Below, in pieces: positions 1 through 52,432 of a stretch of DNA of 52,432 nucleotides. Location: positions 1-52,432 of the IMG/VR virus record IMGVR_UViG_3300047586_000094; one strand, written 5' to 3'. The translations under genes were made by a program, and so were the position numbers. Under the pieces are notes generated by a model. It was not told the origin of the DNA, did no database searches, and worked only from the letters and a program-made list of their open reading frames with translations. The DNA is from a virus (lineage: Duplodnaviria > Caudoviricetes). Position 1 is the first letter of the stretch. Every line of letters begins with the position of its first letter.

Positions 1-140
1 TAAGCAGCATAAGCAGCATAAGCAGCAGCATCAGCAGCATCAGCAGCAGCAGCATCAGCAGCAGCATCAGCAGCATAAGCAGCATAAGCAGCAGTATCAG
101 CATAAGCAGCAGTATCAGCAGCAGCAGCAGCATCAGCATC
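1..140. repeat. Low-complexity (GCA)n/GCATAA/GCATCA coding repeat
   Basis: Degenerate tandem repeats encoding Ala-Ala-Tyr and Ala-Ala-Asp on the minus strand. Confidence 0.9.
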
Positions 141-416
141 CAATTCTTCTCTTGTGATTTTTCCATTAACATAGTCAAAACAAGCCTGTAAAGCATCTTT
201 ACTTCTTTGATCTCTCATAAGATGTTCAACCTGTTTAGCACACATAGCCTTAGCCATAGTTAATTTCTTGTCATCTACATTTAACCTTTTAGCTAACCAT
301 AGCATCCAATCTCCTCTTTCACAATTCTGCCAAGCAGAAGCACTTGTTTTTTGAGTTTTGACATACTTTCTTGCATCGTAGCAAGCATGTAATCTCTCAA
401 GTTTTGTTGTTTTCAT
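1..416 (-). CDS. Imm5-like phage protein with Ala-rich repeat tail (3' end truncated by window)
   Basis: Manual translation from ATG at 416: MKTTKLERLHACYDARKYV...CERGDWMLWLAKRL...KITREELDADAAAA..., running off the window edge in AAY/AAD repeats; not in ORF track. Confidence 0.75.
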   Translation of the reverse strand, partial: MKTTKLERLHACYDARKYVKTQKTSASAWQNCERGDWMLWLAKRLNVDDKKLTMAKAMCAKQVEHLMRDQRSKDALQACFDYVNGKITREELDADAAAAADTAAYADTAAYAAYAADAAADAAAADAADAAAYAAYAA

Positions 417-442
417 TTTTCCTAAGTTTTACTTTAATTTGA

Positions 443-661
443 TTATTCCTGAACATCACATTCACCATTGGCAAGTAAATGATCTACTAGAAGATTACAA
501 ACAGCTGGGATATTATTACCAAGCTTAAAAACGTAATTCTGATTGAGGTATCCAACCAGCTCTGCATCTGAGTAGTCAAAAGTAATATGACTAAAATTCT
601 TTGTCATATAATTCTTCAACTCTTCCAAGTCGATTCCAGAGGTAACTTTTAAATTTTTCAT
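443..661 (-). CDS. hypothetical protein
   Basis: 72 aa ORF co-oriented with and directly upstream of 1..416. Confidence 0.7.
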   Translation of the reverse strand: MKNLKVTSGIDLEELKNYMTKNFSHITFDYSDAELVGYLNQNYVFKLGNNIPAVCNLLVDHLLANGECDVQE

Positions 662-689
662 CGTCGTAAATATTAGTGGGACATTAATT

Positions 690-1016
690 AGTGGGCAACT
701 AAGGAGATTTGATCTCCCAACGCAATATTCTATATAATAATAGGTGTACTCGCGTCCTTTAGTACCCTTAAGCTTTAGATTTGCACTTCTCTCAACTCTA
801 TATGAGTAATTAGTCAGCTACGCTGGATTTTAAAGTCACATCCAGATTTTACATGCTAGCCGGAGCTTCCAAACCGTCTGAGTTTTACGTCTGAGCTTCG
901 AGCTAACCTCCTGGAAGTTCTGCTTCCGTGGGACTACTCCCTGCTCCCTCTGCGTTGGCGTTAATCCTCGTAACGCTCAGTTTCTGGACCGCCTCTGCTT
1001 GAATCTCATTCCAGAT
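690..1016 (-). ncRNA. putative structured RNA / long 5' leader
   Basis: GC-richer stretch with no ORF of 60 aa or more; several inverted repeats (703-717, 746-765, 823-845, 863-920, 958-976, 983-1015); lies just downstream of a promoter-like element; strand inferred from context. Confidence 0.45.
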
Positions 1017-1023
1017 TACAATA

Positions 1024-1053
1024 TAAAGATAAGAAATATAAATCAGACGACAA
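1024..1053 (-). promoter_or_regulatory. Bacteroidota-type sigma70 promoter (-33/-7)
   Basis: Minus strand reads TTG-N19-TATCTTTA, close to the Bacteroidota consensus TTTG-N19-21-TAnnTTTG. Confidence 0.55.
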
Positions 1054-1239
1054 TGGATTTTTTATGTTATTTTTTATTTCAGATAAAAAGAATTATAAAA
1101 ACCTCAATTTTAGTGAAATAATTGATTACACATTAATGATTTAGAAGATATTACAAAAAATATTTGAAGAATTGTAGAAGAATCTATACTTCCATCTGAT
1201 TAAATTCTATTAATTTTCCACTTTCAAACCTAAATTACT

Positions 1240-1569
1240 GTGGATAATAACTTTAGATGTACAAAATGCAAATTAGAATTTTTAGTTCCACGATACTCCT
1301 TCAAAATTATTAAGAGCATTACCAGTTATTTCATCTCACAAACAGGACAATCTATTCATTGTCCTGTTTGCTTGTCATCCCAGGTAGAAGTAATTCAACA
1401 AAAAACAGATTTAACGACCATTCTATATGGTCGTTTTTCATCTGCCAGTGATGAAGAGAAGAAGAGAATCCTGAAGAAGAGGGCAAAGGAACATAATAAA
1501 AAGACGGAAGAGCAATATCATACTATTGATAAAGAGTTTCGTGGGAAAGTAAATGAAAAACATTACTAA
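1240..1569 (+). CDS. zinc-ribbon hypothetical protein
   Basis: CTKC...CPVC motifs; GTG start. Confidence 0.65.
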   Translation: MDNNFRCTKCKLEFLVPRYSFKIIKSITSYFISQTGQSIHCPVCLSSQVEVIQQKTDLTTILYGRFSSASDEEKKRILKKRAKEHNKKTEEQYHTIDKEFRGKVNEKHY

Positions 1570-1571
1570 CT

Positions 1572-1904
1572 ATGGATAATATATTAAACAGAGAAAATCT
1601 TGACACAATCAGAAAGATTGCAAAAGAATGGGAACCAGGGGTTTTCATTTTTAAACCATTCGATGGTGATTTTGTTTTTTTAGCTGTTGATGAGGTTACG
1701 ATGTATAGTCCATCTGACCATATTCATCACACAACGGTGAAAGGAAAAGATATTTCGTTAGTTGTCAGTCAGCGCTTTGACGCAACAAAATTACAAGGGA
1801 AAAATCCAATATCTACATACATTAATAATATTGAGTATGAAGACGAGTGGGAGGTGCCAGCTGGGGAACGATTCTTGTGGCTTAAAAACAAACAGAGGTT
1901 CTGA
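1572..1904 (+). CDS. hypothetical protein
   Basis: 110 aa ORF tightly coupled to the upstream gene. Confidence 0.65.
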   Translation: MDNILNRENLDTIRKIAKEWEPGVFIFKPFDGDFVFLAVDEVTMYSPSDHIHHTTVKGKDISLVVSQRFDATKLQGKNPISTYINNIEYEDEWEVPAGERFLWLKNKQRF

Positions 1905-2463
1905 TTATTTACATGTTGCATTTGTTCGTACAAAACCACCAAAGCGAACAAGAAGAAAAAAGACGGGATCAGATTTAAAAACACTTTATTACTATCGCTA
2001 TGGTAGGTTACAAATTACTCCGGTAGATAATTCAGGAATTGGTCTTTATTTTGGAACATATGTATTTATTAAGAAATATAGTCCGGAAAAAGATCAATTT
2101 TTAATTGAAGATGTTGATGGACAGAAAACATGGACAGATTTTATAGTACCAATAAAACCCTCAATCGAGGGAATACCTTTATATTATACCTGCTTTGAAT
2201 TTTTAGCCAGACAAAAATATCGTGCCGGACATCAAGTCTGTTATAGAACTAAAAATGGTTTTGCTTTTCTCCGGACAGAACATCAGGTATGTGATGGTGA
2301 ATATAATCTATTTAAAAATGGCTCGTTAAATATTGATAATATTCCCAAGTGTTATAATTTTGCTTTGGGATATTCTGAGAATGAATCTATTCCAACGGAA
2401 ATAATGGGAGTGTGTTGTCAACAAGCTACTAATTCTAACAGTATATATGATGAAACAACTTAA
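1837..2463 (+). CDS. hypothetical protein (start uncertain)
   Basis: ORF track 1762..2463; first in-frame ATG at 1837. Confidence 0.55.
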   Translation: MKTSGRCQLGNDSCGLKTNRGSDYLHVAFVRTKPPKRTRRKKTGSDLKTLYYYRYGRLQITPVDNSGIGLYFGTYVFIKKYSPEKDQFLIEDVDGQKTWTDFIVPIKPSIEGIPLYYTCFEFLARQKYRAGHQVCYRTKNGFAFLRTEHQVCDGEYNLFKNGSLNIDNIPKCYNFALGYSENESIPTEIMGVCCQQATNSNSIYDETT

Positions 2464-2839
2464 ATTGTATGTTCCAGTGGTTATTTCTGGAATTGCTAAG
2501 GTTAAAAAAACCTATAAATTTATTTTAGTAGGAGTTCATAACACAACTCTTATTCGTAATCAATGTCCAACACCAAAAGATATTGGTGAACATTTAATGG
2601 CACAGAGAATGCTCACAGCTAATGGTGGAGTATATACATCCATAAAGATAAATGTCTCCCTGGAAGAATATCAAGCTATGTGTCAGGAGATATCTCGAAA
2701 GATTGGACGGAGGTTTACTCCATCGGTGATTGATATTATATTTCAATTAGGTCAGAAACCCATTATTCAGATTATTGGACCATCAATTCAAAAGAAACTG
2801 GAAATTTCAGTAGAAGAAAAACAAAAAGTAATTGTATAA
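2447..2839 (+). CDS. hypothetical protein
   Basis: 130 aa ORF in operon-like packing. Confidence 0.6.
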   Translation: MMKQLKLYVPVVISGIAKVKKTYKFILVGVHNTTLIRNQCPTPKDIGEHLMAQRMLTANGGVYTSIKINVSLEEYQAMCQEISRKIGRRFTPSVIDIIFQLGQKPIIQIIGPSIQKKLEISVEEKQKVIV

Positions 2840-2847
2840 TATAAAAT

Positions 2848-3042
2848 ATGAATATGTGGTCAGCAATATCAAGAGCTAAAAAGAATATCGTCCTGGAACA
2901 TATTACTATTTTGGAAGATAGTATTATAACTATAACAAAAGGTGTGAAGGAGAAATATGCTTTATGGTATAAAGAGGGAACATTTGATATTTCTCCGGAG
3001 TGTGTTGATGAAGAATATCTTAAAATTATATCCAAAGAATGA
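2848..3042 (+). CDS. hypothetical protein
   Basis: 64 aa ORF; ATGA overlap with next gene. Confidence 0.55.
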   Translation: MNMWSAISRAKKNIVLEHITILEDSIITITKGVKEKYALWYKEGTFDISPECVDEEYLKIISKE

Positions 3043-3320
3043 GAAAGAAATGTGAGTTTTGTGTTCAAAATGTGTGTTATGCCTGGGTTTGTTATTCCGG
3101 TGAAAAATGTGGAGCCAAAGATGAAAAAGGAAATGTGGTGAGAATGGCAAGTATTGAGGAAATAAAGGAACGGGAACGACAATTGGAAAAGAATGCTGGG
3201 CTCACCTCAGAAGAAATTTCCCCTCTACGTGGAAAACATATAGAAAATATGGTTTTGGATGAGGATAAAATCATAACAAAAGCTGATCGTAGAATGCATC
3301 ATAAATATAAAGTGAGATGA
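3039..3320 (+). CDS. Cys-rich hypothetical protein
   Basis: 93 aa; ATGA overlaps at both ends. Confidence 0.6.
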   Translation: MRKKCEFCVQNVCYAWVCYSGEKCGAKDEKGNVVRMASIEEIKERERQLEKNAGLTSEEISPLRGKHIENMVLDEDKIITKADRRMHHKYKVR

Positions 3321-3490
3321 AAGAGATACTTGAACTTACATGGCCAGTATGGCTGATAGTAGCAATATTGGTAATTTTATTGGTTTGGGATTGGTGGGAA
3401 GATAGAAAGAAACCAACAGGCATTATAACTCCTGACAAGAAATTGTCTGATGAGGAGATAAAAAAGTTTAAGGATTTATGGAATAAATAA
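3317..3490 (+). CDS. small membrane protein
   Basis: Manual ORF of 57 aa, MKEILELTWPVWLIVAILVILLVWDWWEDRKK...; one hydrophobic helix. Confidence 0.65.
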   Translation: MKEILELTWPVWLIVAILVILLVWDWWEDRKKPTGIITPDKKLSDEEIKKFKDLWNK

Positions 3491-3497
3491 ATTTATT

Positions 3498-3743
3498 ATG
3501 AAGCAAGATCATTTACAGGACAAATTAGAAGAAACTCTTTACGAGTTTATGGGCAGAACAAGGCACATGGAAGAAGCAAAAAGAATTTTAATGCATCCAA
3601 CAACTTGGGTTGAATTATGTGAAGAAGTTGATGTAACATTTAGAACGAATATTTATTTACTTGATATAAGCAAACCACAATATAGAGGAATAACTATTTA
3701 TCGAACAGAAGATATAAAACAAGGTGAATTTGAAGTTTACTAA
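3498..3743 (+). CDS. hypothetical protein
   Basis: 81 aa ORF. Confidence 0.6.
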   Translation: MKQDHLQDKLEETLYEFMGRTRHMEEAKRILMHPTTWVELCEEVDVTFRTNIYLLDISKPQYRGITIYRTEDIKQGEFEVY

Positions 3744-3755
3744 AATAAATTTGCT

Positions 3756-4037
3756 ATGAAAAAAGATGATGAGGTTTTACAGAGACTTGGTAAACGAATA
3801 AAACTTATTCGTACACGCAAAGGAATGTCACAAAAAACATTAGCTAACAGAGTTTGTATTAGCAGGTCATATATTTCCCAGATAGAACAGGGAAATAAGA
3901 ATTGCTCTTGCACTGTTCTTTTTAGAATATTGGAGATTTTGGATATTCGTATTGTTTTATTTGATGGGATATCAAATGATCAGATTGGTAAAATTATGAC
4001 AAACGTCAATGAAATTATTCGAATATTAAAAAAATAA
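3756..4037 (+). CDS. XRE-family helix-turn-helix regulator
   Basis: LGKRIKLIRTRKGMSQKTLANRVCISRSYISQIEQG is a classic HTH_3 signature. Confidence 0.9.
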   Translation: MKKDDEVLQRLGKRIKLIRTRKGMSQKTLANRVCISRSYISQIEQGNKNCSCTVLFRILEILDIRIVLFDGISNDQIGKIMTNVNEIIRILKK

Positions 4038-4135
4038 TGGAAAAATATGGAATAACTGAAGAAATGGTTAATACTTATATTAAATCATTTCAATTTAAAG
4101 ACAAATTTGTTAACGAATAACGATATAAAGAAAAA

Positions 4136-5269
4136 ATGGATAGAACAAAACCACCGAAGGTTATAATAGATAAAGACGGATGGATGCAAGTACAGATTGA
4201 AGAAGACTTCTTAATACCAGTAGACGTCAGAGATCAAACAGCTTTCTTGAACAGGGAGAAAATAATGAGATATATCAATAATCATCCAGAAAGGATGTAT
4301 CACTATATGGTTGGTGACCAGGAGTTTACAGTTGATTGTAAGTGTAGTGAGTATCTCATTCGAAAACTAATGACTGATAAAGGAGGATTAGAAGAAGATA
4401 TAATACTAGCACAAGAGATAGGACATCAACTTCGATATTTCTATGGTAAGTTAACACAACAGACCAAACTAGCATTCGCGGGTAAATCACAAGCTGGTGG
4501 AGTGCTCGAAGCCAAGGCAGATGAACTGCTCGATTTGTTTGGTTCACTCCATTCTATTGAAGATGTTTGCAGGATAGTAGTTGAACAATGGGGGTTTCAC
4601 GTTCATCCAAATACCATAAGATCATTCTATACCAGGAACTTAAAGGAGATTGAACGACTTAGGGATCAATATGCTGCTGATTATTCTGATGTAGCCTTGA
4701 CGAAGAAACGTGCTCGAATGGATAAATTGTCCATAATTTTTTATACTTATTTTAATAAGTGGTACAAAAATCCTCAGTTGGATTATGCTAATATGTTATT
4801 GAAGTTACTTGAACAGATTAGAAAAGAAGCAGAAGGTGAAATAGTTAATGTGAATGTTCAAGGACAAATCAATATCGATTTAACCTTGGAAGTGAACAAA
4901 ACACTTTATGAAGCATATAAACGTGTGCCGGTTAATAATCTTATCTTGGCAATGGTGGCAGCAAAGAAGGGGATAGACCCAACAAAGTTAATGACTCAGT
5001 TAACGAGCTCTTATTATAAATCTCTGACGGGTTTTGGCACTTATAAACCAGAAGAGGAATTGGTGCATCCGGTTGATTTAACATATAACTGGAATGAGAT
5101 TGAACGTAAGCATCGGACAAAAGATAAATCGATTATAATTGAAGAGGCTCAAATCGTGGAATCAACTGGAAGTTTAAAATCAGATGCTGAAGTAAATACG
5201 ATGAAAAATAAACTTCTTGAACTTCTTGATAAAGATCGTTCAGTTAATAGTAAAAGAATAACGAAATAA
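4136..5269 (+). CDS. DUF2280-like protein, putative terminase small subunit
   Basis: Segment SIEDVCRIVVEQWGFHVHPNTI...DVALTKKRARMDKL resembles DUF2280-type TerS candidates. Confidence 0.45.
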   Translation: MDRTKPPKVIIDKDGWMQVQIEEDFLIPVDVRDQTAFLNREKIMRYINNHPERMYHYMVGDQEFTVDCKCSEYLIRKLMTDKGGLEEDIILAQEIGHQLRYFYGKLTQQTKLAFAGKSQAGGVLEAKADELLDLFGSLHSIEDVCRIVVEQWGFHVHPNTIRSFYTRNLKEIERLRDQYAADYSDVALTKKRARMDKLSIIFYTYFNKWYKNPQLDYANMLLKLLEQIRKEAEGEIVNVNVQGQINIDLTLEVNKTLYEAYKRVPVNNLILAMVAAKKGIDPTKLMTQLTSSYYKSLTGFGTYKPEEELVHPVDLTYNWNEIERKHRTKDKSIIIEEAQIVESTGSLKSDAEVNTMKNKLLELLDKDRSVNSKRITK

Positions 5270-5327
5270 TTTGTATAATAGTGATAAAACTATTATTTTC
5301 TTCTTTTAAAAATTAATCCCCAAAGCT

Positions 5328-6065
5328 ATGAAAGACATAAATAATAACGAGATGTTTCGCAAAGTTTGGATTAAATCTGAAGCAGACTTGCCTAAAAATG
5401 CCGATAGCTATTTTTCTCAGCACGGACACGCTTTACCAGAAGCTATATTTGCCTATCGTAAGTTTGATCCTGATGACCCACAATTAATGGCGATATGGTT
5501 ACACTCTATTGATTGGTATCTTCAGCCCCTCCCCGCCCCAGAATCAAGCGAGGTAACAGATGAGAAAGACAATAAAGATAAAACAAAGGTTTATATTAGT
5601 CCATCAAAAGAACAGATAATTGCATTTGTAAATAATACATGGACTGCATTTTATAGACACGACATAGTTTGTAAAATAGAAGATTCTCTTTTCAATCAAT
5701 CCCAAGGCAGGGGAGTGAGGGAAGAGATTGAGAAAGTAAAAATAAATGCTATATCACGATCATTATCTATGCTAACTCCTGGTGAGTTAAATAAGATTGT
5801 TCAAATAGCCTTAAATGTTGCTTGGGAGGGGAGTGGTCACTTATTAAAAAATAAGGTAGAGTGGCATGAATGTAGATTTTGTCATATATATACAAATATT
5901 CCTGATTCAGAATGTGGGTATAAAAATACACCATCAAATAGCGAACTCTTAAAGAAGATGGAAGAATCAAAAGAATCAAAAGAAGAGTTTCAACTAAATA
6001 AACTTGATGAATGGATTCACCTTATCTCTTCTCCCGCAAAAGCAAATAATAAAAAAATAAACTAA
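5328..6065 (+). CDS. hypothetical mosaic protein
   Basis: 245 aa ORF. Confidence 0.6.
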   Translation: MKDINNNEMFRKVWIKSEADLPKNADSYFSQHGHALPEAIFAYRKFDPDDPQLMAIWLHSIDWYLQPLPAPESSEVTDEKDNKDKTKVYISPSKEQIIAFVNNTWTAFYRHDIVCKIEDSLFNQSQGRGVREEIEKVKINAISRSLSMLTPGELNKIVQIALNVAWEGSGHLLKNKVEWHECRFCHIYTNIPDSECGYKNTPSNSELLKKMEESKESKEEFQLNKLDEWIHLISSPAKANNKKIN

Positions 6066-6076
6066 ATAATACGATA

Positions 6077-6331
6077 ATGGAAAAGAAAATTTATTTGTGT
6101 GAAAATTGTAAAAAAGTAGCTGAAAGTGTAAAAGAATTAAGAAGAGATAACTGGCTACAAATTAACGGAGATATTACACATGGTATAAGCATTTGGTTAG
6201 ATAAACCACGGAAACATAAAGAAGGTGTATCTGATTCATTTATGATTACTATTGGATGGCAAAACAGAGAATATCATTTTTGTTCTATTAAATGTCTTGT
6301 AAAGCTACTTAAAGGTAATGAAAGTATATAA
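6077..6331 (+). CDS. zinc-binding hypothetical protein
   Basis: CENC...HFCSIKC (TRASH/MYM-like). Confidence 0.6.
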   Translation: MEKKIYLCENCKKVAESVKELRRDNWLQINGDITHGISIWLDKPRKHKEGVSDSFMITIGWQNREYHFCSIKCLVKLLKGNESI

Positions 6332-6358
6332 TTAATAATTAAATAAACCCCCAAAGCA

Positions 6359-7177
6359 ATGGACTACAAGAAAGCGTTTGAAAAGCAAAGAGAGATAATT
6401 AATTTATTGGACATTTGGAAATATCCTATGTCACCGTCAGCATGGAATGAACTTAATAGCCTTCGTGATGAACTTGCTGTATTAGAACAAGAGCAGTCAG
6501 AAAATGAAGAAAGAATTGCTCCCGTCAGAGACAAGGAACTTGAAGATATATTAATTGATTTTGCTAATTGGTATTTAAGGCTTATAAAAGTTACTTCTGA
6601 TAAAAACGAAAGATTTGAAATTGAAAATAGAGAGATTATTTGGAGTTTTTTGCGAGGTGATGATTATAAACTTTGGTGGGAAAAAGTCGGAGAACAAGGG
6701 CAGCCTGAGAGAAAGAGTGTGGAAGAAATTAATTTAAAACCTAATCATAAATGTAGGTTAGTTGCAAAAGCATGTATGGGACAAGGTAGGGAATGGTGGT
6801 GTGGTGAATTAATAGAGTCTATTAAAGAATATCCATTAGAAACTCATTGTCTTCATTTAAAAACACAATTAAAAGATGTTGTATTCTTATGTAATAAAGC
6901 AGATTTTCAGCAATTACAATTACTAGGCAGAAGTATTACTGGAAAATTAAACGAAAGATGGGTAATTGCAATGTTAAAAGTAGTAAATCCATTACACAGT
7001 GAAGTTGATCAATCTCAGCCTCAAGTGGAACTGACTGATGAGACGATAAGGGATTATGCAGAAAAAAGATTTCCAAGTCTTAATTCAAATGAGGCAGAGA
7101 TATACGAAAAAGGCATGAAGTTTGCCAGAGATTACATGAAAGGAATAATTAAGGGTAATGTAATGAAAAATAAATAA
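6359..7177 (+). CDS. hypothetical mosaic protein
   Basis: 272 aa ORF. Confidence 0.6.
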   Translation: MDYKKAFEKQREIINLLDIWKYPMSPSAWNELNSLRDELAVLEQEQSENEERIAPVRDKELEDILIDFANWYLRLIKVTSDKNERFEIENREIIWSFLRGDDYKLWWEKVGEQGQPERKSVEEINLKPNHKCRLVAKACMGQGREWWCGELIESIKEYPLETHCLHLKTQLKDVVFLCNKADFQQLQLLGRSITGKLNERWVIAMLKVVNPLHSEVDQSQPQVELTDETIRDYAEKRFPSLNSNEAEIYEKGMKFARDYMKGIIKGNVMKNK

Positions 7178-7274
7178 ACAAGGGAGGTATTACTCTTGCT
7201 GTCTTGAGGAGGATGTTTTGGTATATTTTATTTTTAACTAAAATTTATTAATTTTAATATCAAATTCGAATATT

Positions 7275-7529
7275 ATGAAAAGAGATAATGATAGACGAGA
7301 TAAAATCTATATTGAACGAAGAGGAATAAAGAATGCAGGTACTGGAGCAATAAAGGTTTATCTAAATCATGTGCTTCAATGGTGTCAGGATCAAAAAATG
7401 TCTGATGATGAGATTAAGGAGTTGGATAAACAAATTAATGTAGCTATTATGACTAGCAAGACAATATTTATGAATATTGTTATGCCTCGTATTCAAAAAC
7501 ATATAAAAGAACTTCCTGATGATCATTAA
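7275..7529 (+). CDS. hypothetical protein
   Basis: 84 aa ORF after an AT-rich promoter-like stretch. Confidence 0.6.
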   Translation: MKRDNDRRDKIYIERRGIKNAGTGAIKVYLNHVLQWCQDQKMSDDEIKELDKQINVAIMTSKTIFMNIVMPRIQKHIKELPDDH

Positions 7530-8154
7530 AGGCTTTTGGCATATTTATCTTATTAATCACTGGTACACAATAGTGACTGATCAATTGAGAATACTCCTGA
7601 CATCAGGCTTATATGATAGGTGTGAGGAAATCAATATTGGTTGTATTGAACCAGAGCAGGCTATACAATCAATGTATCTTCGAAAGATGTTTACAGAACA
7701 ATATCCAAAGTTAAAAATCAGATACATTTCAACTATTCCTACAGATTACGAATTTAAGACCCTGAAGCTTATTGAAGAAGATAGGTCAGATTATGTAGGA
7801 TTCTATTTTCACACTAAAGCAGTAACTAAACCCGGAGATACAATACAAAATCACTGGCGAGCCTGGTTGAATGAAGCAATTCTTAATCAATGGGATGAGC
7901 ATTATCATCATGTTAATGATAGTGGATATGATGTATCATCAGTTAATCATTGTCTGTCACCTCAGCATCCGGAACACTTCAGTGGTAATTTCTGGTGGTT
8001 CAATCGGGAGTATATCAAGAGACTACCAAAAGTGGATTCTTTAAATCATCAGAATCGTTGGACTGCTGAACAATGGATATGTCAGGGGCATGGTCGATAT
8101 TATTCGACTGAATTTATGGAGCCTGGAAGAGATATATTTTTGATGAAAAAGTAA
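7519..8154 (+). CDS. putative glycosyltransferase-associated phage protein
   Basis: FYFHTKAV and HFSGNFWW motifs, typical of a family found in phage sugar-modification clusters. Confidence 0.55.
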   Translation: MIIKGFWHIYLINHWYTIVTDQLRILLTSGLYDRCEEINIGCIEPEQAIQSMYLRKMFTEQYPKLKIRYISTIPTDYEFKTLKLIEEDRSDYVGFYFHTKAVTKPGDTIQNHWRAWLNEAILNQWDEHYHHVNDSGYDVSSVNHCLSPQHPEHFSGNFWWFNREYIKRLPKVDSLNHQNRWTAEQWICQGHGRYYSTEFMEPGRDIFLMKK

Positions 8155-8159
8155 AATTA

Positions 8160-8420
8160 TTGTATAATAATACAATAGTTAACTTAAAATTTGAAAGTAT
8201 GGACACACATGGTTATTCGTCGGCTCAAGAAGTAATCCTTATTCGATTTCGTTTTATTTGTGATTTTCTCTTTGACAAGAAGACGTATGATATACATCAG
8301 CTTAAAAGAGAACTTGGTTTGGCATATAATACAATTAAAAAAGTGCTTAAATGTTCACCCAATAGATTTTGGAATATAAATCTAAACAAGAAAACAATTT
8401 GTTACATTTCATTCGAATGA
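8160..8420 (+). CDS. small HTH-like protein (start uncertain)
   Basis: IHQLKRELGLAYNTIKKVL resembles an HTH. Confidence 0.45.
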   Translation: MYNNTIVNLKFESMDTHGYSSAQEVILIRFRFICDFLFDKKTYDIHQLKRELGLAYNTIKKVLKCSPNRFWNINLNKKTICYISFE

Positions 8421-8436
8421 TGCTCTAAAAGCTGAC

Positions 8437-9027
8437 ATGGAGAAAAAGATAGAAGCCTATGCCGTTGAACAGGCTAAGAAAGAAGATGAGTTGCTTGACA
8501 GCTTTCGTAAAGTTTGTAATAGATTGATTTCCAGTCGTGGCTATACTAAAGAAGCTTGTCGTGTAGAAGCTGGTTTGGCAAAAATAACATTTGGTAATAT
8601 TTTTGATGAACACAAACATAAATATTCAAATTCAATTTTGACCAGGATAAGTAAATTTAATCGTGATCGTTTTGTCCTGGCTTATAGATATGATCATACT
8701 AGGGCTAATGATATTGCGTTGGGAACGATTAAACATAAAGGGATAACAAAGAGACCAAATGGTTGTTTAGTTACTCCTAAGAAAGAAGAAGTAAAATACC
8801 GACCTATTCACTTACATAAGACATTATTTCCTAATGTTTTACATGACGCAGTTCATAAAATACCTGATGCGGATAAGATAGCTGCTGAATTAATGAAACA
8901 CGATGTTGAACAGGAAGTTGGTCGGGCATTTATAAAGAAGCTATTCTTTTGGGAACTCATAGCCTTAGCTGGAGATAAGTTACCAGATAATGTAATAGTT
9001 GATATTGAACTTAAGCATAAGAAGTAA
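8437..9027 (+). CDS. hypothetical protein
   Basis: 196 aa ORF coupled to the next gene (TAATG). Confidence 0.6.
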   Translation: MEKKIEAYAVEQAKKEDELLDSFRKVCNRLISSRGYTKEACRVEAGLAKITFGNIFDEHKHKYSNSILTRISKFNRDRFVLAYRYDHTRANDIALGTIKHKGITKRPNGCLVTPKKEEVKYRPIHLHKTLFPNVLHDAVHKIPDADKIAAELMKHDVEQEVGRAFIKKLFFWELIALAGDKLPDNVIVDIELKHKK

Positions 9028-9572
9028 TGAATGACCGGGGAATTTGGACAACACCAGAAGAAGTAGCAACACATGAGTTTGATTTGCAATTATGTGATGC
9101 TATTTTTGAATTATGGAGTGGTGTGGCTTCTGTGGCAGATGTAGGTTGTGGTAAGGGGGATTATGTGAAGACTCTTCTCAGCAAAGGACTTCGATGCCAA
9201 GGATGGGATGGTAATCCTATGACCCCAGAAATAAGTGGGGGGATTTGTCGAGTGATGGATTTTTCTAAGCCAGCTAATATTGGTTTACATGATTTGGTGA
9301 TGAGCTTGGAGGTGGGTGAACATATTCCAAAAAAGTTTGAAAGTCAGTTTATAACTAATCTAACTGAGGCTTCAGTGAGGTGGATAATACTCAGCTGGGC
9401 TATTCCAGGTCAGGGAGGTGTAGGACATTTTAATGAACAGTCAAATATGTATATTATAAATGAGATGGAGAATCGTGGGTTTAAAATACAACCATCTCTT
9501 TCATTAACTCTTCGGCAGAGGAGTACACTTCCGTGGTTTAAAAATACTTTAATGGTTTTCCGTTATGAATGA
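9027..9572 (+). CDS. class I SAM-dependent methyltransferase
   Basis: VADVGCGKG motif I; SLEVGEHI. Confidence 0.85.
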   Translation: MNDRGIWTTPEEVATHEFDLQLCDAIFELWSGVASVADVGCGKGDYVKTLLSKGLRCQGWDGNPMTPEISGGICRVMDFSKPANIGLHDLVMSLEVGEHIPKKFESQFITNLTEASVRWIILSWAIPGQGGVGHFNEQSNMYIINEMENRGFKIQPSLSLTLRQRSTLPWFKNTLMVFRYE

Positions 9573-10233
9573 ACCAGTAACTGCAATTTTCTTTTCATGC
9601 AAACGTTTAGCACTTCTAAAGAAGACAATAACATCCTTCATAGTTTCAAATACTTATCCTTTAGAAGAGATTATCATAGTTAATGATAGTGGGAATGAGT
9701 TAATTCATTCTCTTTTACAAAAGCAATATCCTGATTGTACTTTGGTTTTACACCCGCACAATATTGGTTTAATTGCCAGCATTGATTTAGGATATAGACA
9801 CATCAAAACAGAATACTTCTTTCATAGTGAAGATGATTGGTGTTGTAATGGGAAGGGGGGATTTATCGAGAAATCTTTAGAGATTATGACTATACGACCT
9901 GATATTGAGGAAGTGTGGTTGGCTGATATGAATGCTCATCCTTTGGAGGCTGAAGTACTTCGTGCCGGAAGGACTGAATATCGGCTGGTTGCTCAGAATT
10001 TTCAAGGTGATTGGCATGGCTTTTCAACAGCTTGTGGGCTGAAGAGAATAAGTGATTATTGTAGGGTTGCACCATACGTAGCTATTCCTTGGGAAAAAAC
10101 CATTTGGCATAGGGAACAGGCTATTGGTTTGGAGTATTATAAATTGGGTTATCGATCAGCAATACTGATGGATGAATATGTATATAACATTGGAATGGGA
10201 CAAAGTGAATACGTTACAGGACTTGAAAAATAA
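9565..10233 (+). CDS. glycosyltransferase family 2
   Basis: IIIVNDS; FFHSEDDW (DxD-like). Confidence 0.8.
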   Translation: MNEPVTAIFFSCKRLALLKKTITSFIVSNTYPLEEIIIVNDSGNELIHSLLQKQYPDCTLVLHPHNIGLIASIDLGYRHIKTEYFFHSEDDWCCNGKGGFIEKSLEIMTIRPDIEEVWLADMNAHPLEAEVLRAGRTEYRLVAQNFQGDWHGFSTACGLKRISDYCRVAPYVAIPWEKTIWHREQAIGLEYYKLGYRSAILMDEYVYNIGMGQSEYVTGLEK

Positions 10234-10238
10234 ATGAT

Positions 10239-10727
10239 ATGCCAGGAAGTGTAGAATTATTTAAGCGTTACCCCAACAGAATGTTTATTGAAACTGGAAG
10301 TGCTTACGGGGATGGTATTCAACAAGCATTGGATGCAGGGTTTGAGAATGTGATTTCTATAGAAACATCAAAAGAGTTTTATGATCACTGCGTAGAACGG
10401 TTTAAAGGGGATTATCGGGTTGTCCTCGTTCATGGAGATAGCCGGGAGGAGCTTAAGCACGTCCCTGAGATACCATTCCCGATAACGTTCTGGCTGGATG
10501 GTCACAATGAAGATGATTATCCATTGCTGGCAGAGCTTCAGGCCATAGGTCTTTCAGATATTAAGACTCATACCATATTGATTGATGATCTACGGATGTT
10601 AGATATTGTAAAGCATGGGTTGAGTATAAAAGTTTTAACCGAGAAAATGCTGGAGATCAATCCTAATTATCAGTTTTGTTTTGAGAATGGACATGTTGCA
10701 AATGATATATTAGTTGCGAAGATATGA
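10239..10727 (+). CDS. SAM-dependent methyltransferase-like protein
   Basis: FIETGS..GDG, ISIE, GDS, FWLDGH, ILIDD. Confidence 0.75.
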   Translation: MPGSVELFKRYPNRMFIETGSAYGDGIQQALDAGFENVISIETSKEFYDHCVERFKGDYRVVLVHGDSREELKHVPEIPFPITFWLDGHNEDDYPLLAELQAIGLSDIKTHTILIDDLRMLDIVKHGLSIKVLTEKMLEINPNYQFCFENGHVANDILVAKI

Positions 10728-11425
10728 AAATAGAAGCCTTTATTTTGTGTAACAACGAAGAGATGATAATGCCATATCTGATGAGGCATTACAATCAGTT
10801 TGCTCATGTGACAATTTTGGAAAACAACTCTACTGACAATACAGTTAAGTTAGCTAAATCGCTGGGAGCAGATGTTAATATTTATGACGTTCCGGATGAG
10901 ATCAATGATCAGTGGTACATGGATGTCAAAAACAATTGCTGGAAGGGATCCAAAGCTGACTGGGCGATTGTAGGGGATGCTGATGAGTTTGTTTATCATC
11001 CGAAGATCCTGAGCATTCTGGAAAAGACTAAAGCTACAATATTTTTGCCGAGATTATTTAATATGTTCTCAGAGAAGTTTCCCACTACACAAGGGCAGAT
11101 TTATGAAGAAGTCAATATGGGGATTGAAGGTGGTGGTAAAATGAATTTATTTCGACCATCAGCTATTAAAGAGATAAATTATGATGCTGGTTGTCACTCG
11201 GCTCATCCTGTTGGAGACGTTCAATTGGATGTTAATAGTCCTATTATGACACTTCATATGAGAAACTTATCAAAAGAATATGTGATTGATCGTAATGCCA
11301 GGGCAGCAGCTCGGCTGAGTCAATTGAATAAAGATATGAAATGGGGATATCATTATAATGCTACCCCAGAAGAGATTAGTAAATATTTTGATGATTCAAT
11401 GACAGCTTTAATTAAAGTAGTATGA
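10724..11425 (+). CDS. glycosyltransferase family 2-like
   Basis: NEE, ENNSTD, DADEF motifs. Confidence 0.8.
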   Translation: MKIEAFILCNNEEMIMPYLMRHYNQFAHVTILENNSTDNTVKLAKSLGADVNIYDVPDEINDQWYMDVKNNCWKGSKADWAIVGDADEFVYHPKILSILEKTKATIFLPRLFNMFSEKFPTTQGQIYEEVNMGIEGGGKMNLFRPSAIKEINYDAGCHSAHPVGDVQLDVNSPIMTLHMRNLSKEYVIDRNARAAARLSQLNKDMKWGYHYNATPEEISKYFDDSMTALIKVV

Positions 11426-12009
11426 CGTTACATATCATTTGTGTGGCTTATAATCGAGCAATCCCCCTGAGGATATTAATAGACTCATTTATGGTGCAAA
11501 CTAATCCTAATTGGCAATTACATATCATTCATGATGGTCCAGCCCTGACTGATGTAAAACAAGTCATTAAATTATATAAACATGAATCCCGGGTACATTA
11601 TGAAGAAACTTTTAAAAGAAACGCATGTTGGGGACATCCCAATCGGAAAATGATGTTGGAGAAAATACAAACAGCTGATGGTGATTTTATATTAATGACC
11701 AACGATGATAACTATTATGTCCCGGTTTTTGTAGAGTATTTTCTGAACAAATGTAGCACGAATGCTGGTATGGGTTATTGTAATACTATTCATAACTATA
11801 TGAAGTATAGTGTTTTATATACCCGGGTGAAAGAGAATTATATAGATATGGGATCATTCATAGTTCGGGCAGATATAGCAAAATCTATAGGATTTAAACA
11901 TATGCATGAACAAGCGGATGGACGTTATGCAGAGGAGTGTGCAGCCAGTTGTTTGGAGAAACATTTGTCAGTCATGTATATTGACAAACCTCTGTTTGTC
12001 CACAATTAA
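11422..12009 (+). CDS. glycosyltransferase family 2
   Basis: IIHDGP; TNDDNYY; IDMG. Confidence 0.8.
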   Translation: MTLHIICVAYNRAIPLRILIDSFMVQTNPNWQLHIIHDGPALTDVKQVIKLYKHESRVHYEETFKRNACWGHPNRKMMLEKIQTADGDFILMTNDDNYYVPVFVEYFLNKCSTNAGMGYCNTIHNYMKYSVLYTRVKENYIDMGSFIVRADIAKSIGFKHMHEQADGRYAEECAASCLEKHLSVMYIDKPLFVHN

Positions 12010-12014
12010 GATTA

Positions 12015-12043
12015 ATTTTAAAAAACTTTATTTATTTTTAAAT
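12015..12043 (+). promoter_or_regulatory. degenerate copy of shared promoter motif
   Basis: ATTTTAAAAAACTTTATTTATTTTTAAAT, similar to 13824, 41059 and 48711. Confidence 0.4.
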
Positions 12044-12044
12044 C

Positions 12045-12464
12045 GTGGGACTAATCCGTTTAATATTAGCAAGACAACTTAATCCTAACGAAACAAAAGG
12101 GTTATACATCGTTTTGAATGATAATGAAGAAGTGTTTCGTTGTTGTTGTTTAGAGCTTCCCTGGCTAAATAATCTTCCAGATAAGAGTTGTATTCCTCCG
12201 GGAATTTACTGGTGTAAGAAAGTAAATACTCCGGAGCATCCCAATTCGTTTTTGATTGAAAATGTTCCAGGGCGGGAGGGAATAGAAATTCATATTGGAA
12301 ATTTTGCTACTGGAGAAAAGATTAATACATTGGGATGTCAACTTCCAGGGTTGAGTTTTGAAGATATTGATGGGAATGGTCTGTTGGATGTAACAGGTAG
12401 CACAATAGCAATGACAGTCTTAAATTATTTTCTTCCTCAGACTTTTCAGATTATAATTGTATAA
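12045..12464 (+). CDS. DUF5675 family protein (putative cell-wall enzyme)
   Basis: LELPW, SCIPPGIY, VPGREGIEIHIGN, GC motifs. Confidence 0.8.
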   Translation: MGLIRLILARQLNPNETKGLYIVLNDNEEVFRCCCLELPWLNNLPDKSCIPPGIYWCKKVNTPEHPNSFLIENVPGREGIEIHIGNFATGEKINTLGCQLPGLSFEDIDGNGLLDVTGSTIAMTVLNYFLPQTFQIIIV

Positions 12465-12491
12465 TATATTATAATTTAAAAAGAATGTAAG

Positions 12492-12677
12492 ATGAGCAAA
12501 TTATTTCCAAACAAAACCAGCAAAAAAGTAACAGCTATTATTGTATTAATAGTTTGTGGTATTTTAATGATCCCGGCATATACGAATGAACATCTTATTG
12601 TTTTAGTTATTATAGGAGAATTCTTTTTATGGGATGCTTGCTGGTTAGTTGATTTAACTGAACATAAAATGATATGA
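12492..12677 (+). CDS. small two-TM membrane protein
   Basis: 61 aa, two hydrophobic segments. Confidence 0.5.
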   Translation: MSKLFPNKTSKKVTAIIVLIVCGILMIPAYTNEHLIVLVIIGEFFLWDACWLVDLTEHKMI

Positions 12678-12804
12678 TATTGGAGAAGTGGTTTCACAAA
12701 TGTACCTTCGTACATAACTATATATTCAGAGATATAAGTTTTTTAGTTTAGTACTATTTTTTACAAATCCCATTAGCCACTTCTCCTTCTTTTTAAAATT
12801 AAAC

Positions 12805-12815
12805 GTTCTTTGAAG
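12805..12815 (+). promoter_or_regulatory. boxA-like antitermination element
   Basis: GTTCTTTGAAG immediately upstream of the tmRNA acceptor piece; resembles stable-RNA operon boxA. Confidence 0.45.
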
Positions 12816-13200
12816 ATATTGTTATTGGAGATTTATAGAGTAGTTTGTTTGGACCGGGGTTCGACTCCCCGCAGCTCCACAATTGAGTGGTTGATCTGAA
12901 TTAACAGGGACGTCAAGGCAATTACGGTATTGCCAACCACTCTTCGCCTCACTAGTAGGTGGTAACTGAATGGATATTGGTTAGCAATAAGGCCGGAAAG
13001 ATTAGTAATACTCATCAAATATGGCAATTAGTCTAATGACAGTAAAGGTTACGTAAATCCTACCTTCGGGGCTGACATGGTTTTGACAGCAGATGAGGGA
13101 AATAAATCAATGAAGGTAACAAGCATGCCCATTAAACGGCAAAACAATCAACATGGTCGAAAGACCACAGGCTTTACGCTTAGCAGCATAAGCCGACTGA
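12816..13200 (+). ncRNA. ssrA: circularly permuted (two-piece) tmRNA
   Basis: 3' module comes first: T-arm CGGGG-TTCGACT-CCCCG (12855-12871), acceptor strand CAGCTCC-A (12872-12879). 5' module is downstream: GGGGCTG-ACATGGTTTTGAC from 13068. They form a 7-bp acceptor stem with G3.U70. Tag ORF 13138-13191 encodes GKTINMVERPQALRLAA*. Outer boundaries are approximate. Confidence 0.92.
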
Positions 13201-13230
13201 GGGGGCACTCAGGTAGTGCTCCCCTCTTTT
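13199..13230 (+). terminator. intrinsic terminator after tmRNA
   Basis: GAGGGGGCACT-caggt-AGTGCTCCCCTC hairpin followed by TTTT. Confidence 0.85.
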
Positions 13231-13261
13231 ATTAAATTAGTAGAAACCAAAAACACAAGTA

Positions 13262-13813
13262 ATGAAAAAATTTATGTTTTTAGTCTTATTATTTAGTATT
13301 CATTTTTCACTGGGGGTTGGTTCACAATACACAACCATCTACATTACAAAGGCACGAAGTATTATCAAACCTCCGGAGAAAGTAAATGTTGAATTTCGAT
13401 TATTTATTACACACTTAGGATTAATAGAATCATCTAATCAATGGAAGATCATCAATCCTATTGGATGCATGGGGAAGTATCAATTTACTCAGGCAACACT
13501 TGAACGCTTGGGATATATGGGAATAACCCCTCAGCGGTTTAAAGATAATCCTGATATCTTTCCCGAATCAATACAAGAACAAGCAATGCGGGAATTGGTA
13601 AAGAGTAATCAAAAACAATTAACTAAATCTTTTCAATATATTGGACAGATTATAAATGGTGTCAGGATCACCAAGGCAGGATTGTTAGCTGCCAGTCATT
13701 TAGCTGGGGTAGGTGGTGTTCAAAGATATCTGACAACCAGTCATAATGCTACAGATATAAATGGTACTTCAGTTCAGAAATATCTTAGAGAATTTCAGGA
13801 GTATCAGATCTGA
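13262..13813 (+). CDS. lysozyme/lytic transglycosylase-like protein with N-terminal signal or anchor (endolysin candidate)
   Basis: IESS catalytic Glu, GKYQF, LAASHLAG; hydrophobic N-terminus. Confidence 0.75.
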   Translation: MKKFMFLVLLFSIHFSLGVGSQYTTIYITKARSIIKPPEKVNVEFRLFITHLGLIESSNQWKIINPIGCMGKYQFTQATLERLGYMGITPQRFKDNPDIFPESIQEQAMRELVKSNQKQLTKSFQYIGQIINGVRITKAGLLAASHLAGVGGVQRYLTTSHNATDINGTSVQKYLREFQEYQI

Positions 13814-13823
13814 AAAAAATTAA

Positions 13824-13860
13824 TTTTTAAAAAGTTTATATATTTTTATATCATATTTGG
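13824..13860 (+). promoter_or_regulatory. shared (putative late) promoter motif
   Basis: TTTTTAAAAAGTTTATATATTTTTATATCATATTTGG; 34/37 identical to 41059-41095. Confidence 0.7.
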
Positions 13861-13885
13861 TTGTAAAATTGATATGATATAAAAG

Positions 13886-14719
13886 ATGAATGCAATTACC
13901 AAAGGTGAATTTCTTCAAATGGTGAAGCTTCAACACTTAGAAGTTCTCACACCTGAGCAGATGGCTCAAAACACCAATACCATAAAGACATATATTGAAA
14001 AGGCTTCAGTTGAAGAACTGACTGAACTGGAGAAAGCTACGGCTAACACTTTAATTGCAGAAGTTGGTGAATTCACCTGTTGGAACGTTCTCAGGGATGA
14101 TTTCTCGAAAGCAGTTGTATATACTCGTCCGGAGCAGGTCGTGTGGGATGAGCCTGTAAAGGGAGAGTTTGGTGAAATCATTAAGGCTAAAGGTGGAATT
14201 TATAAACCTACTGCTGAGAATAAGAAGCTGGGGCGTGTTGGTCAAAAGTATGGTGAAGGAAAAAAGGATATTTTTCCAAAAGGTGATCTAACTAAGGAAA
14301 AAGAAAAGTACGAGGCAGATGCAGCATCGAGTAGAGCCAGAGATCATTTTGAAAAAGAAGGTGATGAGAATGAGACGCCTGAAAAAGTAAAATATGATGC
14401 CATTCAGAAGAAATATGACGATGCTGTTGCTAGAGGTGATTATGCTGCTGCTGAAAGATATGCTAACGCACATGCTGTTCAAGGAGCTCTTGTTCGTGAA
14501 GAATGGGATAAACATCATCTTAAATCAGGTGTAAGTAAACCAGGAAATAGAGAAGCATATGATGAGATGACTCGCTATGGTCATATTCCTATAATTGGAG
14601 ATGAAAAAGATTCTAATTACTACCCTGATATAGATTATTCAAAACACTTAGCTGATGCTGAAAGAAAATATGGTAAGGGAAATTATACACATGATAAATC
14701 AGGAAATAAAAGAAAATAA
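13886..14719 (+). CDS. putative processed internal head protein
   Basis: Several xxK|A sites; carries the KAKGGIYKPTAENKKLGRVGQKYG module shared with 38767..40173. Confidence 0.55.
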   Translation: MNAITKGEFLQMVKLQHLEVLTPEQMAQNTNTIKTYIEKASVEELTELEKATANTLIAEVGEFTCWNVLRDDFSKAVVYTRPEQVVWDEPVKGEFGEIIKAKGGIYKPTAENKKLGRVGQKYGEGKKDIFPKGDLTKEKEKYEADAASSRARDHFEKEGDENETPEKVKYDAIQKKYDDAVARGDYAAAERYANAHAVQGALVREEWDKHHLKSGVSKPGNREAYDEMTRYGHIPIIGDEKDSNYYPDIDYSKHLADAERKYGKGNYTHDKSGNKRK

Positions 14720-14753
14720 TATATTTGATTCAATCATAAACAGATAATAAAGA

Positions 14754-15089
14754 ATGAAAACATTAGTATTCGAGAATAGTGTAGGACAACTTGTAGAACT
14801 TCTTACTGATCTGATAGATGGTAATGAGTCATTTACTATTTATCAAATTCAGTATCGGGATGCAAATGGCAAAATGCAGATAGGTTTGTCAGATGCTTTG
14901 ATAACAGCCGGATTTGGTTATATGAGTGTGGGTATGTCAGGTGATTTGGGAGCAGTCAGAGTAGCAGCTGCTGAACTTGGATATACCGTAACGGCCACTG
15001 AGACTGGCAAGGAAGATGTTGTTATTTATCAGGGCACTTATTATGGAGGTGCTATCGGCGTAGATCTTCTTGATGAATATATGTATTAA
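14754..15089 (+). CDS. hypothetical protein
   Basis: 111 aa ORF. Confidence 0.65.
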   Translation: MKTLVFENSVGQLVELLTDLIDGNESFTIYQIQYRDANGKMQIGLSDALITAGFGYMSVGMSGDLGAVRVAAAELGYTVTATETGKEDVVIYQGTYYGGAIGVDLLDEYMY

Positions 15090-15097
15090 TAGAAGAG

Positions 15098-16000
15098 ATG
15101 ATCGAAAGAGCTGTCTTTTCATACTTCAATCCTGGAGAGTCATTTACAAATAAAGCAGGTTTTCATTTTTACAGTGACTTTTTATATACTATGGCTTTGG
15201 CTACTGAGTATGCCACCCATCATTTTCCCGTGGTACAAATAATAACAAGTACTTGGGGAGAAAAAGTATTAAGAGGTGCTGGAGTGCCTGCTACGGAATA
15301 TTCTTCGGGATTGGATTGTATGAAAAGTGTCTCCCCTTGGTTTTGGGCGTATGGTAAGCTAATTGCATATAATATGCAAACCACTCCATTTGTACATATT
15401 GATAATGATGTTTTCATGTGGAAACCTTTACCTACACGTATACGTGGTGCTGAGCTTTGCTTCCAGAGTAAGGAATATATGAATATTCCCAGTTATCAAT
15501 GGTATGATGTTTTAACTCCCTGTTGGAATACAGCTCCTGTTCGTCCGGAGATTATTGTCAGAAATCCTATCAGAGATTTTGTGTATAATTGTGGTATTTG
15601 TGGAGGACACAATCTTGAGTTCTTTAAAGAATGGATTAAGTGCAGTGCTGAATATATTTTTGCTCCGGAGAATCAACCGGTGTTTTTTGGACAATTCAAG
15701 AATGTGCTTATGCATCAGAATTTATTTCATGAACAATATTTTGCTGCTTGTTTAATTAAAGCACATAACATGCGTGGACGAGTACAGGTAATTACTGATA
15801 ACGTACAGAATTTGGTCCGGGATACTAATCGGGGATATTCTCATATGTGGGGTGTTACAAAGACTGATCAACGAGTGATTGCAAAAGTCAAAGCAAGATT
15901 AAAAGCAGAATTTCCACAATTATATAATCAGGTAACTGATTTTACTAATTCTTATCTATTTAATGAATGTCACGAAGAAGAAATAAAAGCACTGGTTTAG
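15098..16000 (+). CDS. DUF6734-like nucleotide-diphospho-sugar transferase
   Basis: WAYGKL, PFVHIDNDVF (DxD), NCGICGG, EQY. Confidence 0.7.
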   Translation: MIERAVFSYFNPGESFTNKAGFHFYSDFLYTMALATEYATHHFPVVQIITSTWGEKVLRGAGVPATEYSSGLDCMKSVSPWFWAYGKLIAYNMQTTPFVHIDNDVFMWKPLPTRIRGAELCFQSKEYMNIPSYQWYDVLTPCWNTAPVRPEIIVRNPIRDFVYNCGICGGHNLEFFKEWIKCSAEYIFAPENQPVFFGQFKNVLMHQNLFHEQYFAACLIKAHNMRGRVQVITDNVQNLVRDTNRGYSHMWGVTKTDQRVIAKVKARLKAEFPQLYNQVTDFTNSYLFNECHEEEIKALV

Positions 16001-17664
16001 CTTTACCTCAAACTTTAGAGAAGGCAGATGAAGCAATACAGAAACTGACTATTCATAAATCTTTGTTATTTGAAAAGTTAGCTGAGTCTTCTCGTCCTGA
16101 TGATGTTATGAAAGCAATTTCATATCAAAATAAACAGGCTGGGATGAATAAAGATCAGCAGAAAGCCTTTTTATTTGCTCCTGATAATGAGTTTTATACT
16201 GGACAAGGATATAAGCCGGCAATAAAGATTGTTCCTTTTGAATTCTTACGTTCGATGGGGACAACTCCGGTGGTCTTTTCAGTTATTAGCACAAGGTTAA
16301 ATCAACTATTGGAATTTAGTAATTTCTCAGTCGATTTAGATCGTCCGGGATGGACAATTCGTAAAAAGATTTCCAGGTTTGAGAAAGATTACGAAAATAC
16401 AGATCAAGACAAACGAGCTATTGAAAAGATAGTGGACTTCCTGGAGAATGGTGGAATCAATGCCAAGTTCACAATTCATGATGACTTTCATGATTTTCTA
16501 AAAGTGTTTCCACGGGATTTATTGGAATTGGATCAGGGTTGTTTTGAGTTACAAAGAACTCGTGGTGGAGACCTTTTAAATTATAATACTGTCGATTCTT
16601 CTACAATTCGTTTGTTGGAGACGATTGATCCAAATTACAGGGATGATAAAAAGTACGTACCTCAGACATTTAAGGATGATGAATATTATCCATTCTATTG
16701 TCAGGTCTGGCGGGAAAGATTAATGCAAAATCCAAAAACCAAACAGGATATTATTTGGTATCCTTGGGAAATGTGTTTTGCTATCCGTAATAAACAATCA
16801 TCTATAATGGCTAATGGCTATGGACAATCTGAATTGGAAGTCCTGATGAGGATTGTGACTTGGTTATTGGAGTCCATGGAATATAACGGTCGTTTTTTTA
16901 GCAATGGAAGCAACCCTCGTGGCTTTTTTACGATGAAAGGTGGGGTGGATCCAAAGATGTTAAATGACTTCCGAATGGCTTGGAGATCAATGGTTACGGG
17001 ATGGCAGAATGCACATAAGGTTCCAATCTTTGAAGCTGACAAGATTGATTGGGTTGATATGCAAAACACTAACAGAGAAATGGAGTTTTCAAAGTGGATG
17101 GAACTTTTAACTTTAATCACTTGTGCAGTATATAAAACAGATCCTTCGGAGATTGGTTTCAAATCAGGACAGACAAATCAATTGTTTGGGGAGAGTGGAC
17201 AAAAACAACGTCTGGAACATTCCAGGGATAAAGGACTCAAACCACTTTTGAAAGTTGTTGGAAAGAATGTTGATAAATTTATTGTCAGTGAATTAAATCC
17301 TAACTACGAATTTATATGGACTGGGGTTGATATTGAAGATGAAACCACTAAATTGGAGAATGATGTTAAGAAGTTAGCCAATGGAATGGTTGCAATGCAG
17401 GATAAATTCAAAGAATATTCCGGAAGGGAATTTGATCCGGAGAAAGATATTATTTTGAGTTCAGTTTATCAGCAATCAAAACAAATGGCTGCTTTTGGTG
17501 GTCAGGGAATGAATGGTGTGGTAGATCAGGAAAATGGAGGAGAAGATATTGGACAGAAGAATCCTTTTGATGATTTTGAAAACGATATGCAGAAGGGAAA
17601 AAGCTCAGATCCAATAATGAGTGAGTTAATTAATTATATTAACAAAGAAATAATAACAAAATAA
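15967..17664 (+). CDS. portal protein
   Basis: 565 aa; GYGQSELE, YNGRFFSNGSNPRG, EMEFSKW, DPSEIGF, SRDKGLKPLL match SPO1/Twort-like portals. Confidence 0.92.
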   Translation: MSRRRNKSTGLALPQTLEKADEAIQKLTIHKSLLFEKLAESSRPDDVMKAISYQNKQAGMNKDQQKAFLFAPDNEFYTGQGYKPAIKIVPFEFLRSMGTTPVVFSVISTRLNQLLEFSNFSVDLDRPGWTIRKKISRFEKDYENTDQDKRAIEKIVDFLENGGINAKFTIHDDFHDFLKVFPRDLLELDQGCFELQRTRGGDLLNYNTVDSSTIRLLETIDPNYRDDKKYVPQTFKDDEYYPFYCQVWRERLMQNPKTKQDIIWYPWEMCFAIRNKQSSIMANGYGQSELEVLMRIVTWLLESMEYNGRFFSNGSNPRGFFTMKGGVDPKMLNDFRMAWRSMVTGWQNAHKVPIFEADKIDWVDMQNTNREMEFSKWMELLTLITCAVYKTDPSEIGFKSGQTNQLFGESGQKQRLEHSRDKGLKPLLKVVGKNVDKFIVSELNPNYEFIWTGVDIEDETTKLENDVKKLANGMVAMQDKFKEYSGREFDPEKDIILSSVYQQSKQMAAFGGQGMNGVVDQENGGEDIGQKNPFDDFENDMQKGKSSDPIMSELINYINKEIITK

Positions 17665-17665
17665 A

Positions 17666-18427
17666 ATGGATAATTCATTAGTGCTTTGTACAGGAAAGCT
17701 TCCGAAAAAGGAAGATCGATTAGATCGCACATTACTCTTTGCTAAATATGTAGGAACCTTAGCTCCTCCTCAACTGACATATGATGGTCTGATGAGGATT
17801 TATAATAATTTAGGAATAACTGACCCTGGAAAGTTATTTCCTATGGATGGCAATGATCAGCTTGGTGATTGTGTCATGGCAGGGGGTGCACATATACTTA
17901 CAAATTGGTATGGAATGATAAATAAAAAGAAAATTCCTACAAGATGTGCTACTGTTCGTCAATATAAACATCTCACCGGAGGTCAGGATACAGGACTTAA
18001 TATGCTTGATACTCTTAATTATTGGAGGCAACATGGTCTGTTTGGTGAAAAGATTGATGCTTTTGTTGAAAATAATATAAAGAATCAGATGCAGCTAATG
18101 CAGAGCATCTCAGTTTTTGGTGGTCTTTATTTTGGAGCTAACCTTCAGGTTGGAGCACAAGATGATTTCCGGGCAGGTCGAATATGGACAAAAGGACCTT
18201 TAAGTGGTGATGGACATTGCATGGTTATTTTAAGTTATGATCAGAATGGTGTTACTCTTCTGACTTGGGGAGCTATTCAGAAAGCTGATTGGGATTGGGT
18301 CTTCTGCTGCTTGGATGAAGGATATACAATTCTTCCTAAAGAAGCTGAAAAAGTAGGATTTGCTCCGGGATATGATTTTGCAACTCTTGAACAGGATTTA
18401 ACAGCAGTTACTGCTATTGCAGCATAA
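17666..18427 (+). CDS. papain-like cysteine peptidase
   Basis: NDQLGDCV (Cys), GHCM (His), TWG. Confidence 0.75.
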   Translation: MDNSLVLCTGKLPKKEDRLDRTLLFAKYVGTLAPPQLTYDGLMRIYNNLGITDPGKLFPMDGNDQLGDCVMAGGAHILTNWYGMINKKKIPTRCATVRQYKHLTGGQDTGLNMLDTLNYWRQHGLFGEKIDAFVENNIKNQMQLMQSISVFGGLYFGANLQVGAQDDFRAGRIWTKGPLSGDGHCMVILSYDQNGVTLLTWGAIQKADWDWVFCCLDEGYTILPKEAEKVGFAPGYDFATLEQDLTAVTAIAA

Positions 18428-18447
18428 ATATTATTGTTTAATTAAAA

Positions 18448-18831
18448 ATGTTAATTATGAACACTCAACAATTTTGGAAAGGTCTTTTAATGACATTGGT
18501 AGCATTGTTTGTATCAATGTGGACAACAACAATTAATTGGGTTCTATTGGGGATTAATGTAGTAAGTACTATACTTACCTACTTTGGTAAGAATCTTATT
18601 CCCTGGCTTCATTCTGATTCACCTGCAGGACAATTAAGTTTAATCAATATTATCTCTGGTATATGTATTGCTCTAGGTACAGGTCTTCTAAATGGCCTTG
18701 GTCAGTATTTCCTTACTGATCATATTGTATGGGCATCTCTTGGTAAACTTGTTTTATCAGTAACATTTACTTATTTAGGTGGGACAATATTTCAGGGATC
18801 TTATAATAACAAAACATTAACTTTTAAATAA
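18448..18831 (+). CDS. holin-like multi-pass membrane protein
   Basis: 127 aa with about 4 hydrophobic helices. Confidence 0.55.
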   Translation: MLIMNTQQFWKGLLMTLVALFVSMWTTTINWVLLGINVVSTILTYFGKNLIPWLHSDSPAGQLSLINIISGICIALGTGLLNGLGQYFLTDHIVWASLGKLVLSVTFTYLGGTIFQGSYNNKTLTFK

Positions 18832-18832
18832 A

Positions 18833-19348
18833 TTGATTATGAAAAAGAGAATCGTTATTTTATTTGCATTTTTGCTTTCTGCCTTTAGTGCTATTCAGGC
18901 ACAGAGTCCGTGGTCAGGTTTCTTTAAACCAATCAATGCTAACATCTTCGAACAGAAACACCAAATGTTTACCAAGTCATCTTTGGGTAATCTGAAGTTG
19001 GCCGATACAGTAGTTGTTATGCCTTCGGCTTGGAAGTTTCATCCGGCAGTAGGTATAACTGGGTTTGAGCTTGAATTCAATAAAGCAGCAGCAAGAATCG
19101 AATCGTTACCACTTAGCTTATCGGGAGGTGTGGGTATTTCATACCTTTATTTTATTAATGATAATGGTGTGCCTTACAGTCCATTTGGAGCAAGTGCTTT
19201 TATATTTTTTGATGGGAATGGAGCATGTCTTGTAGGAACAATATCAGCCTTACAATATCTTAATTTTGGAGGAGGGTATAACTTTGCTACAAAGCATGGG
19301 TTGTTTATGATTGGACTTCAATATAATTTCAATCTGACCAATCTTTAA
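18833..19348 (+). CDS. secreted / outer-membrane beta-rich protein
   Basis: Signal peptide MKKRIVILFAFLLSAFSAIQA; amphipathic beta strands; C-terminal YNF. Confidence 0.55.
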   Translation: MIMKKRIVILFAFLLSAFSAIQAQSPWSGFFKPINANIFEQKHQMFTKSSLGNLKLADTVVVMPSAWKFHPAVGITGFELEFNKAAARIESLPLSLSGGVGISYLYFINDNGVPYSPFGASAFIFFDGNGACLVGTISALQYLNFGGGYNFATKHGLFMIGLQYNFNLTNL

Positions 19349-19380
19349 TAAATCTGATATAAAGTTAACAACAAAATAAA

Positions 19381-19833
19381 ATGACAGCAATAGTAGTATC
19401 GAATGGACAGGTCACTGTTGGTGGAGCAACTTACGCTTCACTTAAATTCAAAGCCAGCCTGGATGGTAATGGATTAATAACTATTCATAGCGACCCTGTG
19501 GGGAGTGAGGTTTTACTTTATGGTGCAGCAGCCGGTGATGTTACTCTAAACGGTACTACTTATACCAGCACATCTCAGTTTGTTGCTGACTTTAATACAG
19601 CTGTACAATCTGCTGATTTAGGGGTGAATGTTGCCGGGATGATAGCTTTAGGTAGTGTTGTCTTTGCGTGGGGTGTATCTTCAGCTAATAAAAAAAGCGA
19701 TGTTTTAAGTATTGGTAAGGATCAGACTGAAATGAAAGCCGACATTAAGAGTATTCAGGGTGCAGTTTCACTACAAAATCAGGCATGGACAAGATTTATG
19801 GCAAAGGATTCTTATGAAATATTTAAAAGATGA
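19381..19833 (+). CDS. hypothetical protein (beta-rich N-terminus plus TM/coiled-coil C-terminus)
   Basis: 150 aa ORF. Confidence 0.55.
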   Translation: MTAIVVSNGQVTVGGATYASLKFKASLDGNGLITIHSDPVGSEVLLYGAAAGDVTLNGTTYTSTSQFVADFNTAVQSADLGVNVAGMIALGSVVFAWGVSSANKKSDVLSIGKDQTEMKADIKSIQGAVSLQNQAWTRFMAKDSYEIFKR

Positions 19834-20000
19834 AATATATAATACATAAATCAAGTGATGGGCAATTCTACTTTATTTTAATAGCACGGAATGGTCAGGT
19901 AATTGCTACATCAGAAACTTACAAGACTAAACAGTCATGTAAGAAAGGGATTAAATCTGTTAGACGCAATGCATTTGCAAGAATAGTTGATTTAACGTGA
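19830..20000 (+). CDS. YegP/DUF1508 family protein
   Basis: Manual ORF of 56 aa, MKYIIHKSSDGQFYFILIARNGQVIATSETYKTKQSCKKGIKSV...; ATGA overlap. Confidence 0.85.
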   Translation: MKYIIHKSSDGQFYFILIARNGQVIATSETYKTKQSCKKGIKSVRRNAFARIVDLT

Positions 20001-20608
20001 AAATGGATATAGATATGGCAGCTAAACGCAAACCAGCCTCACCAAAAAAGAAGCTCCCAGTGAAAACGGTGTACATTCATAAGTGTTCTCAAAAGGAAGT
20101 GCTTGAGCAAATGAGTATAATATTGGTAGGTAATGGTCATCCAGAGGATGGTTTAGCATTCCGATTTGGGGAGTTTATGACGGATCATAAACGAGTACTT
20201 GAAAATATAGAGGAAATAAAGTTAAATGTATCAACAGCTATCAAGGCATCTATAACGGCAGCACATGCAATAGAAGAGTATAAAAGGCATGAAGAAGATA
20301 TCAGTGAAGGAAAGGAGGCTATAATAAAACTTGCAGAAAAATCAACAAAGGAAAAAAGGGAGAAGATAAGAACAACTCTTCAGTTAATGGCAACAATCAT
20401 TGGTATTATGATGTTTATTCTTGCATATATGAATATTATAAAACAGAGTACAACTAATGGTAAGAAGATTGATAATTTGGGTACACCGGTATTAATGAAT
20501 CCACGTGGGGCTGTTGAACCACTTCAAAAAGGAGAAGTTTTGAAGATGTATCCTAAAGATTTTACTGGTACAGATACTACAAATAAAGTCAATGGAACAC
20601 AAAAGTGA
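19997..20608 (+). CDS. membrane-anchored coiled-coil protein (lysis-associated candidate)
   Basis: Coiled coil followed by TM LQLMATIIGIMMFILAYM; start uncertain. Confidence 0.5.
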   Translation: MKMDIDMAAKRKPASPKKKLPVKTVYIHKCSQKEVLEQMSIILVGNGHPEDGLAFRFGEFMTDHKRVLENIEEIKLNVSTAIKASITAAHAIEEYKRHEEDISEGKEAIIKLAEKSTKEKREKIRTTLQLMATIIGIMMFILAYMNIIKQSTTNGKKIDNLGTPVLMNPRGAVEPLQKGEVLKMYPKDFTGTDTTNKVNGTQK

Positions 20609-20744
20609 ACATTTTGATCCTCCTCGATATCCTAAGCTCATATTGCCTATTGAAGAGGCAATGAAGATAGAATTTAAAGTCACTTGTAAAAAAATAATGA
20701 TTGATCTGACTAAACAATTAGTTAAGGAAATAAAAAGTAAATGA
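20592..20744 (+). CDS. small hypothetical protein
   Basis: Manual ORF of 50 aa, MEHKSEHFDPPRYPK...; ATGA-coupled to MuF. Confidence 0.55.
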   Translation: MEHKSEHFDPPRYPKLILPIEEAMKIEFKVTCKKIMIDLTKQLVKEIKSK

Positions 20745-21685
20745 TTTTAAGTCCTTCACAAATAGAAAAAATGCTCAATGTAATTAGCAAGAATGTCTTG
20801 CTTTACATTAGTATGAATCTTGGTGAAGCTGTTCTTTCTGAAGTTGATCGTACAACATTACTTGCAGCTGGAGTTGATCTTGCTGGATTAGGTAAATCTC
20901 TTCCACCTTATTTTAAAATGTATTTGCTTGGGCGACTCACTCAGACTATTGGAGAATATAATTCAGCCAGGTTGAAATATAAAGATTTTGAAGAGTATCT
21001 ACGTAAGGAACAATTTCAACCATTGACACCCTTTGAGGAAATTCAATATATGTTAGCCCGACATGCAACGTATGGTCACCTGAAGCATTTGGAACATCGG
21101 ATGAGAATTGACTCTGAAGGAGCACTTATGCAGGAGTTGACCCGAGCAGAATATGAAGGAGTCATTAAAGAGAAAATAGCAACTGGAGTACAACAAAGAA
21201 AATCAATTGGTGCTGTCATTTCAGATATTGGTCATTATACCGGAGATTGGGCAAAGGATTTAGGAAGAATTGTGGAAACTGAAATGAATAATATTTTTCA
21301 AAGGGGGAGGGCTGTTCAAATTGCTGAGAAGAATCGTGGGAAAGATCCATGGGTTTATAAAGATGTTTATGAAGGGGCTTGTCGTCATTGTATTGCTTTG
21401 TATTTAACACACGGGTTGGGATCAGAACCACGACTTTTTCGATTAAGTCAATTAATGGCTAATGGAACAAACATTGGTGTTCCTGTTGCTCGTTGGAAGG
21501 GTGTTATTGGAAGCACCCATCCCTGGTGCCGTTGCAACCTTAGGGAGCTGCCTGAGCATATGATTTGGAGTAAAGAGAAAAAACATTTTATTTTCGATGC
21601 AGAAGGATTACGACGGGCAGAGGCAGCTCTTGGATTGAAAGGAAAAATAAAAATCACAATCGGCGATGAAGTTATTGAGGTTTAA
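20741..21685 (+). CDS. MuF/SPP1 gp7-like minor head protein
   Basis: RIVETEM, ACRHC, HPWCRC motifs. Confidence 0.88.
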   Translation: MILSPSQIEKMLNVISKNVLLYISMNLGEAVLSEVDRTTLLAAGVDLAGLGKSLPPYFKMYLLGRLTQTIGEYNSARLKYKDFEEYLRKEQFQPLTPFEEIQYMLARHATYGHLKHLEHRMRIDSEGALMQELTRAEYEGVIKEKIATGVQQRKSIGAVISDIGHYTGDWAKDLGRIVETEMNNIFQRGRAVQIAEKNRGKDPWVYKDVYEGACRHCIALYLTHGLGSEPRLFRLSQLMANGTNIGVPVARWKGVIGSTHPWCRCNLRELPEHMIWSKEKKHFIFDAEGLRRAEAALGLKGKIKITIGDEVIEV

Positions 21686-21744
21686 TTATTAATTGAATTA
21701 CTTAACTTTACATAATATTTGATTATACTTAATAAGTACAAAAA

Positions 21745-22260
21745 ATGAATTCAGGGTGGGAACAGGAGATTGCAGCAAAAAACATGGAAAGAATTTTGTC
21801 AATTGCTTTCCAATTAAATGATGTTAACAACTTTGAAAAATCTATCACGGATAATTCTTCTCACTTGGAAGCAGAGAGAATTGAAAAGTCCGGTGGAGAA
21901 ATCAAAGAAAAACTTCAGACTGAACTAAATGCTATTTTGGTTGACAAGGATGCTTGCATTAAGAAAATGACCACATTGGTAGCAGGTATTGGTCAGATGC
22001 CAACGGGAAAGATTGATCGTGGACTCTTGAAAGGTTTTGAGAGCACAATCGAAGATATTCCCAGACAATACGAACATTCACAGATTTACTCTGGAGAAGA
22101 ACTTTCTAAAGCTGCATCGATGCGGGATTTTAATCTACTTGCCGGGACGTATGTCAAACGTTGCATCGAGGAAGTTAAACTCAAAACAACTATTGACAAC
22201 TTGCCAGATGAGATGATTGTTCCATTATCCAAAGTATTAGCTGATCAACTTGGCTTTTAA
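21745..22260 (+). CDS. putative processed head protein
   Basis: FEK|S, IEK|S, LSK|A sites; N-terminal WEQE resembles WEQD of 38767. Confidence 0.5.
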   Translation: MNSGWEQEIAAKNMERILSIAFQLNDVNNFEKSITDNSSHLEAERIEKSGGEIKEKLQTELNAILVDKDACIKKMTTLVAGIGQMPTGKIDRGLLKGFESTIEDIPRQYEHSQIYSGEELSKAASMRDFNLLAGTYVKRCIEEVKLKTTIDNLPDEMIVPLSKVLADQLGF

Positions 22261-22272
22261 TTTGTTATTAAA

Positions 22273-25050
22273 ATGATACAGAAACTCAGACGACTATTAG
22301 GCTGGGAAGGTTACGAAGAAGCTCTTCGTAATTTTTCTACAATAGTGGAAGAAAGTGAATTACTCAAGTCAGAGATTGATTTGATGGCTGCTGAATATAT
22401 TGGAGCTTCTAATGATCTTAGCAAGTGGCTATTGGATGAAAAAGAACCAGAGGTGCAGACATTGATCAAATCTCAACAGAGTGGTTTAACTTCCCGGTAC
22501 TTATCTTTTTTGAGTGACAAACAAAAAAGTTATAAGAAGTATGCAGCTGACAAGAAAGCATATATTCAAAAATACCCTGAGTTTGAAAAAGCATTGGCAG
22601 ATCTTAAGAAAAGTGATTTCCTGGAACAAACCCTGGAAAGATATCGTTCTTCTGAGTTGACTCTGGATGAAGCCACGACTATAATCAAAGCAGTTACAAA
22701 GGAGAAAGTCAATTACGCTGACAATATTGTGTTCAATCAAAATGGAGAAATTCTTATTGAACAACGTGGTCCCTTGGATACCACTGGTCCAAATCTTTGG
22801 TGTCTTCCCGGTGGTCATGTCAATATGGGTGAAGCTTATGAAGCAGCTGCAATGCGGGAGTTATGGGAAGAAACTGGATATCAGGTTGATGATATTTGGC
22901 AGGTAGGAGAACATGACGATGATAAATGTCACATACAATATTATACTTCAATGGTGGATACTGATGAGCAATCTCCTATTGTTGATGCCAATGAAACCAG
23001 AAATACAGCATTTGTCCCCGTTAGTAAACTCTACGATTATCCTACTATATTTAACATGTGGGATCGGGTGTATGAGATTTTAGGATTGGATGAAAATATA
23101 GTTCGGGTTAAGAAAGCTATTGCTGAAGGAATTATAAAAGGAGCATCTAAATTAATTGGTGATGCTCAGATTGATTCTATATTTAAAGGTTGTGGTGACG
23201 TTCCGGAAGGAAAGAAGAAAAAGAAAAAGAAGTTTAAAGAAGTGATGGATAAATGGAAGTCCGGAGCTTTACACAGTGGAAGTAAAGAAGGAGAGAAGGT
23301 AACTAGTCAAGCTCAAGCTCAAGCTATTGCTATTGCTATGAGTGAAACAGGACAGAGTAATCAGAAGGGTATTGAGGATGAGTTTGAAAAAGCACAAAAT
23401 AATGAAGATTTAAAAGATCTGGATGATGCAGGTATTCTTCGCACTGCTGTTACAGCTGAATTTGATGCAATAAACCTTTATGAACAGTTAGCAAAGAACG
23501 CTAAAGATGAAAAACTTAAAAAGCTTTTTGCAGATATTGTCAAAGAAGAAAAAACTCATGTTGGGGAGTTTGAAGCACTCCTGACGGAAGTTGATAAAGA
23601 ACAATCTCATGAATTAAAGTCCGGAGAAAAAGAAGAGAAAAAGGTAGAAATTGAAAAGGCTGAATTTATCAGAACAAAATGGCCTGAAGGAACAACAGAA
23701 TTTGAGAAAGCACGGACACTTGGACATTTGATTCCAAAGAAAGTTCAAGTCAAAGATAAATCAGGAAAAGTCCATCTGGCTATTCGCTGGGTCAATCCAA
23801 ATTCAGGAGAATCAGAACATTTTGCATCCGGGATGAAAGAAAACAAAAGAATTACCGGTGCAACAATTGAAGATATTGTAGCTGGTATTGTCGATAGTGA
23901 TTTATCCAGGGCAGATAAAGTCAGGAATTTAATTGATTGTGGAGTTTATGATCCTAAACTACTTACTTTATTGACTGGGGAAACTTATCCACAAAAGGCG
24001 TTACAACAAGCAGATATAAATTTAAAGGACTTACCTGATAATTCAGAAGCGATTGTCACAGAGGTTCGGAAAGAGCAGGGAGTTACTGACACTCCAGAAG
24101 GTCGGGAAGCAAGTATGTTAATGAGAGATCCGGCAGACATAGCAGTTTTATGGGCAAAATACAAATTGAATATAAAAACCGTTCTTAAAGGCAATCATAA
24201 ACTTTGTGTTGCTTATGGAACAGGTGGTGTTGGAAAAACATGGAATTGTATGAATGTAGTTGAGAATTTTAGTCCTCCCGGAGAAGAAGGTTTTAAGTTG
24301 AGACGTTTTAATAAGGAGATACAACCAGATCATGATCAATATGATTATGTAGTTGTAAAAGGAAGGATTTCAGTCGTACAAGTATATGCTGAGATGTATC
24401 GTCATCGGGATAAGATTATTATATTTGATGATTGTGATTCATTTATGAAAGAACAGGATGTACAAGGCTTTCTTAAAGGTGGATTGGATACAGGAAAAGA
24501 TTGTGAGATATCTAATTTGACAGGAAGAGCTATATATAATATTCAAGGTGATCCTGACTCAGGACAGATTCCAGATACGTTCAAATTCAAGGGTGGTGTC
24601 ATTTGTATTACAAACTTGGAATTAGGAGATATTAAAGAAAAGGCAATTCTTACTCGTGCATTGCTTAATAACTTATCAATGATAACAGATGAAACCCTGC
24701 GAATGATTGCAGAGTTTAAAGATACAATGGAAATATATTCTGCAGATAAAGCAACCGTTGTTTTTGTCAGTCAGGAAAATAGAGATCTTGCTTTTAATAT
24801 GTTAACAGAACAAAAAGATAGTTTATCTGGTGGGGATGTCAATGGCAGGATGTATAGTAATATGGCTTTACAAGCACAAGAAGCAGATGATGACGGTATT
24901 GATCAAGCAACAAAAGTAAAAATGGTTCAATTATATATTGATAGTGTTGCTGATAAGTTTACTAAACAAATGAGAGCAGCAGCATTACAAACAAAAATGA
25001 ATCAGATATATAATCAAAAAATACAATCACAACAAGCAAAATCAAGATAA
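22273..25050 (+). CDS. polyvalent protein 1: Nudix + DUF6496-like + ferritin-like + AAA ATPase
   Basis: Nudix box GGHVNMGEAYEAAAMRELWEETG; KWKSGALHSGS..AIAIAMSE; AEFDAINLYEQ..EEKTHVGEF; Walker A GTGGVGKT and Walker B IIFDD. Confidence 0.85.
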   Translation: MIQKLRRLLGWEGYEEALRNFSTIVEESELLKSEIDLMAAEYIGASNDLSKWLLDEKEPEVQTLIKSQQSGLTSRYLSFLSDKQKSYKKYAADKKAYIQKYPEFEKALADLKKSDFLEQTLERYRSSELTLDEATTIIKAVTKEKVNYADNIVFNQNGEILIEQRGPLDTTGPNLWCLPGGHVNMGEAYEAAAMRELWEETGYQVDDIWQVGEHDDDKCHIQYYTSMVDTDEQSPIVDANETRNTAFVPVSKLYDYPTIFNMWDRVYEILGLDENIVRVKKAIAEGIIKGASKLIGDAQIDSIFKGCGDVPEGKKKKKKKFKEVMDKWKSGALHSGSKEGEKVTSQAQAQAIAIAMSETGQSNQKGIEDEFEKAQNNEDLKDLDDAGILRTAVTAEFDAINLYEQLAKNAKDEKLKKLFADIVKEEKTHVGEFEALLTEVDKEQSHELKSGEKEEKKVEIEKAEFIRTKWPEGTTEFEKARTLGHLIPKKVQVKDKSGKVHLAIRWVNPNSGESEHFASGMKENKRITGATIEDIVAGIVDSDLSRADKVRNLIDCGVYDPKLLTLLTGETYPQKALQQADINLKDLPDNSEAIVTEVRKEQGVTDTPEGREASMLMRDPADIAVLWAKYKLNIKTVLKGNHKLCVAYGTGGVGKTWNCMNVVENFSPPGEEGFKLRRFNKEIQPDHDQYDYVVVKGRISVVQVYAEMYRHRDKIIIFDDCDSFMKEQDVQGFLKGGLDTGKDCEISNLTGRAIYNIQGDPDSGQIPDTFKFKGGVICITNLELGDIKEKAILTRALLNNLSMITDETLRMIAEFKDTMEIYSADKATVVFVSQENRDLAFNMLTEQKDSLSGGDVNGRMYSNMALQAQEADDDGIDQATKVKMVQLYIDSVADKFTKQMRAAALQTKMNQIYNQKIQSQQAKSR

Positions 25051-25051
25051 T

Positions 25052-25216
25052 ATGGCAAACGCTAATAATGAGAAAGAATTAGATCTTGACGATTTTACTT
25101 TGGAGGATCTTGAGTTAATGTATCGGGTAGAATTGTATAATGACATTGATTCACCTTTTGCCGTCAGTTTAATGAATGAAATTGTCAGAAGAAAAGAAAT
25201 TTTAGAAGTAGCATAA
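25052..25216 (+). CDS. small acidic protein (candidate immunity/partner)
   Basis: Manual ORF of 54 aa, MANANNEKELDLDDFTLEDLELMYRVEL...EVA*; fills the gap exactly, TAATG-coupled. Confidence 0.65.
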   Translation: MANANNEKELDLDDFTLEDLELMYRVELYNDIDSPFAVSLMNEIVRRKEILEVA

Positions 25217-28200
25217 TGGCTAGAGAGTGTCCAGTTGGGACAATTCATATTTGGGGAGATGCTCGTGGGGAAGGTACTGAAATGATTAAAGCTCACGATC
25301 CTGTACAGCCATACAGCTCGGGCTGGGTGCCTCTAAGGACTACTCCCAGATTTGATCAGGTTGGAAGAGAGTGTGATGCTTATGGACGAGATATCCTCAG
25401 TCATAAGCTTCCAATTGATGGAGAAAAGTTCTTAGATCATGAAATAGATGAATTTGGAGAAAAAGAAGGAGGTGATTTTTTCAGATCTGGTGAGTTCAAA
25501 AAGTTTGAAGGTTGGCATGATTCTGGTCGGTATGCTTTTCGTAATCAGTTTTCTAAGTTGTATATGGATAATATTATGCGACTGGATGAAGAGGTTGCCA
25601 GGGCAGTATATGATGCTAATGCAGCACTTGGATTAGATCCAAAAGAAGATCACCTATCAGCAGAAGAAAAGAAAGAAGTACGAGCTGAAATACGAGCAAG
25701 GTTCAAATCGAATCCGGACACAATAGATGAAGAGAAAGTTCTGAGATTACTTGAGATTATTAAAAAAACTAAGGAACAGATTGAAATTGGATTGGATTTT
25801 AAAGATCCTCTACAAAAGAAAGCCTACGAAGATTTCCGGATTATTGTGGATGCTTTACCAGAGACATATGAGTTAATATCTGAAAAACGAAAACTCCGGC
25901 TTAAAGCCGTTGATTTGATGGAGGATATGTTTCCTGATAACTGGGGTGTTCGGGAATCATGTAAAGATTATGCTCAAAAGAAATTCGATGAGTATGTCAG
26001 AAAATATGCTGATAGAATTTCTAAAGATAGTCTGGAAGAACAGCTCAAGATGTTTGGTGTTACAATAGATATGGAACCAGATGAGTTCTATAGTAAGATT
26101 TATGCTAAGGCTGTAAATACAAATTATGATTATCTGGAGAAGTATGTTGGAAAAGAAATTCGATTTGCCGGACATGATGTTCGTTATAAAGTCATAAAAG
26201 AAAATGGTCAACTTTATTATGTGGATCAAAATGGATATAAATACCTTTTAATTGCAGCTTTAAAGAATAATGAATATCATTTATCTCCGGAGTATGATGA
26301 GTTTGGTGGAGGATTCAAGGATTTGGTTTACCTTAGATTCATGAAGCGTTATGGTAAATCAATTGAAGGGGAATGGACATTGGAACAATTACCAGCTATT
26401 CACAACCTGGAGAATTTAGCTAATGAGTTACCAGATGGACAATTTAAAACAAATGAAGAGTTATACCTCATTACCAATAAAAGTTATGCTGGTGGAGATC
26501 ATGGTGGTTATGCTTGGTATAATCGTGGTGAAAGACGTATAAATTTAAGTGCTCAATGTATTGCCAGAGCAACAGTTTGGGGAGTATTACAAAATCCATC
26601 AGAGTTTAAGTCTGTATTATTACATGAAATAGGACACTCAATAGATGCAAAAATTAATGGGACAGCTACATATGATTATAAGAAATTCGTGGTGGATTGT
26701 GGTTGGACATATCAATCAAAGGAGTTACGAGCAGGAATGTCAGCAACCGGGAATCAGAAAGATATTCTACGAACTGGATCTAATGCTTCTACAACTTTAA
26801 TAACTGACTACGCTCATAAGTCTCCCAGTGAAGCATTCGCAGAATATTATTCATTTTATAATCTGAATAAAAAACATTTTGATAAATATTTTGAAACTGG
26901 AGATACACAATATTTACAAACAGATAGTAAGATAATTGCCAAGAGTGTTTCTTCAGAACAGAAGATTAAACAGATGCTTGGTACCAGAATAATTAAACCG
27001 GGAGATGATCATGAATATGAATTAAAGCATGAGAGACCTAAAAGAGTCAATGTTCCAGAAGGACAACCACAACCTCCACCACCTCCCGTTCCAACTATAG
27101 GAGCACAACAAGTGTTGAAAACATATAATGAAGTTACTCAGGCTTTATCTGACCGTGGACAGGATCATCAAATAACATTGACCAATCCTTGGTCAATGAA
27201 ACTTAGTATAGAGGAGCAAGCAAAGTTTAATCCTAAACGTGTTAAAGAACGTAAAGGGTTTTCAATTAATTCCATGCCACCTCTTGTAGTTGTAAAAAAT
27301 GGAGCAACTCGTGTGGTTATTGATGGTGGGGTCCGGATGGAAGTAGCAAGAATGAATAAACAATTGGCTCCTTGTATTGAGATATCAAAAGAAGAATATT
27401 ATAATTGTCGGGATCGTGGAATGGATGATCGTCAAATTTCTGATTGTGTTTATACGAAGCATGCCGATGATTGGGTTCCAAAACAAATTGCACCTGCTGT
27501 CCGGGTAAGTGGTTTAATTTATAGGGATGAGTTGGTTCCATTGGATGTTATTTTAGACAATCATGATGGAATAAAAACAATGAAAGATCTTTGTGAATCA
27601 AAAACTTTACAGAAAGCAATCGAGGAGTTATTTGGTGATATAGACGATGGGTTTAATAAAGCAATACAAAGAGGCAAACTCTATCCCAAAAAAGTACAGG
27701 TCAAAGGGAAAGATGGTAAAACTCATACAGCTATTCGTTGGGTTAAAATACAAGAGGAAGAGAAACCAGTCACTCCGGAGAAAAAAGAAAAGAAAACTTT
27801 TATAAGTGATCCAAAAAAATCTGTTATTCTTAGTCAATTAAAAGGAATGCTTCAATTGAATCTTTCTGATCAACAGAAAGAATATATGGAGTGGAAGCTT
27901 AAGCATGCCAAGTTAATTTCAACATTTACACATACGGATGAGATTAGACAACAATATCCAGCAATTGATCGTTTTTTAAAACATTTCAAACCAGTAGTGA
28001 AAGAATGCTATCGAAATGCTTCCCGAATGGCTGTTGACGTTCCAGGGATTGAGTATGTGGAAGGTTCCATTTCTTTGAGGGATTTACCTATAGAAATTGA
28101 ACATGCTTGGAATAAAGTAGGAGATCAATATTTTGATATTATGTCTGATAATTGCTGGGATGAACGTTCCATGCCTACGTCTGAATATGTTTCTTTTGTG

Positions 28201-29127
28201 GAATTAAACGACGAAGCTTTGGACGAATGTATGTTGGAAGATGGAATGTATGGTGAATGTGTTAAAAAAACATTTCTCAAAGAATTAAAAGCAAAACAAA
28301 GTACATTCTCATATGAACCCAACTCAGCCCTCAAATCTAAAGCTCATCAACTTATAGAAACTAAGTTTGCTGATGAGTTAAAATGGAATTTGGATGCAAA
28401 AGAAAAAGAATATAAAGCTAAATTTCATAATGTACTTAGTGGGGATAATGCTAAGGAGTTGTCTGAAGATTACATGAAAGATCCTATGGGATTATCAGAA
28501 GCTGTTCATGAGCCTGCGTCCGGATTTGTGAAATATTTGTATAATAAAGAGTTAAGTGTCCCAGTTACGAAAGATCAAGACAATGTGGTGGTATTTACAG
28601 CAGGGGGATCAGGAGCAGGTAAGACGACTGGTATTACACAGTTTGGAGTGTTGGGAGATCTTACGAAGAAAGCAAATATCGTTTATGATACCACGATGAG
28701 TTCATTCCGAAGTGCAGATAATAAAATTCAGCAGGCAATTAAACATGACCGGGATGTTGTAATCCTTTATGTTTATAGAGGGTTGGAAGATGCATTTACA
28801 AATGGAGTTGTTCCCAGGATGAAAGCAACCGGACGGGTTATTCCTTATTATGCACACGTAATGAACCACATTGACTCTTTAGCTACTATTAAAAAATTAA
28901 CAGACAAATATAAAGATAGTGATCGGGTCTCAATTCAATTGGTGGACAACTCTAATGGGTTTGGGAATGCAAGAATAATGACACCAGAAGAATTGAACAA
29001 TATTAAGTTTGTAGAACCTGAACATTATGAAAAAGAATTATTGGCAGAGATTAATAAACAGAAACAAAATGGACAAATCACAGAAAGACAATACAAAGGA
29101 CTTCTTGGATCAAGAAGCGTCACTTGA
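25216..29127 (+). CDS. polyvalent protein 2: zincin metallopeptidase + ParB-like + papain/transglutaminase-like + zeta-toxin-like kinase
   Basis: HEIGH..YAHKSPSEAFAE; PPLVVV..VIDGGVR; CYRNA..HAWN..FD; FTAGGSGAGKTT..YDTT..GRVIP. Confidence 0.82.
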   Translation: MARECPVGTIHIWGDARGEGTEMIKAHDPVQPYSSGWVPLRTTPRFDQVGRECDAYGRDILSHKLPIDGEKFLDHEIDEFGEKEGGDFFRSGEFKKFEGWHDSGRYAFRNQFSKLYMDNIMRLDEEVARAVYDANAALGLDPKEDHLSAEEKKEVRAEIRARFKSNPDTIDEEKVLRLLEIIKKTKEQIEIGLDFKDPLQKKAYEDFRIIVDALPETYELISEKRKLRLKAVDLMEDMFPDNWGVRESCKDYAQKKFDEYVRKYADRISKDSLEEQLKMFGVTIDMEPDEFYSKIYAKAVNTNYDYLEKYVGKEIRFAGHDVRYKVIKENGQLYYVDQNGYKYLLIAALKNNEYHLSPEYDEFGGGFKDLVYLRFMKRYGKSIEGEWTLEQLPAIHNLENLANELPDGQFKTNEELYLITNKSYAGGDHGGYAWYNRGERRINLSAQCIARATVWGVLQNPSEFKSVLLHEIGHSIDAKINGTATYDYKKFVVDCGWTYQSKELRAGMSATGNQKDILRTGSNASTTLITDYAHKSPSEAFAEYYSFYNLNKKHFDKYFETGDTQYLQTDSKIIAKSVSSEQKIKQMLGTRIIKPGDDHEYELKHERPKRVNVPEGQPQPPPPPVPTIGAQQVLKTYNEVTQALSDRGQDHQITLTNPWSMKLSIEEQAKFNPKRVKERKGFSINSMPPLVVVKNGATRVVIDGGVRMEVARMNKQLAPCIEISKEEYYNCRDRGMDDRQISDCVYTKHADDWVPKQIAPAVRVSGLIYRDELVPLDVILDNHDGIKTMKDLCESKTLQKAIEELFGDIDDGFNKAIQRGKLYPKKVQVKGKDGKTHTAIRWVKIQEEEKPVTPEKKEKKTFISDPKKSVILSQLKGMLQLNLSDQQKEYMEWKLKHAKLISTFTHTDEIRQQYPAIDRFLKHFKPVVKECYRNASRMAVDVPGIEYVEGSISLRDLPIEIEHAWNKVGDQYFDIMSDNCWDERSMPTSEYVSFVELNDEALDECMLEDGMYGECVKKTFLKELKAKQSTFSYEPNSALKSKAHQLIETKFADELKWNLDAKEKEYKAKFHNVLSGDNAKELSEDYMKDPMGLSEAVHEPASGFVKYLYNKELSVPVTKDQDNVVVFTAGGSGAGKTTGITQFGVLGDLTKKANIVYDTTMSSFRSADNKIQQAIKHDRDVVILYVYRGLEDAFTNGVVPRMKATGRVIPYYAHVMNHIDSLATIKKLTDKYKDSDRVSIQLVDNSNGFGNARIMTPEELNNIKFVEPEHYEKELLAEINKQKQNGQITERQYKGLLGSRSVT

Positions 29128-29254
29128 TGACGTATCGGTTGAAGGTTTAAAAAGTATGCCAACTGAAAAGAAGGGGCTTTTGTATCTCAGTTCTTTTATG
29201 AAAAATTTGAATGGACATACTCAGGCAAAGAGTAAAAAAGAAAAAGGTGAGTGA
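29069..29254 (+). CDS. small protein downstream of zeta domain (candidate antitoxin)
   Basis: ORF track 29027..29254; probable start ATG 29069 (61 aa), overlapping the 3' end of the toxin gene. Confidence 0.5.
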   Translation: MDKSQKDNTKDFLDQEASLDDVSVEGLKSMPTEKKGLLYLSSFMKNLNGHTQAKSKKEKGE

Positions 29255-29981
29255 AGTTCAAGATATATTGCACGATTCTAGTATTTTGATTGACGATAGA
29301 ATTGAAAAAGCCCTTACTATATTAGATGATATAGAAAGATATCGATGCAAAGATGGGAAGTTTCGTGTAATTTATATATCATATGATGAAGTGAATGGTA
29401 TGAAATATGTTGGACAACATACTACTGAGAATCTAAATGATGGGTATTTAGGATCTGGATTAGTCATTCAGAGAATTCTCAAGAAATATGGTAAAGAACG
29501 ATTTGATTGTGGAATTCTTGAATATTGTAAAAATAGGAATGAGCTTAACAGGAAAGAAAAATATTGGATCAAATATTTTAAATTAAAAAATCAAAGTTAT
29601 AATATTGGAAATGGTGGAACTGGTGGTGATAATATTACGGATAATCCTAATTATGATCAGATTATAGCAAAAATGTGTATTGCTAGTAGTGGTCGATTTT
29701 TAGGAAATCATCATTCAGAAGCAACAAAACATTTGCAAAGTCTAGCTAAAATAAATAAGTCACTTTCTAAAGAACATAAAAATAATATAAGTAAAAGTTT
29801 GGAAGGACGTGTTGTTACTGAAAACACACGTGAGTTGATTAAAAAAGCACTTAAAAGCAGATCATTTATTACTTGTTTTTATTGTGGATGGACAAGTCAA
29901 GATGCTAGTTATATGAAAAGACGTCATTTTGATAATTGTATTCATAAATTTGAGTTTGTTAGAACAAGATTTAATAATTAA
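29211..29981 (+). CDS. GIY-YIG homing endonuclease
   Basis: VIY..KYVGQH..DGYLGSG..YG..E..YN; NUMOD3-like HSEATK; one CxxC..HFDNC module; start may be GTG 29247. Confidence 0.88.
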   Translation: MDILRQRVKKKKVSEVQDILHDSSILIDDRIEKALTILDDIERYRCKDGKFRVIYISYDEVNGMKYVGQHTTENLNDGYLGSGLVIQRILKKYGKERFDCGILEYCKNRNELNRKEKYWIKYFKLKNQSYNIGNGGTGGDNITDNPNYDQIIAKMCIASSGRFLGNHHSEATKHLQSLAKINKSLSKEHKNNISKSLEGRVVTENTRELIKKALKSRSFITCFYCGWTSQDASYMKRRHFDNCIHKFEFVRTRFNN

Positions 29982-29985
29982 ACCA

Positions 29986-31053
29986 ATGATAAAAGATAAT
30001 TTTACTTTTTTTGTACCTGTAGAATTAGAAAAAGCAACAACCAATCCTAATGATTCTAATAGATATAAGAATATGATTCTTCGTGGAGTTGCAAGCACAT
30101 CTGATGTAGATGCCGATAATGAAGTATTAGAACCTAGTGGGTTTGATCTTTCAATACTTAGAACTAAAGGAACCATCAATTATGAGCATTTGGCAAAACA
30201 AAGTGCTTTAAATATTATTGGTGAACCTATTGAAGCAGAGATAAGAGACAATAAATTTATATTGAAAGCAAAATTGTGGGAAAAATCAATTAAGGCACGT
30301 GATCTTTGGGATACTTTACATATCATGCGTGATAGTGGCAGTACAAGAAAATTAGGTTGGTCTATCGAAGGAAAACCTATTGCAAGAGATCCACGGAATC
30401 CAAGTAGAATCCTTAAAGCACTCATAACCAATGTAGCCGTCACATTTGCACCGAAGAATGGTCAGACTTATGCTGACATTTGTAAAGGACAGTTAGCACC
30501 AAAAGAATTAGATTATGATATTCCAACTGATGTTGATTATCTTTTCAAGGGGATGTATGGTAATCACGAATATACATTAAATAAAGATTTTACTATAACT
30601 AAAGCAATGTGTGCAGGATCCACTACCGGACAAGCATTAATAGGACAGGATACGTCCGGAGCTGCTTTGAAAAAAGAACATCTGGATGAAGATCTTAAAA
30701 TCCTGACAATTCCTATTTCAACCATAAAATGGTCAGCTGACAATTGGGAAAGTTTTCAGGAAGATACTAAGAAGGCTTTACAAAAAGCTTTGCATGATCA
30801 ATTGGAGAAAGGTGGTGAAGGAAGTCGTGGAGGTAGAGTTATAGGTCAAACAAAATCAGGTAAGAATATCTATGCAAAACACTATAATCCACAACAATTA
30901 GAAGGGTGGGACAAAGAAGATCATGCAGATGCTAGTAAAAGACATCAGGAAGAAAGTGAAAGATATAAAAAGATGGGATCTGCTGGATATGATTCTTACC
31001 AACATCATGCTAGAATGGCAATATATCATAAAGAAAAATCCGAACAGAAATAA
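29986..31053 (+). CDS. prohead (maturation) protease with C-terminal extensions
   Basis: GVAST..DADNE, NYEH (His), LGWSIEG (Ser); probable start ATG 29986. Confidence 0.88.
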   Translation: MIKDNFTFFVPVELEKATTNPNDSNRYKNMILRGVASTSDVDADNEVLEPSGFDLSILRTKGTINYEHLAKQSALNIIGEPIEAEIRDNKFILKAKLWEKSIKARDLWDTLHIMRDSGSTRKLGWSIEGKPIARDPRNPSRILKALITNVAVTFAPKNGQTYADICKGQLAPKELDYDIPTDVDYLFKGMYGNHEYTLNKDFTITKAMCAGSTTGQALIGQDTSGAALKKEHLDEDLKILTIPISTIKWSADNWESFQEDTKKALQKALHDQLEKGGEGSRGGRVIGQTKSGKNIYAKHYNPQQLEGWDKEDHADASKRHQEESERYKKMGSAGYDSYQHHARMAIYHKEKSEQK

Positions 31054-31148
31054 TTTCTGAAAAAATCATTTCAAAAAGATTATTTCAAATCCGTTTCCAT
31101 TTAAATTTACAGTTTAATATCTGATTATAAATATTTAACTGAAATACA

Positions 31149-31889
31149 ATGGATGGAAAATTAGCACTTGATACCATAAAATCTTTCAAGACAATCATGC
31201 CGAAGGAAGATTATGATGAGTTCCTGAAGAGTGAAGACTCCGCAGAACTCAGGGCATTTCCTGAAGTCACAGAATTTTTGAAAGGTGAGATGCCAGAACA
31301 GTTCAAAAAGAAGGATGACGAAGGTGGAGAAGGTAAGAAAGAAGACGAAGACGAGAAAGGCAAGAAAAAAGAAAAAGAAGAAGGTAAAAAGAAAGAGGAA
31401 GAGGGAGAAGGAAAAAAGAAAGAGGAAGAAGAAGAAAAAGCTGTCACTCCTGAGTTGATTAAAGGTCTGAAAGATACAATGGATGAAAAGTTTGCAGCCG
31501 TTACCAGTCTTTTAAAAGACAATCTTGGCATTGAAAGCAAAATGACTGAACTTCAAAAGTCAGTTGATGCCGTTACAACCCTTGTTGAAAAGATTGCCGG
31601 AATGCCTTTGGGCACTAAAGCTATCAGGTCAGGTGTTGCAGCAAACTTCTTTGAAAAAGCCTTTTCTGGTGATCAGGAAGATGATAAGGGAAAGAGACTC
31701 CTTTCTGTTACAATGAATAAAGAAGTTGTTTTAAAATCCTTGGAAGATGGTTTGAATAAAGCCGTTGATCCTGAACTGAAAAAATCTTATGAAAACTCAA
31801 TCGTGAGATATAATGGTGGTGGTGGAACGATTGATCAGGCTGTGGCAATCGATTTATTCGAAAACCATAACGTTCGTTTAACTCAATAA
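31149..31889 (+). CDS. capsid scaffolding protein
   Basis: Between protease and capsid; highly charged, helical, about 10 xxK|[SAG] sites. Confidence 0.75.
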   Translation: MDGKLALDTIKSFKTIMPKEDYDEFLKSEDSAELRAFPEVTEFLKGEMPEQFKKKDDEGGEGKKEDEDEKGKKKEKEEGKKKEEEGEGKKKEEEEEKAVTPELIKGLKDTMDEKFAAVTSLLKDNLGIESKMTELQKSVDAVTTLVEKIAGMPLGTKAIRSGVAANFFEKAFSGDQEDDKGKRLLSVTMNKEVVLKSLEDGLNKAVDPELKKSYENSIVRYNGGGGTIDQAVAIDLFENHNVRLTQ

Positions 31890-31922
31890 ATTCGTGAAAA
31901 AACAATATAACTTATTTTTAAA

Positions 31923-33470
31923 ATGAATCCAACAGTAGCAGATCTTTATAATTATAGTGGACTTGAGAACGGAGTGTTTCCTGGACTTGATTCCCCTGAC
32001 AAAATTTATGAGCTTGCGAAAGCAATGTCTGCCGGAGACACAACCGGTCAGGGTCTCATAGGTACGTTAACAAGTGGTGCAGCATTGAAAACAGAATCAT
32101 TGGATCCAATGCTAAAAATCTTAACTTCCACAGACAAGCATATTGTCCTGCACAAAATTCTGCCAAAACAGAATGCATTCAACACAGTGGAAGAATTCAA
32201 CCAGTTGGTTGATTATGGGCTTAATATTGGAATCTTTAATAAAGAGGGGGAAACTCCTCAGTTTACAGATTCCATCTACAGAAGGGAATCTGTACTGATC
32301 AAGTATACAGGTGTGAGTGGTGAAGTTACCCATCCATTTACATTGGTAAGGCTTGGATCAGGAGTTGGTGATGCCCTTGCCCAGGAAGTAAAAAACAAAA
32401 CTCAGTTCCTCCTTCGTGCTCTTGATAAAGCATATCCGGTTAGTGATAGCCGTTTGGTTGCGGATGAGTTTGATGGCATATTTAAACAGCATTATGCTGG
32501 TGTTACCGGTGCTGCCCTGCCAAGTGCAGTTAATCTCACGACATATTTTAAGAACACTTCTGCTGTTATTGATGCTCGTGGCTATATCCTTTCGGATAAA
32601 ATGGTTGAAGATGCTGCCCATGCAGTTGTCAATGACAACTTTGGTATGGTTTCCAGCATTATAGGCCCGCCGATTGTATTTAGTAATTATGTTGCACAGT
32701 TCCATGAGTCAAAACGTATTATCGTTGGTAGCCCGAATGGTGTAGAAGGGGCTACAATGGGTCAGTCAGTCAATGATATCATGACTCAGTTTGGAAAAAT
32801 TGGAGTCGTAAGTGATATCTTCTTTGACTATAAAGTATCGAAAGCTTGGAATGAAGCTGCATCGAGTGCAAAAGCTCCTGCTGCTCCGGTTCCCGCAGGT
32901 GCTTTGACAAATGCAGTTACAGATACCGATACAGAATTTACCGATTCAAATGGCAATTACTGGTATGGAGTAACTGCTAAAAATCGTTATGGTGAATCAG
33001 CAATGGCTCTTCTTGACACTGCAGTTCAGGCAATTGCAACAACTGAAGCTTGTGATATTACATTCACTCATACTGACGGAGCTTATGCAGCAGAGTGTTT
33101 TGTAATTTACAGGACTGAAAAAAGTCCCGCTGCTTATACTACAGCAAAATTCTATCCAATTATAACAGTGACCCGTGGGGAATTTGGTATTGGATATGAT
33201 GGAGCAGGTGCAGGAAGTGTAAGAGATAAAAACAGAATCATCGCAAATACACATTCAGCAATTGTTCTTGATAATAGTCTGGATGTATGGGCATTGAAAC
33301 AGTTGGCCCCAATAATGAGAATGGACTTAGCAAGAACCAGTCCATCCTTCAGGTTTATGGTTCTTGCATATTTGACAATGGTCTTGTTTGCTCCCAAAAA
33401 GATTTCGAGAATTGTCAATATTGGTTCAGCAATTCCTTCAAGCGTACCATACTTTAATACCCACGTTTAA
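31923..33470 (+). CDS. major capsid protein
   Basis: 515 aa; KAMSAG..GAALKTESLD, TVEEFNQ, EFDG, Ig-like insertion, QLAPIMRMDLA; SPO1/Twort-like. Confidence 0.93.
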   Translation: MNPTVADLYNYSGLENGVFPGLDSPDKIYELAKAMSAGDTTGQGLIGTLTSGAALKTESLDPMLKILTSTDKHIVLHKILPKQNAFNTVEEFNQLVDYGLNIGIFNKEGETPQFTDSIYRRESVLIKYTGVSGEVTHPFTLVRLGSGVGDALAQEVKNKTQFLLRALDKAYPVSDSRLVADEFDGIFKQHYAGVTGAALPSAVNLTTYFKNTSAVIDARGYILSDKMVEDAAHAVVNDNFGMVSSIIGPPIVFSNYVAQFHESKRIIVGSPNGVEGATMGQSVNDIMTQFGKIGVVSDIFFDYKVSKAWNEAASSAKAPAAPVPAGALTNAVTDTDTEFTDSNGNYWYGVTAKNRYGESAMALLDTAVQAIATTEACDITFTHTDGAYAAECFVIYRTEKSPAAYTTAKFYPIITVTRGEFGIGYDGAGAGSVRDKNRIIANTHSAIVLDNSLDVWALKQLAPIMRMDLARTSPSFRFMVLAYLTMVLFAPKKISRIVNIGSAIPSSVPYFNTHV

Positions 33471-33493
33471 CTTTAACAATCAATCAAACAGTC

Positions 33494-33528
33494 AAAAGGG
33501 CGAGCTCTAAAACGCTCGCCCTTTTTTT
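33494..33528 (+). terminator. intrinsic terminator after capsid gene
   Basis: AAAAGGGCGAGC-tctaaaac-GCTCGCCCTTTTTTT. Confidence 0.92.
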
Positions 33529-33552
33529 AATAATCATAAATAATTTGCTAAA

Positions 33553-34149
33553 ATGAAAATTGAAACTATTGTTAAATCCTATGCAAACCAGATAGTAAAG
33601 TTTGCTGATGGTATTCGTGTAACGTTTAATGCTGATTGCACAGCAGAAGTTTCCGAAGAAGATGGAAAGAAATTATTGGAAAGATACACAACTCAAATTT
33701 TTCCTGAAGGAAAGGTTATTCAGCCAGAAATTGCAAAATCACCTGCATTACCAAAAGTAGATAAGGCTACTATAAATGAATTACAGGAACAGTTACAAAG
33801 AGCAAATCATTTAATAAATGATTATGCAGCTCAGGCTAATACTGCTAAGGAAGGAGAACGTGTCTGGAGGAATAAATGTACTGAATTACTGGGACAGATA
33901 AAGACTTTACAAGCTCAGCTTGGTCAAAAGGCAGATATAAAACCGGATGATGCACCAAAGAATGAATCTGAAAAAGATTCTAAGAAAACTGAACAAGTTG
34001 ATGCTGCAGCTTTACTGGAGAAACTTTCAGCAAAAACGGTTAAAGAATTGCAAGTAATAGCTGATGAGTTAAAACTTCCCCAAAAGAAATTGAACAAACA
34101 AGGACTTGTCGATTACATAATCGCCGCAACAACAAATGCCACAACTTGA
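33553..34149 (+). CDS. coiled-coil protein with C-terminal Rho-N/HeH-like domain
   Basis: LSAKTVKELQVIADELKL..KLNKQGLVDYI. Confidence 0.65.
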   Translation: MKIETIVKSYANQIVKFADGIRVTFNADCTAEVSEEDGKKLLERYTTQIFPEGKVIQPEIAKSPALPKVDKATINELQEQLQRANHLINDYAAQANTAKEGERVWRNKCTELLGQIKTLQAQLGQKADIKPDDAPKNESEKDSKKTEQVDAAALLEKLSAKTVKELQVIADELKLPQKKLNKQGLVDYIIAATTNATT

Positions 34150-34984
34150 AGACACATTATTTATTCGAACTAGATATTCTGATTTTTACTACATTGTTTA
34201 TAAGACCACGAATCATATAAATGGGAAGATTTATATTGGTCGTAAACTTACTAAAAATCTTAACGATGGATATTTAGGATCGGGTAACCATTTTAAAAGA
34301 GCACTTAATAAGTATGGACAAGATAATTTTTATCGAGAAATTCTAGAATTCTGTCAAGATAGAAAGCAACTTTCTGAACGTGAAATTTGGTGGATTGCTG
34401 AACTTGATGCTAGAAATCCTATTATTGGATATAATATAGGTCGTGGTGGAGAAGGCTCTAATCTTGAACATTTTACAGAAGAACATAAAAAACATTTACG
34501 TGAGAGCCATAAAGGAAAACATATAGGCCATCCAGGATGGAGTAAAGGACTAACAAAAGAAACTGATGTTCGTTTACAACAAACTAGTATTAAATTAAAA
34601 GGTAAAGTGGGTCCACGTCTTGGTGCAATTACGTCAGAAAAAACAAAACAATTACAAAGAAAAAAAGCATTAGGTAGACATTGGTCATCTAAGCGAAAGG
34701 AAATATACTATAAACGACCAATGGTAACTTGTCCTCATTGTGGTTTTGTATCAAGAAATCAAATGACATTAACTAAATTACATTTTGATAATTGCAAAAT
34801 GAATTCCAATAGAATTGTGACTGCAGAGATTCTTGAAAAGAAGAAGAATTATAGTATGTATGTAAAGAAACGTCTTTTAAATTTGCCTATGGAAACATGT
34901 CCATGTTGTGGTCTTCAAGGAAGAGGAGGGGCTATGAAACAATGGCATTTTGATAATTGTAGACATGTACAAAAAATAGCATAA
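34136..34984 (+). CDS. GIY-YIG homing endonuclease
   Basis: IVYKTTNHINGKIYIGR..DGYLGSG; two CxxC..HFDNC modules. Confidence 0.92.
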   Translation: MPQLEDTLFIRTRYSDFYYIVYKTTNHINGKIYIGRKLTKNLNDGYLGSGNHFKRALNKYGQDNFYREILEFCQDRKQLSEREIWWIAELDARNPIIGYNIGRGGEGSNLEHFTEEHKKHLRESHKGKHIGHPGWSKGLTKETDVRLQQTSIKLKGKVGPRLGAITSEKTKQLQRKKALGRHWSSKRKEIYYKRPMVTCPHCGFVSRNQMTLTKLHFDNCKMNSNRIVTAEILEKKKNYSMYVKKRLLNLPMETCPCCGLQGRGGAMKQWHFDNCRHVQKIA

Positions 34985-35778
34985 TGGCTAATTTAACATA
35001 CTCAATTCAATATAAAAAGAATACAGGAAATGTACTTTCCCCCGCCGAATTGCGGGATCTTTACTTATATGGTATTACTTTAAAAAGCAGAGATGGTTCA
35101 GAAATCCCAGTAACTACCTGGGAAACAAAAATTAAGTCTTGTCAGCTGGAAATAGAAAAATTTTTAGCTATTAAATTAGTACGACAGCTCTTCACTGAAA
35201 AATTAACATATTATCGTGATGACTATCTGAACAATCTTCCTATTTTAAATACCAGCTTTCCCGTTTATAAGACAGTCCGGTTACTTGGTTTACTTAATAA
35301 TGTAGAACAAATCAAGTATCCCGTTGAGTGGTGCAATTCTTATTCAGCTTCTGATCAAGGGCAGGTCAGAAGAATTAATTTGGTTCCTTCCGGGAGTGCA
35401 ACATCAGCTTCTACAAATGTAGTTCTGATGGGTGTTATGGCACAACTTGGAATCAGATCTCTTAATCTTGTACCAAATTATTGGACAGCACAATACTTGA
35501 CTGGTTGGGATCCAGGTGCTTTGCCTATGGAGATAGTGGATATTATTGGCAAATTAGCAGCCATTCAAATATTATCAATCTATGGAGATTTGGTTTTGCC
35601 TCCCGGACTGAGTGGATCGAGTCTGAGTATAGATGGATTAAGTCAATCTCTTAATACACCTATTTCGGCGCAGGGAGGAGCTTTCTCTGGAAGAATTAAA
35701 CAATATACTCAGGATATTATAACAACTTTACAGAGATTAGAACATTCATACAAAGGAATTAACTTTGCAGTTTTGTAG
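34984..35778 (+). CDS. head-tail adaptor / head completion protein
   Basis: Position; SLSIDGLSQS motif typical of SPO1/Twort-like neck proteins. Confidence 0.7.
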   Translation: MANLTYSIQYKKNTGNVLSPAELRDLYLYGITLKSRDGSEIPVTTWETKIKSCQLEIEKFLAIKLVRQLFTEKLTYYRDDYLNNLPILNTSFPVYKTVRLLGLLNNVEQIKYPVEWCNSYSASDQGQVRRINLVPSGSATSASTNVVLMGVMAQLGIRSLNLVPNYWTAQYLTGWDPGALPMEIVDIIGKLAAIQILSIYGDLVLPPGLSGSSLSIDGLSQSLNTPISAQGGAFSGRIKQYTQDIITTLQRLEHSYKGINFAVL

Positions 35779-35818
35779 ATTACATATTTGAATATAATCA
35801 TAAAATAAATAAAACATC

Positions 35819-36142
35819 ATGGGAACAATTCACGGAGCAATATTAAATGCAACAGTAAACCCTAATGGGTTGGATACTGCTGTTAAATTTTTATATGGAA
35901 CAGATCCAGCCTTAGTCGGAGCATTGGAAATAGACCTTCCAGTTATACCAGCAGGACATGATGTAGTTCCTGTATCAATACCTATTACGGATTTGGTTGC
36001 AGAGACAACTTACTATTTTAAAGCAAGTGCAACGAATAGTGCAGGAACAACTGATGGAGATATTCTTGATCTTATTACACCTGCTGATGTAGTTACAGGT
36101 CCTCCAATTGTTGAAACTCTTGCAGCTACAGACATTGTATGA
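35819..36142 (+). CDS. fibronectin type III domain protein (decoration candidate)
   Basis: LNATVNPNG..F.YG..ITDLVAETTYYFKASATNSAGT. Confidence 0.8.
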   Translation: MGTIHGAILNATVNPNGLDTAVKFLYGTDPALVGALEIDLPVIPAGHDVVPVSIPITDLVAETTYYFKASATNSAGTTDGDILDLITPADVVTGPPIVETLAATDIV

Positions 36143-36273
36143 TAAAAATATTTTTGCTTGTAGTAATTGCAATAATCATATTCGTATGGGTATTCAGTGG
36201 GGGTGGTGAACATCATTATCATCATAAACGAAAGCCTATAGTAAAAACAAAGATGGCAACTAGTATTTATTAA
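36139..36273 (+). CDS. small membrane protein
   Basis: Manual ORF of 44 aa, MIKIFLLVVIAIIIFVWVFSGGGEHHYHHKRK...; ATGA overlap. Confidence 0.5.
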   Translation: MIKIFLLVVIAIIIFVWVFSGGGEHHYHHKRKPIVKTKMATSIY

Positions 36274-36282
36274 AAATACATT

Positions 36283-37065
36283 ATGACAAACATTCGAACA
36301 CAAACAGCCCCTATTCTTGCTGGTGCTCCAAAGGCAAGCTTTCAAGCAGATGCATTTGATGCTCTGTTATGGAACCAGGGCTATCGTGTCGAATTGGAAG
36401 AGGCTCGTCAATGCCCCTGTCAATCTCTTGAATCTGGGACACCTTTAGTAACTTGTCAAAACTGTCGTGCTTGTGGTTGGCTTTTTTTAAATCCTATTAC
36501 AACAAAAGCTGTTATTTCCAATATCAATAAGAAAACCAAATATGGTGTGGAATGGTCAGAAGAAAGTATTGGAACTATTCTAGTGAGTTTAATGAATGTT
36601 GATCGATTGGCTGATATGGACAGAATTACTTTTTTGGATGTTGTTTCAAAATGGAGTGAGCGTCGTCGGGTTCGAACAGTCAATGGACAACAGTTTGTAT
36701 TTTTAACATATAAGCCTCAGGAGATATTGGATGTGTTCTATTTACAAAATGCACAATTGCCTTTGATCAAATTAATAGTGGATGAGGATTATTCATTACA
36801 CCCAACCAATCCGTATATCTTGAATTTAAACATTGCTCCTATTGCCGGATGGAACTCAACAGTGACGGTTACTTATATGTGTAATCCACAGTATCACGTA
36901 ATAGATCTTCCACATGAGTTACGAGCAGGAACAATAATAAATCAAATGGGACAAATTGAAAAAGTTGATTTACCGGTGAATGCAGTTTTGAAAAAATCTC
37001 ATTTGTGTTTATCTTTAAATGACTACGATGGAGGTATACAAACTTTAGATAATTCGTATAGGTAA
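36283..37065 (+). CDS. neck / head closure protein
   Basis: CPC..CQNCRACGW motif, DRITF; conserved position in SPO1/Twort-like modules. Confidence 0.7.
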   Translation: MTNIRTQTAPILAGAPKASFQADAFDALLWNQGYRVELEEARQCPCQSLESGTPLVTCQNCRACGWLFLNPITTKAVISNINKKTKYGVEWSEESIGTILVSLMNVDRLADMDRITFLDVVSKWSERRRVRTVNGQQFVFLTYKPQEILDVFYLQNAQLPLIKLIVDEDYSLHPTNPYILNLNIAPIAGWNSTVTVTYMCNPQYHVIDLPHELRAGTIINQMGQIEKVDLPVNAVLKKSHLCLSLNDYDGGIQTLDNSYR

Positions 37066-45684: not shown

Positions 45685-47973
45685 ATGGATTTTTATTACG
45701 TTCCGGTTAATTGTGATACTACTCTTGAGGAGTTGGTAGCTGATCCATTATCTGTATTTAGTCAATATAAAAATAATATTCCATTGTTAGTGAATGGGTT
45801 TAAAAATGATGGAGAATATAATTTTGATCGTATTATAGAGAATTATTCATCGGATGATCTTATATCAGAAGCTTCAAAGATAGTAACTAAAGAATTAACA
45901 TTAATTCGAGCAAATACTTCTTTATTTTTACCAAAAGGAGAATTATCAATGGATCTCTTAGCACTGACTGGTAAGAATTTATTTATTAAAGATATTAAAT
46001 CATTCAATGCTTATTATGGACTTTATTTAGAGTTATTACAAAAAGCTGGGTTTACTCCTGCTTTTAAAGCTACCACAAATGATAATCAAGTAGATATTCG
46101 TAATTATTCGATATCTGTTTGGGTATGGTCACGGGCATATAGTCAGAATGGTACTGTTTTATTAGATATTAGTAAGTATGTGGAAAATTGTACAATTCAT
46201 GTCAATGGGACACAAAATACTTTTAGTTTATCTCTTCAGGCAATTAATGATAAAATAACGAATGTAGGAGATGAAGTTATTGGTCAAGTGAATATTGATA
46301 CAGATAATGATCATCATTCAGATTCGGATTTTGTTAATCCTGATACATTTATTTCCGAAAGATTTCCAATTCCCTGGTTTAAAAGAATTCTTCAGCAAAA
46401 TGATATTTTCTTCATTCGCTATGAGCAATTGACTTTGGAAACTACTGAAGATCGAATAGGAACTGGAATAGAAATACCAGCATCAAAATTACCAGGGAAA
46501 ATTTTTGATATGATTGGTTTGGTTGATAGTGTTGAACATCAATTTAATCCTTTAGCAATAGATATGACAGTTGATGTATCAGGACGAGATTTAACTAAGT
46601 TATTAATAGAAGATGGTAGTTATTTCTTTCCATTGCTTTTTACAGAAAATTCTGACACTCTATTTTTTAATACTCAGGACGATTCAAAGTGGTTTAAACG
46701 TTCATTTATAAAAAACACTTTTGATTACTTATTTATTTACAAGATGCAGTCTGTAAGGGATTCTCTTGGATTTGTTGTTAATCAATTAGCCAATTTAGGG
46801 GCTTGTAATGATACTTTGTTTAGTAGTTATGATGATAAAGGAGATGGAGGAATTGAAGGAGCTGGACTTGGTAGCAGACGTACGCAGGCACTTAGATTAA
46901 CTGGACAAAATAAAGATCAAATATCATGGAATGCTGTAAGTGGTATTTGGCAAATTGTTGATCTATTAATAGATCAACAAATTGAAGATCGTCGTATAGC
47001 TAATAGTCAGATTAGTAATCCTAATGGAAATTTACAAAGTGTAATAGATTCATTTTGTCAACGTCCATTTGTAGAATTTTTTGGTGATACTTATGGAGAT
47101 AAATTTACATTTATTGCTCGTACTCCACCATTTACTCAGAATGCTATTTTAAGTGTATTGAATGGTGGAAATTATATAGATGTTAATTTACGAGATGTTA
47201 CAAATGTTGATCTAGCATGGGAGACCACATTTTATACTTGGTTTGAAATGGATCCACGAAATATGTTTTTGGGAAAATCAGATAGTATTGCACTAGCATA
47301 TTTACCTGTAGTCTGGTTCCCAGAAATTGCCGAAACGTTTGGTAACAAACAAATGAAAATTACGGATAATTATATTTCGAATCAAGCATTTACTGGAGTA
47401 GAAGGATCAGAGAATCGTGATTTATTTAAACAAAAAGTGATAGAAGACTTCTTATATGCTATTGAATCTTATTGTAACTTACCATTTACTGAAACAGGGA
47501 CTATCACTTTGAAACGAGATCGTAGGATTAAAGCTCGGACATGGATTAAAATAGGATCACAATTTTTTTATATAGATTCTGTTTCTAATTCGTTTACTTC
47601 TATAGGAGAAAAAATAGATGGTGCAACTACAATAAATGTCAGTCGTGGAATGTATATTGATTTTATACGAGGAAAATATGTAGAATCTTTGAACAGGACT
47701 ATTGATTATTGGAGTATGGTTAAATTAGATACAATACGTTCAGTGTTAGTTCAAAAGATGCAAGTTTATGATGCTATTACTGCTAAACTTATTTATGATG
47801 CTGCTTATGCTGCTAATCCAATAGCTTATGCCAGAGCATTTGAACCGGTTGCAAATGCTTCAGGTGACTTTTCTCCTATTACAGCTTCTATAAGTAAAAA
47901 TACTGTAAAAGTATCGTTTGGGACTGACAAAGAAGCTTTTGATTTCTTTTTACAACGTAAATTTTTACCATGA
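45685..47973 (+). CDS. baseplate hub-like protein
   Basis: Probable start ATG 45685; VSGRDLTKLL, PFVEFFGDT, GTIT..DRRIK; follows tape measure. Confidence 0.65.
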   Translation: MDFYYVPVNCDTTLEELVADPLSVFSQYKNNIPLLVNGFKNDGEYNFDRIIENYSSDDLISEASKIVTKELTLIRANTSLFLPKGELSMDLLALTGKNLFIKDIKSFNAYYGLYLELLQKAGFTPAFKATTNDNQVDIRNYSISVWVWSRAYSQNGTVLLDISKYVENCTIHVNGTQNTFSLSLQAINDKITNVGDEVIGQVNIDTDNDHHSDSDFVNPDTFISERFPIPWFKRILQQNDIFFIRYEQLTLETTEDRIGTGIEIPASKLPGKIFDMIGLVDSVEHQFNPLAIDMTVDVSGRDLTKLLIEDGSYFFPLLFTENSDTLFFNTQDDSKWFKRSFIKNTFDYLFIYKMQSVRDSLGFVVNQLANLGACNDTLFSSYDDKGDGGIEGAGLGSRRTQALRLTGQNKDQISWNAVSGIWQIVDLLIDQQIEDRRIANSQISNPNGNLQSVIDSFCQRPFVEFFGDTYGDKFTFIARTPPFTQNAILSVLNGGNYIDVNLRDVTNVDLAWETTFYTWFEMDPRNMFLGKSDSIALAYLPVVWFPEIAETFGNKQMKITDNYISNQAFTGVEGSENRDLFKQKVIEDFLYAIESYCNLPFTETGTITLKRDRRIKARTWIKIGSQFFYIDSVSNSFTSIGEKIDGATTINVSRGMYIDFIRGKYVESLNRTIDYWSMVKLDTIRSVLVQKMQVYDAITAKLIYDAAYAANPIAYARAFEPVANASGDFSPITASISKNTVKVSFGTDKEAFDFFLQRKFLP

Positions 47974-48710
47974 ATTTTCCTGGACCAATATCATCTTCAC
48001 AATATTACGTAGGTATTCAATATGGATATATTATATTACCTTCAGGCATAGACCGGGATACATTTATACAACAATGCTATCGTTGGGAACGAGTATCTGT
48101 ATTATCAGAAGGTGGTGGTGGTGTTATTCATGAATGTTACATTAGCAGGGAAGCTATACGGGATATTGAATTTCCACAGACAGTTGAACAATTAGGCAGT
48201 TGTGTTTCATTTTTAACAGATATTCATAGTGCTCATCCTATTATATTCGGAGTATTTTCCAAAGAGGATGAATCTCAATTGTTACGAGAAGGATATTTTG
48301 AACAGTCAAAAAAGAATGGTAATGATTCTGTTGGCATTTCCGGAGATGCTAAACGAGGGGTATTAAATTTATTTGTTAATGGTGGAACATTAACCCAACT
48401 TAATATTACAATAAGTAATAAAGCAAAAAATGCTGTTATTAATTTACGTTGTCGGGGTAATATTAATGTACAAATGGATGGTAAGTTTACAATTAATAAA
48501 GGTTCTGAACCAATGATTAAAGGTTCTGAATTAAAAACACAATTAGATAAGACAAATCAATATATTGCTGATTTAAAATCAGCATTAGATGTGGCTTTAC
48601 AAACATTGGATTCTATAGTTCCAACAAGTGCAACATTTGATGCTACAATGGCAACGAAGTCAAAAGGGGATTATACTAATATCAAGTCTGAAGAATCATT
48701 CTTGGATTAG
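47970..48710 (+). CDS. baseplate central spike-like protein
   Basis: OB-fold-like N-terminus, beta-strand repeats, EPMIKG motif. Confidence 0.55.
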   Translation: MNFPGPISSSQYYVGIQYGYIILPSGIDRDTFIQQCYRWERVSVLSEGGGGVIHECYISREAIRDIEFPQTVEQLGSCVSFLTDIHSAHPIIFGVFSKEDESQLLREGYFEQSKKNGNDSVGISGDAKRGVLNLFVNGGTLTQLNITISNKAKNAVINLRCRGNINVQMDGKFTINKGSEPMIKGSELKTQLDKTNQYIADLKSALDVALQTLDSIVPTSATFDATMATKSKGDYTNIKSEESFLD

Positions 48711-48737
48711 TTTTTAAAAAGATTTAATATTTTTATA
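48711..48737 (+). promoter_or_regulatory. shared (putative late) promoter motif
   Basis: TTTTTAAAAAGATTTAATATTTTTATA upstream of baseplate genes. Confidence 0.65.
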
Positions 48738-48751
48738 ACAAATACAAAAGT

Positions 48752-49528
48752 GTGAGTATAGATTTAGCCATTATTAATCGTAATCGATTAGCATTAGTTA
48801 AAGGAATTGGGCAAGCTACAGTGCATCAATTATATCCAATGGATTTTGAGTACTATATGCTGGCTCTGGAATTAGTTGATGGTGGTGGTGATACAATTGA
48901 TTATTTTGCTTTTCCTGTTTTGCCTTCATCTATTACAAAGACAGAGAATAAAAGAATTAACATAAAAAAATCATATAAAAGCACTTTAATATTAACATCA
49001 ACAGCATATACTCCTCAAGATATATCTATTCGTGGGAATTTTGGAAGGGGATTTAAGATATTATTAGGGGGAAAAGAAATACTTAAAGGTGTAGCTTTTT
49101 CAACAAAATCTGGAGTTTTTGAATTAACTCAATTATCTAATCGTAGTTTGCTTACTCCAGTTAATCAATTTAGTCAATTTGTTAAAACTGGCTATGGTGC
49201 TCTTAAAATTCTTCAGTCTATCATTCATAAATCAGATGGTAGTGATAATAAAGGTCCATTTCGTTTATATCTATACAATTTTGCTTTAGGTGAAAGTTAT
49301 TTGGTTGTTGCTCCTAGTAAGGCGTTGACCCTGGAACAAAATGATTCCAATATGAATATGATTTGGAATTATACTTTAAATCTTACAACCATTGCTCCGC
49401 TGGAATTAGTAAAGAATGCAGTGACTATCACATCTAATATGAAAATATTAGAAATTAATGCTTTACAAAATACAGTGAATGGAACAGGTCGGGATATTGC
49501 AAGTTACGTTTCAAGAATATTAAAATGA
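48752..49528 (+). CDS. baseplate / tail tube initiator-like protein
   Basis: FAFPVLPSSI..ISIRGNFG..WNYTLNL; position. Confidence 0.55.
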   Translation: MSIDLAIINRNRLALVKGIGQATVHQLYPMDFEYYMLALELVDGGGDTIDYFAFPVLPSSITKTENKRINIKKSYKSTLILTSTAYTPQDISIRGNFGRGFKILLGGKEILKGVAFSTKSGVFELTQLSNRSLLTPVNQFSQFVKTGYGALKILQSIIHKSDGSDNKGPFRLYLYNFALGESYLVVAPSKALTLEQNDSNMNMIWNYTLNLTTIAPLELVKNAVTITSNMKILEINALQNTVNGTGRDIASYVSRILK

Positions 49529-50442
49529 ATACAATTTTTGACACATTTAAAAGTATAACTCGTTTTGATATTCGATCATATTTCGATGCTTTTTCAGCGT
49601 TTGTCTTATCAGACTATCAGAAAGTTGTGGATTATTACACAATTGGTGCAGATATTTCTCCGGATGTAATCAATGAAATAAAAGAGTTGACTAATCAAAT
49701 GATGCAAATCAATGATTTATTCAATCTTTATAATGATCGTCTTAGTAGTGGAACCATTGAAATATGGGAATTACTAGATTATTTTGAACAAACTAAAGTA
49801 ACATTATATACTGTTATAAATTCTGCTCGTTGGATGCATTCTACAAAAAATGTACTTCAAAGCAATGTAGTAAATCAAGATTATATTCTGCGTCAAGGTG
49901 AAAACTTTGAACAATTAGCTACAGAAGTAGGATATTCTGATCCAGATAATGATTGGTCACAAATAGCTTTAAATAATGATACGAATGAAGAAAAATATAC
50001 GTTTGATGGAGGGAACAAATTAAAGATATCATTTGTAAATGACCTTAGTTATGATATCAATACTGTTATTGATAGTATAAGTGGGATAAAAGTATATGGA
50101 TTGGATTTAGATCAAAATTGGGTCTTTGAAAATAATGATTTAAAAGTATTAGGATATCGTGATACAATTAATCAACAAACACAAATCTTAATAGGATTAG
50201 CTAAAGGTAGTGTTCCAGAGTTTCCAGGAGATGGTATAAGCAAGGATCTGGTTGGTAGTAATGTAAATGCTATTCAATATCCTGTTATTTTGAGACAACA
50301 ATCTGCTGTATTTGAAAAAGATAATAGATATAAATCTATTGCAATTAATAAAATTGAAAGACAACAAACTTCTCTTGCTATTGAATTAACTGTAGTTACA
50401 AAGTTGAATGATATATTGAATGAACAATTAGTATTAAAATGA
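49525..50442 (+). CDS. baseplate wedge protein (LysM-like + gp25-like)
   Basis: ILRQGENFEQLA..W..IA..N; KGSVPEFPGDG. Confidence 0.65.
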   Translation: MNTIFDTFKSITRFDIRSYFDAFSAFVLSDYQKVVDYYTIGADISPDVINEIKELTNQMMQINDLFNLYNDRLSSGTIEIWELLDYFEQTKVTLYTVINSARWMHSTKNVLQSNVVNQDYILRQGENFEQLATEVGYSDPDNDWSQIALNNDTNEEKYTFDGGNKLKISFVNDLSYDINTVIDSISGIKVYGLDLDQNWVFENNDLKVLGYRDTINQQTQILIGLAKGSVPEFPGDGISKDLVGSNVNAIQYPVILRQQSAVFEKDNRYKSIAINKIERQQTSLAIELTVVTKLNDILNEQLVLK

Positions 50443-51617
50443 ATACAAAAATTTATACTATAGAGAAATTGAAATCACTTATTATGGAATTATTCTATAA
50501 TAAGACAACTCGTGTGACATCTGCTAGTGATGAGAGTGTAATTAATGCTAGTTTTTTTGGAACAGCAAAAGTTGGTCAAAAGGCAATGAAAGATATGGCA
50601 TTGGTAGAGAGTCATATATTTCCACAATATGCTTATGGATCAAATCTAGATAATGCAGCTAAGTTATTTGGAGCACCTGTTCGGTTTGGTGCATCCGGTA
50701 GTTCAACTTATCTTTTAATACGAGCTGATATGGGGACAGAATATGTTGCTACAACAAATATTTTCTCAGGTGAGAATGGTATAGATTTTGAACTTACAGA
50801 AGATTTCATAGTTGGGGCTGTTGGATTTGGTTATGCTAAGGTACGCAGCACTAGTATTGGAGCAGTAACCAATGTTAATGCCAATACATTGTTAAAAGTC
50901 AATCCTGTGCCGGGAGGACATATTGGAGTAACTAATGAATATGCAGCTACTGGTGGTCGGGATGTAGAAAGTGATGACGATTATCGTTTGCGTATCATTC
51001 AGCATCCAAATATATTGGCACAAAAAACATTGACATTCTTAGCTGAAATATTCCGTACCGTTAATGAAGATGTTCTTAGAGTTCTGAATTATGGTATTGA
51101 TAGTGATGCTAAATTAACACTTGCCATAGTACTACAAAACGGAGCTGATTTGACTGATTATGAATTGGCTAATTTATTAATATCTACCAAAGACTATCTA
51201 TCATTAGCTGATTTATCTCCTAGTGGAGATGTCAATGGTATAAAACTTGTTAATCCTGTATGGAATGCTATTGGTGGGGATTCTTTGAGTGATACAGGTA
51301 TAGACTTCCGGGTACAGATTTATGATAATTTTGATCCGGAAATTGTTAGACGTGATATTCAAATTGCATTATCAAATTATATTGATTTTCGTTACTGGGA
51401 TTGGTCTACCAGTCTTCAGTGGTCTGATTTATTAAATATCATAAAGGGAGTAGTGGGGGTAAGGTTTGTTCCCGATGCATATTTTCATCCAGCCTATGAT
51501 ATCACCGTTCCACTGGGACAATTACCTAGGCTTAAGAAATTTGTAATGCGGGATTTATCTGGTAATATTATATTTAATAATACTTCATTAGTTAGTGTTT
51601 TTTATCCAATAATTTAA
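50439..51617 (+). CDS. baseplate J-like protein
   Basis: AYGSNLD..R; GAVTNV; ATGGRDVESDDDYRLRI. Confidence 0.9.
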   Translation: MNTKIYTIEKLKSLIMELFYNKTTRVTSASDESVINASFFGTAKVGQKAMKDMALVESHIFPQYAYGSNLDNAAKLFGAPVRFGASGSSTYLLIRADMGTEYVATTNIFSGENGIDFELTEDFIVGAVGFGYAKVRSTSIGAVTNVNANTLLKVNPVPGGHIGVTNEYAATGGRDVESDDDYRLRIIQHPNILAQKTLTFLAEIFRTVNEDVLRVLNYGIDSDAKLTLAIVLQNGADLTDYELANLLISTKDYLSLADLSPSGDVNGIKLVNPVWNAIGGDSLSDTGIDFRVQIYDNFDPEIVRRDIQIALSNYIDFRYWDWSTSLQWSDLLNIIKGVVGVRFVPDAYFHPAYDITVPLGQLPRLKKFVMRDLSGNIIFNNTSLVSVFYPII

Positions 51618-52432
51618 TGGCAGAAACAAAAGAGATAGGAACCATTACGAACGTTACTGTTACAGGTGATGTATTGGATATATTTACATATTACGATACA
51701 TCTTTTACAGAGTTCCTTCAATTCTTTATAGTTAATATACTGGGTATTGTGGGCACTATCCCATTTAAAGAAGGAGAACTGGGATATACGGTAGAGGGCA
51801 AGCCTAACTTTTCAGCTAATGTTAATGATCAAGGTGAACTTGTACTTAGTGATGACGATACTGATCCTTACTTTATAGATAATGATGGATATCTGATTGA
51901 TGGAGATTCACTCCCTGCTCCAGTTGCAGATATAGCTACTAATGTCGTAGGTAGTGGGTTTAAAGCACACTGGGAAGATGTTGCTGGAAGGACTGGTTTT
52001 CGTCTGGATGTTTCGACTAATCCTCAATTTAGCTCCTACATTCCTGGATATCAGAATCTCGATGTTGGGGCTGTATTGGATTGTGACATAACTAATTTAT
52101 TGGCTGGTACAAAATATTATTATCGTGTTCGTACATACGATGGGATACAGACAAGTTTGGATTCAAATATTGTAAGTACATTAACACTTTCAGATGCTCT
52201 CTACGATCTAGATGGTAATTTGTATCATGTTATCAATATAGGATCAAAGCAGTTACTCGTAGAGAATTTGAAAGTTACCAAGTTTGCAGATGGTTCATCA
52301 ATACTAAATTTAACAGCAGATACTGGACCAAATTTATTAACTACTTGGACTAATATTGATTTTGGTACATTTACTTCTTCAGGAGCACTTGTTACAAGTG
52401 CTATTAAAGCCGCTGGTTCTTATGGTCATGCT
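51617..52432 (+). CDS. tail fibre/baseplate protein with FN3 and FISUMP-like segments (truncated by window)
   Basis: Manual ORF from ATG 51617, open to the window end; FKAHW..GFRLDVS..LLAGTKYYYRVR (FN3); DLDGNLYHVINIGSKQLLVENLKVTKF (FISUMP-like start). Confidence 0.75.
   Translation, partial: MAETKEIGTITNVTVTGDVLDIFTYYDTSFTEFLQFFIVNILGIVGTIPFKEGELGYTVEGKPNFSANVNDQGELVLSDDDTDPYFIDNDGYLIDGDSLPAPVADIATNVVGSGFKAHWEDVAGRTGFRLDVSTNPQFSSYIPGYQNLDVGAVLDCDITNLLAGTKYYYRVRTYDGIQTSLDSNIVSTLTLSDALYDLDGNLYHVINIGSKQLLVENLKVTKFADGSSILNLTADTGPNLLTTWTNIDFGTFTSSGALVTSAIKAAGSYGHA

What the first reader, a model, noticed from the sequence alone, without database searches (positions are those of the whole stretch)
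12816..13230. Phage-encoded circularly permuted, highly minimised tmRNA
Seen: the T-arm/acceptor 3' module (12851-12882) lies upstream of the GGGGCTG 5' module (13068). The acceptor stem is perfect with the alanine G3.U70 pair. Inter-piece helices are visible (AGCAGAT/GTTTGTT, ATAAATC/GATTTAT, TAACAA/TTGTTA). The tag frame is followed almost at once by a terminator, leaving no room for pk2-pk4, and no clear pk1 is visible. CCA is not fully encoded (A-CAA). Knowledge: two-piece tmRNAs are established in Alphaproteobacteria, some Cyanobacteria, some Betaproteobacteria and jakobid mitochondria, while the termini here look like Bacteroidota one-piece tmRNA. Inference: an independent permutation in a phage, perhaps maintaining ribosome rescue when host tmRNA/tRNAs are cleaved by defence nucleases.
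Basis: partly seen in the sequence, partly recalled or inferred. Interest (0 to 1): 0.88.

Follow-up and report, generated by a model that had tools for sequence, protein, structure and literature searches.

The report
Pseudoknot-free two-piece tmRNA in a Bacteroidota phage
A phage that probably infects Bacteroidota carries a real, circularly permuted and unusually small ribosome-rescue RNA (tmRNA) gene, one member of a widespread but undescribed phage family that resembles the one-piece tmRNA of Bacteroidota bacteria.

Summary
ARAGORN and Rfam RF04321 tmRNA_permuted (70.5 bits, cut-off 47) both call a permuted tmRNA at 12820-13191. The window is a myophage fragment.

The gene is not a one-off. 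At least 30 viral or metagenomic contigs carry the same layout. So do Chryseobacterium phage MA9V-3, whose record says only "tmRNA SsrA", and the crAss-like RefSeq genome cr53_1, where it is unannotated.

Shared features:
- The T-arm and acceptor 3' strand lie upstream, then a non-conserved spacer of about 43-287 nt.
- G3.U70 is invariant and a three-part helix 2 covaries.
- There is no pseudoknot.
- A conserved 14-17 aa Gly-initiated tag follows (window: GKTINMVERPQALRLAA), then a hairpin.

The alpha, beta and cyanobacterial permuted models all fail. Discrete characters match Bacteroidota one-piece tmRNA, and 0 of 151 sampled genomes of that phylum have a permuted form.

An independent permutation is likely but not proven: a tree of the tRNA-like domain is unresolved. 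The defence-nuclease role is untested. No RNA data were found. Verdict: a new variant of a known kind, of moderately high interest.

The parts
12805..12815 (+). Conserved leader motif GTTCTTTGAAG just 5' of the acceptor piece. It may be part of a promoter (its TTTG resembles the Bacteroidota -7 box, a consensus I recall from memory) or the 5' end of the transcript. Its function is unknown.
   Evidence: Conserved in most homologues but missing in L266. Absent from 101 bacterial one-piece tmRNAs. Not enriched in the window: 3 matches against 1.5 expected.
12819..12849 (+). Acceptor piece, 3' strands of helix 2: P2c 12819-12826, P2b 12830-12836, P2a 12843-12849.
   Evidence: RNAcofold. Covariation: P2c 70%, P2b 83% and P2a 89% of cells paired, with 4, 4 and 3 pairs changing on both sides.
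12850..12882 (+). 3' half of the tRNA-like domain: UGGAC junction, T-arm 12855-12871, acceptor 3' strand 12872-12878, discriminator A 12879, then CAA in place of CCA.
   Evidence: T-arm 100% paired in 11 sequences, with 4 of 5 pairs changing on both sides.
12883..13067 (+). Spacer, presumed to be excised. It is not conserved.
   Evidence: Spacer length is 49-287 nt in the set, and about 43-226 nt in the set (offsets -71 to -254). It is unalignable between members. Its fold is no better than shuffles (z = -0.39). In L269, L295 and L301 the spacer holds a tRNA gene.
13068..13087 (+). 5' half of the tRNA-like domain: acceptor 5' strand GGGGCUG (G3.U70) and the D-loop analogue ACAUGGUUUUGAC.
   Evidence: G3.U70 holds in 11 of 11 sequences. 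Among 80 listed bacterial hits to this motif, 79 record titles name Bacteroidota taxa.
13088..13122 (+). Coding piece, 5' strands of helix 2: P2a 13088-13094, P2b 13102-13108, P2c 13115-13122.
13123..13137 (+). 15-nt linker GCAUGCCCAUUAAAC before the resume codon. It occupies the place where one-piece relatives have a pk1 of about 45 nt.
   Evidence: The resume codon lies 60-71 nt from G1 in the family, against 93-99 nt in most Bacteroidota one-piece genes. AAGCATG occurs in 94 of 101 host-type genes.
13138..13191 (+). Tag reading frame from GGC to UAA: GKTINMVERPQALRLAA*. It contains a GAAA-capped hairpin at 13154-13167.
   Evidence: Translation. Homologous tags occur in about 30 relatives, for example GKTINMVERPQELRLAA in L301 and GKTIQMPERAQVNMAA in L256. 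The hairpin covaries in the window, L256 and L269, but only 60% of cells pair across all 11 sequences.
13199..13233 (+). Terminal hairpin plus U-tract: an intrinsic terminator and the likely 3' end of the coding piece.
   Evidence: Terminator scan: stem 13201-13223 with 9 pairs, tail CTCTTTTATT. An equivalent hairpin follows the stop codon in all 11 aligned members.

Best explanation
This is a functional ssrA gene in the permuted (two-piece) form, carried by a myophage of a Bacteroidota host.

Inferred mechanism:
1. One precursor is transcribed from just upstream of about 12805-12819 to the terminator at about 13233.
2. Host RNase P cuts 5' of G13068.
3. The host pathway for tRNA precursors without an encoded CCA trims after A12879 and adds CCA. 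The 185-nt spacer is discarded.
4. The acceptor piece (about 65 nt) and the coding piece (about 165 nt) stay together through the acceptor stem and a three-part helix 2.
5. Host AlaRS charges the RNA through G3.U70. Host SmpB and EF-Tu deliver it to stalled ribosomes. No SmpB gene was found in the window or in five related phage records.
6. Translation resumes at GGC 13138 and adds GKTINMVERPQALRLAA. The C-terminal LAA should direct Clp-type proteolysis.

The RNA works without any of the four pseudoknots.

The gene belongs to a phage-borne family. This family most likely arose from the Gly-tag (GENNYALAA-type) one-piece tmRNA of Bacteroidota, separately from the alpha, beta and cyanobacterial permuted lineages.

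Shown here: sequence anatomy, covariation, tag conservation, phage context and family distribution. Inferred: processing, charging, tagging and the benefit to the phage. The likely benefit is keeping ribosomes free during infection and/or imposing a phage-specific degradation tag.
For: - Detection: ARAGORN tmRNA*. RF04321 at 70.5 bits against a cut-off of 47, E = 1.3e-11.
- Fold: acceptor stem 7 of 7 pairs with G3.U70 and A73. Acceptor pair 5:68 is C-G, A-U, G-C or U.G across homologues. The whole fold has 82.8% of cells paired against 42-55% when slid, a covariation score of 0.285 against a shuffled 0.136 (0 of 500 shuffles reach it), and 19 of 39 pairs with changes on both sides.
- Tag: the frame is conserved at protein level, with synonymous codon differences, in the window, L256, L255, L260/L274, L261, L263, L266, L268, L269, L301 and others.
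- Family size: all 11 loci aligned, and 17 of 20 further loci, have the T-arm and acceptor 3' strand upstream of a perfectly complementary 5' strand.
- Phage context: portal (phrog_12, 3.4e-31; PF04860, 2.3e-16) and tail sheath (phrog_279, 7.8e-27). The record is viral and about 47% complete.
- Host: the nearest cultured portals are Bacteroides phages DAC16-23 and SJC03, and Chryseobacterium phage MA9V-3. MA9V-3 itself carries a member at 64.7 bits, with tag GNVIDINKYVAKLEVAA.
- Lineage: clade models fail, while 5 of 7 known-type permuted phage tmRNAs tested pass beta_tmRNA at 88-161 bits. UUUGGAC before the T-stem occurs in family 20 of 27, Bacteroidota Gly-tag type 13 of 15, known permuted 0 of 4. 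CCA is encoded in 1 of 27, 1 of 15 and 4 of 4 respectively. GGC is the resume codon in 93 of 101 host-type genes.
- 0 of 151 genomes sampled from that phylum reach the RF04321 cut-off.
- A contig from a separate assembly bridges the spacer.
- Literature, passages read in PMC3968760: PK1 can be replaced by a hairpin in E. coli, two-piece tmRNAs have fewer pseudoknots, and ClpX binds the C-terminal LAA.
Against: - No expression, processing, charging or tagging data exist for any member.
- RF04321 scores are modest: 49-70 bits, against 90-150 for known-type permuted tmRNAs.
- ARAGORN mis-calls the window's tag. It gives no tmRNA call for L006, L010/L013, L274 and cr53_1.
- PK1 is reported as required for tagging in E. 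coli unless replaced by a stable hairpin (PMC3968760). No replacement hairpin is evident in the 15-nt linker.
- The minimum-free-energy cofolds of L255, L274 and MA9V-3 did not return the canonical helix 2. P2c is paired in 70% of cells and the tag hairpin in only 60%. The tested structure was derived from the window itself, which inflates the slid-partner control.
- L263 has an aberrant T-loop.
- On origin: the tree of the tRNA-like domain puts 23 of 27 family rows in one starred set with the 4 beta-like permuted rows. It does not reject a single clade of family plus known-permuted (p-AU 0.244).
- Most family members and the Gly-tag bacterial set were found with the same 5' motif, so agreement on that motif is circular.
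Confidence: 0.8

Rival explanations
1. Same RNA and same function, but not an independent permutation. The family would descend from an already permuted bacterial lineage (beta-like or alpha-like), then move by phages into Bacteroidota hosts and adapt to them.
For: In the tree of the tRNA-like domain, the four beta-like permuted phage tmRNAs nest among family members. One clade of family plus known-permuted is not rejected (p-AU 0.244). The best clan hits of several members are weak beta_tmRNA matches: L013 38.2, L108 42.8, L273 40.7, L274 35.7 bits.
Against: Those beta matches cover only the tRNA-like core (model positions about 81-162) and lie far below the cut-off of 84. Characters not used for ascertainment tie the family to the Bacteroidota Gly-tag type and not to the known permuted genes. 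These are UUUGGAC before the T-stem (20 of 27, 13 of 15 and 0 of 4) and encoded CCA (1 of 27, 1 of 15 and 4 of 4). Further ties are the GGC resume codon with a UAAAC context and the AAGCAUGCC motif in the window and L256. The tree has only 80 columns and 35 of 65 inner forks are open.
Confidence: 0.25
2. The RNA is a decoy or inhibitor. It would titrate host SmpB or block host trans-translation rather than tag proteins, as proposed for tmRNA forms that are only a tRNA-like domain.
For: PMC4131195 (passages read) reports that phage DS6A carries little more than the tRNA-like domain, and that a similar molecule strongly inhibits tmRNA, perhaps by titrating SmpB. A related phage contig here (L014) carries an 82-nt tag-less version (RF00023, 71.6 bits). 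PK1 is absent.
Against: A decoy needs no reading frame. Yet the tag frame, its resume context and its hydrophobic two-residue C-terminus (mostly AA or VA) are conserved across about 30 divergent members, with synonymous changes. Helix 2 and a hairpin after the stop codon are also kept.
Confidence: 0.08
3. Non-functional remnant. The two modules would be leftovers of host ssrA captured at an integration site, or a decaying duplicate.
For: Phages often integrate into ssrA and carry its 3' end. Many of the 120 viral loci fetched by the 3' module alone are ordinary host tmRNA ends near contig ends. A co-occurring one-piece tmRNA shares an identical 30-nt T-arm and acceptor stretch with the window (loose ends at 12846).
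Against: Both halves are present and perfectly complementary. Compensatory changes maintain four helices. The tag frame is intact in all but one chance hit (L293). The gene sits in phages of different architectures, including a complete 69-kb genome with terminal repeats and a strictly lytic isolate (PMC13120357 passages).
Confidence: 0.03
4. Assembly artefact joining two unrelated tmRNA fragments.
For: The 30-mer at 12846-12875 is repeated in the metagenome (depth rises from about 17 to 52), and contigs of the separate assembly break there.
Against: A 30,943-nt contig covers 12846-13300 and a 12,776-nt contig covers 12700-12875, both with 0 differences. Run X1 may, however, be the window's own source sample. 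The same permuted order occurs in at least 30 other contigs and in two deposited phage genomes.
Confidence: 0.01

Closest known systems
Two-piece (permuted) tmRNAs of Alphaproteobacteria, some Betaproteobacteria and Cyanobacteria (Rfam RF01849, RF01850, RF01851; merged model RF04321)
   Same: The gene order is circularly permuted: acceptor piece, spacer, coding piece. The two RNAs are held together by the acceptor stem and helix 2. The number of pseudoknots is reduced. The merged model RF04321 is passed at 70.5 bits.
   Different: All three clade models fail (20.9, 29.4 and 26.9 bits). There is no pk1 at all. The first tag codon is Gly (GGC). The D-loop analogue is UUUUGAC rather than UUUCGAC. 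CCA is not encoded. The form was found here only in phage and metagenome contigs, and in none of 151 sampled genomes of the putative host phylum.
Phage-encoded two-piece tmRNAs of marine myophages (Methylophilales phage Melnitz, pelagimyophages, cyanophages; PMC9004378, passages read)
   Same: A virus-borne permuted ssrA with no phage SmpB, proposed to maintain the hijacked translation machinery.
   Different: Those resemble their hosts' or former hosts' already permuted alpha- or cyano-type genes. Here the host-type gene is one-piece, so the permutation appears specific to the phage copies. No riboswitch was found.
One-piece tmRNA of Bacteroidota (Gly-tag, GENNYALAA type; RF00023)
   Same: The 5' GGGGCUGA..UGGUUUUGACAGC, the AAGCAUGCC motif, the UAAAC-GGC resume context, UUGUUUGGAC before the T-arm, and CAA or CUU in place of CCA.
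   Different: Host genes are 363-414 nt (mean 395) with pk1-pk4 and a 9-aa tag in 84 of 101. The phage gene is permuted and its two pieces total about 230 nt. It has no pseudoknots and a 17-aa tag. RF00023 scores only 28.2 of 47 bits.
Engineered E. coli tmRNA lacking or replacing PK1 (Tanner et al. 2006 and Wower et al. 2009, as cited in PMC3968760; the originals were not read)
   Same: A tagging-competent design without pk1 is precedented.
   Different: Those are laboratory constructs that keep pk2-pk4, and most substitute a hairpin. This is a natural, conserved architecture with none of the four.
tRNA-like-domain-only tmRNA of mycobacteriophage DS6A (PMC4131195, PMC11915505; passages read)
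   Same: A minimised, phage-borne tmRNA derivative.
   Different: DS6A has no tag frame and is not permuted. The window gene keeps a conserved tag frame. A DS6A-like form does occur in a related contig, L014.

Membership tests
tmRNA, permuted gene form (Rfam RF04321) | Score at or above the curated gathering threshold | tested here: met
   70.5 bits against 47, full-length model match at 12820-13191. Relatives score 49.2-68.1 bits.
tmRNA, permuted gene form (Rfam RF04321) | T-arm and acceptor 3' strand encoded upstream of the acceptor 5' strand | tested here: met
   12855-12882 lies upstream of 13068-13074. The same order holds in all 11 loci aligned and in 17 of 20 loci.
tmRNA (any form) | tRNA-Ala-like domain: 7-bp acceptor stem with G3.U70, discriminator A73, T-arm | tested here: met
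   G3.U70 in 11 of 11 sequences, T-arm 100% paired.
tmRNA (any form) | Helix 2 linking the tRNA-like and mRNA-like domains | tested here: met
   Three segments, P2a/b/c, with 11 pairs changing on both sides.
tmRNA (any form) | Internal tag frame with a resume codon, a stop codon and a hydrophobic C-terminus | tested here: met
   GKTINMVERPQALRLAA*. Homologous tags end mostly in AA or VA, with a few ending SA, AS, AV or VG.
tmRNA (any form) | Pseudoknot 1 between helix 2 and the resume codon | tested here: not met
   Only 15 nt lie between P2c and GGC. The resume codon is 60-71 nt from G1, against 93-99 nt in most one-piece relatives. [quoted passage not shown]
tmRNA (any form) | Processing into mature ends, alanylation, SmpB binding and trans-translation | not testable with these tools
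   No run on record as RNA was listed.
alpha_tmRNA (RF01849) | Gathering threshold of 50 bits | tested here: not met
   20.9 bits, model positions 67-186 only.
beta_tmRNA (RF01850) | Gathering threshold of 84 bits | tested here: not met
   29.4 bits, model positions 81-162 only. Of 7 known-type permuted phage loci tested, 5 pass at 87.7-161.4 bits and 2 fail (L046 71.7, L049 33.3).
cyano_tmRNA (RF01851) | Gathering threshold of 70 bits | tested here: not met
   26.9 bits, model positions 56-120 only.
Standard one-piece tmRNA (RF00023) | Gathering threshold of 47 bits, with colinear 5' and 3' halves | tested here: not met
   28.2 bits, driven by the 3' half.
Bacteroidota-type tmRNA lineage (Gly-tag type) | UGGUUUUGACAGC D-loop analogue, GGC resume codon after UAAAC, UUUGGAC before the T-stem, CCA usually not encoded | tested here: met
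   These are shared characters, not a resolved phylogeny (one search is unresolved).

The most novel reading that the evidence does not exclude
Phages of Bacteroidota, from soil and peat myophages to a cultured Chryseobacterium phage and a crAss-like gut phage, carry their own lineage of tmRNA. This lineage was circularly permuted independently of the three bacterial lineages known since 2004. It functions with no pseudoknot at all and writes a phage-specific 14-17 aa tag (GK[TSI]I.M...LR.AA) instead of the host's GENNYALAA. In some genomes the excised spacer serves as a slot for a tRNA gene. If true, phages do not merely copy host ribosome rescue. They re-engineer it to a minimal two-piece form and may redirect which proteins are marked for degradation during infection.
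Probability: 0.55. Interest if true: 0.72.

Novelty: new variant of a known kind. Interest (0 to 1): 0.62.

Why it matters
- Lineages. Permuted tmRNA genes have been treated as a trait of three bacterial clades plus some mitochondria (PMC3968760, PMC11915505). A phage-restricted lineage resembling the one-piece Bacteroidota gene would be a further, probably independent, origin of the two-piece design.
- Minimal design. The family is a natural minimal tmRNA: tRNA-like domain, helix 2, tag frame and one terminal hairpin, about 230 nt in two pieces. This bears on the long-standing question of what the pseudoknots, especially PK1, are for.
- Selection on the tag. The tag is longer than the host tag, different from it, and conserved among phages. 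That points to selection on what the tag does, not just on ribosome release.
- Reach. Members occur in a crAss-like RefSeq genome (unannotated) and in a lytic phage with a culturable host (MA9V-3 on Chryseobacterium). Processing, charging and tagging are therefore directly testable.
- Annotation. ARAGORN misses several members or mis-calls their tags. Records label them simply 'tmRNA', so the family is currently hidden in annotation.

Tried and rejected
- Close DNA relatives among 50,697 deposited phage records. blastn (distant mode) with the whole window gene and with its 78-nt 5' part at E <= 10 gave no match. Queries from MA9V-3 and L255 found only MA9V-3 itself, cr53_1, and a short tRNA-like hit in an Alcaligenes phage.
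- Expression. No RNA holder was listed. Only two DNA runs (peat metagenomes) were laid.
- GTTCTTTGAAG as a recurring phage promoter. It is not enriched in the window: 3 matches against 1.5 expected, and 19 of 100 shuffles do as well. Its role is left open.
- A structured or functional spacer. The window spacer folds no better than shuffles (z = -0.39), and no Rfam family matches it.
- A relic of an ancestral 5' half at 12682-12700, suggested by the weak RF00023 alignment. It is not conserved in L007 or L006, so I dropped it.
- L291 as a pk1-less one-piece ancestor. The model alignment shows a hairpin at the pk1 position and suggests a GCU resume codon, so I do not claim it.
- A tree of the tRNA-like domain to prove independent origin. 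It is unresolved, and I report it as evidence against over-confidence.
- A phage-encoded SmpB. None was found in the window or in 5 related records, 2 of them at least 99% complete. A ClpP-family domain was found in only 1 of those 5 records (G006), probably a head-maturation protease (my inference).
- Literature. Searches for a Bacteroidota-type or phage-specific permuted lineage found no such description in the library searched. Papers on flavobacterial, Maribacter and Chryseobacterium phages mention a tmRNA only as an annotation count (passages read).
Table S2 of PMC11915505 and Table S1 of PMC9004378 may already list such phage sequences.
Full report
**What is there.** The window is a viral record of 52,432 bases, estimated about 47% complete. 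Nearly all ORFs lie on the + strand. It encodes a portal protein (phrog_12, E = 3.4e-31; PF04860, E = 2.3e-16), a tail sheath (phrog_279, E = 7.8e-27) and a weak SU10-like capsid match. It also encodes a DUF5675 protein and a lysozyme-like protein, which flank the finding.

ARAGORN reports a single RNA gene in the window, a permuted tmRNA at 12790-13387. Rfam's RF04321 tmRNA_permuted matches 12820-13191 over its full length at 70.5 bits (cut-off 47, E = 1.3e-11).

**Anatomy.** Read directly from the sequence, the layout is as follows.
- The 3' strands of helix 2 lie at 12819-12849.
- UGGAC follows, then the T-arm at 12855-12871.
- The acceptor 3' strand is at 12872-12878, the discriminator A at 12879, then CAA.
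- A 185-nt spacer follows.
- The acceptor 5' strand GGGGCUG is at 13068-13074. It makes 7 of 7 pairs, including G3.U70.
- The D-loop analogue ends in UGGUUUUGAC.
- The 5' strands of helix 2 lie at 13088-13122.
- A 15-nt linker precedes the frame GGC 13138 to UAA 13191, which encodes GKTINMVERPQALRLAA.
- A terminator-like hairpin with a U-tract lies at about 13199-13233.

ARAGORN's tag for the window is a mis-call that runs into the downstream ORF.

**It is one of a family.**
- Contigs found through the downstream lysozyme-like gene (L007, L008) carry a permuted tmRNA at the syntenic position. It scores 63 bits and ARAGORN reads the tag as GKTIQMPERAQVNMAA.
- Pattern scans of IMG/VR and JGI metagenomes found many more.
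- In all 11 loci aligned, the T-arm and acceptor 3' strand lie upstream of a perfectly complementary 5' strand. L258 was judged permuted by eye and by RF04321 at 57.2 bits.
- Of 20 further loci, 17 show the same order. The other three are a one-piece gene (L291), an intron-bearing gene (L304) and a chance hit (L293).
- Spacers range from about 43 to 287 nt and are not alignable.
- CCA is encoded in 1 of 27 members (L303).

The tags form a clear protein family. Examples are GKTINMVERPQELRLAA, GKTNNMIERSQELRIAA, GKTIQMFNQPLRMVA, GKTIEMYNQPLRMVA, GKTIKMYNPSLRVAA, GKSIKMSDQSLRMAA, GKIIKMTTPQLKAAA and GNVIDINKYVAKLEVAA. Synonymous codon differences separate close pairs.

**Structure test.** I mapped the window's six helices onto an 11-sequence MAFFT alignment.
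- 82.8% of cells form standard pairs, against 42-55% when partners are slid by 1-3 columns.
- 19 of 39 pairs change on both sides; 1 of 500 shuffles reaches this.
- The covariation score is 0.285, against a shuffled mean of 0.136; 0 of 500 shuffles reach it.
- G3.U70 holds in 11 of 11 sequences.

Caveats: the structure came from one of the aligned sequences. P2c and the tag hairpin are paired in only 70% and 60% of cells, partly because of misalignment. The minimum-free-energy cofolds of L255, L274 and MA9V-3 differed from the canonical helix 2.

**Host and deposited relatives.** The closest cultured portal proteins belong to Bacteroides phages DAC16, 19, 20, 22, 23 and SJC03, and to Chryseobacterium phage MA9V-3, at 32-34% identity.

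MA9V-3 (PV245944.1) itself carries a family member at 64.7 bits. Its record annotates the gene as 'transfer-messenger RNA SsrA'. Its paper lists the gene as ORF 55 and says nothing on permutation, and the same paper lists a phage ClpX (PMC13120357, passages).

The crAss-like RefSeq genome cr53_1 (NC_055889.1) has an unannotated member at 50.3 bits with tag GNTSYVMDYTGIAA. ARAGORN misses it.

**Which lineage.** The clade-specific permuted models match only the tRNA-like core and fail their cut-offs: alpha 20.9 of 50, cyano 26.9 of 70, beta 29.4 of 84. Of 7 other permuted phage tmRNAs fetched by the 3' module alone, 5 pass beta_tmRNA at 87.7-161.4 bits.

The 5' motif GGGGNUGA(1-3)UGGUUUUGACAG was scanned over one genome per species. 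Of the 80 titles shown, 79 name Bacteroidota taxa and 1 names a 'Clostridium sp.' MAG. I assigned those names to the phylum partly from my own knowledge and partly from the tool's labels.

ARAGORN finds a standard one-piece tmRNA in 101 of those 120 loci.
- Of the 19 loci without a call, 16 lie at locus ends, L142 is standard by Rfam (139.6 bits), and L189 and L232 have no match.
- The 101 genes average 395 nt.
- They use GGC as the resume codon in 93, have a 9-aa tag in 84, contain AAGCATG in 94, and encode CCA in only 6.

Characters that played no part in finding the sequences agree.

| Character | Family | Bacteroidota Gly-tag type | Bacteroidota Ala-tag type | Known permuted |
|---|---|---|---|---|
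| UUUGGAC before the T-stem | 20 of 27 | 13 of 15 | 0 of 10 | 0 of 4 |
| CCA encoded | 1 of 27 | 1 of 15 | 2 of 10 | 4 of 4 |

None of 151 genomes sampled across that phylum reaches the RF04321 cut-off (best 40.7 bits). The five best sub-threshold hits I checked are ordinary one-piece genes.

Against all this stands an 80-column tree of the tRNA-like domain, which is largely unresolved. It places 23 of 27 family rows in one supported set with the four beta-like permuted rows. It does not reject holding family and known-permuted genes as one clade (p-AU 0.244). I therefore rate an independent permutation as likely (about 0.6-0.7), not shown.

**How it probably works.** By homology with other permuted tmRNAs (PMC11915505, PMC3968760), one precursor is cut by tRNA-processing enzymes into two RNAs that stay base-paired.

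Three observations fit tRNA-type processing.
- tRNA genes sit inside the spacer in L269, L295 and L301, and directly after the coding piece in L261 and apparently in L263 and L266.
- Host-type genes also lack an encoded CCA, so the host must have a CCA-adding route.
- No SmpB gene is present in the window or in five related phage records, so host SmpB must serve.

Lack of pk2-pk4 is usual for two-piece forms. Lack of pk1 is not usual. In E. coli pk1 is needed unless replaced by a hairpin (PMC3968760, passages). This makes the family a natural test case.

The tag keeps a Clp-type C-terminus (LAA, VAA, MVA and similar). It is about twice as long as the host tag, and its N-terminal part is conserved among phages. 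That suggests a phage-specific use of tagging. The defence-nuclease idea remains speculation.

**Artefact check.** In a separate assembly of run X1, a 30,943-nt contig covers 12846-13300 and a 12,776-nt contig covers 12700-12875, both with no differences. X1 may be the window's own source sample. The contigs break at a 30-mer shared with co-occurring one-piece tmRNA genes, whose 3' regions appear as loose ends there. An L256-like relative is also present in X1.

**Novelty.** Phage-encoded two-piece tmRNAs are already in print. PMC9004378 counts 53 by ARAGORN in phage genomes, mostly marine. tmRNA genes in flavobacterial and Chryseobacterium phages have been tabulated. In nine literature searches I found no description of a Bacteroidota-type or phage-specific permuted lineage, or of a natural pseudoknot-free tag-encoding tmRNA. 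I could not see the supplementary tables of the tmRNA database paper. My verdict is a new variant of a known kind.

Noticed in passing
L014:937-1018 (+): A related phage contig carries an 82-nt unpermuted tmRNA with no tag. It has only the tRNA-like domain and the same GGGGCUGA..UGGUUUUGACAG 5' module (RF00023, 71.6 bits), like the form in mycobacteriophage DS6A.
   Followed up: partly
L304:1620-2276 (+): A phage tmRNA with a family-type 5' half (tag GKPINAKVVVMTPASSTVIRLAA, or AKVV... if GCU is the resume codon) is interrupted by a group I intron (RF00028, 99.9 bits) that begins where the T-loop should be. A second, partial group I match lies at 13283-13508. L291 has the same tag in a 488-nt one-piece gene (RF00023, 69.5 bits) beside three tRNA genes.
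   Followed up: partly
L269:1107-1176 (-); L301:3927-4002 (-); L295:459-530 (+): In three family members, the spacer between the acceptor and coding pieces contains a complete tRNA gene (tRNA-Met in L301, tRNA-Glu in L295). One precursor would therefore yield three RNAs.
   Followed up: partly
L108:1964-2129 (-) (record G005): A RAGATH-22 RNA (RF03098, 193.8 bits against a cut-off of 120.3) lies about 470 nt from another permuted phage tmRNA (tag GNTFVTDYTALGAA), and a tRNA gene lies just after that tmRNA.
   Followed up: no
window 12465-12805: A 340-nt non-coding stretch lies upstream of the tmRNA. It has a 10-nt inverted repeat (GGAGAAGTGG at 12682-12691, CCACTTCTCC at 12779-12788). RF00023 weakly aligns 12682-12700 as if it were a tmRNA 5' end. 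The stretch is not conserved in relatives.
   Followed up: partly
window 22273-25050 and 25216-29127: Two very large proteins follow the head genes. One of 925 aa has a Nudix domain (phrog_1198, E = 1.2e-22). One of 1303 aa has a C-terminal Zeta-toxin-like kinase domain (PF06414, 30.8 bits). They may be ejected or virion proteins.
   Followed up: no
window 9565-12009: Three consecutive family-2 glycosyltransferase genes lie just upstream of the DUF5675 gene and the tmRNA.
   Followed up: no
window 12846-12875 (run X1 and X2 loose ends): The same metagenomes hold one-piece Bacteroidota-type tmRNA genes whose T-arm and acceptor 30-mer is identical to the phage's. These bacteria are candidate hosts.
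   Followed up: no
PV245944.1 (MA9V-3), ORF 62 at 26938-27777: According to its paper (PMC13120357, table read), the cultured phage that carries a family member also encodes a ClpX-like ATPase about 4 kb from its tmRNA. This hints at a phage-controlled tagging and unfolding pair. I did not check the protein myself.
   Followed up: no

Follow-up and report, generated by a model that had tools for sequence, protein, structure and literature searches.

In the head module of a tailed phage, a single gene was found to encode one chain in which an encapsulin-type half-ferritin stands between a Nudix hydrolase domain and an AAA+ ATPase. The DNA analysed (the window) comprises all 52,432 nucleotides of the virus record IMGVR_UViG_3300047586_000094. 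Its open reading frame at 22273..25050 on the + strand, named P0001, begins with ATG and encodes a multidomain polyvalent-type head-module protein of 925 residues. From the N-terminus, it consists of a coiled coil, a Nudix domain, a weak DUF6496 segment, an EncFtn-like half-ferritin and the ATPase. We favour, with a probability of about 0.58, the reading that P0001 is a polyvalent-type head polyprotein that is packaged, cut by a protease and likely ejected, carrying Nudix and iron-handling effectors.

An initial annotation, made from the letters of the sequence alone, had described 22273-25050 as one reading frame of joined domains. It is indeed one real gene, and all the domain coordinates hold. 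The reading frame is unbroken in the window, and the MIQKLR start is common to P0001 and four homologs in the alignment. Nothing near-identical to this DNA was found among GenBank phages. Separate Nudix, ferritin and ATPase genes could in principle have been merged by chimeric assembly or by loss of a stop codon, and in one related locus (L004) the Nudix (277 aa) and ATPase (626 aa) proteins are encoded by two adjacent genes. Independent metagenomic homologs (P0004, P0005, P0006 and P0009), however, are fused identically to P0001 at 97-98% query coverage, and the Nudix-EncFtn-ATPase order was also seen in the alignment of P0006 and P0008. Together with the intact frame, this makes an artefactual fusion extremely improbable.

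The N-terminal coiled coil (aa 1-140; 22273..22692, + strand) was modelled by AlphaFold with pLDDT values of 83-98 as three long helices (aa 14-55, 59-100, and 102-125). No Pfam family matched these 140 residues. Foldseek returned only Nudix matches for the N-terminal model and none for the coiled coil, and an Atlas structure search with the same model gave good matches to viral NUDIX clusters only, beside generic coiled-coil look-alikes. The coiled coil was never seen apart from the Nudix domain.

The Nudix hydrolase domain (aa 146-270; 22708..23082, + strand), already recognized in the initial annotation, was identified by Pfam PF00293 over aa 150-253 (E = 6.7e-19; 68.7 bits against a cut-off of 21.1) and by phrog_1198 (E = 1.2e-22). 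Foldseek, proposed earlier as a domain-by-domain check, matched the Nudix model to MutT-like proteins (E = 1.7e-8; MutT-type matches at TM(target) 0.7-0.84) and the ATPase model to AAA+ proteins. A complete Nudix box lies at aa 181-203 (nt 22813-22881), reading G181-x5-E187-x7-R195-E196-L-W-E199-E200-T-G202-Y. By box and fold, P0001 belongs to the Nudix superfamily; its NCBIfam matches were weak and MutT-like. A PADLOC match to PDC-S07 (E = 8.7e-12) spans the Nudix domain alone and was read as generic Nudix similarity. That the domain acts on nucleotide signals is plausible, in agreement with published predictions (PMC9503650).

Downstream of the Nudix domain, a DUF6496-like segment (aa 315-361; 23215..23355, + strand) is present in the alignment where it had been proposed, but its match to Pfam PF20106 (E = 1.7e-3; 19.1 bits) stays below the gathering score of 24. 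Among 51 relatives scanned, 10 matched DUF6496 at E ≤ 1e-3, and L186 reached 30.7 bits. Since relatives pass the cut-off, the P0001 segment is best regarded as homologous but diverged, partly through a 6-nt duplication. The CAAGCT micro-duplication, in three copies, was located exactly at 23308-23325 as first noted, and two copies of ATTGCT come next. The triplicate yields SQAQAQAIAIA where 12 homologs read S--QKQAIAIA, which indicates that the repeat is an in-frame 6-nt gain.

The EncFtn-like half-ferritin (aa 380-457; 23410..23643, + strand) was modelled as two helices (aa 385-409 and 413-445). The ferritin-like segment of the initial annotation matched Pfam Rubrerythrin over aa 388-462 (E = 3.5e-8; 34.4 bits, cut-off 22.8). 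Its encapsulin-type call turned out to be stronger than could be known from the letters, as the best PDB and NCBIfam matches are encapsulin ferritin cargo: phmmer matched 2e0z_A (the P. furiosus encapsulin with fused EncFtn) at E = 2.1e-19 and 5n5e (P. furiosus EncFtn) at E = 3.3e-19, and EncB_fam matched at E = 6.9e-17. The ligands seen earlier as E..Y..EE.H are E396, Y403, E425/E426, and H429. Of these, E396, Y403, E426, and H429 lie at the +0/+7/+30/+33 spacing of Glu/Tyr/Glu/His in the EncFtn family, and the ligand columns are invariant in 19/19 aligned sequences. The curated EncFtn cut-offs were missed (Pfam EncFtn-like, 21.0 of 27 bits; EncB_fam, 61.5 of 90; TIGR04535, 44.8 of 125), and among Pfam families the broader Rubrerythrin alone clears its cut-off whereas EncFtn-like does not. 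A predicted complex of two EncFtn segments with two Fe scored 0.30 (mark, 0.42) and was used neither for nor against any reading.

Behind the half-ferritin lies a beta-hairpin of the form GHLxPKKVQVKxKxGKxxxAIRWV (aa 484-510; 23722..23802, + strand), defined by invariant alignment columns and by two strands (residues 18-25 and 31-38 of the C-terminal-part AlphaFold model). It recurs in the neighbouring 1303-aa ORF (nt 27649-27921). The hairpin regex matched 26 of 162 family proteins; by source, it was confined to the window and 3 of the 182 loci scanned, with two loose ones (L006) among six matches. The hairpin was rejected as a general head-protein tag, since the strict regex matched close relatives and the neighbouring ORF only.

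The AAA+ ATPase (aa 641-925; 24193..25047, + strand), whose assignment also stood, has Walker A GTGGVGKT at 649-656 (nt 24217-24240) and Walker B IIIFDDCD at 715-722 (nt 24415-24438). Its AlphaFold model (pLDDT 90) matched RFC, Lon, NorQ, and ORC in the PDB by Foldseek with probabilities of 0.99-1.0 (E = 3.5e-4 and weaker), and phage AAA+ ATPases in BFVD (E = 1.6e-17), among them nrdC.10 of Aeromonas phage 25. Pfam AAA alone was weak (E = 0.12). N781, R795, and R859 are invariant in the AAA+ alignments and, by position, would serve as sensor-1, Arg finger and sensor-2. The domain thus falls within the AAA+ family, and aa 633-870 resemble phrog_1250 and nrdC.10 in both sequence and fold. The usual form of phrog_1250 is a stand-alone gene outside head modules, in contrast to the P0001 copy, which is fused behind the RWV hairpin within a head module. 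In Bacteroides phage DAC16 the phrog_1250 homolog lies ~87 kb from the capsid gene, surrounded by small hypothetical genes. Given the breadth of the family, the distance of the DAC16 copy from the capsid gene and a homolog of the nrdC.10 type, this ATPase does not have to travel in the capsid.

The wide occurrence of this ATPase as a stand-alone phage gene away from head genes (DAC16, many T4-like records, nrdC.10) favours another explanation, in which P0001 is expressed late and acts, whole or cut, in the infected cytoplasm without being packaged, its head-module site reflecting co-transcription only. The AAA+ part would then be an assembly or remodelling chaperone, the Nudix part would clean the nucleotide pool or remove host signals, and the EncFtn part would buffer iron or peroxide stress while virions are made. 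We give this explanation about one chance in four.

In the window (coordinates on the + strand), the portal gene (15967..17664; phrog_12, E = 3.4e-31; Pfam Phage_portal) precedes P0001, which is followed by the 1303-aa neighbour (25216..29127), a homing endonuclease, a head maturation protease (29929..31053; phrog_1028, E = 1.8e-39), a scaffold-like acidic protein assigned by position, composition and a homolog in L186 (31149..31889), and the major capsid protein (MCP; 31923..33470; phrog_752, E = 2.3e-65). By tblastn, the capsid gene matched Bacteroides, Chryseobacterium, and Herelleviridae-type capsid genes. Sheath and baseplate genes mark the phage as a myovirus, and it is related to Bacteroidota phages. 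Residues 1151-1241 of the 1303-aa protein form a Zeta_toxin-like P-loop kinase; the protein matched nothing in PDB, NCBIfam or PADLOC. No Pfam family matched the protease. A link to MuF, suggested in the initial annotation, was not upheld: Phage_Mu_F (PF04233) is absent from the whole window, P0001 and the surroundings of the portal included, and the post-portal ORF at 17666-18427 has no Pfam match.

The head-module position of the gene is kept in five other loci (L004, L007, L184, L185, and L186), and Chryseobacterium phage MA9V-3 counts toward this conserved position. L004 has the two separate Nudix and ATPase genes, then a 1411-aa ORF, protease, scaffold and MCP; L184 has a 667-aa Nudix protein, protease, scaffold and MCP; and L186 has a 689-aa Nudix-DUF6496-EncFtn protein, a 273-aa ORF, protease (E = 1.8e-120), scaffold and MCP. 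The 51 proteins that share the N-terminal module carry Kinase-PolyVal (3), ADPrib_exo_Tox (3), ART-PolyVal (1), GNAT-type Acetyltransf_CG (3), ParBc_2 (2), and DUF5661 (9). Among relatives, DUF5661 replaces EncFtn, and ART, polyvalent-type kinase or GNAT domains occur elsewhere. DUF5661 was also considered as a diverged EncFtn and rejected (hhalign probability, 0.7%). Unrelated domains in one chain, shuffled among homologs and encoded among virion-morphogenesis genes, mark P0001 as polyvalent in type. The ART, Kinase-PolyVal, and ParB-like nuclease domains of the relatives are among those predicted to be injected, according to the available part of PMC5512222, which argues against a purely cytoplasmic role.

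EncFtn-like domains were found on 26 IMG/VR contigs by profile scans; single-sequence scans of IMG/VR with P0001 or its EncFtn segment confirmed nothing. A homolog search with aa 375-470 among proteins of 508-1619 aa gave P0001 and P0010, and local BLAST added P0006, P0008, and P0024. By tblastn against 50,697 phage records, the EncFtn segment had no match at E ≤ 0.01, so no isolated phage there carries EncFtn. Two contigs fuse the domain to core head proteins: L196 encodes Phage_portal_3 (E = 8e-77) joined to EncFtn and topoisomerase IB, lying between a terminase-like ORF on its upstream side and an MCP on its downstream side, and L193 joins EncFtn to a DUF2213/phrog_6216 (E = 2.6e-83)/phrog_530 head maturation protease. 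These fusions put EncFtn physically in those proheads, contrary to a cytoplasmic site of action, and suggest that the capsids of some phages contain an iron-binding enzyme. The P0001 Nudix domain itself matches the portal family phrog_15528 and the protease family phrog_6216, so that the same head proteins take either Nudix or EncFtn as a passenger. L204, L207, and L208 each have a portal homolog with an EncFtn ORF 2-2.5 kb downstream. In all, 6/26 EncFtn loci (these five and L186) could be placed in head modules, the other 20 being unplaced by limited phmmer queries. Of the viral EncFtn ORFs, 15/26 are small stand-alone genes, most of them unplaced in context, which agrees with a cytoplasmic role.

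The ligand pattern E-x6-Y-x22-E-x2-H was present in 26/26 viral EncFtn-like domains. The segment might instead be a metal-dependent oligomerisation module (a dimer or annular decamer) that bundles the polyprotein or nucleates an internal head body, ferroxidase chemistry being irrelevant. EncFtn decamers do form metal-dependently via the di-iron dimer interface, as described in the available part of PMC5012862, and in most relatives the unrelated DUF5661 (9/51) occupies the slot of EncFtn, so that no single chemistry is essential there. Ligand retention in all 26 viral and all 19 aligned sequences fits both readings but is expected under selection for iron binding, and the symmetry of a D5 decamer would conflict with that of a ring ATPase if both belonged to a single uncut chain. 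We consider a purely oligomerising role unlikely.

The sense of "cargo" borrowed from encapsulins did not hold. No encapsulin shell gene (Linocin_M18, PF04454) was found in the window or in 15/15 other viral records with EncFtn-like ORFs, and inspection by eye saw no cargo-loading peptide after helix 2. The closest cellular EncFtn homologs are stand-alone proteins, with Linocin_M18 in 0/5 of their genomes, which are incomplete MAGs. A literature search over article texts returned no report of ferritin-like, EncFtn or rubrerythrin domains in phage head or polyvalent proteins. In the text of PMC5512222, ferritin, rubrerythrin and AAA+ occur 0 times and Nudix once; PMC13669383, in its available part, sets encapsulin cargo beside scaffolds and reports no phage EncFtn.

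In P0001 the EncFtn domain has a short linker motif, h-E-K-[A/G/S], on either side. FEKA at aa 371-374 (23383..23394, + strand) lies in a disordered linker (aa 360-381, pLDDT <50), and IEKA at aa 460-463 (23650..23661, + strand) just after EncFtn (pLDDT 50-55); both are candidate prohead-protease sites. A further FEKA at aa 477-480 (23701..23712, + strand), just before the RWV hairpin, may be a cleavage site or belong structurally to the hairpin module; split forms and the neighbouring ORF likewise retain F[E/N]KA. Counted as [FILVM]EK[AGS] against a shuffle expectation, the motif occurs 4 times in P0001 against 0.43 expected, with 3/4 in low-pLDDT linkers, a circular count in that the motif was defined from P0001. 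It occurs 5 times in the L184 scaffold (0.24 expected), 3 times in the L184 protease (0.11), 4 times in the L004 scaffold (0.26), 8 times in a 532-aa pre-MCP ORF of MA9V-3 (0.28), and 306 times over all 162 family proteins (56.4). No MCP examined carries it. The window scaffold has one copy (p = 0.26), the window 1303-aa neighbour none (0.47 expected), and no L007 protein a significant count. Of the ORFs downstream of capsid genes, four hold a single copy, nominally significant for L184 17880-18668 (1 against 0.03; p = 0.03). Within this lineage only scaffolds, proteases and head proteins of internal type are enriched for the motif, which suggests prohead-protease processing at these linkers, and the sharing of the motif with scaffold and protease speaks against a solely cytoplasmic protein. 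Head-module position, portal and protease fusions and the flanking candidate motif lend substantial indirect support to what the initial annotation had supposed, that the EncFtn-like domain resides inside a real phage capsid.

Under the packaged-polyprotein reading, P0001 would be made late and incorporated into the procapsid of a Bacteroidota-type myovirus, where the prohead protease would probably cut it wherever h-E-K-[A/G/S] linkers are exposed. Three products would result: the coiled coil with Nudix and DUF6496 (about aa 1-372), the EncFtn-like half-ferritin, set free as a piece of ~85 aa (about 375-461), and the RWV hairpin with the AAA+ ATPase (about aa 479-925). The pieces would remain with the DNA in the capsid and likely enter the host at infection. 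The Nudix part may hydrolyse NDP-X, such as NAD/ADP-ribose-derived signals or caps. The two-helix EncFtn monomers are expected from homology to pair, forming a four-helix bundle whose dimer interface holds a di-iron ferroxidase centre, and could oxidise or sequester Fe(II), shielding packaged or incoming DNA from iron and peroxide chemistry. What the sequences establish is the gene with its domains and intact catalytic and ligand residues, the head-module synteny, the domain swapping and the EncFtn fusions to portal and protease in other phages; packaging, cleavage, oligomerisation, enzymatic roles (ferroxidase included) and ejection are inferred.

T4-type internal head proteins are built into the prohead, share a short repeated cleavage motif with the scaffold, are cut during maturation and are partly ejected with the DNA. 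P0001 is proposed to resemble them in being prohead-built, in sharing a short motif with scaffold and in its candidate cleavage; unlike the T4 or phiKZ motifs, the motif here would be h-E-K-[A/G/S], and the capsid protein itself lacks it. The packing of effectors and polyvalent proteins into phage heads is described in the available part of PMC5512222 (Iyer et al. 2017). Like those polyvalent proteins, P0001 has many unrelated enzymatic domains in shuffled architectures near portal and head genes, and its relatives bear ART-PolyVal and Kinase-PolyVal. P0001 itself differs in lacking MuF, metallopeptidase and all other PolyVal signature domains, its leader being the coiled coil and Nudix. Nudix fusions to MuF, portal or capsid-processing peptidase are published, and P0001 resembles the myovirus head Nudix proteins encoded with or fused to the latter two (PMC9503650, available part), but differs in joining Nudix to EncFtn and an AAA+ ATPase.

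The half-ferritin itself resembles EncFtn (P. furiosus PfV 2e0z and 5n5e; also M. xanthus EncB/EncC) in its two helices, with high identity over 72 aligned residues, and its ligand spacing equals that of R. rubrum EncFtn Glu32/Tyr39/Glu62/His65, as given in the available part of PMC5012862. The EncFtn entry-site residues Glu31/Glu34 correspond to A and D in P0001. The domain is likewise tied to a shell system of the HK97 fold and, as in PfV, would be delivered through fusion to another protein and not on its own. In contrast to encapsulin EncFtn, the P0001 type lacks a shell gene and a recognisable cargo-loading peptide, falls below curated cut-offs and is embedded, in phages that package DNA, in a 925-aa multi-enzyme protein or in a portal or protease.

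Encapsulins are regarded as descendants of HK97-fold phage capsids, but to our knowledge EncFtn, their signature cargo, has so far been treated as a purely cellular invention. Intact-ligand EncFtn on phage portal, head-protease and head-module polyproteins offers a concrete, testable connection between the loading of internal proteins by phages and that of cargo by encapsulins. That encapsulin-type half-ferritins are true internal cargo of tailed-phage capsids, loaded by portal, protease or polyprotein fusion and freed by the maturation protease, is a tentative proposal, which we put at somewhat under one chance in three. If true, a DNA-filled HK97 capsid would hold its own ferroxidase, and the EncFtn-in-shell arrangement of encapsulins would be common to phage head-cargo systems, and possibly inherited from or exchanged with them. 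If the linker motif is a protease site, head-internal proteins would become predictable across a poorly annotated Bacteroidota-phage lineage. Iron and oxidant handling would be added to the functions that phages may carry in the capsid, with a bearing on virion stability in phages of anaerobes and on iron in viral particles.

The 925-aa product of the plus-strand ORF at 22273-25050 (P0001) had been read in the initial annotation as a polyprotein of Nudix, DUF6496-like, ferritin-like and AAA parts, and every element listed there was present where it had been placed. The Nudix domain, proposed at about 22710-23090, was recognized by Pfam at aa 150-253 (E 6.7e-19); its Nudix box (aa 181-203) is complete, and its fold matched MutT-type structures in Foldseek; NCBIfam matches to this part were weak and MutT-like. 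The DUF6496-like segment lay at the expected place (aa 315-361), with a weak score of its own (19.1 bits, below the cut-off of 24) and relatives that pass. The threefold CAAGCT repeat was found at 23308-23325, where two residues are gained compared with the homologs. The C-terminal 456 residues were modelled (pLDDT 90) as the AAA+ ATPase that had been suggested, and the AlphaFold model placed a beta-hairpin (the RWV hairpin) and a helical domain ahead of it. The Walker A and B motifs are present, as are three other polar residues that are invariant. Foldseek matched this part to the AAA+ proteins RFC, Lon, NorQ and ORC, and far more strongly to AAA+ proteins of phages, among them Aeromonas phage 25 nrdC.10.

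The ferritin-like segment scored above the Pfam Rubrerythrin cut-off. Its best PDB match was the P. furiosus encapsulin with an N-terminal encapsulated ferritin (EncFtn) domain (2e0z, E 2.1e-19), followed by P. furiosus EncFtn (5n5e, E 3.3e-19) and then M. xanthus EncB and EncC; the best NCBIfam match, below its cut-off, was the [quoted passage not shown] (E 6.9e-17). The E..Y..EE.H ligands noted earlier are E396, Y403, E426 and H429, which match the +0/+7/+30/+33 spacing of EncFtn, the same as that of the ferroxidase-centre residues Glu32, Tyr39, Glu62 and His65 given for R. rubrum EncFtn in PMC5012862. As expected, AlphaFold modelled the segment as a pair of long helices (385-409 and 413-445).

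All 52,432 bp of an IMG/VR record, estimated to be 47% complete, make up the window; its GC content is 31-39%, and almost all of its ORFs are on the plus strand. A portal gene (15967-17664; phrog_12, E 3.4e-31) is separated from P0001 by seven ORFs with no informative family match, one of which matches only the unannotated phrog_19005. A 1303-aa ORF (25216-29127) directly follows P0001, and a GIY-YIG homing-endonuclease-like ORF lies between it and the head maturation protease (29929-31053; phrog_1028, E 1.8e-39). An acidic scaffold-like ORF, the major capsid protein (phrog_752, E 2.3e-65) and, further downstream, tail sheath and baseplate wedge genes follow; the last two identify the phage as a myovirus. 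The best match of the capsid protein is in an unannotated human-gut phage record (45%), ahead of Bacteroides phages DAC/SJC03 (37%) and Chryseobacterium phage MA9V-3 (36%); Bacillus and Staphylococcus myoviruses are more distant. No large terminase was matched among the window ORFs scanned, few of which lie upstream of 13886. A DUF6734 protein (15098-16000, E 3.8e-38) is encoded immediately upstream of the portal gene and overlaps it. Three paralogous GIY-YIG/NUMOD homing-endonuclease-like ORFs (phrog_314; 29211-29981, 34136-34984 and 37065-37994) are dispersed among the structural genes of head and tail, and the one at 29211-29981 overlaps the annotated protease start. The RWV hairpin is common to P0001 and the neighbouring 1303-aa protein, where it lies at nt 27649-27921 (30% identity over 167 aa). 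At its C-terminal end, that protein has a Zeta_toxin-like P-loop kinase (aa 1151-1241), and the rest of it had no match in PDB, NCBIfam, PADLOC or PHROGs.

Nudix and/or ATPase proteins are also encoded upstream of the protease-scaffold-capsid genes in five further loci (L004, L007, L184, which is GenBank MT835500, L186 and MA9V-3), directly so in L184 and L007. In contrast, Bacteroides phage DAC16 encodes its ATPase homolog (355 aa) at a distance of about 87 kb from the capsid gene.

EncFtn domains were absent from all GenBank phages in the collection searched, and a profile scan found them in 26 IMG/VR contigs, all of which keep the E-x6-Y-x22-E-x2-H pattern (26/26); 15 of the ORFs are small (93-168 aa) and 11 larger. 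Placement in a head module was established for six of the 26 loci. In L196, an 885-aa ORF (5980-8637) joins Phage_portal_3 (E 8.3e-77; phrog_146, E 2e-102), EncFtn (aa 509-567) and topoisomerase IB, with a terminase-like ORF upstream and, 3 kb downstream, a capsid gene with matches to capsid proteins in PDB. In L193, an ORF that runs off the contig end (5006-6112) carries EncFtn N-terminally on a DUF2213 / phrog_6216 (E 2.6e-83) / phrog_530 "head maturation protease" protein. L186, a close relative of the window phage, encodes a 689-aa Nudix-DUF6496-EncFtn protein with one 273-aa ORF between it and the protease, scaffold and capsid genes. In L204, L207 and L208, a portal homolog precedes the EncFtn ORF by about 2-2.5 kb. 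Both the portal family phrog_15528 and the protease family phrog_6216 match the Nudix part of P0001, so these two head proteins carry either Nudix or EncFtn as a passenger. In other phrog_6216 members, Nudix occupies the N-terminal end, where L193 has EncFtn.

Such loci could also be encapsulin operons misfiled as viral. No encapsulin shell was matched in any of the 15 viral records tested (0/15) or in the window, which rules this reading out for them. The record L197, of jumbo-phage size (411,618 bp, direct terminal repeats, CheckV completeness 100%), encodes a 168-aa EncFtn-like ORF with the ligand pattern intact, and no encapsulin shell was matched in it.

P0001 had 17 relatives in a word-indexed search; exhaustive HMMER searching returned 3,543 proteins (E<=1e-3), of which 78 reached E<=1e-30. 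Two units, an N-terminal one (coiled coil and Nudix, aa 1-290) and a C-terminal one (RWV hairpin and AAA+, aa ~480-900), are found together or with other partners. Between these units, the closest relatives have either the EncFtn-like domain (P0001, P0006 and P0008) or DUF5661 (P0002-5, P0007, P0009 and P0012); P0010 carries EncFtn C-terminally, outside this position. DUF5661 was ruled out as a relative of the EncFtn-like domain (hhalign probability 0.7%). Its segments in 16 family proteins share GGxAD...IAxKH...VExEHT...IAxDHLxExxxYY, with possible metal ligands, and are followed by [IM]E[KS] linkers. Directly after the ATPase Walker A GVGK, P0007 and P0008 have an insertion of about 350 aa (homolog alignment columns ~934-1287), which by its position and sequence blocks resembles an intein with a LAGLIDADG-type endonuclease. 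L004 encodes the Nudix and ATPase functions on separate genes (277 aa and 626 aa), so P0001 is a fusion of units able to stand alone. Partner domains were scanned in 51 N-unit proteins, of about 60 among the 150 HMMER matches listed: Kinase-PolyVal (3), ADPrib_exo_Tox (3), ART-PolyVal (1), GNAT-type (3), ParBc_2 (2), Zeta_toxin (1), DUF3626 (4), DUF5661 (9), DUF6496 (10) and Rubrerythrin (2). This shuffling is the pattern described for polyvalent proteins, multi-effector phage proteins for which packaging into the head and injection have been predicted (PMC5512222).

In cellular genomes, the EncFtn domain is most similar (54-67% identity) to free-standing proteins of about 90-134 aa, encoded in archaeal MAGs, in candidate-phyla bacteria, and in Caldisericota, Thermodesulfobacteriota and gammaproteobacterial MAGs. 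Linocin_M18, the encapsulin shell family, had no match in five of these genomes, all incomplete MAGs, and no shell gene was near the EncFtn homolog at the one cellular locus inspected. In an unrooted tree of 70 columns, a branch with support 94/89 set the five EncFtn domains of the polyvalent family apart from the others; this short alignment is compatible with a single acquisition of EncFtn by the family.

The EncFtn domain of P0001 is flanked by FEKA (371-374) and IEKA (460-463), with a further FEKA at 477-480; all three lie in low-confidence linkers of the models, and a fourth copy (104-107) is within a confident helix. The motif [FILVM]EK[AGS] was fixed from P0001 and then tested in four loci and two further loci, comparing every plus-strand ORF of >=100 aa with 500 composition-preserving shuffles. 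In the window, P0001 had 4 copies against 0.43 expected, a count that is circular because the motif was derived from it; the protease had 2 (0.15 expected), and the ORFs at 13886 and 21745 had 2 each (0.13 and 0.08). Observed and expected counts were 4 and 0.26 for the L004 scaffold, 4 and 0.73 for its 1411-aa protein, 3 and 0.39 for the L184 Nudix protein, 3 and 0.11 for its protease, 5 and 0.24 for its scaffold, 3 and 0.43 for the L186 EncFtn protein, and 2 and 0.29 for its scaffold. In MA9V-3, a 532-aa ORF before the capsid gene (86891-88489, minus strand of the record), which is probably the scaffold, had 8 (0.28), and ORFs of 520 and 168 aa had 3 (0.38) and 2 (0.07). The 532-aa ORF is the clearest carrier of the candidate motif, in a region whose genes are all annotated as hypothetical. 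Over 162 family proteins, 306 copies were observed against 56.4 expected. No capsid protein of the loci tested had a copy, and four ORFs downstream of capsid genes had one each (window 38740 and 44034, L007 16767, L184 17880), one reaching p 0.03.

In other large phages, scaffold and internal head proteins share the cleavage motif of the prohead protease, and the distribution found here resembles that pattern, which suggests processing. Counting against this reading, the motif was missing from the 1303-aa neighbour, the window scaffold had one copy (p 0.26), and nothing in L007 was significant. It was also missing from the split L004 Nudix and ATPase proteins, which fits a motif needed only at fusion joints as well. 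F[E/N]KA ahead of the hairpin is conserved even in split forms, and that copy may therefore be structural.

Polyvalent head proteins and head-fused Nudix domains are already published ideas. An EncFtn-type half-ferritin in polyvalent head proteins, or on portal or protease proteins, found no mention in the full-text portions of the literature available, supplements aside. The proposal of a ferritin-like cargo inside a phage capsid is partly supported: it is strengthened by the independent EncFtn fusions outside the window, while packaging, cleavage and activity are predicted. P0001 would be made late and enter the procapsid, perhaps via its coiled coil. Cleavage at exposed linkers would then yield three products: a Nudix piece, EncFtn as a free domain of about 85 aa, and a hairpin-AAA+ piece. 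Once freed, EncFtn could assemble into iron-bridged dimers and rings like those of its family; in an uncut chain, such assembly would be at odds with a ring ATPase. The Nudix piece would cleave NDP-X compounds by hydrolysis, which agrees with what PMC9503650 predicts for Nudix proteins associated with phage heads, and EncFtn would act on Fe(II), oxidising or holding it either within the capsid or once ejected.
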